Below are positions 1-64,000 of a DNA stretch of 64,000 bases, piece by piece (position 1 is the stretch's first letter; each line of letters begins with the position of its first letter). Source of the DNA: Laetmonice hystrix (taxonomy: Eukaryota). Both the position numbers and the translations under genes were made by a program. The stretch lies in assembly GCA_965235115.1 (NCBI GenBank), contig OZ249440.1, forward strand, positions 24,428,001 to 24,492,000, given 5' to 3'. The notes under the pieces were generated by a model. It was not told the origin of the DNA. It did not search any database and was given only the letters and a program-made list of their open reading frames with translations.

Positions 1-114
1 GTACTTAAACTAAAGTAGTAATTTAGATTTGCATTTCCTTTAAAAAAATCCTTCTCCACCTGAATGCATTGGTAAATGTAAGGTATAAACTAAGTAGAGG
101 TTTTGAGTGTCTAC

Positions 115-1313
115 CTTGGGTGCATGACGTCCTCTGTCTACACCTTTCAAGTGATCGTTGATCCCCAGGTAAGGTTTGATACTTAACCAACCTCCAGTTT
201 CAGCCTCTTCAGTTGCACTAAGTGGAAGAAGATATTTTATAAAGAAACTGGCTAAAATAACTTTCATGCAGTTTATATTATACCATCAGTAATAACTTGA
301 CGGGGTGTATCATCAGGGGACCGTTTCACTAAACACTTGTATTTTACGAGCTTGTATTTTCTATAGATGATAATAGCAAAATGTACGAGTTTTTTCTTGT
401 TTACGAGCTATAAGGCCATATACGGGCTCGTACAGTCTTAGTGAAACGAGACCGTGGTTATGTTTGCTGGGATGATATGACAAGTGTATACCTGTTGGAG
501 TCGGGTAACACTCTGGATGAGGTACAATCGGGTTGGTGATGTCTTTTCCGAGAGGCTGCACTGGATGTTTGGCTCCGAGATGGTTCCTTGTCTACATGAC
601 TATGACTTGGCTGTGTGGTGTCCGGGTCTTGCCCTATTGTAAACATTCCACCCCACTGTGTTCTCATTTGCATGGGCACTATACAATGTTATGTTTTTTG
701 TCTTCACTGTTACTGTTTGAAAATTTTATGCCGAGGTCTGAATTTTACTTGACCGGGAAATTGATTGCTTCGGAGGTAGATTTCAACCTACGGAGGAGGA
801 AGATTTCTTCGCCTTTATTTGATGGCTGAAGGATCGATACAAGTAACATGTACGTACCTATGTTAATTTTTTGTCTTGGAGCTTTCCTTTCTCGTCTGGC
901 TGACACCTTTGCTGTCACATCTTGTCGTTTCTTTTGAAGTGCCTGGAATTTCTAAAATTCAAAACTAACGTGTCATAAAGCTAGATGGGAAAGATACATG
1001 TATATATAAAATTTAAAATATGTGACAACCCTCTTATCAGTAATTAAAAAAGAATTTCCATAAAGTTGAGTTGACACACCTCCCATAGATTAGGTGATAC
1101 ACCACTTGGCTTGCTTGACGTTTCCTTATCCAATGCCTTGCTTGAACTTTCGTTATCCAATGTCTTGCTTGACCTTTCGTTATCCAATGTCTTGCTTGAC
1201 CTTTCGTTATCCAATGTCTTGCTCACTGTTCGACTGGTACCTGCGATGCCTCCCTCAGACGGGTCTTTACTTGAGGTGTCTGTACTCTCATGCACTTTCA
1301 GTATTTCTGACAT
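115..1313 (-). CDS. FAM204A: FAM204A-like protein, 5' partial gene model. Coding exons 1313-1080, 951-858, 633-492, 217-115; the C-terminal exon(s) lie left of the window.
   Basis: All introns are GT..AG and phases join in frame (0, 1, 2, then 0). Translation: MSEILK...KPSGVSPNLWE|KFQALQKKRQ...KINI|GQDPD...DSN|SATEEAETGGWLSIKPYLGINDHLKGVDRGRHAPK. PSGVSPNLWEKFQAL matches my recollection of human FAM204A PSGIPIDMWNKFQEL. WLSIKPYLGINDHL matches WKELTQYFGVNDRF, which precedes the conserved SGLEK block. Confidence 0.85.
1127..1222 (-). repeat. 27-bp coding tandem repeat (SKTLDNERS x3-4) inside the first FAM204A coding exon
   Basis: Unit tccaatgtcttgcttgacctttcgtta is repeated and in frame with the exon. 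Confidence 0.9.
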
Positions 1314-1499
1314 TTCTTGAAAAATAACAATACCAAATCATGGTTCATTTTTATGATTAAAGGATGATTATTCAGAAGTACAGTAAGTGAAATATGACAG
1401 TAACATGTTGATGTCAAATTAATCAACCCATAGTCAGATAGAGCTGCATGCTTCAGTCTAGACTAGAAGTTTAGTCTTTACTTTTAGACCACCCCCATT

Positions 1500-1679
1500 C
1501 AGGCAAGGATCTAGGTTTGCACCAATGGGGGGGGGGGGGGGGGGGTGCCAAGGGTGGGGGTTATGGGTTGTGTATGTTTTGTGTGAATTTTCAAGCAGGA
1601 AAACAGAAAAATTACTTTGTAATGGGGGGTTGCCAGTATAGCCTAACCCCCCCCCCCCCCCTCCCTAAATCTGCCACTG
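1500..1679. mobile_element. Degenerate GC-ended MITE (CAG...GGAT family)
   Basis: Ends caggcaaggatctagg ... cctaaatctgccactg, with internal poly-G and poly-C. TSD not recognisable. Confidence 0.5.
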
Positions 1680-2013
1680 CCCTGGCATTCCTACGCCTAC
1701 GCCTACCCCAGCCCCCTCAGCTTCAATTTAATTTTTTAAATCACCAGTACACCAGTAGGCCTAACCAACAGATTGAGACTGGTCTTACAATAATGTGACT
1801 GTGAGTGGCTTCACTACATTGTCCAATTAGTGGCTAGACCAGGCCAACAAAGTGTTAGCGGAGATATCCCCAATTATCGCTCATTTACCCTTTCAGTCTA
1901 CAAAGACAAGACTGTCTAGACTCTACATGCTGCCTTCTGTAACCTTATGTTCACTATGATTTTCACTGAGATTAACTCGTGTAGATCCCATCTTCGACTG
2001 TACACAACAATAC

Positions 2014-2341
2014 CTGGAAGTGATGAGCCGATGGCCACTGACAGTCAGAATAGACAGAAACATTCGCCGTCTGCTTGTTAATTCTCACACTCTCCACTAG
2101 AGTAAACTTGTAATTACCACCAGAGGGCGTGGTATCCGGTTACCCGGCCTCCTGGCGTCAGTTTAGGAACGGCCCAGAAGACCGTGGCGCTCGCAGACTC
2201 AGAAACTCGAGATGTGCAGAGGGATCGCACAGAGTGTGGCGGGAGAGTCCACTCAGTCCAGTCGTCGAGAACTGTTCAAGATTTGGTAATTAGGCCTACG
2301 GTATCAGAATTTTCACACCAGCAGCAGTGAACACAGGAATG
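2014..2341. promoter_or_regulatory. Probable bidirectional promoter between FAM204A (minus) and a plus-strand gene
   Basis: CpG-richer segment bounded by a minus-strand donor (CCAG|GTATTG at 2014/2013) and a plus-strand donor (ATG|GTAAGA at 2341/2342). Contains CCACCAGAGGGCG at 2117-2129. Confidence 0.6.
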
Positions 2342-2760
2342 GTAAGAATTTATACTTTGCCTTATTTGCTCCATCATTGTGTAGATCTCTAGTAGCCGCC
2401 AGGAGGGCCTACCCAGTCTTAGGCCTAAACTAGGCCTAAGACCCTATAGTTTTTGTAGATGGCCTAAGCATTCGGCCTACTGCATGCCGCTAACACAGGC
2501 TAGGCTATATTATCCTGATGCCCCCTTAGGCTAAATTCTATAGGCCTACGCTACTAGCCTACTAGCTAGGCCCAATGAATTAGGCCTATGAACGATTTCG
2601 TGATTTCTTTATAGGCCTAGTCCTAGGCCTAGATCGGCGAAATCGTTATTAAAAGACCTAGCCTAGGCTAGGCCTAGGCCTACATTCCATTGGCGCGGGA
2701 TCATCTGGGGAGGGGGTTTTCCCCCCAAATTCTTATATATTTGTTATAGCCTAGGCTATT
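2290..2760. promoter_or_regulatory. Dense cluster of TAGGCCTA/TAGGCTA palindromic motifs around the first plus-strand donor
   Basis: About ten TAGGCCTA-type words within about 470 bp, e.g. ctagcctaggctaggcctaggcctac near 2657-2682. Confidence 0.7.
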
Positions 2761-5700
2761 AATGGACCCCCCCCCCCCACTTGCCCCCCCCCCCCCCATA
2801 TTCACGTTGTTCCTTTCTAAAAGAATACGTCCCTATTCATAAGCCCTAAATCACCGATTATTGGGGCAATCCCTGCCCATCCAGATTATGGACCTATAGG
2901 CCTATGGGGTTCGACCTGTGCTTCCCGCTACCGGTGTGTAGCTAGGGGCCTACACTCCAGGCCTATAGCCAGTTTGTCGTGGTAGCCGTCTTATGTGTTA
3001 ATTTAGACGACCTGCTTATAAATGTCACTGATTAACAGAATAAGATCTCTGGGAGATGTCTCCTCTTCAGATTTGTTGTGACTAGAATACAGCTGAAGAA
3101 GTTCTGCGTAGGTTGAGTGTAGACCATTGACATTCTAATTAAATACTTTCTCACTAATAGGTTAGCCCCATTTTGAAGGGTCTGGTGATACCTATCAGCA
3201 GGTGCTCCTCATATTACGCTGGGTTCTCTCCCATGTGGCCACAAATTACACAGCCAAACAACCCCTTGATACCTTCTTGTAATGTGATCATAGGGAAGTT
3301 GTGCAACCGTCAATTTAACTGGGGGCATACTATGGTCATCGGGAAGTACAACTTGACATCTTCAGTACATGTGCGGTGACTGAATTCCCATGGTATGTGA
3401 TTTTGTGTATTTGAAATATTTACGTGTTTAGTTAGGTCTACTAATTTTATACATGAATTTTATATCCTTTAGAAGTTTTTAATTCAATTTATCTCCTATA
3501 GTTAGAAAGCGCTCCTGGGCTGGGATAGATTGCGTTCCGTCGACACATTTAGTTGTTGAGTGTAAATAGTTCTGTGATGTGAAGAAAGTTTTGTGTTGTC
3601 AAGTTTAGGGTAATAACAGCCAGAAACGACTGATTAGAGAATCGTTGTCAATCTTACCACCTAGCAAACAATGGCTGACGGATCGTATGGACATATATAT
3701 TACTGCCACGTCCAGGAGACGCTGGGAAAGTTATTGTGTGTCAACCGGGCCACTATAGATCTAACTTCTAAATATAAAGCATAGGCCTACTACGAAAGCG
3801 AAAGAAATCGCTTCATTTTGGGTTCTTAAAGCAGATACATGTAGATCAAAATAACACTTAGACGTGATGGAAGATTTCGTTTTCATGCATTTAGCATTGA
3901 AGTTTCGAACTTGATCTGCTTTGTTTAAGCAGTCTGTATGGGCCTATATACACACGTTGTGGTTGGCCAGCCAACCATAAACATGTTAACGGATAAAACT
4001 GGCCTGGACCATGATGGCTTTCTATAAATATTGGAGGTTGAAGGGGTTCCTCGATGGACCGGAAGTCAGCTCATCCTGAAGAATGCCGTTTCCGGTGAGG
4101 ACATAGGTTCAGGTTACGCCTAACAAAGATGATGACCCCAGCCTATTACATTAACTTCCTATTTCATTTAAGGACTGGAACCCCAATGAAAACAATCCTG
4201 CCAAATTTTCAGGGTTAGCTCCGATACTGCCCAGCACGTGGAGCGACTATAAGTCTGTGCTTATTTGGCGGGTTGTGATAATCAGCAAGATAATTATTTT
4301 GAGAAACAATAAATACCGTCAGACCCCCGTTGTGTCGTAATTCCACGGATCTACGGTAAAACAAATATCACTGGAAGCTGCTGGTGCCAGTGACGGCCTC
4401 AGATGTGAGAGGATTGGTCAGTGATCAGTCTGGCCAATGGTCAGTCCACCCCACTCGCTACCACTGCTGGGGCGCACAGATAAGGCCGTTGATGACCATG
4501 ATAGCCTGGTAAATGGTGACCCTCATGGTTCCCCAGTTGACCTTTCGCCCAGCGCCAATTTTTCACCTGACGAGGATCAAAGGAGGCGGCGATGTTGGGG
4601 AGCAATAATTAATTCTGTTTGTGGTCGGGAGGCGAGGCGGGGATCAGGGGGCCATTGTAATACATAATTAAGCTGTGACCGTAAGGGTCAGCATGGCCGG
4701 AGCATCACGGGGAAAGGACATCTAGAGGGCGCTGCGGTCGTTGACGCGCTGCATCATGGGAAGCCCAATGCAGGATGTGTGATTCTTGATTAATTGATCT
4801 CCCGTTTTTTTTGCATTACAACATTGTAACATGATGCCCCAGAAGACGGTTTTAACAAGTAAAAACTAAAATGCATTAATTTACGGAAATGGATATAATT
4901 CTCTTCTTTTTTAGTTTACGTTAGACATAATACGCGCTATACTTTCAGATAAAAAGACATCTTCTCTCTGTTGGATATAGTACCACCTCCGGCAACCAGG
5001 TGTACCAAACCTGGATGGACTCATAATTTAACAAGTTTTATAGCTTTGGAATGCCCCTGTTGCACTTTGATTATGGTCGGTGACGTAATAAGGGAGCGGG
5101 GGTATTAGTCCATACGTAGCCCTCGTGGTGTAGATGGGCCACGTTTGTAACACTATTATGGTAAAAAGATAAAATTAATGTTTGTTTCAGAAAACTAGGC
5201 CTCCTCCATGACAGGAATCTTTAGATTCAAAGGTCGGGTATGCTCATATATAATGATACAATATAATGACCCTTGAGCTATTTACTGTTAGGTCTATTAT
5301 AAAATCTACTACTCTATCGCAATGATCTCCCTTGCTTGAAAAGAGTGCACCTCATCACACCATACTCAAAGGCTTTATCAACAGGACACTATTCACACAT
5401 CAGTGACTTAAAGACCCGAGCTGAATGTTTTTAACGTTTTAGCGGTTCCCCCCTTGTTGTTCTGTCCATAAAAGTTTCACTTGACAGATGGAACTGGTGT
5501 ATGTGTTGGGGGGGGGGGGAGTTTGTGGAGATAGGTCAGGTATTAACAGCGCTCTTGACTTGGTTAACGGGGCAAAAAGACTCCGATATAGGCTACCCAA
5601 AGTTATTTTAACCCTTGTGTTCCTCTAGCAAGCCCCTGTCTGTTACACATGTTGAGGGAAGGGATAGTTGTGAATAGTTGTGTAAATCCGTCATCTCAGA

Positions 5701-8700
5701 TCTTACATCAAGAACACCTTGGGCTGAGGTTTCGGCTGCTGGTCTTCATTGTGCGCCCTCTAGCGGTGTAAGATCCGTCAAACTCGAACCGTTCCCCCGT
5801 CCTACCGGCAGCCAGCGTCGGCCCACCGCAATGTAGCTAACAAAACCTGCACAGCTGTGCTCTAACTGTTGCCACTTCCCTGCTGTTTTCTAAGTAAACA
5901 TGACTTAGAGTCCAAAGGGATCTCTTCACGTCAGAAGTGCTGCTCGGCTCAATGCTGCCTGAATTAAGTCAAACGATATCAAGATCTTCTCGGTCCGCAG
6001 TTATTCTCGCACAATGTGTCGTCAACTCCGCCAACTGTTTGATGTTCCAGCCGTCCCGAACCGCCGTGCCCGGTAGACACTACTTGTGGTCATCCTAGAC
6101 GCAGATGCTGCCAGAGATAGCATGAGGTTCTCTTCCTTTTCAGGGGGCAGGAGTCCGTCTAATTCAGTCAATAAATGAACAGAGAATGGTACGATTTCTC
6201 TTGTCTCCACAATTTGGTGTAACTCCAGGCATTCTTTTAACCAAATGCAAATAGACGTTTTTCATACATCAAAAATTATCTTCGAGTGGAAACTTCCAGT
6301 GATTTACAGCTCTCCTAAGTAATATCCCATTGTCCATGGTAATTACAATGTCCATTTAAAAAGCCCCAGGAATAGGACCTTTGAATGTATTGTAAGTCAA
6401 TATTAGTTTTTAAGTTTTCAGATCGAGTCTTACTGTTCCAAGCGGAACTCCGTTCGTTACCGCCCCGTTACACAGCAAGGAGACGATACACGTCGTGGTA
6501 TACAGACCCCGTATACTGCCGCAGACTGTATCCCACCCGAAGTTTCAATGAATCGCTTTAACCTGGGGACAAGTGGAGGAGGCTGGGCTCAAAAACCTCA
6601 CACAATGACCTCAGAGATGAAAGAGGATTTCGGGTAGTATAACGGTGATGAATGTTTTCTGCCTCCAATCCCACCTTGCTGAATACTGAGTTGATGCTCA
6701 GATCAAAGGAGAGGACGGGACGGGACCACCTGAGGCTCTGACAATGACGTAGGGTTCACAGTCCTCCTATGTGCTGACAGATCGGGGCCGTTACTCAATC
6801 CGAACGCTGTCTTCCATTTGTCCACACCGACTCCGTCCACCAGTCCTATATAACTTGTTCACACCCACTCCGTCCACCATTCCTAACTTGTCCACACCGA
6901 CTCCGTCCACCAGTCCTATATAACTTGTCCACACCGACTCCGTCCACCAGTCCTATATAACTTGTCCACACCGACTCCGTCCACCAGTCCTATATAACTT
7001 GTCCACACCGACTCCGTCCACCAGTCCTATATATAACTTGTCCACACCGGCTCCGTCCACCAGTCCTATATAACTTGTCCACACCGACTCCGTCCACCAG
7101 TCCTATATAACTTGTCCACACCGACTCCGTCCACCAGTCCTATATAACTTGTCCACACCGACTCCGTCCACCAGTCCTATATAACTTGTCCACACCGACT
7201 CCGTCCACCAGTCCTATATATAACTTGTCCACACCGACTCCGTCCACCAGTCCTATATAACTTGTCCACACCGACTCCGTCCACCAGTCCTATATATAAC
7301 TTGTCCACACCGACTCCGTCCACCAGTCCTATATATAACTTGTCCACACCGACTCCGTCCACCAGTCCTATATAACTTGTCCACACCGACTCCGTCCACC
7401 AGTCCTATATATAACTTGTCCACACCGACTCCGTCCACCAGTCCTATATAACTTGTCCACACCGACTCCGTCCACCAGTCCTATATAACTTGTCCACACC
7501 GACTCCGTCCACCAGTCCTATATATAACTTGTCCACACCGACTCCGTCCACCAGTCCTATATATAACTTGTCCACACCGACTCCGTCCACCATTCCTAAC
7601 TTGTCCACACCGACTCCGTCCACCAGTCCTATATAACTTGTCCACACCGACTCCGTCCACCAGTCCTATATAACTTGTCCACACCGACTCCGTCCACCAT
7701 TCCTAACTTGTCCACACCGACTCCGTCCACCATTCCTAACTTGTCCACACCGACTCCGTCCACCAGTCCTATATAACTTGTCCACACCGACTCCGTCCAC
7801 CATTCCTAACTTGTCCACACCGACTCCGTCCACCATTCCTAACTTGTCCACACCGACTCCGTCCACCAGTCCTATATAACTTGTCCACACCGACTCCGTC
7901 CACCATTCCTAACTTGTCCACACCGACTCCGTCCACCAGTCCTAACTTGTCCACACCGACTCCGTCCACCAGTCCTATATAACTTGTCCACACCGACTCC
8001 GTCCACCAGTCCTAACTTGTCCACACCGACTCCGTCCACCAGTCCTATATAACTTGTCCACACCGACTCCGTCCACCATTCCTAACTTGTCCACACCGAC
8101 TCCGTCCACCAGTCCTATATAACTTGTCCACACCGACTCCGTCCACCAGTCCTATATAACTTGTCCACACCGACTCCGTCCACCAGTCCTAACTTGTCCA
8201 CACCGACTCCGTCCACCAGTCCTATATAACTTGTCCACACCGACTCCGTCCACCAGTCCTATATAACTTGTCCACACCGACTCCGTCCACCATTCCTAAC
8301 TTGTCCACACCGACTCCGTCCACCAGTCCTATATAACTTGTCCACACCGACTCCGTCCACCAGTCCTATATAACTTGTCCACACCGACTCCGTCCACCAG
8401 TCCTATATAACTTGTCCACACCGACTCCGTCCACCAGTCCTATATAACTTGTCCACACCGACTCCGTCCACCAGTCCTATATAACTTGTCCACACCGACT
8501 CCGTCCACCAGTCCTATATATAACTTGTCCACACCGACTCCGTCCACCAGTCCTATATAACTTGTCCACACCGACTCCGTCCACCAGTCCTATATATAAC
8601 TTGTCCACACCGACTCCGTCCACCAGTCCTATATAACTTGTCCACACCGACTCCGTCCACCAGTCCTATATAACTTGTCCACACCGACTCCGTCCACCAG

Positions 8701-11700
8701 TCCTATATATAACTTGTCCACACCGACTCCGTCCACCAGTCCTATATATAACTTGTCCACACCGACTCCGTCCACCAGTCCTATATAACTTGTCCACACC
8801 GACTCCGTCCACCAGTCCTATATATAACTTGTCCACACCGACTCCGTCCACCAGTCCTAACTTGTCCACACCGACTCCGTCCACCAGTCCTATATAACTT
8901 GTCCACACCGACTCCGTCCACCAGTCCTATATAACTTGTCCACACCGACTCCGTCCACCAGTCCTATATAACTTGTCCACACCGACTCCGTCCACCAGTC
9001 CTATATAACTTGTCCACACCGACTCCGTCCACCAGTCCTATATAACTTGTCCACACCGACTCCGTCCACCAGTCCTATATAACTTGTCCACACCGACTCC
9101 GTCCACCAGTCCTATATAACTTGTCCACACCGACTCCGTCCACCAGTCCTATATATAACTTGTCCACACCGACTCCGTCCACCAGTCCTATATAACTTGT
9201 CCACACCGACTCCGTCCACCAGTCCTATATATAACTTGTCCACACCGACTCCGTCCACCAGTCCTATATAACTTGTCCACACCGACTCCGTCCACCAGTC
9301 CTATATAACTTGTCCACACCGACTCCGTCCACCAGTCCTATATATAACTTGTCCACACCGACTCCGTCCACCAGTCCTATATATAACTTGTCCACACCGA
9401 CTCCGTCCACCAGTCCTATATAACTTGTCCACACCGACTCCGTCCACCAGTCCTATATAACTTGTCCACACCGACTCCGTCCACCAGTCCTATATAACTT
9501 GTCCACACCGACTCCGTCCACCAGTCCTATATAACTTGTCCACACCGACTCCGTCCACCAGTCCTATATATAACTTGTCCACACCGACTCCGTCCACCAG
9601 TCCTATATAACTTGTCCACACCGACTCCGTCCACCAGTCCTATATAACTTGTCCACACCGACTCCGTCCACCAGTCCTATATATAACTTGTCCACACCGA
9701 CTCCGTCCACCAGTCCTATATATAACTTGTCCACACCGACTCCGTCCACCAGTCCTATATAACTTGTCCACACCGACTCCGTCCACCAGTCCTATATAAC
9801 TTGTCCACACCGACTCCGTCCACCAGTCCTATATAACTTGTCCACACCGACTCCGTCCACCAGTCCTATATAACTTGTCCACACCGACTCCGTCCACCAG
9901 TCCTATATATAACTTGTCCACACCGACTCCGTCCACCAGTCCTATATAACTTGTCCACACCGACTCCGTCCACCAGTCCTATATAACTTGTCCACACCGA
10001 CTCCGTCCACCAGTCCTATATATAACTTGTCCACACCGACTCCGTCCACCAGTCCTATATATAACTTGTCCACACCGACTCCGTCCACCAGTCCTATATA
10101 TAACTTGTCCACACCGACTCCGTCCACCAGTCCTATATATAACTTGTCCACACCGACTCCGTCCACCAGTCCTATATATAACTTGTCCACACCGACTCCG
10201 TCCACCAGTCCTATACATGTATAACTTGTTCACACCCACTCCGTCCACCATTCCTAACTTGTCCACACCGACTCCGTCCACCAGTCCTAACTTGTCCAAA
10301 CCGACTCCGTCCACCATTCCTAACTTGTCCACACCGACTCCGTCCACCATTCCTAACTTGTTCACACCGACTCCGTCCACTATTCCTAACTTGTTCACAC
10401 CGACTCCGTCCACCATTCCTAACTTGTTCTCACCGACTCCGTCCACCATTCCTAACTTGTTCACACCGACTCCGTCCACCATTCCTAACTTGTTCACACC
10501 GACTCCGTCCACCATTCCTAACTTGTCCACACCGACTCCGTCCACCATTCCTAACTTGTTCACACCGACTCCGTCCACCATTCCTAACTTGTTCACACCG
10601 ACTCTGTCCACCATTCCTAACTTGTTCACACCGACTCCGTCCACCTTTTCCATGCAGTCAGTCCATACTGAATCCATCCACCATTTTCAACCTGTCCACG
10701 TGACTGCCGTCCCCATTTGTCCATATACTGACTCTAACCACCCTCCCCATTTGTCCATATACTGACTCTAACCACCCTCCCCATTTGTCCATATACTGAC
10801 TCTAACCGCCGTCCCCATTTGTCCATATACTGACTCTAACCGCCGTCCCCATTTGTCCATACCCTGACTCTAACATTTATGGAAGAGTGAAAGTTGAGCT
10901 TTGATGTTTCTTTTACATTTTCAACCAGTTGCAGTCAGGTAGGTAATAGGTCGGCTCCTGTACTTAAAGTCTCGCCATGCATTTGTCACCAGTGCACACA
11001 GTGTGTGAACTGTTAATCTAACAATCTTTGCCTATGCAGTAAGAAACTTAAAGAGAGAAAAGGGAGAAAACAAGTGCAAAGACAAGATGGATATTGAATC
11101 AACCTTAGATCTTTCAGTCGGTGGGACATGTCGACATTAGTCAGGTATATGGGTTTAAATGTGGGCATTGGCGTCATGGTTTTGATGCGGGCAGGGCAGG
11201 GCAGGGGGAGGTTAAGGAATGGTGTACAGGTGGTCGTGATGTGACCGTGAGGACCGCTATACGTGGATGACGGCAGCTGGCCGATAAGTATCAAAGTAAT
11301 GTGTGGCGGGCCCACAGGACTCTGTTTGATCTTGGGATGTGCGCTCTATGGTACACAACACGTCAAAGGTCTCAACACACAAAGTGTTTAAGGATCATGT
11401 CGAGTGTGCCATTCGAGTTCACCTAAAACGCAGAGCACGTCGATACCGTACAGAGGTCTCTCTGAACGTCAAACGGTTCGACGGCCCCCCGCCCCCATTG
11501 CCTTTCGCGGGGTCAGGGGGTAGGCCTATTACGAGCAAGGAAGAAATCAACGACGCATAAAGGACTGAAAAATGTTGGACTGGGTTTGGGCAACGAGTAT
11601 AAACTCGTTGGTTTGGGGAGCGATGGTTTGGGTTATACCATGCATTGGGAAATCTGGTGGATAGTGCATTTATGGGCAAATCATCGAAATACTATATTTT

Positions 11701-12467
11701 TCTTTTGAAATGCACGGGCATCAGGGGTAACCCAATTACTTTGACAATGTCCCTAAAGAGAAAAGTTGTATAGTCCTCTACAGGAATCGAACCCAGGCCC
11801 TAAGATTACTGCACCCATTCGCATAGCATAAGGTGTCGACATCCATGCCCACTAGGCCACCGCCACTCCCGTATTTGGTTCGGGCAATCTCTCTTTGACT
11901 TAAATTTCTAATAAGATCTCTAAAATCGGAACATGACGTCGAAATATTATATTATTTCCAGGTGTCATAAAAGTTGCGGAAAAATTGGTAGGCATCTGTT
12001 ATTCTTGGAGGAAGAGATACAAGAACTAACCCTCTTCACTCCCATCAGGCACCTCCTTGACCCCCGGGTAAGTGTCGTAATGGCTGTGGGTGAGGGGGTG
12101 GGGGTGAGGGGGTGGGGGCCATCCCTGAGTGTCACTCATTCCTGGGCCACCCTCACAGTGTCCTGAGACCCGCTCGGGGGGACGGCCTGACGGACAGCCT
12201 GACGGACGTACGGGTGGGCGGTGAGGGCAGATTGACAGCAGCAGCAGACGTCTCATACACTGCGGGCAGTTCACAGCCCATTCATTATCCATTCTGATCT
12301 CAAAGCAAGTATTTAAGTCATCAATAGATCGACTGTTCGGGCCAGCTTCTTCACGCAACCTTTCTCAAAGCAGCCCCCGCCAAACTCGGCAAGATCTGTG
12401 GCGTATATAGCCTATTTACAGCCCAGCTACTTTGAAGTAACGTCATACCTGGATCGTGCAGAGACAG
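2339..12467 (+). CDS. Unrecognised spliced protein-coding gene, partial model. Candidate exons 2339-2341 (ATG), 6144-6188, 6422-6633, 11962-12067, 12422-12467; probably continues downstream (e.g. 21961-22047).
   Basis: Pyrimidine-rich AG acceptors and GT donors with compatible phases (0,0,2,0,1) give one open frame: M|GAGVRLIQSINEQRM|IESYCSKRNSVRYRP...MKEDF|GCHKSCGKIGRHLLFLEEEIQELTLFTPIRHLLDPR|PSYFEVTSYLDRAET. For 11962-12067 only the required frame is open. No family recognised. Confidence 0.45.
5753..5766 (-). promoter_or_regulatory. CTCF-like motif CCGCTAGAGGGCGC
   Basis: Match to the CCASYAGRKGGCRS-type consensus on the minus strand. Confidence 0.5.
6818..10645. repeat. About 3.8-kb minisatellite; unit acttgtccacaccgactccgtccaccagtcctatata (37 bp) with 33- and 39-bp variants
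   Basis: About 100 tandem copies read directly. Explains all ORF-track entries from 7177 to 10765. Confidence 0.98.
10705..10874. repeat. 34-bp tandem repeat (ccccatttgtccatatactgactctaaccaccct), about 5 copies
   Basis: Direct repeats adjacent to the large array. Confidence 0.9.
11740..11870 (-). mobile_element. tRNA-derived SINE head remnant
   Basis: The minus strand carries an A-box TGGCCTAGTGG (11859-11849) and a B-box GGTTCGATTCC (11793-11783). Spacing is too long and stems are absent for a tRNA. Confidence 0.45.
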
Positions 12468-12701
12468 GTGAGTTTAGTCGCCGGTAACTTAAACCGTACA
12501 GAAATATTGCATCCGTGCTACAACATCTGAATTAGTCTCAGGTGTGTAAGGGGATAGGAGCTAACCCGAGATGAAAATCAAACCTTACGGGAAAACATGG
12601 CGGTTAATGCCAGACAGGTGCTCGACGCGTACAATTGTTCAATTGAAATCACACTTAGACTTAGTAGACCTGTTGCTTGCAGAGCTTAGTGTCATGTCTG
12701 G

Positions 12702-13298
12702 TGTTACGGATAGATCCTCACATAGTTGTATTTCATATCTACAGGATGTATGTTCATGTCTCTGATAAGTCATGTCTTTTCTTATTGTATGTTCTGTCAT
12801 CTTCTGTTTGTTAACGAGCCCATATGGACGGATTAGTGTTTGTGATAAAGCCGCCAACCCCTGGCCACGTCTGGCCAGGCTGACACCTTTGAAGTGTCAA
12901 GGGTGTGAATGCCTTCTGGCTCCACCCATACTTGTTATGATGACAGTCAGCTTTCTATGTTTAACTTTAATCCGTATTGTAGTATTCTTTATTGTTAGGA
13001 CTGTCTCTCTATGTAATGTTCTGGACTATATAAGAGTCAAGTTAAGTTTGAGTTGGCAATCAGTTGGAGAACCACTGCAAGGGAGAATCAGTTGGAGAAC
13101 CACTGCAAGCAAGAGATCAGTTGGACAACCACTGTCAGTCAGCTAGCAACTTGGAATAGAGTCCGTTGGAATCCCACTTGCTCTACCATTTGCCATATTG
13201 TACCTGAACTGAAGAAGAATAGTAAACCATCGTCAACACAGCAACCAACTAGTTATCGTTACGAACGTTTTGGAATACCAACAATCATAACGGTGACA
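12702..13298 (+). repeat. 5' LTR
   Basis: TG...CA ends, TATA-like ctatataag at about 13026, and three internal atcagttgga(g/c)aaccactg repeats. Confidence 0.95.
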
Positions 13299-13402
13299 AA
13301 TGGTGTGAGAACCCGGCTCTTGTAAGTTCTATCCTTGCAAGCGATCTATAGTTGCTGTGGTACATCATCCGAACGGTACCTGAACGTCAACACTCCCACA
13401 TT

Positions 13403-14668
13403 ATGACGATGGATAGACCACAACCTACAACTACCTGCCACAGATGCGGTTTACCGAGGACAACATCCTTCCATCAATGTCCAGCGTATGGACGATACTG
13501 CTTTACCTGCGGTCGTCCAAACCATCTGGCCAAGGTATGTTTTACCCGGCTTGCCGCACTTCATCAAAAGCCAAGGAAGACGGCTAAACAACTGCAGAGG
13601 GACAGGAGACGCATGGCAAACTTCCTCCAAAAGAAGAACTCCATGTCCTCCCTGCCTTACTCCTCCATTCCAGACCAAGATATGTGCAACGACCTTCCAA
13701 CCAAGACGTCCAGAAATGTGATAACCAGGCTTACACAACTAAACGAAAACCTTCGGAAAGAAGTAAATGAAGTAAGATTATACAAGCAACAGTTTCCACA
13801 AAGAAATCAGACCACAGATGCAACCACGCAGACCACCACAACAACCTCTGAGGCATCAAGTCAAACGGCCTCCGATTCGGTTTCCACCACAGTTACAGAG
13901 CTGCAGCAACTGCAGGGAACAGTTTCCTCCCTGAAAGCTGAAGCTGCTGCTCTCCGTTCTAGTTGTGCCCAGCTACTTGCCAAAGGACAAGAAGACTATT
14001 CTGTATTCAAGGAAGAGACAATGACACTGGCAAAAACTACCATGAAGCAAGAGGCCGAAATTGCGAAACTAAAACAGCAGGCAAAGGAATCCCTCGACAC
14101 AGTAAGAAGTCTTTCCAATGTCATAGCTATGAAAAATAAGGAAATAGAAGACTTCAAGTCTACCATCAAGCAAAATGACCAGTTTGTCAGCCATCAGGAC
14201 CCCAGCAAAATGGAACTGGCTGTAGATTTTGCAGACCATCTCTTTCTGGCAGACTTCTTTGAACACTCACGACTATCCGACCTTCCATTTTTAAACGACG
14301 TATGGCCACAAGTTTCACCCTCAAATTCCATGCTACCTGTGCACATTTCCTTTGGAGCCAAGATCTTTACACGCGAGATCAAGCTCAAGCCTGTCTTGAG
14401 GCAGCAACGACAACTACTGTCTGAAGACGTATCTCGTATGTATTTTGAGAATGGTGACCTCCAGTCCACCTTCATTGTGAAAGTAAATGATCACCACTTC
14501 CGCCTTATGGACAAGGTTCCCCTTGGGACCCTACCACAGATGATCCTGGGCCAAGAACTAAGGACCACCATGGTTCTCCATGATCGCCACAATGTATTCC
14601 TCTGTGACTGTGACTTTCCCGACACCAGCGACGAGTATGACCCATACCCACCATGTCCTAACATGTAA
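13403..14668 (+). CDS. Retroelement ORF (421 aa from the first ATG): N-terminal Gag-type double zinc knuckle, coiled coil, unknown C-terminal domain
   Basis: Uninterrupted ORF between the LTRs. CHRCGLPRTTSFHQCPAYGRYCFTCGRPNHLAKVC fits the Gypsy/Mag Gag two-knuckle pattern, with a canonical CX2CX4HX4C second knuckle. A heptad-rich helix runs ELQQLQGTVSSLKAE...KEIEDFKSTIKQ. Confidence 0.85.
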   Translation: MTMDRPQPTTTCHRCGLPRTTSFHQCPAYGRYCFTCGRPNHLAKVCFTRLAALHQKPRKTAKQLQRDRRRMANFLQKKNSMSSLPYSSIPDQDMCNDLPTKTSRNVITRLTQLNENLRKEVNEVRLYKQQFPQRNQTTDATTQTTTTTSEASSQTASDSVSTTVTELQQLQGTVSSLKAEAAALRSSCAQLLAKGQEDYSVFKEETMTLAKTTMKQEAEIAKLKQQAKESLDTVRSLSNVIAMKNKEIEDFKSTIKQNDQFVSHQDPSKMELAVDFADHLFLADFFEHSRLSDLPFLNDVWPQVSPSNSMLPVHISFGAKIFTREIKLKPVLRQQRQLLSEDVSRMYFENGDLQSTFIVKVNDHHFRLMDKVPLGTLPQMILGQELRTTMVLHDRHNVFLCDCDFPDTSDEYDPYPPCPNM

Positions 14669-15186
14669 AAGGACGGCATTCACTCTCTCTTGTTGGTTGA
14701 ACTTTTCATTTTTATGTGTGAAATCCACAGATTATTTTTATCAGCAACAGATAGACTTTCAACAAGTCATATTATAATTGTGTCTCTGACTGATGTAGGT
14801 CAACAATCTTATAATTTGTAATTTGTGTGTATGTTTTCCCACACTTGGAGTACTTTTATATTATGTTTGCGTTCCTGATATAGTTTGAAGAACAACGTTA
14901 CTGAGGAGTACGGCCAGTCTTACCGGCTTATCCGAGTAAAGGATTTTTGTAAGCTCAATTTCAACAAGGATAGGCCTAGCCAGTATTTGTATGATATCTT
15001 GTTTTCTATCGGACTTATAATGTCATGTTTGCATCCTTACATATGTCATTTATGTTATCTATCAGGATCTATTTTTCACGCCTTTGATAAATTACCATTT
15101 GAATGAGAAAATGTTATGTTAAAACGGCAAAGGTATGATTATTTGCAGCGTGCGGAGTCGCTGCTTTTTCCCGACCTCGGGGGCAA

Positions 15187-15783
15187 TGTTACGGATAGAT
15201 CCTCACATAGTTGTATTTCATATCTACAGGATGTATGTTCATGTCTCTGATAAGTCATGTCTTTTCTTATTGTATGTTCTGTCATCTTCTGTTTGTTAAC
15301 GAGCCCATATGGACGGATTAGTGTTTGTGATAAAGCCGCCAACCCCTGGCCACGTCTGGCCAGGCTGACACCTTTGAAGTGTCAAGGGTGTGAATGCCTT
15401 CTGGCTCCACCCATACTTGTTATGATGACAGTCAGCTTTCTATGTTTAACTTTAATCCGTATTGTAGTATTCTTTATTGTTAGGACTGTCTCTCTATGTA
15501 ATGTTCTGGACTATATAAGAGTCAAGTTAAGTTTGAGTTGGCAATCAGTTGGAGAACCACTGCAAGGGAGAATCAGTTGGAGAACCACTGCAAGCAAGAG
15601 ATCAGTTGGACAACCACTGTCAGTCAGCTAGCAACTTGGAATAGAGTCCGTTGGAATCCCACTTGCTCTACCATTTGCCATATTGTACCTGAACTGAAGA
15701 AGAATAGTAAACCATCGTCAACACAGCAACCAACTAGTTATCGTTACGAACGTTTTGGAATACCAACAATCATAACGGTGACA
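15187..15783 (+). repeat. 3' LTR
   Basis: Identical copy of 12702-13298, followed by the TSD CTGG. Confidence 0.95.
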
Positions 15784-17504
15784 CTGGCAAACTGAACTGT
15801 TGTTTCTATAAGTAAGTCATGACTCTGTGTGACTTTAAATCATCATGAATCGGTTGAATATTAAATTACATGATTCTAAATACTTGATTCTAATTACATG
15901 ATTCTAAATACTTATGTTTCTGGATCAGTCTTTCAAAATGTTTTGTATACGCAAAGTTATTGTTCGAATGTCTCGCATTAGACATATTATTTTATTGGGG
16001 TTCCCTCTTGAGGATAATCATTATTCTCATCATTTATGAAAATGGTGATAATGATACATATCTATTACTTCAGTCGGAAACGTCAGGAGATCTAGTTATT
16101 TTCCAGATGGCCTAGGACGAAAAAAAATCCCTGTCTGCTGTCTTGTCTTTACTGTTGCATCACGCACTTAAAGGGACTGTGCGCAAGGCCTGGATTCAGC
16201 CTCGGTGCCGTTATTGTTGGCCACCCTTCCATAATGACTCCGCTGGCCACCAGATTGCCCTTCTCCGGGTACCGGCCAATGCTGCTCTCACATCGACCTG
16301 ACACACCATCAGTTGACACACAAGGGATTACTATCATTAATTGACACACAAAAGAGGTCTGATGGCTGACAGAATGGACGAAGCAAATGGAGTTGGCCAA
16401 TAAGGTCGATCTGACCTCTCCCAACTTGACCATTTGTTGTAGTCTTTGCTGCCCGTCCAGTGCCCCGAACATGACTCAAGCCCGGCCGAACACATAATTC
16501 ATCTATAGCGGCGGAATTCCCCCCGCCGGAGAAGGGTATAGAGGATTGTGGCCTTCCCGCCACGGGTTTGCGATCCAAACACTCCAAACATTATTTCTAA
16601 TTTATCAGATGTCCTTACGGGAAACTTTGATGCTCTTTCTGCGTTACCACTTCGTTATTTTAAAATGCATCATTTAGTTACTCCCGTGATGTAATGGAAG
16701 AATTCGGTGCACTCAGTTATTCAGGAGCCCTCAGGTTAGGGATGGTCATAGATAAATTATCTACATCCAGTGTTTTATGAACTATATTTATGTAGCTTTA
16801 CTCATCAGTAAACAATCAGTAGAGGATCATAAAATTGGTCTTAATGAAACGCATGAAACATTGATGCCCCGGGCGTGTTTGGCGTCTGAGCGTCCCAACT
16901 ACATCAGCTGTACAGGTTAGCAGACGCCAGTGAAAGTTGATTATTTTGTAGCAAGCAGTTTCAATATATAAAATTCCAGCAGTAAAGAATCTTCTCCCTG
17001 TGAATTAAAATAAATGACGTCGGTATATCATCTTGCAACATAATTATAAGTTCCACCATTGGCAGTCATACTTCCTAGCTGCCATGAAACAAAAAACATC
17101 AGTTTCCTATACGAAGAGAGCTTTACGAGACTGGGAGATTTGAATCTCCGTCAGTGCGATCATGTAGCAGTCGAGCTACAGGAGTTTGCAGAGAGGAGTT
17201 CCAGTCAAGAGTTCCCAACCAGGAGTTCCTGCCGGGAGAGCCGAGCCGAGCCAAGCAGTGTCGGATTCCCGCCAATTTGGGCTCGCATGCCGGGGAAACG
17301 TTGGTGAGGGGTGCGAGCGAGCATGTCCAGCGGAGACTGTCCCTGAGGTTGGGAGGGGCTGAGTGCAGGGTATAGGCCCACCCCCAGCGGGAGGTGTAGG
17401 GTTTCTTCTGTAGTAATTGCCGTACTGACTGTGTTGGAGGACAGGGGACTCCCGGGGTCACCCCAGGCCTCATCAGCACGTGGCCAGCGCTCACTGGTAC
17501 CCCG

Positions 17505-18506
17505 TTACCAGCGGAAAGTGAGGCGCCGGACAACACCAAACTTGTAATGGCTCCCATCAACTTCTGGGCAACACGTTCTCTTGGCGTGTGCCTAGAAAAT
17601 ATACGTCATTTACATGATGTTATTACCTCGTAACGACCTCTCTATACCCGATCGAAGGATAACCCCTTCTAAGTCAAGCCCTGCCATTGATGCGCTAATG
17701 TCATAGGATTATATAAAAGATCGAAGGATAACCCTTCCAAGTCAAGCCCTGCCATTGCTGCGCTAATGTAATTATATAAAAGATCGAAGGATAACCCTTC
17801 CAAGTCAAGCCCTGCCATTGATGCGCTAATGTCATGGGATTGTATAAAAATGCATGAGAAACGAAAATAGCTGATCATGATTGAAGATAGAAATCCATGC
17901 CTGTTTTTTTCCATATTATGAAGAACAGCCAAGAGACAGGAGTGAGGGTTAGATAGTTCCATCCTTAGCCCTCAGTTCAGTGGGGATGATAGCATGAGCA
18001 TTGTGAAAGGGACTCCGTATACGTGTCTCCACGTTGGGGAAAGGTTTGCACTTCATGCAGCAGAAGGCGGGGTGAAATAGAATGCTGTCACCCTATAGGG
18101 ATTGGGGCAAAGAGCGGAAGGGGTCATTGCCAAGGTTATATGGGGGTAATATCAAGAGCTAAAATGGACATTGCGGGGTTAAGGGTAAAAAGAGATGAAG
18201 ACTCGTTAGGGATGCAGGAATCTAAATTCACATGGGCCGGGGCCGGGGGGGGGGGTCACTGATCAGACGGGGGAAAAGGAATTAGGATTACGGAAAGGGG
18301 GTAAAAATACAACAGTAATGATTTATTTGTGGGACCATAGCCCGTCAGTGGATCAAATGAAAAGACAAGTCGTCTGTTGAAACTTAAAACATTCAAGATG
18401 TAACTATTCGTATCGCCTTACCTTTCTGACATGAAGTGTGTCATTTATGACAGAACCGGTAAACTCAAAATGTTCAAAGAAGTAGGCTGCCTTTGATGTG
18501 TTGTGA
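17505..18506 (-). CDS. Candidate last two exons (18506-18422, 17591-17505) of an unidentified minus-strand gene
   Basis: AAG|GTAAGG donor and TTTTCTAG acceptor join in phase 0: HNTSKAAYFFEHFEFTGSVINDTLHVRK|AHAKRTCCPEVDGSHYKFGVVRRLTFRW*. No family recognised. Confidence 0.3.
17650..17850. repeat. 63-69-bp tandem repeat, 3 copies (gatcgaaggataacccttccaagtcaagccctgccattg...)
   Basis: Direct repeats starting at 17650, 17719 and 17782. Confidence 0.9.
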
Positions 18507-19759
18507 CTGATTATAGATGTGTCGCTGTCATCGCTCTGTGTACTTTGTGACAGTGCAGTGACAGGGGACACGTGTATCATTTTGTGGGACAGTAAAGGAT
18601 ACACAACGGGACAGTAAAGGATTCACGTCAGTGGATCCAGGAGATATATATCACGGGTATACCTAGATGATATTACACGTTTTGAATTGTTTTGACATTG
18701 TGACCAACAGAATAACAAATATTATACCCCGCAGTTGTCCCGGGGAGATTTAAATTACTCCGCAGACGTATAGTTATCCGACCATGCATGGCCAAACTTG
18801 TTTATTGTCATAATAAATCATCCGCTTATGTTTTAGGAGTTTTTAGCTGGGAAGGGTTCAGTTATAATACAGTTGCCTGTGTTTAACCGTGGCAGTTTTC
18901 CGCACTTTTCGCCAGCGGGTTTGGGTCAATTGTAAGTGTTGGGGGTCGTTTGAACCGCTGTTCTCCTCTAATACTTCATCATGTCGCTCATGCTTTCGTG
19001 GACACTTTGTACCAGCACTCCCAGATACAAGCCCCATTGTCGACAGGCCGGGGTTGTGCCACATTTATTATGGGTTAGAAATTGTATGTTAGCTGATGTA
19101 TTATTTAAACGCCCGTTAATGGCCAACTCGCCAGTATACGTGCAACAGCCAGAGGCCAACTCTCAATTGAACCTCATTTACACTGAACGGAGCCTTCAAA
19201 ACTTTATTTATGCCTGCATAGCTTTCAAGGTATATTGCACGGGTATATCATGTAGAACGCTAGGTTGTCATATTTCCCCCAATGAATTATTACCTTAATC
19301 ATGGCAGAAGACGGGCAGTAATGAAAATATAACTATAATGTAAGAGATTCTGATGGCAAAATCTCTTGTCCAGTTGTATTGACGTTGACAATATAAATTC
19401 CACAATGCACGAAAATGTAATGAAGATGGGAATTTCTATGCAAGGCAGGTTTAACATTACAATTGAGCCCCACTGTGCTGTGCATGGACAACAACACCTG
19501 ACATATGTATATGACAGCAGGAACGCTGTTGTCCGTCACAATTGCTCTCCATTAGTTTGATTAAGTTATGGTCATTTTATGACCGTGGGGTATAGTACCA
19601 TTAAAGGCTTTGATCTGATGAGACCGGTGTGAAATACTTGAAAATGTGGACAATTAAACACTGCAGGCCGGCATTGAGTGGTCTGCACTGGTGTTAGACC
19701 TGCGTCAGCGGTGCTGTCAGGTATTGGGTGAGGTACCACAACTATGACAGTCAGACTCC

Positions 19760-21028
19760 TGGACGTTGTGACAATCACTGGCAATCAACGGTTGTGGCGC
19801 CGGGTAAGGGTTGTGGCGTTGTATGTGTACAGGTTGTGGTGCTGGGTACGGGTTGTGGCGTTGTATGGGTACAGGTTGTGGCGCCGGGTACGGGTTGTGG
19901 CGTTGTATGGGTACAGGTTGTGGCAATCACTGGCAATCAACGGTTGTGGCGCCGGGTACGGGTTGTGGCGTTGTATGAGTCCAGGTTGTGGCAATCACCG
20001 GCAATCAAGGGTTGTGGCGCCGGGTACGGGTTGTGGCGTTGTATGGGTACAGGTTGTGGCGCCGGGTACGGGTTGTGGCGTTGTATGGGTACAGGTTGTG
20101 GCGCCGGGTACGGGTTGTGGCGTTATATGGATACAGGTTGTGGCGCCGGGTACGGGTTGTGGCGTTGTATGGGTACAGGTTGTGGCGCCGGGTACGGGTT
20201 GTGGTGTTGTATGAGTACAGGTTGTGGCGCCGGGTACGGGTTGTGGCGTTGTATGGGTACAGGTTGTGGCGTTGTATGGGTACAGGTTGTGGCGCCGGGT
20301 ACGGGTTGTGGCGTTGTATGGGTACAGGTTGTGGCGCCGGGTACGGGTTGTGGCGTTATATGGATACAGGTTGTGGCGCCGGGTACGGGTTGTGGCGTTG
20401 TATGGGTACAGGTTGTGGCGCCGGGTACGGGTTGTGGCGTTGTATGGGTACAGGTTGTGGCGCCGGGTACGGGTTGTGGCGTTATATGGATACAGGTTGT
20501 GGCGCCGGGTACGGGTTGTGGCGTTATATGGATACAGGTTGTGGCGCCGGGTACGGGTTGTGACGTTGTATGGGTACAGGTTGTGGCGCCGGGTACGGGT
20601 TGTGGTGTTGTATGGGTACAGGTTGTGGCAATCACTGACAATCAACGGTTGTGGCGCCGGGTACGGGTTGTGGCGTTGTATGGGTACAGGTTGTGGCGCC
20701 GGGTACGGGTTGTGGTGTTGTATGAGTACAGGTTGTGGCAATCACTGGCAATCAAGGGTTGTGGCGCCGGGTACGGGTTGTGGCGTTGTATGGGTACAGG
20801 TTGTGGCGCCGGGTACGGGTTGTGGCGTTGTATGGGTACAGGTTGTGGCAATCACTGACAATGAACGGTTGTGGCGCCGGGTACGGGTTGTGGCGTTGTA
20901 TGAGTCCAGGTTGTGGCAATCACTGACAATGAACGGTTGTGGCGCCGGGTACGGGTTGTGGCGTTGTATGGGTACAGGTTGTGGCGTTGTATGGGTGCAG
21001 GTTGTGGCGTTGTATGGGTCCAGGTTGT
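19760..21028. repeat. 42-bp minisatellite built from 21-bp half-units (gggtacaggttgtggcgccgggtacgggttgtggcgttgtat)
   Basis: About 30 units read directly. A stop-free unit of 3n length produces overlapping ORFs on both strands. Confidence 0.97.
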
Positions 21029-21463
21029 GGCGGTGAGATCCTGATTGTAGCGACCCTCACCAGCTGTGGCGATCCCCGGGTAGCCTTTCTGGGTGCCTCC
21101 CGATATGTTAATGTAGGATGGAGAAGTACGGTGAAGAACCCGCCACCTCGTAGTAATGTTACGTTAAGTAGAATCAAATCACGACGGATGCATTCCTCAA
21201 GGGGTTCTTAAGTGCATGAAGCTTGTCCAAACATACCGATGGTATAACAGAGTTGGTCAGACTCCCGCTAGGGTGTCCTCCCCCATCCTGATGACACAAA
21301 TAGATGTATATTAAGAGAGGATTATCAGGTAACCATTAGACCCCGTGCCTGCCTGAAGTACGTGTCCCAGCGGACGAATGTGCAGGAGTCCATAGTATAA
21401 AGACTCTTGTTATATCCGCTAGGTGTCCTGTATTGTTCAGCTTATGGTCCCGGGCCCGGTTGG

Positions 21464-21615
21464 CAAGGGTGAGCATGAGCTCATTCTCACCGTTTTCATG
21501 TTTTTTGGTTGCTTTTTTCCATGAGGCGTGCTCATGGTGAGCAAGCTCGCGGAAAAACACACAAAAAACGAAAACAGTGAGCAAAACATTCAGCATGAGC
21601 TTTTGCTCACCCTTG
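21464..21615. mobile_element. Small palindromic MITE-like element
   Basis: Inverted termini CAAGGGTGAGCA ... TGCTCACCCTTG plus internal gagc/gctc palindromes. No clear TSD. Confidence 0.4.
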
Positions 21616-22671
21616 CTCACGGTAAAGTAAAAAGTAAACAAAAAACGGGCTCAGGGGTCTTGTCGGATCTTTAATTACAATTAACTGAACTTAAGGCCAG
21701 TATTAATATTAGTATTTCATAACCTTTCCGATTAGAAAGGATGGGATACCTTAAACTCCCATATTTCTGAGAATACACACCGTGTGTCTGTGTTCAAAAT
21801 AGGATGGCGATATACCTTGAGCGCTGACATATAGTCTCACGCTACATGCAGCTCAGTGGACCTTAGATGTAGAATTAGCTTACAGGTAGAATTACCTGAA
21901 ATAATGCACTGTTAGTTGCTGTAGGGAAGGTTGTTTTAGTATAGCTACGCTATAGCTCAGATAGAGTTACTTGGAGAGCGTTTCTTTCACGGACCAAAGC
22001 GGACAATGAAGGCAGACGGAGTTCCTATGGCACTGCCTCAGATTGCAGTAAGTGGTGTCTCCCAACAATTGATGTAAAGAAACATAACCAACTGATTGAT
22101 TTTAACGTACAAACCTTCTTCTGCAGCACCAGTTATCTTTACAAAGATAAGCTTAATGAATGAAGCTTTCACCAAAAAAATGTATAATTTTATCTAAAGA
22201 TCAAGAAGCCTTAGAACGTTACGGCGTCCCAGAGGTCATGATTTTGGTGGTTGCCTGTAACGCTTTATTTTTAAAGTACGCCACCATACAATGAGGTGTG
22301 GCCTCGGCCCCTGGTTACGTTTCTCTCCGACTGGGAAGCGTTACCCCATGGGGAGTAAGCCTGCAACCTGTTGCACTGTAAATCGATATACTTACGTGAA
22401 ACATGACTGGCAAGTACCAATCCTCCCAGCAGGACAGAGTCCCAATCTTGTCAGCATATATTTCAACTTGAAGTCCCCAGGCTTGGGGTAACGATACGAA
22501 ATGTATTTCTGTCCTGTACCGGCTTGGTGTGGGGTTATGCTCATAAATCGTTTGGGAGTGACTGATACGTGGAGGATCGGCCTGGTATCACAGGGTTCAA
22601 TGCTGGCGATCGAGGGGGCTGGGCCGACAGCCGACTCCATGGTGAGACCAATATACAGCCTCCACAGGAGT

Positions 22672-23082
22672 GCACATTGTAGCCTGCGAGGGGTGGATCA
22701 TACAGCTTGTAATGGCTGCGTATTAAGCCTCTAAATGTTGGGTTATGCAGGGTCCTAGAAGCAGACATTGTAATATGAAAGGGGTGGGTTGTACAACAGC
22801 TTCCAGTGGCTGAGATAGTATCAAAATGTTGGGAATACAACCTCCTATAGAAGCAAACATTGTAGCCTGCAAGGGATGGACAATTCAGCTTCCAGTGACT
22901 GGGATAGCCTCAAAATGTTGCGAATACAACCTCCTATAGAAACACACATTGTAGCCTCCAAGGGATGGACAATTCAGCTTCCAGTGACTGGGATAGCCTC
23001 AAAATGTTGCGAATACAACCTCCTATAGAAACACACATTGTAGCCTGCAAGGGGTGAACAATTCAGCTTCCAGTGACTGGGC
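22672..23082. repeat. About 89-bp tandem repeat, about 4.5 copies, degenerating leftwards
   Basis: acattgtagcctgcaagggatggacaattcagcttccagtgactgggatagcctcaaaatgttgcgaatacaacctcctatagaaacac is repeated. Confidence 0.9.
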
Positions 23083-25259
23083 ATTAATAAACCGTCAAAT
23101 TGTCGGTAATGCACACTCTGAAAGCAGAGATTTTAGAATGCAAGCGGGACAATTTTGCGTCCAATAGCTGAGCATTACAACCACCAAATAAAAGTTGGAC
23201 AACACAGCCTGCAAAACTCGATTGGCTCCAAAGCGCAAATGATAAAAGTATTGGAGCTTTTGCAGCCTCCAAATTATATTTGCGGTATTTCAGGCTCTGG
23301 CTGTTGTACTGTAGCCTATAGGTTCAGGTATTAGGCCGAGCATAGCTGGGGCAGCGTCGTGCGTGGGTTCTCGGTGAATGCCTGGTATCTTATAGTGCTG
23401 CACTTTGTTGCTTGTTATCTTTATGATCCTTGGTTTGTGGAGTCGTGTTGCGCGCCGGGTCAGCCTCAGGTCTTGCCTCTGGCTGTACGTTGTAGAATCT
23501 GTTCCGTTTCACCGTTACCAAAAAAAGCTGAACGATCTCACCCCGGCCATCAATAAATACCCGTACATGCAGACTGTTGAGTGCAGCTGGGCAGCAGTTT
23601 TCAGCGGGCCCCTTGACTAGCCTAGCAGCTTTCTGTGTGGCCTCCCACATACTATACAAAACAGTCCAAGCCGATTAGATTAGTCTTCACTGCATGCAGT
23701 CGCGAGTTTTTTTTTCTTTTCAAGAGGAAGCTAGTTTAGAAACTTGTTGAAACGAAATTTTGTCATTTTGTCGGGAATCTGTCATCCGTATTCAATTTGT
23801 AGCTTGGACAGGGTGAATATTGGGTGAAAATTAACTCCCGATTGTTCAGGCCCAACTCAGTTTTGTCAGGCGAGATCCATAAGATCTGGAGGTCGGATCT
23901 ATCGTATACCCGGTTAGCCTCTTGCAGCCACAGCCCAGTAACTCCCCGCATGTGTACACAGGAACTGTCGACGTCTGTCTACAATTCCACCCATCTGTCT
24001 ATAAAGTAATGCGCTCTTGGTATCTAGTAACATGGTACCTTGTCGGATCCTGCTGAGTGCGAAATATAGGAACAGAGACATTCACAAGTCAAATGTGTGC
24101 TCTTTTATAGGTAAAGTAAAAGAGTCATTTTCCTGTGTGTTGCCTGGGTGTTTGCTGTCAGGTATAGGGAGTGATCGGGAAGACCCGGGACGAGTTGGGA
24201 TGACCTTAGCTGGGTGATTGACACGGCCTGGCGGGAGACGGTATATCTCCCCCAGCAGGTCGCAGTCATCCTTCAGACACGGCGGCTAGGGGCTTTCACA
24301 TCACCTAATGATCCTCGCCGTGTCTTGTGGGTCGCAGGGGTCAGGAAGACCCCGGATGTTGAGGCGTAAATTGGTGGTTGATTACCGACCCTTCGCCAGG
24401 GGGCGTTGTCGATCACCAGCGGGAGAACCAACGCGAAGTGTTCTCGCCGTGTGGCGGTTCTCGGCAGAATGTTGATAGGTGTACCTCTACCAAGGGGTTG
24501 GGGGTTTGGGGGGGGGGGGGGGGGCACGGGTTTCACCGTTGTAGTGGGTCCTTAGAGGCAGCAAGGGTTGAAGTTAAAATATCCCTTGTGTTCTGAGAAC
24601 AGAGCGTTATTTTGTCGAGGTTTTTGAACGGAAGATCTCCTTCCTATGGTTCCTTGGTGTAAGTGAGGTCACGTGATATATGCATCGTTTGTTATTGGTC
24701 AGTGACATTTGTTGACCGTAATCTTGGATCGCCACATGACTGATCTATAGCGATCTAAGACGCCGTAACCTTTACCAAACGCGCTTAGTTGTTCTGCCGA
24801 CAACTGTGCTCGAGGGGTACATACATATAATATATGAGGGCTGTAACATGACGGTGTATTTCGGGGAGATTATAAGGTCAAATAACATTATTTCAATATT
24901 TATGTCAGGATAATTGTTATCATGTTTAATGAATGACTATACGTTATCTTTGCGAGGTTTATTTCGGTGTTTTCAAGGTCCTGGCCCCAGTTTCTAGTTC
25001 GTTATTTTGCCAATCTTAAGACTGGAATTTTAAGACTGACTTGTGTTATGGTCTCTCAATGGCTGACTTCATTTGAAGGACCAATCAAAAGCTCTGAAAC
25101 AAGAATTCAATCTTAAGATTTGAATCTTAAGACTCAGTTTCCAAACTAAAAACCGGTCCCTGGGGTTGGGGTGGTAGGAAGGTGTGAGGAGGGCATCGGA
25201 CTTGATATACTCTGACGTTGATGTAGACGTGTATGTGTGTGTTGTGGGGGCGGGATGGG

Positions 25260-25360
25260 ACTGGCCGGCTGGCTGGCTGGCTAGCTGGCTGACCGGCTGG
25301 CTGGCTGGCTGGCTGGCTGGCTAGCTGGCTGACCGGCTGGCTGGCAGGCCGGCTGGCCGA
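25260..25360. repeat. (GGCT)n microsatellite
   Basis: Read directly. Confidence 0.9.
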
Positions 25361-25830
25361 CAGAGGGGAAGGGGGTGGTCCCGTGACTGACCAGACTTCC
25401 CGACATCTCTATGTCTTCAGTACCGGCCGGGTCTGGCATCTGTCACTCGGCTTTATTCCATTTCAGGATCCTCCTCGTCTCTCAACTGCATGGTCGGACC
25501 ACCCACGGCCCAGCGCGGACAGACCTCCGCCTCGGTCTTTGTGGTCGTTCAACATTCCCCACTTAATGAGAGACTGAAGATGAAAGGACCAGCTTTAACT
25601 TTGGCTTTCGACTCAATGCTTGGAGTCTCTTTTTGTCTGGTAAAATGGCAAGGAAGTAGACGTTTTGATACACTCTGAACTCTGCCAATCGGAGCAAGGT
25701 GATTTCCCCAAGCCTTTTCCCCAAGCCTTGTTTTCTAGACAGCCTAAGCAGACCACGTTTGAGGTCCACATGGTCTTGCCCGTCGTATTCAACAGTTTCT
25801 TCTTCCTTTGCTCATGTTCCTGCTGCTGCG

Positions 25831-25831
<1 letters not shown>

Positions 25832-25861
<30 letters not shown>

Positions 25862-25968
25862 CTTCTTCTTCTTCTTCTTCTTCTTCTTCTTCTATCTCTT
25901 CTTCTACCTCTTCTTTTTTACTTCTACGTCTTCTTCTACGTCTTCTTCTTCTTCTTCTTCTTCTTCTT
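25832..25968. repeat. (CTT)n microsatellite, interrupted
   Basis: Read directly. Source of the poly-F, poly-S and poly-L ORFs. Confidence 0.95.
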
Positions 25969-26040
25969 AAAGGCAGGAGAAATGATATTGGATGGCGGCG
26001 AGTTACAGGTTATGTTTACGAGTTATGGTTACAATAATAG

Positions 26041-27055
26041 CGGGACGGTATGGTTACAGGGTAGTATAGGACAGTATGGTTACAGTATGGGACGGTATGG
26101 TTGCAGGGTAGTATGGGACAGTATGGTTACAGTATGGGACGGTATGGTTACAGTATGGGACGGTATGGTTACAGGGTAGTATAGGACAGTATGGTTACAG
26201 TATGGGACGGTATGGTTGCAGGGTAGTATGGGACAGTATGGTTACAGTATGGGATGGTATGGTTACAGTATGGGACGGTATGGTTACAGGGTAGTATGGG
26301 ACAGTATGGTTACAGTATGGGACGGTATGGTTACAGGGTAGTATGGGACAGTATGGTTACAGTATGGGACGGTATGGTTACAGGGTAGTATGGGACGGTA
26401 TGGTTACAGGGTAGTATAGGACAGTATGGTTACAGTACGGGACGGTATGGTTACAGTATGGGACGGTATGTTTACAGTATGGGACGGTATGGTTACAGGG
26501 TAGTATGGGACGGTATGGTTACAGTATGGGACGGTATGGTTACAGGGTAGTATGGGACAGTATGGTTACAGTATGGGACGGTATGGTTACAGTATGGGAC
26601 GGTATGGTTACAGGGTAGTATGGGACAGTATGGTTACAGTATGGGACAGTATGGTTACAGTATGGGACGGTATGGTTACAGTATGGGACGGTATGGTTAC
26701 AGTATGGGACGGTATGGTTACAGTATGGGACGGTATGGTTACAGTATGGGACGGTATGGTTACAGGGTATAGTATGGGACAGTATGGTTACAGTACGGGA
26801 CGGTATGGTTACAGTATGGGACGGTATGGTTACAGTATGGGACGGTATGGTTACAGGGTATAGTATGGGACAGTATGGTTACAGTACGGGACGGTATGGT
26901 TACAGTATGGGACGGTATGGTTACAGTATGGGACAGTATGGTTACAGTATAGGACAGTATGGTTACAGTATGGGACGGTATGGTTACAGGGTAGTATGGG
27001 ACGGTATGGTTACAGGGTAGTATAGGACAGTATGGTTACAGTACGGGACGGTATG
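26041..27055. repeat. 21-bp minisatellite (gggacggtatggttacagtat) with longer variant units
   Basis: About 40 units read directly. Confidence 0.97.
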
Positions 27056-29703
27056 ATGCTAGCGTCGGTTGGTGTGATGCTGGACGCCCATACCTGGTGG
27101 ACATTCACACAGGTGGGCAAGGCTCTGACATTCCACCTGTGGACACCATGGACCAGGTGTAAACCTTCACTGTCCACTGGCACTGACCACTGCTGCTTCA
27201 CGAACGCACACTCCTTTATTTAAAGGATAACTCTACCTAGCCCAGCTCCAGGAAATGGAGAAATTTCATGATATTGACATTAGTTCTATAAACTTAAAAA
27301 AATAAAATAACCTGCTGGGTTTTTATATGGTTTGTAATTATGCCTGCGTTATGTTTGAATAACAGAGGTAGTGTCTAAAAGAGGAGGGAAATTAAGGGTG
27401 ATCTGAGGTTGAATAAAGCCAGGCAAAGTAGCACCAACCTAATATGGTATTCAGTTTCTCCTCAGGTTCTCATCAGAGAACAGGATATGCAGGCCATCAG
27501 GTTGGCTACATGTTGTCCTTAGCCAATGTGTGAACGACAGTAAATAATGCCAAGGTTATCACCATTCACACTCTGCCGCCTTCTGCTGCCGCCAGACTGC
27601 GCCAGTAGTCCGAGTGCTTCAGCTAATATGTTGATTTCAGATTGGAGTATTTTATTTATCACCTTCACGTCTTGTCATCAGTGAAATGGCCCCATATGTC
27701 TGAGGGAGTAACTATCGCATCCCATGAGGTTAATGTGGCGGGTGGCAGTGAGAGTAATGGCTCGATTGGTGTTAAGATCAGTGACGACAATTTACTCATA
27801 TCAACTGCTCTTTCAACTGTAGGTTTACCCGTGGCCTAAAGAACAAATTAGGAGAGATTTAACTCTAAGGCCATTAATAGGGAGAAGGCACGGGTATTAG
27901 CGCGATTTGATGGGCACAAAGTGTATAAAATTACCATGCTTTATGTGCTGATGTTGTTTAAAAGAAGTGAGGATTTTTAACCTGAGTAATTCGTCAGTGT
28001 CAGGGGCCATTCACTGTTATTGGATTCAGATCAGACCAGAGAAAGGACGCTTTCCCAAAGCCAAGATAGTTATCATTAAAAAAAGCCTTCAGAAAGCGAA
28101 CGACTGAATTTGTATTTAGTTTAGTGATCATTTTTTCAGATTCTGTAATGACAGACATAATTTGTCTTTTTGGAGAAAGCCATACACCATGCAGATATAT
28201 AGGCTGAAGATAATCAATCTAGTATATTTTTTTTGGTAAATACATGCATATTCCCCCCTTTTCCCCTTCAATATATCCTCCTTTTTTTATTTTATTTTCT
28301 GACTTATGCTCCCCATTTTGCATGGTATTTTACCTGGACGGTATGTTTGGAGGAGGCGGGGAAGTGGCTTGTCTCGTCACCAGTGACGGCGGCAGCCTGG
28401 TGTTGAGTAATGAATGGGTAGCACGTGTTTCTCCGGGATCCTGCCCCGTAATCCATCAACATCAGGATGTTTAGACTACCTACAGGTAGTTTAAACCTGG
28501 CGCCTTCTCTATACCTGAAGCTAAACGAAACATGTCAACACGTAAGGCTTGAAAGTCGCGCAAAGGTGTAAAAATCCAGTTCAAGCAAGATTGTTTTTCC
28601 AGTACATCTTCTGCAGATACTTAACAGCTGAACACGTTTCTGGCAATTCCTCTTTGGCTCTGATATTTTTATGTGTTACCTGTCTTTAACAGGTATGTGG
28701 GTTGAGCCGCATTTGTATAATACACATCTCTAGTTCAACATTTTTTTTGCTGTCGTGTACACCTCAAAACGTTTTGAAGACCTCTAAGAAGGGGAGGTAA
28801 TATACGAGATGGTGAAAGTTATTAAAGTTTAATTTCAGTACGGTCATGGTCTAATGTGCACCTTAATAATCGTCCGCCAATTTCTACATCTCCTAAAGGA
28901 TCAATCCTCCTTTAGCGGTCGGGAGGAAATAACATTTATTTTACCGGGCATGGAGTAGGCGAACGTACTCAAGGTCCAGTCACATGGGCAGAAAGTGGCA
29001 CTCAGGGAGCGCCCATGACCGCTCAGTTTTGGAATTGGTCATGCAGGCTCGAGAAGGACCACGTTGTATTGAAAATTACCATGTTACACTGAGAGTCCCC
29101 AGGGTAAAACCCATGGTATGTGACGTCCCTTAAAGTGGTCCGTTTTGTGCCCTCAGACGGATCACCCTGTTACCGGCCCTGAAACCCCCCAACCCTCCAC
29201 CAACCCCTGCTCACTCCACTCTCTACCCCAGGAGGCATTTAGCAGTCATCATGATCCACTCCATGTCGGTATTCTGAGTGCTTTTTGAGGTTTCCATTGA
29301 GAAGTTTGAGAGGCGGTAGGGTTTAGGAGTGTGGCCAGCGTGTGGTGGCTGTATCGCCGGGCGCGGGGCCTATGTATGCCCAGGCACTGCTCTATTATTC
29401 ACAAGTCCCTCACGATCTGCCCCTTGGTCTGACCATCGCAACAGACGGTCTCATCCATCAGAACAAAACAATTAGCTGACAGTAGGCATCCTAATCCTGC
29501 CGTAATCAAGTTACTCACATCATGCCGGACCTATTAAAGGAGGCGGTAGTGGGAACAGTTATCTGCCATGGCTTCCTGTCCCGGAAGTCAACTTTGACCT
29601 GGGTCTATGTCATATTGTCATTCCACGCTTCACATATCAGTACAGCTGGCCATGTTATTATTTTGGTTTCCTGAACGTGATCTACGCCGATAATTATCTG
29701 ATG

Positions 29704-29881
29704 CAGGCGCGGATCCAGAGGGGGGGGGGGGTCCGGACCCCCCCCCCTCCCCCGCTCGGGACCAACTTAGGTTTTTGCTATGTTATCGGGGAAGGGCCCC
29801 AGAGTATTGCCCCCTCCCCCAGCGGCTCGCATCTTTCGGACCCCCCCCCCTCCCCCGCAAAAATTCCTGGATCCGCGCCTG
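29704..29881. mobile_element. MITE, TIR CAGGCGCGGATCCAG, 5-bp TSD TGATG
   Basis: Perfect inverted termini, with TGATG on both flanks. Confidence 0.9.
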
Positions 29882-30068
29882 TGATGCCCATTCACCAAGG
29901 TCCTAGGTGGGAATCAATGTGGGCCATCCTTTGGTTTAGGCGTAGAGGGATGATCCGGTCGTAAGTATAATAGGTGGAATTCCAAGGTTCTTTCGTTGAA
30001 ACGTAGGCCGAATATGGGCATTATAGTCATTGAAAGTAAGTCTGAGGGGGTCGCCAAAGGACATCTGA

Positions 30069-30247
30069 CAGTGGCGGATCCAGGGGGTGGGGGTGGGGGT
30101 TAGGGGGTTGCACCCCCTTACGAAGTAATTTTTCTGTTGCTCTATTTGAGAGGTTCAAACCATATATAGCACACAACCCCCTTGGCACCCCCCCCCCTCT
30201 CGCCTCCCTCCCCCCCCCCCCTTGGCGCAAACCTGGATCTGCCCCTG
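30069..30247. mobile_element. MITE, TIR CAG(T/G)GGCGGATCCAGG, 5-bp TSD TCTGA
   Basis: Inverted termini cagtggcggatccagg / cctggatctgcccctg, with TCTGA on both flanks. Confidence 0.85.
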
Positions 30248-31408
30248 TCTGAACTAATAGATCTTCGATTTCTTTGATTGAGAATGGGTGACTTGCAAAG
30301 CCGTCGTATTGTGACTGATAGCGCTGTCATAACGCATGACTGGCAGTGCTATCATAACGGTTTCTGATTAAAAACCAAGTTTTGACCAATCCTGCCCCCA
30401 GCCTAAAGTAGGCTAGACCTATACGTTCCCGATGTTCTGAGTTTCTTCCTCAGCCGCCCTGCTCTGCCTATAGGTATACCGTGTTTTTGTGTATATGAGT
30501 GTGCAGTCATAATTATAAGAAAATTAGTTTCATGTCACACGTCGGGGCATACTGTCTCCGTGAATTATACTGTTTCCACGTAGAACTGAATATCTAGACC
30601 GGGGCTGGAATTTGCAGGGCGTCACTATAGCTAGGATTGCTGCAGCGAGAAGCTGTTTATACATTATACAGTGTGTCGCCCAATTAAAAGAGGGTCCTTA
30701 TTACTACTTAATAATAAAAATAATTTGAATCCATAACACAAATTTTGAGGCACGTTAAGCATTGAAACGTTCTTAAGGCCAAAGAATATTTAAGCCGAAA
30801 TCTACTAGTTTTATACAGTTGTTTTTCAAACGTGGCACCTTTTTGGGGACAGACTTTGGTGGACGTCGACACGACTAACCGGTCACGTAATTGGGCAATA
30901 GTTTAGTTCATTAGAAACCTATCTGTGTGGAGGAAGGTAAAAGGTAAACAGAGACTGACCATGCTACTTTTAGAGCTTTTAAACATTTCTAGATGTTTTT
31001 AAGGAATCTTTGTATTTTAAGTTGTCTTTCATTACAGCATTGTAAAGCGAAACTATCTGGATCGAGCCTCAGCACTAATCGGGGTAAGGGGTGCATGTAA
31101 GTCTACTGCCTTCTTAATGTTCCAGACACTGAGTAAAAATGTGAATGCTTGTAAAATGCTTGTTAAAATAACATGCTCATGTAGGCCTATATATCCAACC
31201 CAAAAACATAAGGGATGAAACAATACCCTATAGAATTTGGAATATTTGATTTCTCCTTTTACTCATAGAAGAATGCCTTTGGTGAATAGACCAACACTCG
31301 TCGCCCATGTTAGCCCATGGCATGTGGATATTCCGCAGGCAATAAACCAATATTCTAGTGTGGTTGTTTGCCATTTTCATTTCACAACCGGAGAAGATAT
31401 GAGCGGAG

Positions 31409-31554
31409 GACCTGCGGGTTCGTACGACCTGCAAGTTCGCACGACCTGCAGGTTCGCACGACCTGCAGGTTCGCACGACCTGCAGGTTCGCACGACCTGC
31501 AGGTTCGCACGACCTGCAGGTTCGCACGACCTGCAGGTTCGCACGACCTGCAGG
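31409..31554. repeat. 17-bp tandem repeat (gacctgcaggttcgcac), about 8.5 copies
   Basis: Read directly. Confidence 0.95.
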
Positions 31555-33484
31555 TCCGTCCAGCCTGGCCTGGCCGTGCGTGTGGGTCTGGGCTAATACC
31601 TTTAGCTGGTCGGTGGGAGATGTCTGCACTAGATCACAATAGCTTTTAGAACATTAACTTGGCACTTTGTGAGCGGAAGGCTATATTATGTTGAGCATGT
31701 TGTTGTCAAATCCTCCGTAAACAGAAATGACTGAATGTGGTGGAAGAGGTTTGAATCTATGATTATAGAATGTAGCCATATAGAATGTAGCATAAAATCC
31801 TAATAAAATCATTTCTTAATATTGCATTATCGTATGGATGTCATGAAGGGGACGTTAGAATTGAGTCTAAGCCATTTGGCAGCAGACTGGGATATACATG
31901 GGGTAGGAGAAAATATTTGGCGGTGAGTTATTGTTATTTCTGGCTCAATACCATCAACAGTCCATAATCCTCTCACGGCATCGCCGGGCGATTACTGGAG
32001 TAGTGAGGCCCACACAGGAGGCGTGCCAGGGGGTCACCTTATCCTGTTTCCTCAACTGAATCTTCACTAAGTGTTATTGGATTTAGAATTGATGCCTGAG
32101 AAGACCCACTTCCTGGAGCAGTGCTAAGCACTTGGACTGTCATTGTGGTATAGTTGGAGTGGTTTGCAGCCAACTGAACAGCAGCAGCCAAGGCCGGGGT
32201 GAGCTGCCTTTTGATTGGCTCTGCGGTGTTCAGTGCGGCCGGTGAACGGCCCGCCGCCGCCGCCGGCCCGCGTGAGGCCCGGGGGCGGCAGGCACGGGGA
32301 GTAGTTGGCTTGGTGGTGGGAGGCGCTACCAGCAGAGATAGGGAGGAGATCGAGCCTCGCGGACACCATGGAGTTGTGTCGCCGGTAAGCCGCCACAATC
32401 AGCTCTGACGCCGGGCCTACAGCGACCAGCTTGAGTTATCTGAACACTGCTGTCTGACACACCAGACAGCCCGCTGGATCCAAGCATCGCTTACTTATAG
32501 AGGAAGCTATAGACACCTTAATACTTTGCCTCGAGGATCAAACTGTAATCAGATCTTTTAAAGAAGCATCTTGGAAGCGAGAGCTCCAAGAGGTTCACTT
32601 TCTCATGACGTCCTTCATAAAAAGGATGTCCAGTGTCATCCACCGTCACTAGGCCTCAATAATACCAACCGAGCTACAACCCCGTGAGCAGCTGAAGTTG
32701 GAGAAGTTGAAAGATTAAGTGTTGACGGAGAGAGATGTAGAGATTACCGTATATACTAAGTTTACAGGAGGTGGATATCCTTACGTGCCGTCAGCGTGAG
32801 ATGTCCGCTGGAGATCGACGATCGAGCTGACTCGTTCTACACCAGTGATTGCCGGCCGAGTCGGCCCCACACTCGGGTGTTTCCTTACGGGCGACACTTC
32901 CCCGTCAGTCACTACCAGAATATTCGCCGGGTGTTCCTCCTTGACATCCTCCGACACATTGCTTGTTTGTTCAAGTCGTCTTTATGCAGTGAAAAGATGT
33001 GAGTAGAAATATTTGTACAAGACGCTGTCTCTTCACTGATATTGCGTCATTCACAACGGCACCAAAACAAATTGAGGGTTAGCTGTCCATCAACGTGTAC
33101 GGTGCATGGGATTCCGGGATATTACTTTACTTCTGATCATGTCTTGGGTCTGATAATTCAGTTCAAACAGTCCAGACTTTAGCCGTTGTATTTTGGCACT
33201 GAAAAGAAGCGTTGTCGATGCAGATAGTGAGCCTATAAAAAGGCAGGCTCTATATATAGCCTGTTTTGTGACATCCGAACAGAGCTTCTAGTTACAAATA
33301 ACTGCAGAAAATGACTGCGGGTGATGCTTACATTATGTATGATAATGTAAAAGTTTGTGAACACGTCTCGGATACTCGGATGTAAAGCTGTGAGTTTGTC
33401 AGCGATTGCCAACAAAAACTAAAGTGGCAAGCACACAGGTTATTCCTCCGTGATAACATTCGAAAGAGATTGGGGTGATGGGGT

Positions 33485-34200
33485 AGGGGCAGGGATGGGG
33501 AATGTTTTGGGGAGGTCTGGGGACCTGGAGTAGGAGTTAGGGGCAGGGATGGGGGATGTTTTGGGGAGGTCTGGGGACCTGGAGTAGGAGTTAGGGGCAG
33601 GGATGGGGGATGTTTTGGGGAGGTCTGGGGACCTGGAGTAGGAGTTAGGGGCAGGGATTGGGAACGTTTTGGGGAGGTTTGGGACCGGGAGTAGGAGTTA
33701 GGGGCAGGGGTGGGGAACGTTTTGGGGAGGTCTGGGACCGAGAGTAGGAGTTAGGGGCAGGGATGGGGAATGTTTTGAGGAGGTCTGGGGACCGGAAGTG
33801 GGAGTTAGGGGCAGGTATGGAGAACGTTTTGGGGAGGTCTGGGGACCGGAAGTGGGAGTTAGGGGCAGGTATGGAGAACGTTTTGGGGAGGTCTGGGGAC
33901 CGGAAGTGGGAGTTAGGGGCAGGTATGGAGAACGTTTTGGGGAGGTCTGGGGACCGGGAGTAGAGTTAGGGGCAGGGGTGGGGGACGTTTTGGGGAGGTC
34001 TGGGGACCGGGAGTGAGAGTTAGGGGCAGGGATGGAGAACGTTTTGAGGAGGGATGGAGACCGGAACTGAGAGTTAGGGGCAGGGATGGAGAACGTTTTG
34101 AGGAGGGATGGAGACCGGAAGTGGGAGTTACGGGCAGGGATGGACACGTTTTGAGGAGGGATGGAGACCGGAAGTGGGAGTTACGGGCAGGGGTGGGGAT
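33485..34200. repeat. G-rich 54-55-bp minisatellite, about 13 copies, drifting in sequence along the array
   Basis: ggggcagggatggggaatgttttggggaggtctggggacctggagtaggagtta is repeated. Confidence 0.95.
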
Positions 34201-34648
34201 AGGGAACGCCCGACTTCATGGATCTAAGATCTAGCACGGGCATATCTCGGAGTTAAAGGGAATAGAAAAGTTCAAACTATCAATATAAGGGTGTTCAGCA
34301 TGAACAAGCTTGTTCTTACCTACAATTCTGTGATTATCTGATCTTTAATAAAGGAATAATCAACCGAAATGTAGAGACATTCTCCCGCTGGCTTCGTCGG
34401 TTTGTTTACCCTATTTGGCCATTATCTCAATCTATTAATAGATATAGCTCCCGCTGTCTCGCGTGGGAAATAGCGAATGACCCGGGCGGTATTTTTAAAA
34501 AGTCGCCGTAGACAGTGTTCCACTTATCGGTGTGACCTTAGACACTTTATATGATGTTACTGGTGTTCAAAGGTACGTTAGTGAGGAACTTTTGCTTTAG
34601 GTTTAACTCGCGACAAAACTGTCTCATCCTGGCCAGTCTGCGGTTCTA

Positions 34649-35237
34649 TAGAGTGAGTCAAAAAAACTAGACACTTTTTAAAAGGCCCACTGTTTTATTG
34701 TGTACCAATATATACAATATATTTTTGCTTGTGCTTATGGAGCAATTCTTCCTGCATCTTTTGGTACCAGTCATGCTTGATTGGTGTTCATGCATGACCG
34801 CACAGGAGACAATTAAGGGACAAGGGTAAAATCTGACCTGCGCCAACTGACCAGAGCTGGGTATGAACAAAAATCAACCAAGGCTCTTTGCTGAGGAGTG
34901 AATTGTGGACGCACCATACTGTTGCAGTGCCAAGAAGGCCTAATGAGGCCTATGAGCACGTGTGTGTGATTTGAATTAACTGATTAAACCAGGGGCATGA
35001 ACATTACTTGGCTATCCATTTCATATCCAGCTCTGATCAGTTGGCGCAGGTCAGATTTCACCCTTGTCCCTTAATTGTCTCCTGTGCGGTCACGCATGAA
35101 AACCAATCAAGCATGACTGGTACCAAAAGATGCAGGAGGGTTGCTGCATAAGTACAAGCAAAAATATATTGTATATATTGGTACACAATAAAACAATGGG
35201 CCTTTTAAAAGTGTCTAGTTTTTTTTTACTCACCCTG
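34649..35237. mobile_element. Tc1/mariner-type non-autonomous fold-back element, 589 bp, about 215-bp TIRs, TA TSD
   Basis: Left arm tagagtgagtcaaaaaaactagacac... is the reverse complement of right arm ...gtgtctagtttttttttactcaccctg. TA at 34647-48 and 35238-39. Confidence 0.9.
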
Positions 35238-37645
35238 TATAAGAGTTACTGCGACTGACAATTTACCCGCAGTCTTATGACATAACTCCGCTAGGGGAGG
35301 ATCTCCACAGGGCCGATCTTCACGAAAACAACCACAATTCGGCTCACATCTATAACACCCTAGTCCCTACACACACAAAAAAAAAGCCCTAGAGCCCCAC
35401 ATGACCAAAAACATCGGCGATGTTGTAGATATATAGTTATGAGACGCGTACAAAAAGATGGCCCAAGGCGGGCACTCGTCTCAGGCCTGCACCAGGGCCA
35501 GATTCGTGTAACTCTCTATCAATGTTTGGGGCCAAACTCAAGCTCATGCATCCTAGTTTTTTGTTAAATTCTTCGGGCTTTGTGCAACGTAAAAAGGTTG
35601 TATTAGCTTCTGTAACCCGACAGGCAAAGCTGACAGAAAGTTGATATTAAGCTTTCACTGTATTTTATACATGTATCCAAAGGATTACCTAGAACATAGC
35701 TGCGAGCGTAAAAAAAACTTTGTACTTTGAAGCAAAATGAATTATTTATTGTTTAAAAGTATGTTTAAAATATGCCAGCATGGGGTAATCGGTTTTTGTT
35801 GTAAAAGGATAAGGAGTTGTATGCACAAATAACGAGAAGCGTGATAAGATGAGTCCATCAACACGCGCCGGCCAACTATGTCTGGATAATGGCCAAGTTC
35901 TCTTTCTCATTTAGAAGCCAAAAGAACCACTCAATCCTCAAATCCATATAAACCAGACATAGTGCTGAGGTTTTAACGTTTTTTTCACATTTCGGTGTAA
36001 AAATGAGGCGCATTCTATCATCTTGATGTGCTCTGAGGGCAGTGATACCGGTAAACAAATAAATGTACACAACAGTGACCTCTGGCGACGGGAGTGTGTA
36101 ACTCTCCCCCTGACAGCCGTGGCTTTGACAGTTGCAGTATTTACACGGTTGAAATGGACTGAAAAGCACCTGAAAAGGCACTTAATAGAGGCAATAGAAG
36201 CACCTAAATCATACGGTGCTCCACTTATCAGTTGGTGCCTTATCTTTGAGTGTTATTTGTTATCAGTGAGCACATACCGGTTTACACCCCGGATGTAGCG
36301 TTATCAGCGGCTCCCAGAGAAACTGTTTATAATGTGGTGTAATCCATTTACTGGAGAAGAATATACAAGTAGACGTCAGTGAGATGTCATACCGGTTGGA
36401 ATGGATTCCCTTTTGTGCCTTGGGTCTCTCAGGTCGCTGTGTGGTTATACAGATAAATAGGATAGTATCGGGGAACAGTTTATTGGCAGCCATTTCTAGA
36501 CTCGTCCAACAGGGTTAGTTCAGGAAACTGTATAAATTATAAAGAAAAATTTGTGCAGAGAGGGGTGGGAGTACAGAATACTGGAATGGCCTTTGAGGGT
36601 GTGCATCGATTTGGTATTGAAAAAGGCAACATCATCGAAATATATACTTATGAATTAAGGTTTTGAACAGCGTTCATTATACCAGTGTTTTGCATCCTTG
36701 CGCCATTCCACTATATGTATACAAGAAGAAAAGGTTCTACCCGGCATATTGGCTCGATACCCAGTGTCCATTCCATCCTTCGTGTTGGCTATGGCGCACG
36801 AGTCCGAAATGGATCAGAGGTCTGGATGGTGACAATCCCCAGACTTGATTGAAATGTCACTGACATAGATATCTAATAAATGTGTCGCGGACATCCGTCC
36901 AGAGATCAGACATATATTGTCACTAAGCTGATAAACCTGGCCTTGGCCTGGCCCCAGCAGGTGATAACGTGCAGGTGATTGCTCGCACCTGTGCTGGCCA
37001 CAGAAGGTCAAAGGTCACCGAGATGTGGGTTGTTGCTGACAATTTACAAAGTGGCCTCCTGTCTCTAATTTCCAACGTAAATACACGTGACTGGTGTGAT
37101 TAGAGTCTTGATGATGACGTTAGAACGCAGCTCCCAAACCCTGCTGAAAACCTTAGAATTTGGGATCTCAAAGTTTTGTCTTACTGCGTGAGTAAGTAGG
37201 CCTACTACAGCGAGTTCGAACAAGTCTTAGGAATATAGAACTAGAAAAATAAGATTTTATTTTAGATGAGATGAGCCCCTAAAAGTGCCTAAAGGTCGAA
37301 TGTCGGACAGTGACATGGGATCAGGGGTGATAGCGACCCGAACTTTGAAGATCAAGGATTGGAATTTGGAGGTCAAACAAGTGGGTGTGACCAGTCAGAG
37401 CAATTTTAGCTGGACCCTTCGGGATATCAAGAACACTTATTGCCGAGATCAGCGCAGGGACTTCATCGTTTCCATGGTAATTGGCCAAATGCGATTCAAA
37501 TTAGAACTGGCCCACTGGTTGAGCAGACACCGCAGGCCAGGACTAGGAACGGGTTAGAACTCAGCGGTGGGGCTGACCATGTCAACTAGCTGAAAACTTG
37601 AAAGGCATGATATACAAAAGCGGTGGGTTGTATTTGTCTTGTTAG

Positions 37646-37782
37646 CGTACAGACTGGGAGAGCTGTATTGGTATCAGGTGGGGTCCACTGCGGCATGTGT
37701 AGGCGATAATTTGTTGGTTTACTTCAGCCATGTGGAAGGCACCACGGGAGTCCAGAACTATTTCTGTCAAATGGACTGGTGA
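37646..37782 (+). CDS. Candidate terminal exon of an unidentified plus-strand gene
   Basis: Strong acceptor tgtatttgtcttgttag, then an open phase-1 frame YRLGELYWYQVGSTAACVGDNLLVYFSHVEGTTGVQNYFCQMDW*. Confidence 0.25.
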
Positions 37783-38765
37783 ACTTTGACCTTCCTGCAG
37801 CCAACAACGGATTCTTCGATGAGATATATCAAACCAATTGCGCCATCAAATCCACGTTCTCAGTTTTACTCGATGGCAGTTTGTTAAATCAGCAGAATGT
37901 TAAATAAGTCCCCTTTCCTCTGTTTGCACTATGTTTAATTGTTCGTATGAAACAGAGAGGTTGCAGATGATATGATAACGTGAGCTATATAATCTTCTAT
38001 AATTATTTCAGTTCTGAAACTCGGAGGGTTGTAAGTTGTAAGCACTGGCAAGGTCTCCCACATTATATTCAAGGTTTTTATTAGGAATGGAAGCCGTTAC
38101 TCAGTCAGTCATACCGTGAGAATCCTATCTAAGTATGTTTGCACTGATATAACATGTAACCTGAACCAATGACTTTAATAAGCTCTGCCAATTTCGGACG
38201 GATGTCTGATTCTGCTCTGGTGTGAATACCAGTTACTGCAAATAATCCTTGTCATTGCTCCAAGAACCCGGGTCTTCACATCTGGACGCCTTCCTACCCT
38301 GAGTCAGTCCGGAGATCTTACCCCCTGAGGGGGTAACAAGGGCGAAGTCAATTAGCGAGTGATCACAAGGGGTAATTTGTGTGGGGCAGATAGTCCTGGT
38401 AGAGTATTGGTTCCTGTATCAGTAACATGCCACTGTATAGAAGCGGAGAGATAGCCATGATTACTCAAGCTCACCCAAACTTCATGTAGGCATTAACGAT
38501 AAGGCCGACAGAGGCAAACAATCCCGGATGTGTTTCCATGACAACATGGCACACTCATTTGAGGATGCTCTGTATGATTGCATATTGACCACCTTTGGAC
38601 CCCATTGCCGGGCAGCTGAATTAAAACTCTCATGTCGCGGTTTAGTTTTGTAATCCCCATTGTTTGAACATGGACAGTGAATCACATCTATAGGCAGCAG
38701 TTTGATTGGTTTGGGAGATTCGGGATTTGAAACCGTATAGATAACTGTCACTTTATAATCCCTAA

Positions 38766-39220
38766 GGCTGAGTTCACATAGGAGTATACGGCACGGGTAT
38801 ACGGTGCACGTTTTGCAGGGCACGCGAATAGTTGAAATCGTACAATAGGATCTTATAATACCGGGTCACATCAGAGGGCACTATTCGAAAAGGCGTATAG
38901 TATAGTATAGTGGGAATCGTGCGCGTTCGATTTTAGTGCAGCGTATACCTTGGGGTGCCTGTGTGTAAAAGTTCAGCATTTACACAGTTCTTGATATTTT
39001 TTAACTAAATTTTCAGATCTAAGGGCCAATATATAGGGGTATTGACTCTGAAAATTTCAAAGAAATTAGTTCAAGAGGAGGGGCAGGGGGGCACCTTTCA
39101 ATTCATGTCGGGAATTAAGACACTGGCAGGCGTGACTCGCCGTGCCCGTATAGCGTATAGCGAATACCGAATAGCGAATACCGTATACCGTATACCGTAT
39201 ACTCCTATGTGAACTCAGCC
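38766..39220 (+). mobile_element. PIF/Harbinger-like MITE copy 1 (455 bp)
   Basis: TIR GGCTGAGTTCACATAGGAGTATACGG, TAA on both sides, subterminal GTATACG repeats. Confidence 0.9.
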
Positions 39221-39223
39221 TAA

Positions 39224-39678
39224 GGCTGAGTTCACATAGGAGTATACGGCACGGGTATACGGTGCACGTTTTGCAGGGCACGCGAATAGTTCAAATCGTA
39301 CAATAGGATCTTATAGTACCGGGTCACATCAGAGGGCACTATTCGAAAAGGCGTATAGTATAGTATAGTGGGAATCGTGCGTGTTCGATTTTAGTGCAGC
39401 GTATACCTTGGGGTGCCTGTGTTTAAAAGTTCAGCATTTATACATTTCTTGATATTTTTTAACAAAATTTTCAGATCTAAGGGCCGATATATAGGGGTAT
39501 TGCCTCTGAAAATTTCAAAGAAATCAGTTCAAGGGGAGGGGCAGGGGGGCACCTTTCAATTCATGTCGGGAATTAAGACACTGGCGGGCGTGACTCGCCG
39601 TGCCCGTATAGCGTATAGCGAATACCGAATAGCGAATACCGTATACCGTATACCGTATACTCCTATGTGAACTCAGCC
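39224..39678 (+). mobile_element. PIF/Harbinger-like MITE copy 2 (455 bp), sharing a TAA with copy 1
   Basis: Same TIRs; TAA at 39221-23 and 39679-81. Confidence 0.9.
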
Positions 39679-39800
39679 TAACTGACGCATACACTCTGGA
39701 TGCCTGCACGCCCTGCCTATAGTTGATGATATACAGTATGTCCCCAAAAATGATAGTATGTGTTCCGTTGTCAAAAAGAGATACTGGTTGTGATCAGTAA

Positions 39801-40255
39801 GGCTGAGTTCACATAGGAGTATACGGTATACGGTATACGGTATTCGCTATTCGGTATTCGCTATACGCTATACGGGCACGGCGAGTCACGCCCGCCAGTG
39901 TCTTAATTCCCGACATGAATTGAAAGGTGCCCCCTTGCCCCTCCCCTTGAACTGATTTCTTTGAAATTTTCAGAGTCAATACCCCTATATATCGGCCCTT
40001 AGATCTGAAAATTTAGTTAAAAAATATCAAGAACTGTGTAAATGCTGAACTTTTAAACACAGGCACCCCAAGGTATACGCTGCACTAAAATCGAACACGC
40101 ACGATTCCCACTATACTATACTATACGCCTTTTCGAATAGTGCCCTCTGATGTGACCCGGTATTATAAGATCTTATTGTACGATTTAAGCTATTCGCGTG
40201 CCCTGCAAAACGTGCACCGTATACCCGTGCCGTATACTCCTATGTGAACTCAGCC
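39801..40255 (-). mobile_element. PIF/Harbinger-like MITE copy 3 (455 bp), inverted
   Basis: Reverse complement of copies 1 and 2; flanks TAA (39798-800) and TTA (40256-58). Confidence 0.9.
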
Positions 40256-43200
40256 TTATGCGTGACCCTGTCAACACCAAACTTGCGGAGAGTTATCTAG
40301 GGGGATCAAACGTTATGTTCAACTTCAACTTCAAAATTCAAAATTCGACAATCCTCTAAAATATCTAAGTGTATTGCACACCTAAAGTTAGACTATCATT
40401 TTTAGCAGAAAACTCCTGTATGGATCGTGCGAAGAGCACAGGGACCACATTATAAAATTCTAACACAGAAATGTTACTGTAAAATATAAAGGCATATTAA
40501 GCATGCAATGAACAATAGATTGGCTGCTTTATTAAGCAGCTTTCTTGTATTAATAAATATATTTTCCTTTTTTTAATTTATCCTTGATGCAGGAATTAGA
40601 CAGCCAGCTTACCGTGTCCCGTAGAATGGGTAGAGAAAGCCTAAAGTCAGAACTTATCATGTTATATGTCAGAACTTTTCATGTTATATGTCCGATCATG
40701 TAACACGTCTGTCTGTAACCTATGGGTGGTGTTTTATGATAAATGTTTGTCCGCAAGGCGTCGTTCTTTAAGTATACCCACCCCTGGGCCTGCCAGTGGT
40801 GAGCACCGACTGGTAACCAATACTTCTTTCTGCGAGCTGTACAAAAAAATGTGTAAAACTACGTGAAGGCTGGAGAGGTATAGCGTCTTAATGCGCATGT
40901 CCTCTATAGCAAAGTAATTCATGAGGATACCTGCATAAAAATCATTCGTAAACAAATATTTTTATTTTATTACTCGTTTTGCTGCCTTTCACATCATGGT
41001 ATTGGTATGCACACCAGTCCCGAGTCAGAATGCACAATTTTGTTTTGTAGAAATACTAATAGGTCTATAGAATTGAAAGAAGCAGTGCAGTTCATTATGA
41101 GGTTTCCAACTAATCAGTGATTGGTTGTGCTGGGTTGCTGCAGCCCGCAACCATTGCCCGGCCACGTCTTTGGCCGTCACGGAGCACGGACCTCAGTGAA
41201 GACACCCGCGGGCACACTCAAAGCCCTCAGCCTCAGGCCCTGTCGGACCTGCCCTTTGATCGTATCGCCCCTGTTAGCTGGACATCATTCTCTCCTTACA
41301 TTAAGGATTACATAATGCAAAACACAGCTCCTCTCGGCTCGTTTGGAAGAAAATGCCTGGCCTTTGCGGAGGTGTTGAGAAAGGTGTACGAGGCCCGGGG
41401 GTGGTCGGGGGTAAGGTTAATGGATGGGTTGTCCCACAGGGGGGCAGCGATTAGAGCTAATGATTGGGCACAACGGGCGCAAAGCTCGGACGTGCCCATC
41501 AATTGGCGTGCGGATCACGTCATATTGGGCCTCCACAGGGGGAAACCCGCACATTATGACAGGCAGAGAAACGGTGAACAAACAAACTCGCAGACTATGT
41601 TATGTGTTTTGTAAAGTACCAAAGTTTTGCTAATGTTTCTTTGCGAGCAGTCCCTGCATGCAGAGATTTTGCGGCACATCATATATAGCTATTTAACGAC
41701 CTTTTGAAGGACTTTTGGTATTCATTGCATGAAGCCGTCTTGATTCCAACGATCCATTATATTTAGATCAAATTCCGAATTGGTGTAAATAGCTAGAGGT
41801 AAGCTATAACCTGCTGGGCAAACCTGCATGAAGTGAGGCGGAACTAATGTGAAGTTCATGACACTGGTCATTGGCAACTCAATGTGTCGTGTTCGGACCT
41901 CCTAGAGGTGCATCAGTCATTGAGCTGTCTGTCGCTTGGCGGAGTTTGACGGAGGCAAGGGTTTTGTATTTAAGGAGGTAGTTTAGGGTTAGGTGTTACA
42001 CCCTAAATTGATCCATTATCGAGTAGGCGACAGTAGCTCGCGGCTGGATAATTCCGAACTAGGGATGCGGACAGGTGAACGAGGGCCGAGTCCGCCGGGC
42101 TCCTACAGACTCTGGTCCGAGTAATCAGGGGGTAAATCATATACCCTTCCCAGGGTGTGGAACTCCTGCTGCTCTGATACTCCCCCACAGCCCTGTTGAA
42201 TTCGTACCCCTGGAATTTCTACCCCTACTGGGTCGCAATATCTACCCTATCAACAGGCGGTCGATCCTTTGTTGGTGGTAGCCTTGTGACGGGGATGTTC
42301 TCCACGGGAGAGATGTTTCCACCCGAGGTCATGTAGTCAGGACGTGTCACCGAGCACAGCGCCACACCGCGGCGACACGCCCAGCAGGGCGGAAGGAGGG
42401 GCAGGCTGATGGCAGAGTTAATTAAGATCATTCTAATTTATCTCCGCACGGTCTGGGTGATGAGAAAACGTCGTGAATGGAGGCATTGGGCCGAGGCACT
42501 TTGAATGGGCCGGGAATGCGATGGTGATGATTCGGGAAAACGTGAGGCGATCTCTTATCTTTTCCCCATTTGTTGTTTGCGTGAAAACATCCCGCGAACT
42601 AACAGCACTTTTTTTGTTGGACCAGGGATAAAGCGAGCGCTGCCCGGAATTTTAAAGTGTAGGTCTGAACATTCAATCTTCTTGTCTAGAAAACTCCATC
42701 TATTTCAAAAGGAAATCACACAATTGTTGGATTCATCGTGTCGGATTTATGAAGAAAGAAATACACTTGATTTGCCGGATAAAAAAACTGTTGATATTGT
42801 ATGACCAGGGCCCATGGCATAGTTTGTAACCTTTTCCCTTTACGTTTAGCAGCGTTGGAGTAGTCACGTCTGCGCGACGAAAGCGGATTGTTACTACTAG
42901 CGTAATTCAAGTTGAGTGAATCAAAAGTGGGAAAAACCATTTCGTCTGACACCGTTGCTGGCAGGCAGCGCCAGCTTGATGTGTTTCAACGCATAAACCT
43001 TCGCTGAAAAAAGGGAATGGTGTCTTGGCAGTGGACGCAGGCTGTTGAGCAGTATTCTTAAGTAGTTTTGAAGTGTCCCCCTGCCGGGGTGGTGTGGATG
43101 GGAGTCAAGTATAGGGGTGTATAGGGGTGTGGACGGGTGTTAATGATGACACCCGGTGCTGTCATTGTCAGGTGTCTGCCTGGGTTTGGAGATTGTTCGT

Positions 43201-44494
43201 GGTCAATGAGGCCTGATCAGTTTATTACACCTTTAGAGAGCCAGTGAGGTCAGCCACCACGTGTTTGAGAGAGAGTCCTCGCTGCTCGCCGCCCACACCG
43301 ACACTCCACCGTCGACAACCTGCAGCCACTGTTGGCCCCGTTCATCTGCTATCAACGAGCGCTGCTGATAGTATGTATAACACTCAATCGTTTTCACTTC
43401 ATCAAACCACCCAGCGAAATCAGGAGCTGCTAATATAGAATCGACACTGTGGAGGAGTATAGGGGGCAGTGTCGACATCAGAGCCCTCGTGGGCTGGGGG
43501 CTCAGAGTAGAGTAATCAGACAGTACTTGACACTTCAGTCCAGTTTCTACAGGTATAGGATCCTGTCGCCTGGCGCTGTAAAGGTAGGCCGATATGTTGT
43601 GGATCTATTCTTCATGCGACAAATACAAATAGCCGCATGTGTGTCTGTGTATCAACCATGGTGCGATACTCTAAAAAAACTCCTTTAATTATATATAGTA
43701 TACTATACAAGGATGTTCCTTGCTACCTTTATGTAGGACGTCGAGGATATGTTTAGGTATTGAGCACTAACTTCTCGTGTATACTCAGGCCGGGTAAGTT
43801 TGAAATGTCTGTTTAAAAAACATGTTTATATCCATACCTTGGTATGTATTTTTTTTGTCGTCTGTTGACTCATGTCCACACCTGGATTTCTTAAAAGTAT
43901 ACTATGGTGTACGCAGCTGGTGGAGGGCCGACCAACATGACCGTAACCATGAGCGGGTAGCACCAGTTTTTGGCTGACAGTCTGTATATATACCAGTGGT
44001 GGCGTACCGTTAGATGGCATGTGTTTTTGTGCCGTGTGGTTTCGCCGGAAAACACATGGACAGCCGTGGATCGTCAGGCTGTGAGCCAATCGATGTTTTG
44101 CAGCCGCTATAGAACGGGACACTGTCCCAATCAACGGAGGGGAACTATACTGTCTGAGGGTCTGCTTTAATTTAGACCTGGCCAGAGAATGAGGCCTTTT
44201 AGTATTGATGGAAATAATGTATGGTCTGGTAGATTTATGAAGTGACACGTCCTTGCGCACTTCCCTTTCGGCACTGAACAGCAATACGCCTTTTTTTTCT
44301 TCGTAATATATGAGTATATTTATTTGCGAAAGAAGTTACAGTGTGAAATAGGCGGATGGTTCGCTTAGTGCCAGGAGAATTGTTTGGGTTGGTCGGGGGC
44401 TTGAGGTTTGGTGGGAAGGGAGATTGGTGAGGTTGGTTTGGTGGAGAAGATCGGTTGGATTGGTAAACAGGCCGGGTTGCCTGGGTTGTTAGTG

Positions 44495-45432
44495 AAGGAT
44501 TGGTTTAGTTGTTGGTGAAGGATTGGTTTAGTTGGTGGGGAAGGATTGGTTTAGTTGGTGGGGAAGGATTGGTTTAGTTGGTGGGGAAGGATTGGTTTAG
44601 TTGGTGGGGAAGGATTGGTTTAGTTGGTGGGGAAGGATTGGTTTAGTTGGTGGGGAAGGATTGGTTTAGTTGGTGGGGAAGGATTGGTTTAGTTGGTGGG
44701 GAAGGATTGGTTTAGTTGGTGGGGAAGGATTGGTTTAGTTGGTGGGAAAGGATTGGTTTAGTTGGTGGTGAAGGATTGGTTTAGTTGGTGGTGAAGGATT
44801 GGTTTAGTTGCATGATGGGAAAGGATTGGTTTAGTTGCATGATGGGAAAGGATTGGTTTAGTTGGTGGGGAAGGATTGGTTTAGTTGGTGGGGAAGGATT
44901 GGTTTAGTTGGTGGGGAAGGATTGGTTTAGTTGGTGGGGAAGGATTGGTTTAGTTGGTGGGGAAGGATTGGTTTAGTTGGTGGGGAAGGATTGGTTTAGT
45001 TGGTGGGGAAGGATTGGTTTAGGCGGTGGGGAAGGATTGGTTTAGTTGTTGGTGAAGGATTGGTTTAGTTGGTGGGGAAGGATTGGTTTAGTTGTTGGTG
45101 AAGGATTGGTTTAGTTGGTGGGGAAGGATTGGTTTAGTTGGTGGGGAAGGATTGGTTTAGTTGGTGGGGAAGGATTGGTTTAGGCGGTGGGGAAGGATTG
45201 GTTTAGGCGGTGGGGAAGGATTGGTTTAGGCAGTGGGGAAGGATTGGTTTAGGCAGTGGGGAAGGATTGGTTTAGGCGGTGGGGAAGGATTGGTTTAGGC
45301 GGTAAGGAAGGTTTGGTTTAGTTGGTGGGGAAGGATTGGTTTAATTGGTGGGGTAGGATTGGTTTAGTTGGTGGGGTAGGATTGGTTTAGTTGGTGGGGT
45401 AGGATTGGTTTAGTTGGTGGGGTAGGATTGGT
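44495..45432. repeat. 23-bp minisatellite (gattggtttagttggtggggaag), about 40 copies
   Basis: Read directly. Confidence 0.97.
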
Positions 45433-46639
45433 AAGGTCAGTGAGGTGGACCGCTTGGATGTCCCTCAGAACCGGGAGGAGGGTATACCGTTCAGGAGTCG
45501 TCACCCAAGCCGTCCTGATCTGCAGACAGACTCGCTCAGACTCATGCTCCCATCTCGAGTGGGAATACTGGAGGCGGCCCGTCCTGTGGTCATCACACGG
45601 TGAGGGTCAGGGACCCGTGTAGTCGCCGGCCTCGCGGGGATCAATACCAGGGGCCAGTCACCGAGCTTTGGACGGGGGTAACTCTTGCTACGGAACCTTT
45701 TCTCAGATGCAACTCAGAGAAACCCCTCTTAAAGAGGCTCGGGAGATGGAAGCCCAAGATGATTATACATTAGGGCCTGAATGTTAATTAAACTAGTTTT
45801 TAATTAAGATCGTCATAATTATGATCGCGTATCAGGCCGGAGTTTATGATTAAGTAGTATAAGAAATGCATGTACATGTAAACTATAAAATGATTTTATA
45901 TATCATGGAAACCCATAATCTGTACAAAAAGGGACAATTCTATACTCGTACTAAGAATGGCTTACACTAGTGAGACGCAGTGGTACTATCGTTCTTATTG
46001 TGTATTCAGGAGCGCACGCGGAACTCATTTTTTCAACCCCGCTTTACGTGTCATATAAAAATGTATTTGGAAATGATGAAGTGCTAGTATGTTTGCAGCG
46101 GTGCGCTACTGATTCGATCACTTCACCCATTCTGTCGGAAGACAGCGCGCGTAATCTTTTACGGACGCAAAGTTAACGAGTTGGAAAACTCGGCCGCCCT
46201 CTTGGCCCTTGTCACTATTTATTTCCGTGATTTTCACTATAGTTCAACCAAACACGAGATGAAATCTTTATGATAAATGCCGCCGTGAGTAACACCCCCC
46301 CCCCCCCCGGGGAAATTGATAACAAATTTTTGTTTACCCTTTCACTGAGATTCAGAAACCGACGGGTTTGTAGAAGCATTTGGTGTTGGCTGGGACGGGG
46401 GCCATTTCATAAAGGCGGGGGCAGGAACACAGGTCGGTGATGGGAGGCTGAAGATTTAATCCTCAGCCAGCCCAGCCGCAGGCCAAGTGGCCACCAAATG
46501 TTGACGGCTGAAGGTGTGTGCCCCGCTCGCCTGGGCGCGTCTGTCTATCCATCATTGCATGCAGACATCGGGAGACGAGCAGGATTGTCCTCTTGGTACG
46601 ATTATCGGGATCTGCAGGCCTGCCTCCGGGATGAACGTG

Positions 46640-47155
46640 GACCCAGGGGACGGACCTGAGGGGGCTTGAGCCAAGGGCTGAACCCAAGGGCTGAACCCAA
46701 GGTGCTGGACCCAGGGGAAGGACCTGAGGGGGCATGAGCCAAGGGCTGAACCCAAGGGCTGAACCCAAGGTGCTGAGCCCAGGGGCAGGACTCGAGGTGG
46801 CTTGAGCCAAGGGCTGAACCAGAGATGCTGGACCCAGGGGCAGGACTCGAGGGGGCTTGGGCCAAGGGCTGAACCCAAGCTGCTGAACCCAGGGGAAGGA
46901 CCTGAGGGGGCTTGAGCCAAGGGCTGAACCCAAGGTGCTGAACCCAGGGGCAGGACCTGAGGGGGCTTGAGCCAAGGGCTGAACCCAAGGTGCTGAACCC
47001 AGGGGCAGGACCTGAGGGGGCTTGAGCCAAGGGCTGAACCCAAGGTGCTGAACCTAGGGGAAGGACTCGAGGGGGCTCGAGTCAAGGGCTGAACCCAAGG
47101 TGCTGAACCCAGGGGAAGGACCTGAGGGGGCTTGAGCCAAGGGCTGAACCCAAGG
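46640..47155. repeat. About 58-bp minisatellite (ccaggggcaggacctgagggggcttgagccaagggctgaacccaaggtgctgaac), about 8 copies
   Basis: Read directly; some units carry an internal duplication of caagggctgaacc. Confidence 0.92.
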
Positions 47156-47261
47156 GGGTGGACGGAGACGCTCCCTGGGCCGACCGGCGAGACTGAACGT
47201 TGGGCCCGGGGCTTAGTACACGCACCGCCGTGGACTGTGAAGGCTGCATGCTGACTCTTCC

Positions 47262-49405
47262 TGTGTGTACCTGTGACGGTGATCCAGGTGGGTGGCTCAC
47301 TCTACCTGTGTGTGTACCTGTGACGGTGATCCAGGTGGGTGGCTCACTCTACCTGTGTGTACCTGTGACGGTGATCCAGGTGGGTGGCTCACTCTACCTG
47401 TGTGTACCTGTGACGGTGATCCAGGTGGGTGGCTCACTCTACCTGTGTGTACCTGTGACGGTGATCCAGGTGGGTGGCTCACTCTACCTGTGTGTACCTG
47501 TGACGGTGATCCAGGTGGGTGGCTCACTCTACCTGTGTGTACCTGTGACGGTGATCCAGGTGGGTGGCTCACTCTACCTGTGTGTACCTGTGACGGTGAT
47601 CCAGGTGGGTGGCTCACTCTACCTGTGTGTACCTGTGACGGTGATCCAGGTGGGTGGCTGACTCTACCTGTGTGTACCTGTGACGGTGATCCAGGTGGGT
47701 GGCTCACTCTACCTGTGTGTACCTGTGACGGTGATCCAGGTGGGTGGCTGACTCTACCTGTGTGTACCTGTGACGGTGATCCAGGTGGGTGGCTCACTCT
47801 ACCTGTGTGTACCTGTGACGGTGATCCAGGTGGGTGGCTCACTCTACCTGTGTGTACCTGTGACGGTGATCCAGGTGGGTGGCTGACTCTACCTGTGTGT
47901 ACCTGTGACGGTGATCCAGGTGGGTGGCTGACTCTACCTGTGTGTACCTGTGACGGTGATCCAGGTGGGTGGCTGACTCTACCTGTGTGTACCTGTGACG
48001 GTGATCCAGGTGGGTGGCTCACTCTACCTGTGTGTACCTGTGACGGTGATCCAGGTGGGTGGCTCACTCTACCTGTGTGTACCTGTGACGGTGATCCAGG
48101 TGGGTGGCTCACTCTACCTGTGTGTACCTGTGACGGTGATCCAGGTGGGTGGCTCACTCTACCTGTGTGTACCTGTGACGGTGATCCAGGTGGGTGGCTC
48201 ACTCTACCTGTGTGTACCTGTGACGGTGATCCAGGTGGGTGGCTCACTCTACCTGTGTGTACCTGTGACGGTGATCCAGGTGGGTGGCTCACTCTACCTG
48301 TGTGTACCTGTGACGGTGATCCAGGTGGGTGGCTGACTCTACCTGTGTGTACCTGTGACGGTGATCCAGGTGGGTGGCTGACTCTACCTGTGTGTACCTG
48401 TGACGGTGATCCAGGTGGGTGGCTGACTCTACCTGTGTGTACCTGTGACGGTGATCCAGGTGGGTGGCTGACTCTACCTGTGTGTACCTGTGACGGTGAT
48501 CCAGGTGGGTGGCTGACTCTACCTGTGTGTACATGTGACGGTGATCCAGGTGGGTGGCTGACTCTACCTGTGTGTACCTGTGACGGTGATCCAGGTGGGT
48601 GGCTGACTCTACCTGTGTGTACCTGTGACGGTGATCCAGGTGGGTGGCTGACTCTACCTGTGTGTACCTGTGACGGTGATCCAGGTGGGTGGCTCACTCT
48701 ACCTGTGTGTACCTGTGACGGTGATCCAGGTGGGTGGCTGACTCTACCTGTGTGTACCTGTGACGGTGATCCAGGTGGGTGGCTCACTCTACCTGTGTGT
48801 ACCTGTGACGGTGATCCAGGTGGGTGGCTCACTCTACCTGTGTGTACCTGTGACGGTGATCCAGGTGGGTGGCTCACTCTACCTGTGTGTACCTGTGACG
48901 GTGATCCAGGTGGGTGGCTGACTCTACCTGTGTGTACCTGTGACGGTGATCCAGGTGGGTGGCTGACTCTACCTGTGTGTACCTGTGACGGTGATCCAGG
49001 TGGGTGGCTCACTCTACCTGTGTGTACCTGTGACGGTGATCCAGGTGGGTGGCTCACTCTACCTGTGTGTACCTGTGACGGTGATCCAGGTGGGTGGCTC
49101 ACTCTACCTGTGTGTACCTGTGACGGTGATCCAGGTGGGTGGCTCACTCTACCTGTGTGTACCTGTGACGGTGATCCAGGTGGGTGGCTCACTCTACCTG
49201 TGTGTACCTGTGACGGTGATCCAGGTGGGTGGCTCACTCTACCTGTGTGTACCTGTGACGGTGATCCAGGTGGGTGGCTCACTCTACCTGTGTGTACCTG
49301 TGACGGTGATCCAGGTGGGTGGCTCACTCTACCTGTGTGTGTACCTGTGACGGTGATCTAGGTGGGTGGCTCACTCTACCTGTATGTACCTGTGATCCAG
49401 GTGGG
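47262..49405. repeat. Homogeneous 45-bp minisatellite (gtgatccaggtgggtggctcactctacctgtgtgtacctgtgacg), about 46 copies
   Basis: Near-perfect array with a c/g variant site. Source of the 689-aa and 676-aa repeat ORFs. Confidence 0.98.
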
Positions 49406-50425
49406 CTGCTGTACCTGGTATTGTGATCGAGGGGTCCGAATGACTCTATCTGTGCGTACGTGGAATGACACCATATACCAGAACCACTGATATATAGTTT
49501 GCCATTACCTGCCTTTATGGGCCATGTGGCCTAAAATAAAGGTATACACGTACATGCATCTGAGACTGGGTCCCAGGTGTCCTAATCATTATCACGTTGC
49601 AGACTGGATCTGGTTAGGAAGCTACCGTTTCGAAATGGCTGACATTTGTAAGAAGTCATTCTTGTCTATTCCCATTTGGTCCAGCAACCTGGAAGACCCT
49701 CCTCGTCAGGTGAATGCGTATCGCAGTAGACACCACACATTTAACCTGGGAAAGGATGCCAACAGTTGATGGCACTAGAAAACCTTTTGTTAAACACGTC
49801 ATGCCTCCGTGATGAATGTTTCACAATCGCAGTCACTCAATTTAGTTTTACGACAAAAACATGAGAGAAGAGATAAGGAAAGACGAAAAACTGAGAAAGC
49901 AATTGCCTGGAAGTCTTTTGAACGGCTAATGCTGCCTTCAGCGCAGCGCAGAAAATAAGCTGTACTTGCATGAGTTGTGGTCTCGCTGTATTGATATAAT
50001 TGCCAGCCATAGACGTATATTGTATGTTTCTTCTACATCTGAAATAACCCAGAAACACTGTGTAAAGTATCTCATCCTATAGCGTTTGTAGGGAAGAGCC
50101 GAGCCAGCGCGGCTGCTCAGTTTGTGGGGTAAAACAGAATGATGTTGTGCAATGCTCTGACAGGATTCTGACCGCGAGATACTGCCAGTAGATCATCAAG
50201 ATGCTGGCAATCAGCGAGGATAGGTCCAATAGGTTCTACAGCGTCTGTCGACCCGTGAAACTACACGTGGCGCCCCCTATCTTGTAACGAGTCGTTTCCG
50301 GTAGATTTGCCATTCGTTATTGGTAGATCCGACGGGAGACAACTTGGATACACAGGTGATTGATATAGCAGGGGGCGGGAATAACCAGAGCAACTCATTG
50401 ACGGTTTGATTAGATGTGACCCTTG

Positions 50426-50574
50426 NNNNNNNNNNNNNNNNNNNNNNNNNNNNNNNNNNNNNNNNNNNNNNNNNNNNNNNNNNNNNNNNNNNNNNNNNNN
50501 NNNNNNNNNNNNNNNNNNNNNNNNNNNNNNNNNNNNNNNNNNNNNNNNNNNNNNNNNNNNNNNNNNNNNNNNNN
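50426..50574. other. Assembly gap (149 N)
   Basis: Run of n. Confidence 1.
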
Positions 50575-50856
50575 ATATCAAACATATTCAATGTTAGTCA
50601 TCTTCCAAACACCCTCCCTGCTCGGAGCACTGCAAAATGAGCTTGTGTCTCAAGAGGCGATTCGCCGGCTAATGGAATGAGCCATCATATTAAATTGATG
50701 ATGAGTTTTAGAAAGTAGTAAAGAAACAGTGTTTTAGAAGGGCCTGTTGGAACACTTGAAATTGTGATTGGCTCGGACACCTGGAGGGTATGGGGTTGAG
50801 GGTAATAGGGGGCCGGATAATGTTGACTTCACGCCTTGGTGTTGGATGCTACCTGG

Positions 50857-50941
50857 GGCCAGTTGCATGACGGTCTGTTCGTTAAAATTCTCATTGAAAA
50901 TACATGGGGAAATTAACGAACGGACAGTCATGCAACTGGCC
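50857..50941. other. 85-bp inverted repeat or hairpin
   Basis: ggccagttgcatgacggtctgttcgttaa pairs with ttaacgaacggacagtcatgcaactggcc (29-bp arms, 2 mismatches). Confidence 0.8.
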
Positions 50942-51555
50942 AATGGCAAAATACAAGGCGCCTGTTACGTAACCCCAGGATGTAGACACGAGGAAGTGGT
51001 TTTGTCGCATTTAAAAAGGAGATAGGTGAATGATTGATGTGGGATCCTGACTGGGAAAGCCGTCAGGAATTGACGTCAGAAGTCAGCCCAAGGACAAGTT
51101 GAAAATACTCTAAGACAAGATGGATTCATCTTTCGGAAGAAAGAATAGATTAGATAGTAAGTAACAGAAAAATGAGAAAACATACCTAATGGTTGTCCCA
51201 AGGATCTTATTATTTTCATAATGTACAGGCACTGCATTCAGTGGTAATGTAATCTTATTCCGTCCATCTTAAGTGACGTCGAAATGTGATAAGAGACAAC
51301 GAGTCAGCTAACGTTTGCAGTTTTTAGCGTAAACTAATTTCTATTGCAAAATATACATAAAAGAATGAACTTTGGATCTCGTTTGCCACAGCCGATGTAG
51401 CAAGATGAACATGTTATACTTCTTCCTGTCCTGTGTGAATTATTCATAATCGTTCATATCTCGGCCGTCCTGTCACGTGATAGCATGTACACGAGAAAGC
51501 ACTCTTAATGGACACTACGGCAGACGTCAGTGTCAGGATAAGCCTTCAGTAACGA

Positions 51556-51568
51556 CCACTAGAGGGCG
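51556..51568 (+). promoter_or_regulatory. CTCF-like motif CCACTAGAGGGCG
   Basis: Consensus match. Confidence 0.5.
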
Positions 51569-51976
51569 TGCATGCCCATCAGAAAGGACCGTTACACTTG
51601 TAAACAAAGGAACACAGGTCTGATGATCAGAGGACGTCTAGGGTTTCTAATAGGTGCACGGAAGATGCACTCAGGAAAAGAGCTTTGATAAAGCAGTCAT
51701 AGTAAGTCATTGTTATCTATGGGCATCAGTGGGCAGGAATTGCCCAGTTAACTAACGACATTGATGTATTGTAATTACTTGTACTGAGTACGAGGATGCA
51801 CTAGCGTTGGAACGGAAGACATTGATAAGTGAAAGGAAATAATAAAAGTGGCTTCACTTCTGCTGCCGTAGTCTCGGTCGTAATCGGAGCGGTATTAAGT
51901 TGAATACCTTGATATAGTTATGACTTTTGGTGTGGCAATGAAACATCTTTTGACATCGGTTTTACAGAAGTAAATT

Positions 51977-52149
51977 CAGGCCCGTAATTTCCATCAAATT
52001 ATTCAGGGGGGCTATTGAATTATTGAGGGGGCTCGACGAACAGATCCAAGGTTCTCCCTGGTAAAGTAGGATAATTATTAGGCAACACTGAAGATATTGG
52101 GGGGGGGGCTTAAGCCCGCTAGCCCCCCCCCCCCTAAATTACGGCCCTG
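51977..52149. mobile_element. MITE, TIR CAGG(G)CCCGTAATTT, 5-bp TSD AAATT
   Basis: caggcccgtaattt ... aaattacggccctg, with AAATT on both flanks. Confidence 0.85.
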
Positions 52150-53294
52150 AAATTACGGATCGACTGGTTGTTAGACTATTACAGTAATCCTGGTCACGCT
52201 TTAAAAGATTTCACTTTCTAACTTACCTTCCCAGGCCCTCAACATTCTTATTCATACGACAGAATCTGATGTTTACTCAGGACCGATTGTAAGAGATTCC
52301 TAGAATCCATGCCGTGATTTGCTAATAAATTTATGTAATTAATTATGATTAATTTATCATGCCACTTGAGAAAGCTGACTGATCTAGTTGTAGCGTACTT
52401 TTGATCTGAAGATAACGCTGGACGACGTTGTTCTGTTGTTCAGCTCCCTAGGTTAGGAAGGATCGAATCGCACGGTTTTCGGTCTCCTATCCTTCCCTCG
52501 TTTGTCACCATCTGGTTTCCCTAAAGTCCTGTACCCACTGCCCAGAGCCAGTAAAAGTAACTACTGTCAGAAGTAATACCCCTCACCGTTACTCATTACA
52601 AGCCAATAACAGGAGACTGGGCCCTGACCGGGGGCGACCCAACACTCAGTCTCAGCGCCCTTTTGGGAATTCAAGGGAGCATGACCTTTGGCCCAATTTC
52701 ATTACCATGCATTTTAAACCAACATGTACATGAACTTCAGTCTAACATCGAAATCTTCTTGTGAATAATTTATTTTTTTGATATTGATTTAGATATGGCA
52801 AGGTAATGTAATTATAACCATGGAAACCTAACTCGGACGGCTACAGTAGAGGTGAGACGCCAATGTGATGGGAAAGATCACAGCGGCACGAGCGGTGAAT
52901 AAACACAGATTAAAGTCGCCTTATATCAGAGTTTCTGTGACTCAGGGGGACTCGGCAGAGCTCCGTATTGACATTGTGGGTTCGGCAATCCGATTTAAGG
53001 ACTTCAAGTGCTGATCGGGAGCCTCACGTTCTCCTGAGAACAAACTGAGATTCCGTCCGTGTTTTGACATGATCGAGGATCTCGGCTAGTGTCTATAGAA
53101 TTTCCCTGAGTCCACAGACCACCGATGTTGAGGAATCTGAAGATGTCTGGCAGTGGTTCCGGCTGAGGTCGAAGATGGCTGCGCCACTGGGCGGGGATAA
53201 TGTTTACACTGTCTCCCACTTGAGGCCGCATCTTGTCGCTCTAGTGTTACCTGGCCAGGGACTGCATTTACCTGGGAGAGTGAGGTTGAGACCT

Positions 53295-53775
53295 CAGGAG
53301 GCTGCAGCTGGTAGGTTGGTCCTTGGATCAGGACGCTACAGCAGCTGGTAGGTTGGTCCTTGGATCAGGACGCTACAGCAGCTGGTAGGTTGGTCCTTGG
53401 ATCAGGACGTTACAGCAGCTGGTAGGTTGGTCCTTGGATCAGGACGCTACAGCAGCTGGTAGGTTGGTCCTTGGATCAGGACGTTACAGCAGCTGGTAGG
53501 TTGGTCCTTGGATCAGGACGTTACAGCTGCTGGTAGGTTGGTCCTTGGATCAGGACGTTACAGCAGCTGGTAGGTTGATCCATGGATCAGGATGCTACAG
53601 CTGGTAGAATGGCACTCATAAAGGAGGCAGCGGCTCGTAAGTTGATCCTTGGATCAGGATGCTACAGTTGGTAGATTGACGCTCGTAACAGGAGGCTGCA
53701 GCTGGTAGGTAGATCATTGGATCAGGATGCTACAGCTGGTAGATTGATGCTCCTAACAGGAGGCTGCAGCTGGGA
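53295..53775. repeat. 37-bp minisatellite (cagcagctggtaggttggtccttggatcaggacgcta), about 8 good copies plus a degenerate tail
   Basis: Read directly. Confidence 0.93.
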
Positions 53776-55922
53776 GGCTGTCTACCAAATCCCCTGGCGG
53801 CCTATGGCAGGCTGCTGGTGACAAGCCCCTGTCATCAGTGTCTTCATACTATAATAGCTCTATCCAGAAGAACAAATCTACAACAGGCGTAACATGGCAA
53901 CGAATAATAACTTATAGCAAGCTCTATAACAGAGACTATAAAATCTGATTTTAAAAAGGGCTTTACCTCTAAATACTTAAAAACTTTAGAGAACAGTCCC
54001 AGAGCACATGGAAGCCGTGAATGTCCGGAAGTAAATAGGCTACAGGAGCCATCAATAAATCTGGTCAGAAAGTATAAGAATTGATTTTGTCCCAGGGCTT
54101 CCACATAACCGTGACCTGGAGGTTGGTATCTTTGACCTGTCAGGGCACCTTCAAACCAAATCATCTCAGCTGGGCAGATTTTGTGCCTCGTGTGACCTGA
54201 AGGGTAACTAGATATTTGTATCGATGGACATCTTTTCCTATTACGTGCAAGGGTTGGGGAACTATGAGATGAACTACCAGACAGCAGATTTAGAAAATAA
54301 GATAATAATTTCGGTCCGTACCCACAGGGGGTTGGGTGGCTGCTTCTTCTATTCACACCGTGGATTATAATAAATAAAAGAACAATCACATGGAGACGGG
54401 TAGGGTTGTTATAAATCGCACCAAATGGCACCATCTGAATTATAGAATTATAAATTTCCGGGGCGGGAGGGGGGGGGGCAAGCCCCCTGATTCCCTAAGT
54501 CGGCGTGGCAGCTTGTCGCTGCAATCCCTCTGCCTCTGAGTACGGCCTATAATTGGTCATTTAGGATCGGAGTTCGGAGAAAACAAAAATGACTTTGACT
54601 TCTATAGTTAATCTAAAATAGCAAGAATGTAATGGATGCTTGTTGCTGATAGTTCTATGCTGTTGGCATACTTTTTGATATCGTTACAGAACAACATCTA
54701 GTCTCGATAGTATCACGTACGCCTCCGACTGTGTATACACACTCGCGAGTTTAAGGTGTCTTGTCCTCACGAGAACAAGTGTGAATTGTTTACTGTGTCA
54801 GCTGTGTGCCAGAAAGTGGCTGAAGGTAAACAACATTACATTTCCATGGCAACAGGAGACCTAGAACAGGTACAATGGTGAACAACAAGAGGCTGCCCGT
54901 AGAAACATCTACTCTATCTTACATCACCCCATACCCCCCAGCTAACTGTACTGACGAACAGTGTTTTAGCCTCTCTATCGCAGGTCATGGGCGACAAAAA
55001 TGAACGTTTGCAATATTTAGCCGAAGGTCATGGAGTTGATTTGGACACGGCCCTGGTGGCATGTCTCCCGGGGCCCGGAGCAGGCAGGAGAGAGTACTAT
55101 CCATCAGTACCAGCAAGGCCCAAGGGACTTAAGTTTGGAGGGAAAGCGAGTCGGAAATTTAAGCGATTAGCTATCAAACAGAGTTGGCCGTTTATGTGAT
55201 ATTGTTATCGGAAGAAGTTTTGGCTATGTGGTGTGAGATTGCACGTTAATGTGGTTTTGTTTGGATTGTCAGGGGAAAATTTACAAGTCTGTTCAAGAAT
55301 TAGCTTTATCTTAGGAAAGGGCATCAGACCCCCCGGACCCCCCCCCCCCCCCCCCGTACACGGCCTTGGCTTGGCCGATATATTTAACCAATGGAATAAG
55401 TTATGAAGCCATCCACAAGTGGTACGTTTTGAATAGAACGAGCGCCCTGATGACCAGCACAATGCGGCATGTGCCTAGTATACTATAGTAACCTATACGT
55501 AGACCTACACCAATACACCAATACTATATATTAGGCATATACTTTTATTTAACAAAGGACCTTTATTTGTCGCCCCCCCCCCCTCCCCCCGGCTATGTGG
55601 GCTGAGTGTAAATGTTCTGTGTTGTAGAACCACCACCAAGGGTTAACTGTTACAACCATTACCATAGTCCTACCTGACCGTGTTTGACGGGTGTGATATT
55701 CACGATATTCGTCCAAGGTAATGTCACTCAGATTCCATGGTGATGGTCCAGGTGTTGTGTCACACCTAGAGTACGCCGGACGGAATGTTACTCGGTATCC
55801 ATGGCGATGAGTTGGTGTTAGGTGGACAGTGTGTAAGGTTAAACTGCCCTTATATGTGGATGACTGCACAGTCTATGATATCACATGTTGGATGTTGGTA
55901 TACGTACTGATAGGCTACACTG

Positions 55923-56040
55923 CAGGCGCGGATCCAGGGGGGGGGGGGTCGAACCCCCTCCCCTTGGGCCCCAAAGAGAGTTTTGCAGGCGCGGATCCAA
56001 GGGCAAGGGGGAGTGCAGGGGCGCACGCTTCCTTTTTTTT
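55923..56040. mobile_element. Two truncated CAGGCGCGGATCCA MITE left ends in tandem
   Basis: The same terminus as 29704 occurs at 55923 and 55986; no matching right ends seen. Confidence 0.6.
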
Positions 56041-57172
56041 AAGAAGTGACAAAAATTATTGGTAGGCTAAGCCTAAATGCTTTGAGAAACTTTCGCATTC
56101 CGTCACAATTTCTATAGTAGCTAGTAGCTATATAATTTAGAGAGCAAATCGGAACTATATCAGACTTTTGTCCTAAAGCTTGTGTAATTCACATACTCAT
56201 CTATCCGTGGTATCACCACGCTTCTTTTCACTTTGAGGAGATAGCCATCGACCCACCACGGTAATGTTTCAAAGATCAATCTGTCATCAGTTTTGTGGGC
56301 CGGGGGTCATGCCCCTCACCGGGAGCGGTACCCCCGGGAAATTACAGGTGTCCAATTGCTGTTGGCCAGGAGGGGCGGGCCCGGAGGGGGGGGGGGGTCA
56401 CACGAAAGGTGCCACCCTGGCACAGAACGTTCGATTTCTCATCATAGGACCTTAGAGTCTACACATGAGGGAGACAGAAGTCAGCGCTCAGGAGAAGATG
56501 CTAACAGTGGCTCACAACGCCATTCACAGTTGGTCTCTTAGATCTTGGTTTGCAAAGAAGAAACCCCGTGACAATTAACTAAAGGAGGTACTACCGTAAG
56601 CTCTTTGTTTATTTTTGACCTCCTGGAATCTTGAGAGTTAATTACAACCTGCTTATATCTAGAGGCGTTGTAAGTCTATGGATTGATGATCGATGACTAA
56701 CTGTAAACAGTGATCTAGTTGAGGACGTCATAATCTGATCAGATCTTAGTGATAGCTAACAACCATGCATGGTTAGCCTACAGTTTAGCAAATTTTGAAA
56801 CTTCCCCCCCAGAATGTTTGCAAATAACGACCACCACTTCCATAAATAAAGAAGTTCATCAGATCGATTCGCGCATACTTTGTCTTATAAACAGTGGACC
56901 ATATTCGCTGTCAGTTTCATGCCATGACGTTGCGTCTGGTCACCATGGCGACTGCCGCGCACTCTCCCGGTGCATGTCTGTCTTCGTCTTTGATTGCAGG
57001 AGAGTGTCTGTTATCAAACTCTATCTCATTAACGTATATTAACTACTCAACCTGACTGTGTGCACCACCACAGCATCTTCCTACTTTGATGATGGAGTAT
57101 CATACTTAAGTCGCTTTGTTTTTGCTGTGTTGCAGATATGACATTCCATTTGCGTGGGGACGAACGTTAACC

Positions 57173-60100
57173 ATGGAAACATACATGCAGATTGTTTGGT
57201 TGGCGGCAGGCCTGTTGTCTTGGCAACAGCAAACATTTGGTAAGAGGAAGTCTTCATGTACTCTTGTTGTATATTAGATATTGGAGTTGTAGATTTTAAG
57301 GGAAGTCTTAAAGTTTAAATAGGTCATCATGGTAAAAAACATAAAACAAACGAATTTCATTCAGCAAAAACAGATTTGTAAAGATTGGTGAAATTTCATA
57401 TAACCATTTCACTTATAGCCATTTGTATAGGCCAATAGTCCTAGGGGTGGATTCAGGGGGGGGCGAGGGGGCCGCGGCCTCCCTAAATTCGCCTTTCGTC
57501 AGGGTACCAATCAGAAAAAAAGGCAACATTTTCTTGCTCGCAACTGTAAAAGCAAACATTTTGCTTTCTCAGAATGCAGGAAATGCCATTTCAGATACTC
57601 TAGATGTTCAAAATTGTCCGGGGGCATGCCCCCGGACCCCACAGGGCTCGGGCTTCGCCCTCGGATGACCAGTCCCCCTTTTCCAAAATCCTGGATCCTC
57701 CCCTGAGTCTGGTCCCAATGTTTTAATGTTTGCCGATGTTTGACGTACCTGCGAGCCATCTATCTCAGGAAATGTCACCTGAACATCAGGCCAAGGCTCT
57801 GCTCTCATTGGAAGTAAATTCTCCACATCAGTTGTATAAAACGGCGGTCTACGATATCCCCGTCAACAAGTATAATAGTTTCTCCCGAACAGACGTACTT
57901 CCCAAAATACATAGATAGGATGAAAATGTTTGTTTCTGTAGCAGTGATACTGGCCGTGTTTGTTTGTGATGGGATGGGATCTGTCACACAGCCCGGGCGG
58001 GTGGTACGCCACGGCTGTGTGTCTGAGGCAGTCAGACCTCTATAGACGGAACTCATCGACTTCATGTGTAATGATCATATTGTGCGGCTCGGCGCAAGGT
58101 GGCGCTGTCAGTTTATGGAAGGCGATAATGTTGCTTGGTTTCTGGCACTGATTTTACCTGGTGGAAAAACAAACCTGAGTGAACTTAAGCTGGTTTGCTG
58201 TGGGGCGGAGGGTTACTAAATATCAACACCCGGCTCGCAAGCTGAGCTCGACCACTGCAGTGAACACTTTAGTCTTGCCACTTGTTAAAACTTTGTAATG
58301 TATGTTGACTTTTTTTCAAACCTACCTTTGGAGTGAGGACGGGTATCAGTTACTGTTTCCTACAGAGATTAAAGGGGTACAGGGAGCACCCTACCAGTTG
58401 TTGGGGGAACTCAATGTGACTATGTCGGGGAGCTTGGGGCGAAGTCTTTGTAGCAGCTGAGAGGGGAACTTAACAGTGAACCTTCTATAAAAGTGAAAAA
58501 ACGGAAGCAGTTTTTGGTTGTTTATTTATTTTGATATAGGCTTGGTGGAACGGAAGAGACGCGCTAAGGACTTTAATGATGTTGTAACGTAAATTACGTA
58601 ATAATCTTGAAAAAAAACATGACAATGAATTACTCATGCTTAGAATACATTTTATACAGGATACCCAAAAACATCCTATAGACACTTGTCGTTGTTCGCA
58701 TTTCTACACAGGGAACCTCATGCCAAGATACCAAGATTTTCTAATGGGAACGTCATGATTGTTTACGATTCATGAGTGATGACTTAGAGGTACTCTTGAT
58801 GGATGAGTCAAGACGGTTTTGTAAACTAAGGGAAAATGTGAAGCTACACATCCCATCACTTGGTTTGACATAATAATTACCGAATCACATTCACCCTAAA
58901 AAAATCACGTGTCGAGTCAAAAGTGATCTGTAGAAAGTATGTACGCCTAACTTGACTGCAGCACGCGGCCTCTACGTCCGTATATAGGCGCTGAACGCGA
59001 GCCCCAGGGACTGTCTGTGGGTACACCTATAGGACTCAATGCCTTTGGCGTGGACCCAGAAGTCATTGTCTGCCTGTGGCGTGGACCTGCGTCCCACTGC
59101 GAGTGTGTGTGGGGATGTAGTGTGTAGGAGTGGGTATCTGTATGGAATTATGGTGCATATTGGATCTACAGCCCCGGGCCCGTCTCTGGGGCCGACCTGC
59201 ATCCCCAGGCCTGTCTCTGGGACAGACCTGTAGCCCCAGGCCTGTCTCTGGGACAGACCTGCATCCCCAGGCCTGTCTCTGGGACAGACCTGTAGCCCCA
59301 GGCCCGTCTCTGGGGCAGATCTGTATCCCCAGGCCCGTCTCTGGGGCAGACCTGTATCCCCAGGCCCGTCTCTGGGGCAGACCTGCATCCCCAGGCCTGT
59401 CTCTGGGACAGACCTGCATCCCCAGGCGCGTCTCTGGGACAGACCTGGAGCCCCAGGCCCGTCTCTGGGGCAGATCTGCATCCCCAGGCCCGTCTCTGGG
59501 GCAGACCTGCATCCCCAGGCCCGTCTCTGGGACAGACCTGTAGCCCCAGGCCTGTCTCTGGGGCAGACCTGTAGCCCCAGGCCCGTCTCTAGGACAGACC
59601 TGTAGCCCCAGGGCCGTCTCTGGGGCAGACCTGAATCAGGCCCGTCTCTGGGGCAGACCTGTATCCCAAGACCCGTCCGTGGGACAGACCTGTAGCCCCA
59701 GGCCCGTCTCTGGGGCAGACCTGTATCCCCAGGCCCGTCCGTGGGACAGACCTGAATCAGGCCCGTCTCTGGGACAGACCTGCATCCCCAGGCCCGTCTC
59801 TGGGGCAAACCTGCAGCAGGCCCATCCATGGGACAGACCTGCAGCCTTCAGGCCGTCGGGCGTGCCCGGAGTCACACTGGCCAGCCATCCTCGCGCCATC
59901 CATTATAACCACTCACATAGCCTACCGGTAAAATGTTTGACTGACCACTGCCCGGTCCGATCTCCCGCCACAGCTGGTCATATACCTTGATGTGTGTGTG
60001 TGGGTGTGTGCGGACACCTGAACCCCCACCCCCCACCCCCACCCCCCAGGTATCCAGCTGGCCGGCCCCTCCGACCCCATCATCCGGGCGGTAGGACCGA

Positions 60101-63100
60101 CTGTTAAAGAGCTCACACCCACCTAGGTAATTTGTCTGCAATCAGCGCCAGGGCCTGGCTCTCTCGTTCTCTCGTGGTCACGTGGCCTAACATGTTACCT
60201 GGCTCCTCCACACATACCTGTCGTGTCTGACCGGCCGGGAGAGGGGAGGGGGTCCGTCAAATCGGCTGTGCCCATCGTTTAACTTATATATGCAATGAAT
60301 GCTGGCAGCCTTGGCATTTCAGGTGGGGAAACACTTAGGTTGTCGGCGTCAAGAGGCAGCAGCCTCCGGGCGACCCTTGGAGGCGGAGAAGTTCATGAGG
60401 CTGGACGTGTACATGTGATCGTCCGCCTCAAACTTCTGAAACAACTGCCAGGAAACGTTTAGCCTCCTGACATGAAACGCCGTAATTCTTACAGGGCAGG
60501 GATTGTCTGAAAGAAGCACTGTGCATTAGGCTATACTTCGTATTCCTCCCAAAAAGTTTGGAGGAGCTTGTGCTATACCACTGCAAGGCTATCATTGAAC
60601 TTCACACAATATGACAGTAGGCATATCTTCACAAGGGCGTAGACAATGGTGGGGGGGAGGGCTTGCCCCCCCCCCCCCCCCCGATTTTTAAAGGACAGCA
60701 GAGACCTTTGTGCCCCAGGTTGTTTTCTAGCACTGTCAAGTACAACCATCCATAGCCCCCCCCCCCTAGATTTTACCACGCCCCTGCTTCAGGTCAGTGA
60801 ATGGTTTATCTAATCCGAAAGCTTGGCTACCAACGCCGTGTCTACGCCTGTGTGTCTGCCTTATGCAATGGGGGTTATTTGTGAGTGACCTTGCCACTGG
60901 TAGGCCTACTGCGGTTTTGGTTGGTCGTGAACTCCGGTCAGAGTGCATGTCGTCTATGGAGGACGGTTCGTATGGAGCACACCCTAAGATGGACGTGATC
61001 TGGAACGGTCTGATCTCAGAAAACCCCGGTGCCGAACTGTCACATGTCTTGGAGGCGCTGGAAGCTGTACGGTCGCTGATGTCGGGCTCAGCTCGGCTCA
61101 TCGACAGATTAAGGGCGGGGAAGTGTCAAGTGCTTCCTGGCGCCCTCTAGCGGCATGGCGGTGAGGTCATTCCGTGTTTGAAGCCGAGCGACAATCAACC
61201 ATTTAAATGCGGAGCGAGGCTCGAGCGCGCCACCTAGCGGCAGTTGGAGGCAGTGAGCCGTGATTTAATGTGGCCGTAAGGGGATCAAACCGGAACTGGT
61301 CCGGGTTTGGGATCGTCCCCGGGGATCGTCCCCGGGGAGGAGATGAAAGAGGGGCTGATGATCAGGGTGGATCGTAGATAGATCCGGAGAGAGGCACTAA
61401 GGAGCTCAATGTGAATGCATTAAAGGAGAATCTGTAGAGGAAAGGCTCGTAGAGGTTCACAATAACGAGCGCTCAGCTCCGGAGTGTGTACCGAACACTG
61501 CCACATCTCGAGATTCTATACTGTTCTATAGACTAATCCATGGTCATTCAAAGTCATCAGATTGGTTCCTTACCCTACACTGTTCTAGACTCATCCATGG
61601 TCATTCAAAGTCATCAGATTGGTTCCTTACCCTACACTGTTCTAGACTCATCCATGGTCATTCAAAGTCATCAGATTGGTTCCTTACCCTACACTGTTCT
61701 AGACTCATCCATGGTCATTCAAAGTCATCAGATTGGTTCCTTACCCTACACTGTTCTAGACTCATCCATGGTCATTCAACGTCATCAGATTGGTTCCTTA
61801 CCCTACACTGTTCTAGACTCATCCATGGTCATTCAACGTCATCAGATTGGTTCCTTACCCTACACTGTTCTAGACTCATCCATGGTCATTCAAAGTCATC
61901 AAATTTGTTCCTTTGAGCTCTAAATTATTGCGATACCTCAGCAAGAAACGGTTGTTCGTTTTCATGGTATCTTCCTGCAGTCAGAAATATATGATGAGAA
62001 AACCAAGGTACGGATTCTGGGTTCGAGGAGGTCATAGATCTATTGTAAATTACAGAAATTTGGAATGAAATCAAACTCTTGTAAAAATGCCACATTCGAA
62101 CCTAAGTTGTCGGTAGGCCTATGTATGATGGACAAGGCTAAGAAACTTTTAGAGTTGCGAGAGAATATTTTCCACAAAGGTTCCTTTGTCTCTTGGCGTT
62201 TGTTGATTTCATTCCACCTCCCCCTCCGCACGATTGCAATTATGGTTTATTTCCCACCGGTAATCCACGCGACTGGTGCTGGGGAATAACCGAATCAAGC
62301 GGATGAACTGTGCGGGAAGAGTTTGCATTCAGAGACACCTTGTATTATCTCCCGTCTGCCTGCCAACAGAGGATATCGTCTTGATTAACTAACTGCAAGG
62401 GCCCCCAGAAACTTTCCCCATCAGGGACAACATAATTTGGATTAGGTTGGGGAAAATTGAGTTGAGCTAAAGGTGAAATATGGCGAGCATCGGTGTTCTT
62501 ACTCTACGCATACATTATTCAGGGGAGGATCCAGGATTTTGGAAAAAGGGGGGGCGGTTGGAAAAGGGGGGCTGAGCCGGACAATTTTGAACATCTATAG
62601 AGTCTCTGAAATGGCACTTCCTGCATTCTGAGAAAGCAAAATGTTTGCTTTTACAGTTGCAAACAACAAATTTTTTATTTTTTTTTCTAATTGTTACCTG
62701 ACGAAAGAGGGGCCTCGCCCCCCCCCCCCCCCCCCCCGCCTAAATCCGCCCCTGTGATTGAAAACGATAAGCAATTAAAAACCAATCCCTTTGGCGCATC
62801 TGCCTGACCAAGGTGTGTAAAGCGAGAGCAAGAGACCCGCCAAAATGGCTACAGCCACGGCCAGAGTCGGCTGAAAGTACGAGAACAGCCGACGGTCATC
62901 CTAGATGGGGTTGTTGTGATTTGGTAGCTGTTGGAAACCAATTAGGTTGAGAGCCATCCCAAACACAATTTTTCATGTGGTGTCATTAGCCTTGATGTCT
63001 TTTCCAGTTCACATTCGTACATATGTAAAACAACGTTACAGAAGGCTGTTATGCCCTTTGATGTCACTTACCTCCACACACCCCGGACAAATCTGTAAAA

Positions 63101-63949
63101 AGAAAACAAAACTGATTTGCTTATTTTCTTTTAAAAGATGCATGGGCGTAAGGAACTTTCAGGTAGATAATTATGTCCGTGGGCCAAACGACTGGGTAGG
63201 AGCACACCCATTTCTGGTCCTTGCGTTAACACTATTTTGTTAGGGAGTATACAGGGGACCCTATAGGCTCTCGCTGGATCACCCCAAGTAGTAAAGGTAT
63301 AATGGTCTGAGAGATCACTGTTAGCGGGCCAAATAGGCAAATATAGAGCAATGTTAAAAAGTGGAGAAAAGATAAGCAAGGAAGAAGTTTGTGTCTACGG
63401 TATACCGACTAGGCTATCACGTCCGGAACTTGTCTGTCATTATGTGTTAGATTTGGTTGTCGGGAAACAAAGCCAATAGCCATAGCCTGCACTTCAAAGT
63501 TACCAGGCATGGCATCCCTAACACTTTGTTGGATAAAGTTGGATATGCACACATGATATAGATACATTTGTGATACATTTGTGTATATGTTAGGCAATGT
63601 GAGTACTGTGCGTTAACACCGTCTCACAGCTACGAACCAATACGACTATGAAGTGACTTTTACTTGTCTGCGTTTTTCAGCGTACTATTCTGGTTGCTCT
63701 GACGGGAGTACGGAAGCCTTTCAGGACAAACGTCACCCAAAGATAGCGGCCTGCGAGGGAGCGTGGGAGGGGCACATCGAGAACGGATCGAATCTATGCT
63801 CCACCGGCTGGCGCGTCTGTGGCTGGGCCGACGATATTCTGCTCAAGTCGATCACGTGGAAAGATGCTACTGGAATAAGTGGTTGTTATGCCATCAACGC
63901 GGCACAGGATGGAGGGCAATGCAAGGCGTGCATCGATAGCCTGGAACAG
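57173..63949 (+). CDS. Secreted or membrane Cys-rich protein, 5' part. Exons 57173-57239 (signal peptide) and 63681-63949; continues beyond the window.
   Basis: METYMQIVWLAAGLLSWQQQTF + G|GTAAGA (phase 1) joins the TTTTTCAG|CG phase-1 exon to give ...TFA-YYSGCSDGSTEAFQDKRHPKIAACEGAWEGHIENGSNLCSTGWRVCGWADDILLKSITWKDATGISGCYAINAAQDGGQCKACIDSLEQ|GTGAGG. The exon containing the ATG has its own acceptor at 57134-35. Confidence 0.8.
57442..57705 (+). mobile_element. MITE (CAGGGGxGGATxCAGG family), TSD AGTCC/AGTCT
   Basis: Termini taggggtggattcagg / cctggatcctcccctg; shares its core with 62520-62754 in opposite orientation. Confidence 0.85.
59170..59845. repeat. 31-32-bp minisatellite (ctgcatccccaggcccgtctctggggcagac), about 21 copies
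   Basis: Read directly. Source of the 285-, 149- and 137-aa ORFs. Confidence 0.95.
61140..61240 (-). promoter_or_regulatory. Pair of CTCF-like motifs (CCGCTAGAGGGCGC at 61153-61140; CCGCTAGGTGGCGC at 61240-61227)
   Basis: Two strong consensus matches starting 87 bp apart in a CpG-rich patch. Confidence 0.55.
61519..61912. repeat. 57-bp minisatellite, about 7 copies
   Basis: atccatggtcattcaaagtcatcagattggttccttaccctacactgttctagactc is repeated. Source of the 127-aa ORF. Confidence 0.95.
62520..62754 (-). mobile_element. MITE of the same family as 57442-57705, inverted, TSD TTATT/TGATT
   Basis: caggggaggatccagg ... cctaaatccgcccctg; shared core gcaactgtaaaagcaaacattttgctttctcagaatgcaggaa. 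Confidence 0.85.
63681..63949 (+). CDS. Exon encoding an 89-aa Cys/Trp-rich extracellular domain
   Basis: Open 269-nt exon with strong acceptor and CAG|GTGAGG donor; 7 Cys and 4 Trp. Confidence 0.88.
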
Positions 63950-64000
63950 GTGAGGCGTGATTCAACCCAGACATGGCCATGTTCACCCCATCAAAATATT

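What the first reader, a model, noticed from the sequence alone, without database searches (positions are those of the whole stretch)
12702..15783. Very young pol-less LTR retroelement keeping one intact protein gene
Seen: two 597-bp LTRs identical by eye, a clean CTGG TSD, a PBS-like TGG site, a purine tract, and a 1.9-kb interior holding a single open 421-codon ORF with no protease, RT, RNase H or integrase. Established: LTRs are identical at integration, so identity implies recent transposition, and pol-less elements must be mobilised in trans. Inference: this is an active non-autonomous family that keeps its own coding cargo, unlike typical non-coding TRIM/LARD elements. It may be undescribed.
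Basis: partly seen in the sequence, partly recalled or inferred. Interest (0 to 1): 0.8.

Follow-up and report, generated by a model that had tools for sequence, protein, structure and literature searches.

The report
Young pol-less LTR element, unusual gene
This is a real, recently inserted 3.1-kb LTR retrotransposon with no replication enzymes, whose one intact gene encodes an odd Gag-position protein that another genome also keeps in pol-less copies; it is an unusual variant of a known kind of parasitic mobile element.

Summary
Window 12702-15783 is an LTR element with two 597-bp LTRs that are 597/597 identical. It has TG..CA ends, a CTGG/CTGG target-site duplication, a TGG primer-binding-like site, a short G-rich tract and a 1888-bp interior. 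The interior holds one open 421-codon ORF and has no room and no Pfam signal for protease, RT, RNase H or integrase.

The protein is not a canonical Gag. It has two nucleocapsid-like zinc knuckles at the N terminus, a long coiled coil, and a strongly conserved, probably beta-rich C-terminal domain with no detectable relative.

Its only relatives among about 15 billion proteins come from one other, eukaryote-like assembly. There it is a dispersed multi-copy family with at least two subfamilies. All 11 loci inspected lack an adjacent pol, and one locus carries three tandem units only 2036 bp apart.

So this is a conserved pol-less lineage, not a one-off deletion. The kind is already described in plants as TR-GAG (a non-autonomous LTR element that keeps a gag-position ORF). 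The protein architecture is new.

Three things could not be tested: activity in this genome, the autonomous partner, and the host species. Verdict: new variant of a known kind, moderate interest.

The parts
12698..12701 (+). Left target-site duplication, CTGG
   Evidence: Read directly from the sequence; matches 15784-15787.
12702..13298 (+). 5' LTR, 597 bp, TG...CA ends
   Evidence: 100% identical to 15187-15783, and the bases outside both ends differ.
13027..13034 (+). TATA-like box inside the LTR (same site in the 3' LTR at 15512-15519); inferred promoter
   Evidence: Pattern scan. Consensus match only; function is inferred.
13058..13134 (+). 28-bp tandem repeat, 2.7 copies, inside the LTR just downstream of the TATA-like box (also at 15543-15619)
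13221..13226 (+). AGTAAA, a variant poly(A)-signal-like hexamer in the LTR; no canonical AATAAA is present
   Evidence: Pattern scan. Inference only.
13301..13318 (+). Primer-binding-site-like stretch beginning TGG, 2 nt after the 5' LTR
   Evidence: Read directly from the sequence. The matching tRNA was not identified; there is no tRNA gene in the window.
13403..14668 (+). Intact ORF, 421 aa plus stop; the only long ORF of the interior, in the gag position
   Evidence: Homologues are P0001 and its cluster members.
13436..13540 (+). Residues 12-46: two zinc knuckles. The first is non-canonical (CX2CX8HX1C); the second is canonical CX2CX4HX4C.
   Evidence: Pfam zf-CCHC scores 19.0 bits against a cut-off of 20.8. 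In the profile search of the PDB the top 15 hits (E 0.02-0.3) are retroviral Gag proteins, 14 of them matched in the nucleocapsid two-knuckle region. All 8 Cys/His positions are conserved in four sequences that share 34-53% identity.
13868..14179 (+). Residues 156-259: one long helix, probably a coiled coil
   Evidence: In the AlphaFold2 model this helix has pLDDT 65-84, the only confident part. Pfam gives only sub-threshold coiled-coil families: Filament, TMF_DNA_bd, Fib_alpha, APG6_N.
14225..14617 (+). Residues 275-405: conserved C-terminal domain of unknown fold, predicted to be mainly beta-hairpins
   Evidence: 101 of 150 residues (271-420) are identical to P0001 with no gaps, against 4-13 identities per 30-residue block over residues 1-150. 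There is no Pfam or PDB hit. Only two hits turned up in 1.84 billion representative proteins. The models are of low confidence.
14669..15178 (+). Non-coding 3' part of the interior
   Evidence: Its short ORFs have no Pfam hit. There is no Rfam hit at E<=1.
15179..15186 (+). Short polypurine-like tract, GGGGGCAA, abutting the 3' LTR
   Evidence: Read directly from the sequence. It is weak: 7 purines in 8 bases.
15187..15783 (+). 3' LTR, 597 bp
15784..15787 (+). Right target-site duplication, CTGG
   Evidence: Read directly from the sequence.

Best explanation
Window 12702-15783 is a structurally complete, recently integrated, non-autonomous LTR retrotransposon. It belongs to a lineage-restricted family whose members carry a single maintained gene and no pol. 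The steps below are inferred, not shown. The LTR supplies a promoter (the TATA-like box) and a polyadenylation site. The transcript encodes a 421-aa protein in the gag position. That protein's N-terminal double zinc knuckle binds or chaperones nucleic acid, as a retroviral nucleocapsid does. Its long coiled coil makes it oligomerise. Its conserved C-terminal domain supplies a function that selection maintains, most plausibly assembly of, or docking to, the particle of a helper element. Reverse transcription, primed at the TGG site, and integration, which makes the 4-bp duplication, must be carried out by RT, RNase H and integrase supplied in trans by an unidentified autonomous LTR element of the same genome. 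In function the protein would act as LINE-1 ORF1p does: it coats its own RNA and gives that RNA privileged access to borrowed enzymes. This corresponds to the 'semi-autonomous' TR-GAG strategy described in plants.
For: Shown in the window: identical 597-bp LTRs, TG..CA ends, a 4-bp TSD, PBS-like and PPT-like sites, and an interior too small for pol. The ORF is intact and far longer than chance allows. The only Pfam domain signal in the ORF is a zinc knuckle, and there are no enzyme domains. The N terminus resembles the retroviral two-knuckle nucleocapsid, weakly but consistently. The long helix is modelled with the best confidence in the protein. Shown in the other genome: the family is present on at least 13 contigs. 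Copies of the main subfamily differ by 0-7 residues. A second, diverged subfamily exists. No RT or integrase lies downstream of, or adjacent to, the gene at any of the 11 loci inspected. Pfam hits are on record elsewhere in that assembly (RVT_1, Exo_endo_phos_2, SET), so their absence next to the gene is informative. Three tandem units sit 2036 bp apart. Tandemly arranged copies are reported as common for non-autonomous LTR elements (PMC13570524). Both lineages keep an ORF of more than 420 codons open at about 50% amino-acid divergence, and conservation is concentrated in one domain. That pattern implies purifying selection. Established knowledge: LTRs are identical at integration, and elements without pol depend on enzymes supplied in trans.
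Against: No capsid-like domain was detected, so calling the protein a Gag rests on its position and its zinc knuckles alone. The zinc-knuckle matches are below Pfam's cut-off and weak in the PDB search (E about 0.02). The fold of the C-terminal domain is unknown (pLDDT about 30), so its role is a guess. No autonomous partner, solo LTR or second copy from the source genome could be examined. DNA of the related copies was unavailable, so their LTRs, PBS and dN/dS are untested. Identical LTRs can also result from gene conversion. The polypurine tract is short.
Confidence: 0.72

Rival explanations
1. The element is a one-off internal deletion of an ordinary autonomous gag-pol LTR element, so the ORF is simply that element's gag and there is no pol-less family.
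For: Only one copy lies in the window, and the source genome could not be searched. Deleted derivatives of autonomous elements are common (general knowledge).
Against: At all 11 loci inspected in the only other genome that has the protein, no pol is adjacent, and the tandem period of 2036 bp leaves no room for one. The protein has no capsid domain. A search without length limits, using the C-terminal domain, found no polyprotein that contains it.
Confidence: 0.1
2. The ORF is a captured or domesticated host gene that now merely sits between LTRs, or a host tandem gene family, and plays no part in the element's own life cycle.
For: The domain order (knuckles, then coiled coil, then an unknown beta-rich domain) is not that of a Gag. 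No capsid was detected. Three tandem copies occur in the other genome. The conserved domain has no relative among retroelement families in Pfam.
Against: The ORF starts 104 bp after the 5' LTR, in the gag position, and opens with a nucleocapsid-like double knuckle. The family is dispersed over at least 13 contigs, with near-identical, truncated and diverged copies; that is the profile of a mobile repeat, not of a host gene. No longer or single-copy host homologue appeared in either protein search.
Confidence: 0.12
3. The second LTR is an assembly artefact, or the LTR identity reflects gene conversion, so the element is not young.
For: Perfect identity over 597 bp is what a mis-joined repeat or a recent conversion would also give. 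No reads are available.
Against: The repeat is bounded exactly by TG and CA. It is flanked by a matching 4-bp duplication and unrelated flanks, and it encloses PBS-like and PPT-like sites in the correct places. An assembly duplication would not produce that arrangement.
Confidence: 0.05

Closest known systems
TR-GAG elements (terminal-repeat retrotransposons with a GAG domain, described in plants)
   Same: Both have LTRs with PBS and PPT, a TSD, a length under 4 kb, one ORF in the gag position, and no protease, RT, RNase H or integrase. Both are regarded as 'semi-autonomous' and dependent on a helper for enzymes (PMC13570524).
   Different: TR-GAG ORFs are recognisable Gag proteins with capsid and related domains. 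Here only nucleocapsid-like knuckles are detectable, and they sit at the N terminus, followed by a coiled coil and an unknown domain. The host is unknown. The only other assembly that carries the family also holds RVT_1 and Exo_endo_phos_2 ORFs typical of eukaryotic retroelements.
TRIM and LARD non-autonomous LTR elements
   Same: Both lack pol, have LTR, PBS, PPT and TSD, depend on a helper, and tend to form tandemly arranged copies (PMC13570524; tandem array).
   Different: TRIMs (<1-1.5 kb) and LARDs (>4 kb) are defined as non-coding. This element is 3.08 kb and keeps a conserved, intact gene.
BARE-2 of barley
   Same: It is a non-autonomous partner within an LTR retrotransposon family that relies on proteins of a related element (reference list of PMC13570524: 'Life without GAG').
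   Different: The defect is the opposite one. BARE-2 lacks a functional Gag and keeps pol; this element keeps the gag-position gene and lacks pol.
LINE-1 ORF1p (a likeness of mechanism only)
   Same: Both pair a coiled-coil oligomerisation segment with a nucleic-acid-binding module, in a retroelement's first ORF. From my own knowledge, ORF1p coats the RNA that encodes it.
   Different: Pfam gave no hit to the L1 ORF1 families. The element has LTRs and a 4-bp TSD, so it is not a LINE. The likeness is an analogy, not membership.
Retroviral and retrotransposon nucleocapsid (the NC domain of Gag)
   Same: Both have two adjacent Cys/His knuckles. The best PDB matches cover both knuckles of retroviral NC proteins.
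   Different: NC normally lies C-terminal to the capsid. Here it is the first 50 residues and no capsid follows. The first knuckle has non-canonical spacing.

Membership tests
LTR retrotransposon (structural definition) | Two direct long terminal repeats ending in TG...CA | tested here: met
   597-bp LTRs, 100% identical, with TG and CA at the ends.
LTR retrotransposon (structural definition) | Target-site duplication of 4-6 bp | tested here: met
   CTGG on both sides.
LTR retrotransposon (structural definition) | tRNA primer-binding site next to the 5' LTR and polypurine tract next to the 3' LTR | tested here: inconclusive
   A TGG-initiated stretch lies 2 nt after the 5' LTR, and an 8-nt G-rich tract lies before the 3' LTR. 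No tRNA was available to test complementarity.
TR-GAG | Absence of protease, RT, RNase H and integrase | tested here: met
   No Pfam hits. Only 622 bp of interior lie outside the ORF.
TR-GAG | A single ORF that is a recognisable Gag (capsid or other gag domains) | tested here: inconclusive
   Only a sub-threshold zf-CCHC match (19.0 against 20.8 bits) and weak nucleocapsid matches (E 0.02). No capsid or Retrotrans_gag family hit. The models are too poor to test for a capsid fold.
TR-GAG | Total length below about 4 kb | tested here: met
   3082 bp.
TR-GAG | A plant host, as originally described | not testable with these tools
   The source organism is not given. There is no informative host gene in the window.
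TRIM | Length under 1-1.5 kb and a non-coding interior | tested here: not met
   3082 bp with a conserved 421-aa ORF.
LARD | Length over 4 kb and a non-coding interior | tested here: not met
   3082 bp and coding.
Ty3/gypsy, BEL/Pao or Ty1/copia superfamily | RT and integrase phylogeny and pol domain order | not testable with these tools
   There is no pol in the element. The 4-bp TSD is only a weak hint against Ty1/copia (my own knowledge: copia elements usually make 5 bp).
Endogenous retrovirus | gag-pro-pol, with or without env, between the LTRs | tested here: not met
   No such domains. The protein begins with the zinc-knuckle region, read directly from its sequence; a signal peptide or transmembrane segment was not tested.
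LINE-1 ORF1p family | Sequence match to the ORF1p trimerisation, RRM or CTD families | tested here: not met
   No Pfam hit at E<=1 (whole ORF) or E<=10 (N- and C-terminal parts).
Retropepsin-like (pseudo)protease, considered for the C-terminal domain | Sequence or fold match to retroviral-type aspartic proteases | tested here: not met
   No Pfam hit at E<=10. No protease in the PDB profile search at E<=10. Foldseek gave nothing below E 0.6, on a low-confidence model.

The most novel reading that the evidence does not exclude
The element would belong to an old, self-sustaining lineage of pol-less LTR retroelements whose single protein is not a Gag in the usual sense. It would instead be an ORF1p-like RNA-coating protein (zinc knuckles, then a coiled coil, then a new beta-rich domain) that arose within or was acquired by an LTR element. 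On this reading the lineage persists across species as a specialised parasite of autonomous LTR elements. That would be a convergence between LTR and non-LTR retroelement strategies, built around a protein domain with no known relative.
Probability: 0.25. Interest if true: 0.65.

Novelty: new variant of a known kind. Interest (0 to 1): 0.42.

Why it matters
Non-autonomous LTR elements are usually thought of as non-coding shells, and 'gag-only' forms have been catalogued mainly in plants. This case is a pol-less LTR lineage that has kept one gene open and conserved across two genomes at about 50% protein divergence. That gene's architecture is not a standard Gag, and its best-conserved domain has no detectable relative in about 15 billion proteins. 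If confirmed, it would show that selection on a hitch-hiking retroelement can maintain, and perhaps invent, its own RNA-binding or assembly protein. It would also add a new domain to the retroelement protein repertoire. Practically, elements like this escape pol-based annotation and are likely to be under-counted.

Tried and rejected
(1) Fold of the ORF. AlphaFold2 on the 9-sequence alignment gave mean pLDDT 45.7, and the C-terminal domain alone gave 38.8. Foldseek against the PDB gave nothing better than E 0.6. These results are uninformative and were not used.

(2) My own idea that the C-terminal domain is a degenerate retropepsin found no support in Pfam or the PDB, so I dropped it.

(3) DNA of relatives. 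The exact protein is not on record. All related copies lie in one ENA assembly (ERZ26222911) whose DNA the tool could not deliver. As a result their LTR, PBS and TSD, and dN/dS, could not be examined. Scans of JGI metagenomes and of IMG/VR found nothing.

(4) Search for an autonomous partner. Both protein searches returned only members of this family. The word-indexed searches see only proteins of 232-737 aa, so a long polyprotein sharing only the N-terminal half would have been missed.

(5) Host identification failed. No tRNA or Rfam family was found in the window, and 18 other ORFs gave no significant Pfam domain, only one sub-threshold DUF5407 match.

(6) The bacterial-type promoter and terminator scan is irrelevant to a eukaryotic element and was ignored.

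Declared slip: in my reasoning I recalled from memory a few short generic motif patterns (retropepsin motifs, the tRNA T-loop) as leads. The degenerate pattern was back-translated from ten invariant columns of alignment A1. The consensus lines that the alignment tool printed were not used.
Full report
**1. Observation**

A direct-repeat search finds one long repeat pair in 12000-16500. Extending it base by base gives 597 identical positions, at 12702-13298 and 15187-15783. The bases immediately outside differ on both sides, so the boundaries are exact. A BLAST of the LTR and the interior against the whole window finds no further copy.

- The LTR begins with TG and ends with CA, and its terminal hexamers form an imperfect inverted repeat.
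- CTGG precedes the 5' LTR and follows the 3' LTR.
- Two bases after the 5' LTR a stretch begins with TGG. Immediately before the 3' LTR lies GGGGGCAA.
- The interior is 1888 bp. It contains one long ORF, from the ATG at 13403 to the stop at 14668, encoding 421 aa.
- The open stretch is 438 codons. In 2000 shuffles of the interior the longest stretch averaged 100 codons and never exceeded 247. The other two forward frames of the ORF contain 21 and 18 stops.

The only qualification is that the 'purine tract' is short.

**2. No pol**

Pfam finds no protease, RT, RNase H or integrase in the ORF, in the short ORFs of the 3' interior, or in the LTR-borne ORF. Outside the ORF the interior has only 104 + 518 bp, so there is no room for these genes. 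Rfam finds nothing in 11500-16000 at E<=1.

**3. The protein**

- *Residues 12-46* hold two Cys/His knuckles. The second has the canonical CX2CX4HX4C spacing. It matches Pfam zf-CCHC at 19.0 bits, just under the 20.8-bit cut-off.
- A profile of the family searched against all PDB sequences returns retroviral Gag proteins as its top 15 hits. In 14 of them the match falls in the nucleocapsid region, and the best matches span both knuckles. The E-values are weak, 0.02-0.3.
- All eight metal-ligand positions are conserved among four family members that share only 34-53% identity.
- *Residues 156-259* are modelled as a single long helix with pLDDT 65-84, the only confident part of the model. Pfam returns only sub-threshold coiled-coil families there.
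- *Residues 275-405* form the best-conserved part. Over residues 271-420, 101 of 150 positions are identical to the relative P0001 with no gaps. Over residues 1-150 each 30-residue block has only 4-13 identities, with many gaps.
- This domain has no Pfam hit at E<=10 and no PDB hit. AlphaFold2 suggests beta-hairpins but at pLDDT about 30, so the Foldseek result (best E 0.6) means nothing.

No capsid-type domain was detected. The protein occupies the gag position and starts with a nucleocapsid-like module, but it is not a canonical Gag.

**4. Relatives**

- Among 5.8 billion clustered proteins the ORF has one hit cluster: P0001, 434 aa, 48% identity over 95% of the query, 18 members.
- A profile search adds two diverged members, P0018 and P0019.
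- A search without an index or length limits, using the C-terminal domain against 1.84 billion representatives, finds only P0016 and P0017.
- Every member whose locus was looked up (11 proteins) comes from one ENA assembly, ERZ26222911; P0018 and P0019 are listed only as ENA. Contigs there reach 747 kb. The assembly also holds ORFs with RVT_1, Exo_endo_phos_2 and SET domains, so it looks like a eukaryotic genome.
- The family there lies on at least 13 contigs.
- Copies of the main subfamily differ by only 0-7 residues.
- Of the 20 proteins seen, two are full-length at 434 aa, two are 504-aa forms, and the rest are shorter (80-383 aa). I did not map how the shorter ones are broken.
- A second subfamily (P0017, P0018, P0019) is clearly diverged.

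**5. Is the pol-less state a one-off?**

I inspected the called genes within 10 kb on either side of 11 loci in that assembly. At none is the gene followed by, or adjacent to, an ORF with RT, RNase H or integrase domains. The only RVT_1 ORF seen lies 7.5 kb upstream on the opposite strand of one fragment. Because Pfam hits are on record for that assembly, this absence is informative.

On one contig three identical 434-aa genes lie exactly 2036 bp apart. That unit size excludes pol, and it compares with 2485 bp (LTR plus interior) in the window. Tandem LTR-interior-LTR-interior arrays are reported as widespread in non-autonomous LTR families (PMC13570524).

The pol-less, single-gene layout is therefore shared by lineages that differ at about half of their residues. 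Both also keep more than 420 codons open, with conservation concentrated in one domain. I take this as good indirect evidence of purifying selection on the gene in a pol-less context. The direct test, dN/dS, needs DNA that I could not obtain.

**6. Mechanism (inferred)**

The LTR carries a TATA-like box at 13027, a 2.7-copy 28-bp repeat just downstream, and a variant poly(A)-like hexamer at 13221. These are consistent with a U3/R/U5 layout, but the bounds are not established.

The transcript would encode the 421-aa protein. Its knuckles would bind nucleic acid and its coiled coil would oligomerise. The conserved C-terminal domain would do whatever selection is preserving, most plausibly particle assembly or docking to a helper's particle. 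Reverse transcription and integration must come from an autonomous LTR element in trans. The clean 4-bp TSD is the signature of an integrase, and its length is a weak hint towards a gypsy-type or BEL-type helper rather than a copia-type one (my own knowledge).

In function this resembles the way LINE-1 ORF1p serves its own RNA. That is an analogy only, because no ORF1p family matched.

**7. Age**

Zero differences in 597 bp puts a 95% upper bound of about 0.5% on LTR divergence. Age is below 0.005/(2r), where r is the host's substitution rate per site per year, and r is unknown here. 'Very young' is a fair reading. Gene conversion or an assembly error are the alternatives. The exact TG/CA bounds, the TSD and the correctly placed PBS-like and PPT-like sites argue against an artefact.

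**8. Comparison with what is known**

The category is known. TR-GAG elements are non-autonomous LTR elements that retain a gag ORF and lack the enzymes, and they are considered semi-autonomous (PMC13570524). They have been catalogued in many plant genomes. TRIM and LARD do not fit, because both are non-coding and have the wrong size. BARE-2 is the mirror case: it lacks Gag.

Three things differ here:
- the protein architecture (knuckles first, then a coiled coil, then an unrelated conserved domain, and no capsid);
- the extreme rarity of the protein in public data;
- its conservation across two genomes in a pol-less frame.

I therefore file it as a new variant of a known kind. I could not consult Repbase or Dfam, so the family itself may already have a name there.

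**9. What remains open**

- The host species.
- Copy number and activity in the source genome.
- The helper element.
- The tRNA primer.
- The fold and role of the C-terminal domain.
- Whether the related copies have LTRs and TSDs.

Noticed in passing
window 6818-10645; 47250-49395; 44494-45432; 26042-27055; 19790-21009; 33484-34199; 59172-59813: The window is unusually rich in long minisatellite arrays, for example 37 bp x ~105, 45 bp x 47.6 and 23 bp x 40. Several have strong strand GC skew, down to -0.58 and up to +0.56 per 2 kb. Most of the long 'ORFs' in the window are artefacts of these arrays.
   Followed up: partly
window 34644-34867 and 35020-35242: An inverted repeat pair of about 225 bp at 92% identity, separated by about 150 bp. 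It has a foldback or MITE-like structure.
   Followed up: no
window 57456-57621 and 62577-62734: Two inverted copies of a short dispersed repeat, about 82% identical over 169 bp.
   Followed up: no
window 38761-39681: A 458-bp unit repeated twice in tandem at 97% identity.
   Followed up: no
window 63617-64000 (+): A Cys-rich open stretch of 128 codons that runs off the end of the window. It is possibly a host exon. Pfam gives no hit.
   Followed up: partly
window 13058-13134 and 15543-15619: A 28-bp unit repeated 2.7 times inside each LTR, just downstream of the TATA-like box. It could be a regulatory or R-region repeat. Untested.
   Followed up: no
ENA assembly ERZ26222911, contig of 334678 bp (no locus id, DNA not delivered): Three identical 434-aa copies in tandem with a 2036-bp period, bracketed on both sides by a duplicated 323-aa gene (weak EamA match) on the opposite strand.
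   Followed up: partly
ENA assembly ERZ26222911, eight copies: A 73-aa ORF is called just after the stop of the main ORF at eight copies: 15 bp after it at seven, 93 bp at the eighth. It has no Pfam hit. It may be a second small gene or a chance ORF in the 3' interior or LTR. The window's element shows no equivalent arrangement.
   Followed up: no
window 50426-50574: A run of 149 N.
   Followed up: no
window, whole: CpG observed/expected is 0.66 for the window and 0.56 for the element, at about 46% and 43% G+C. This is moderate CpG depletion and does not identify the host.
   Followed up: no
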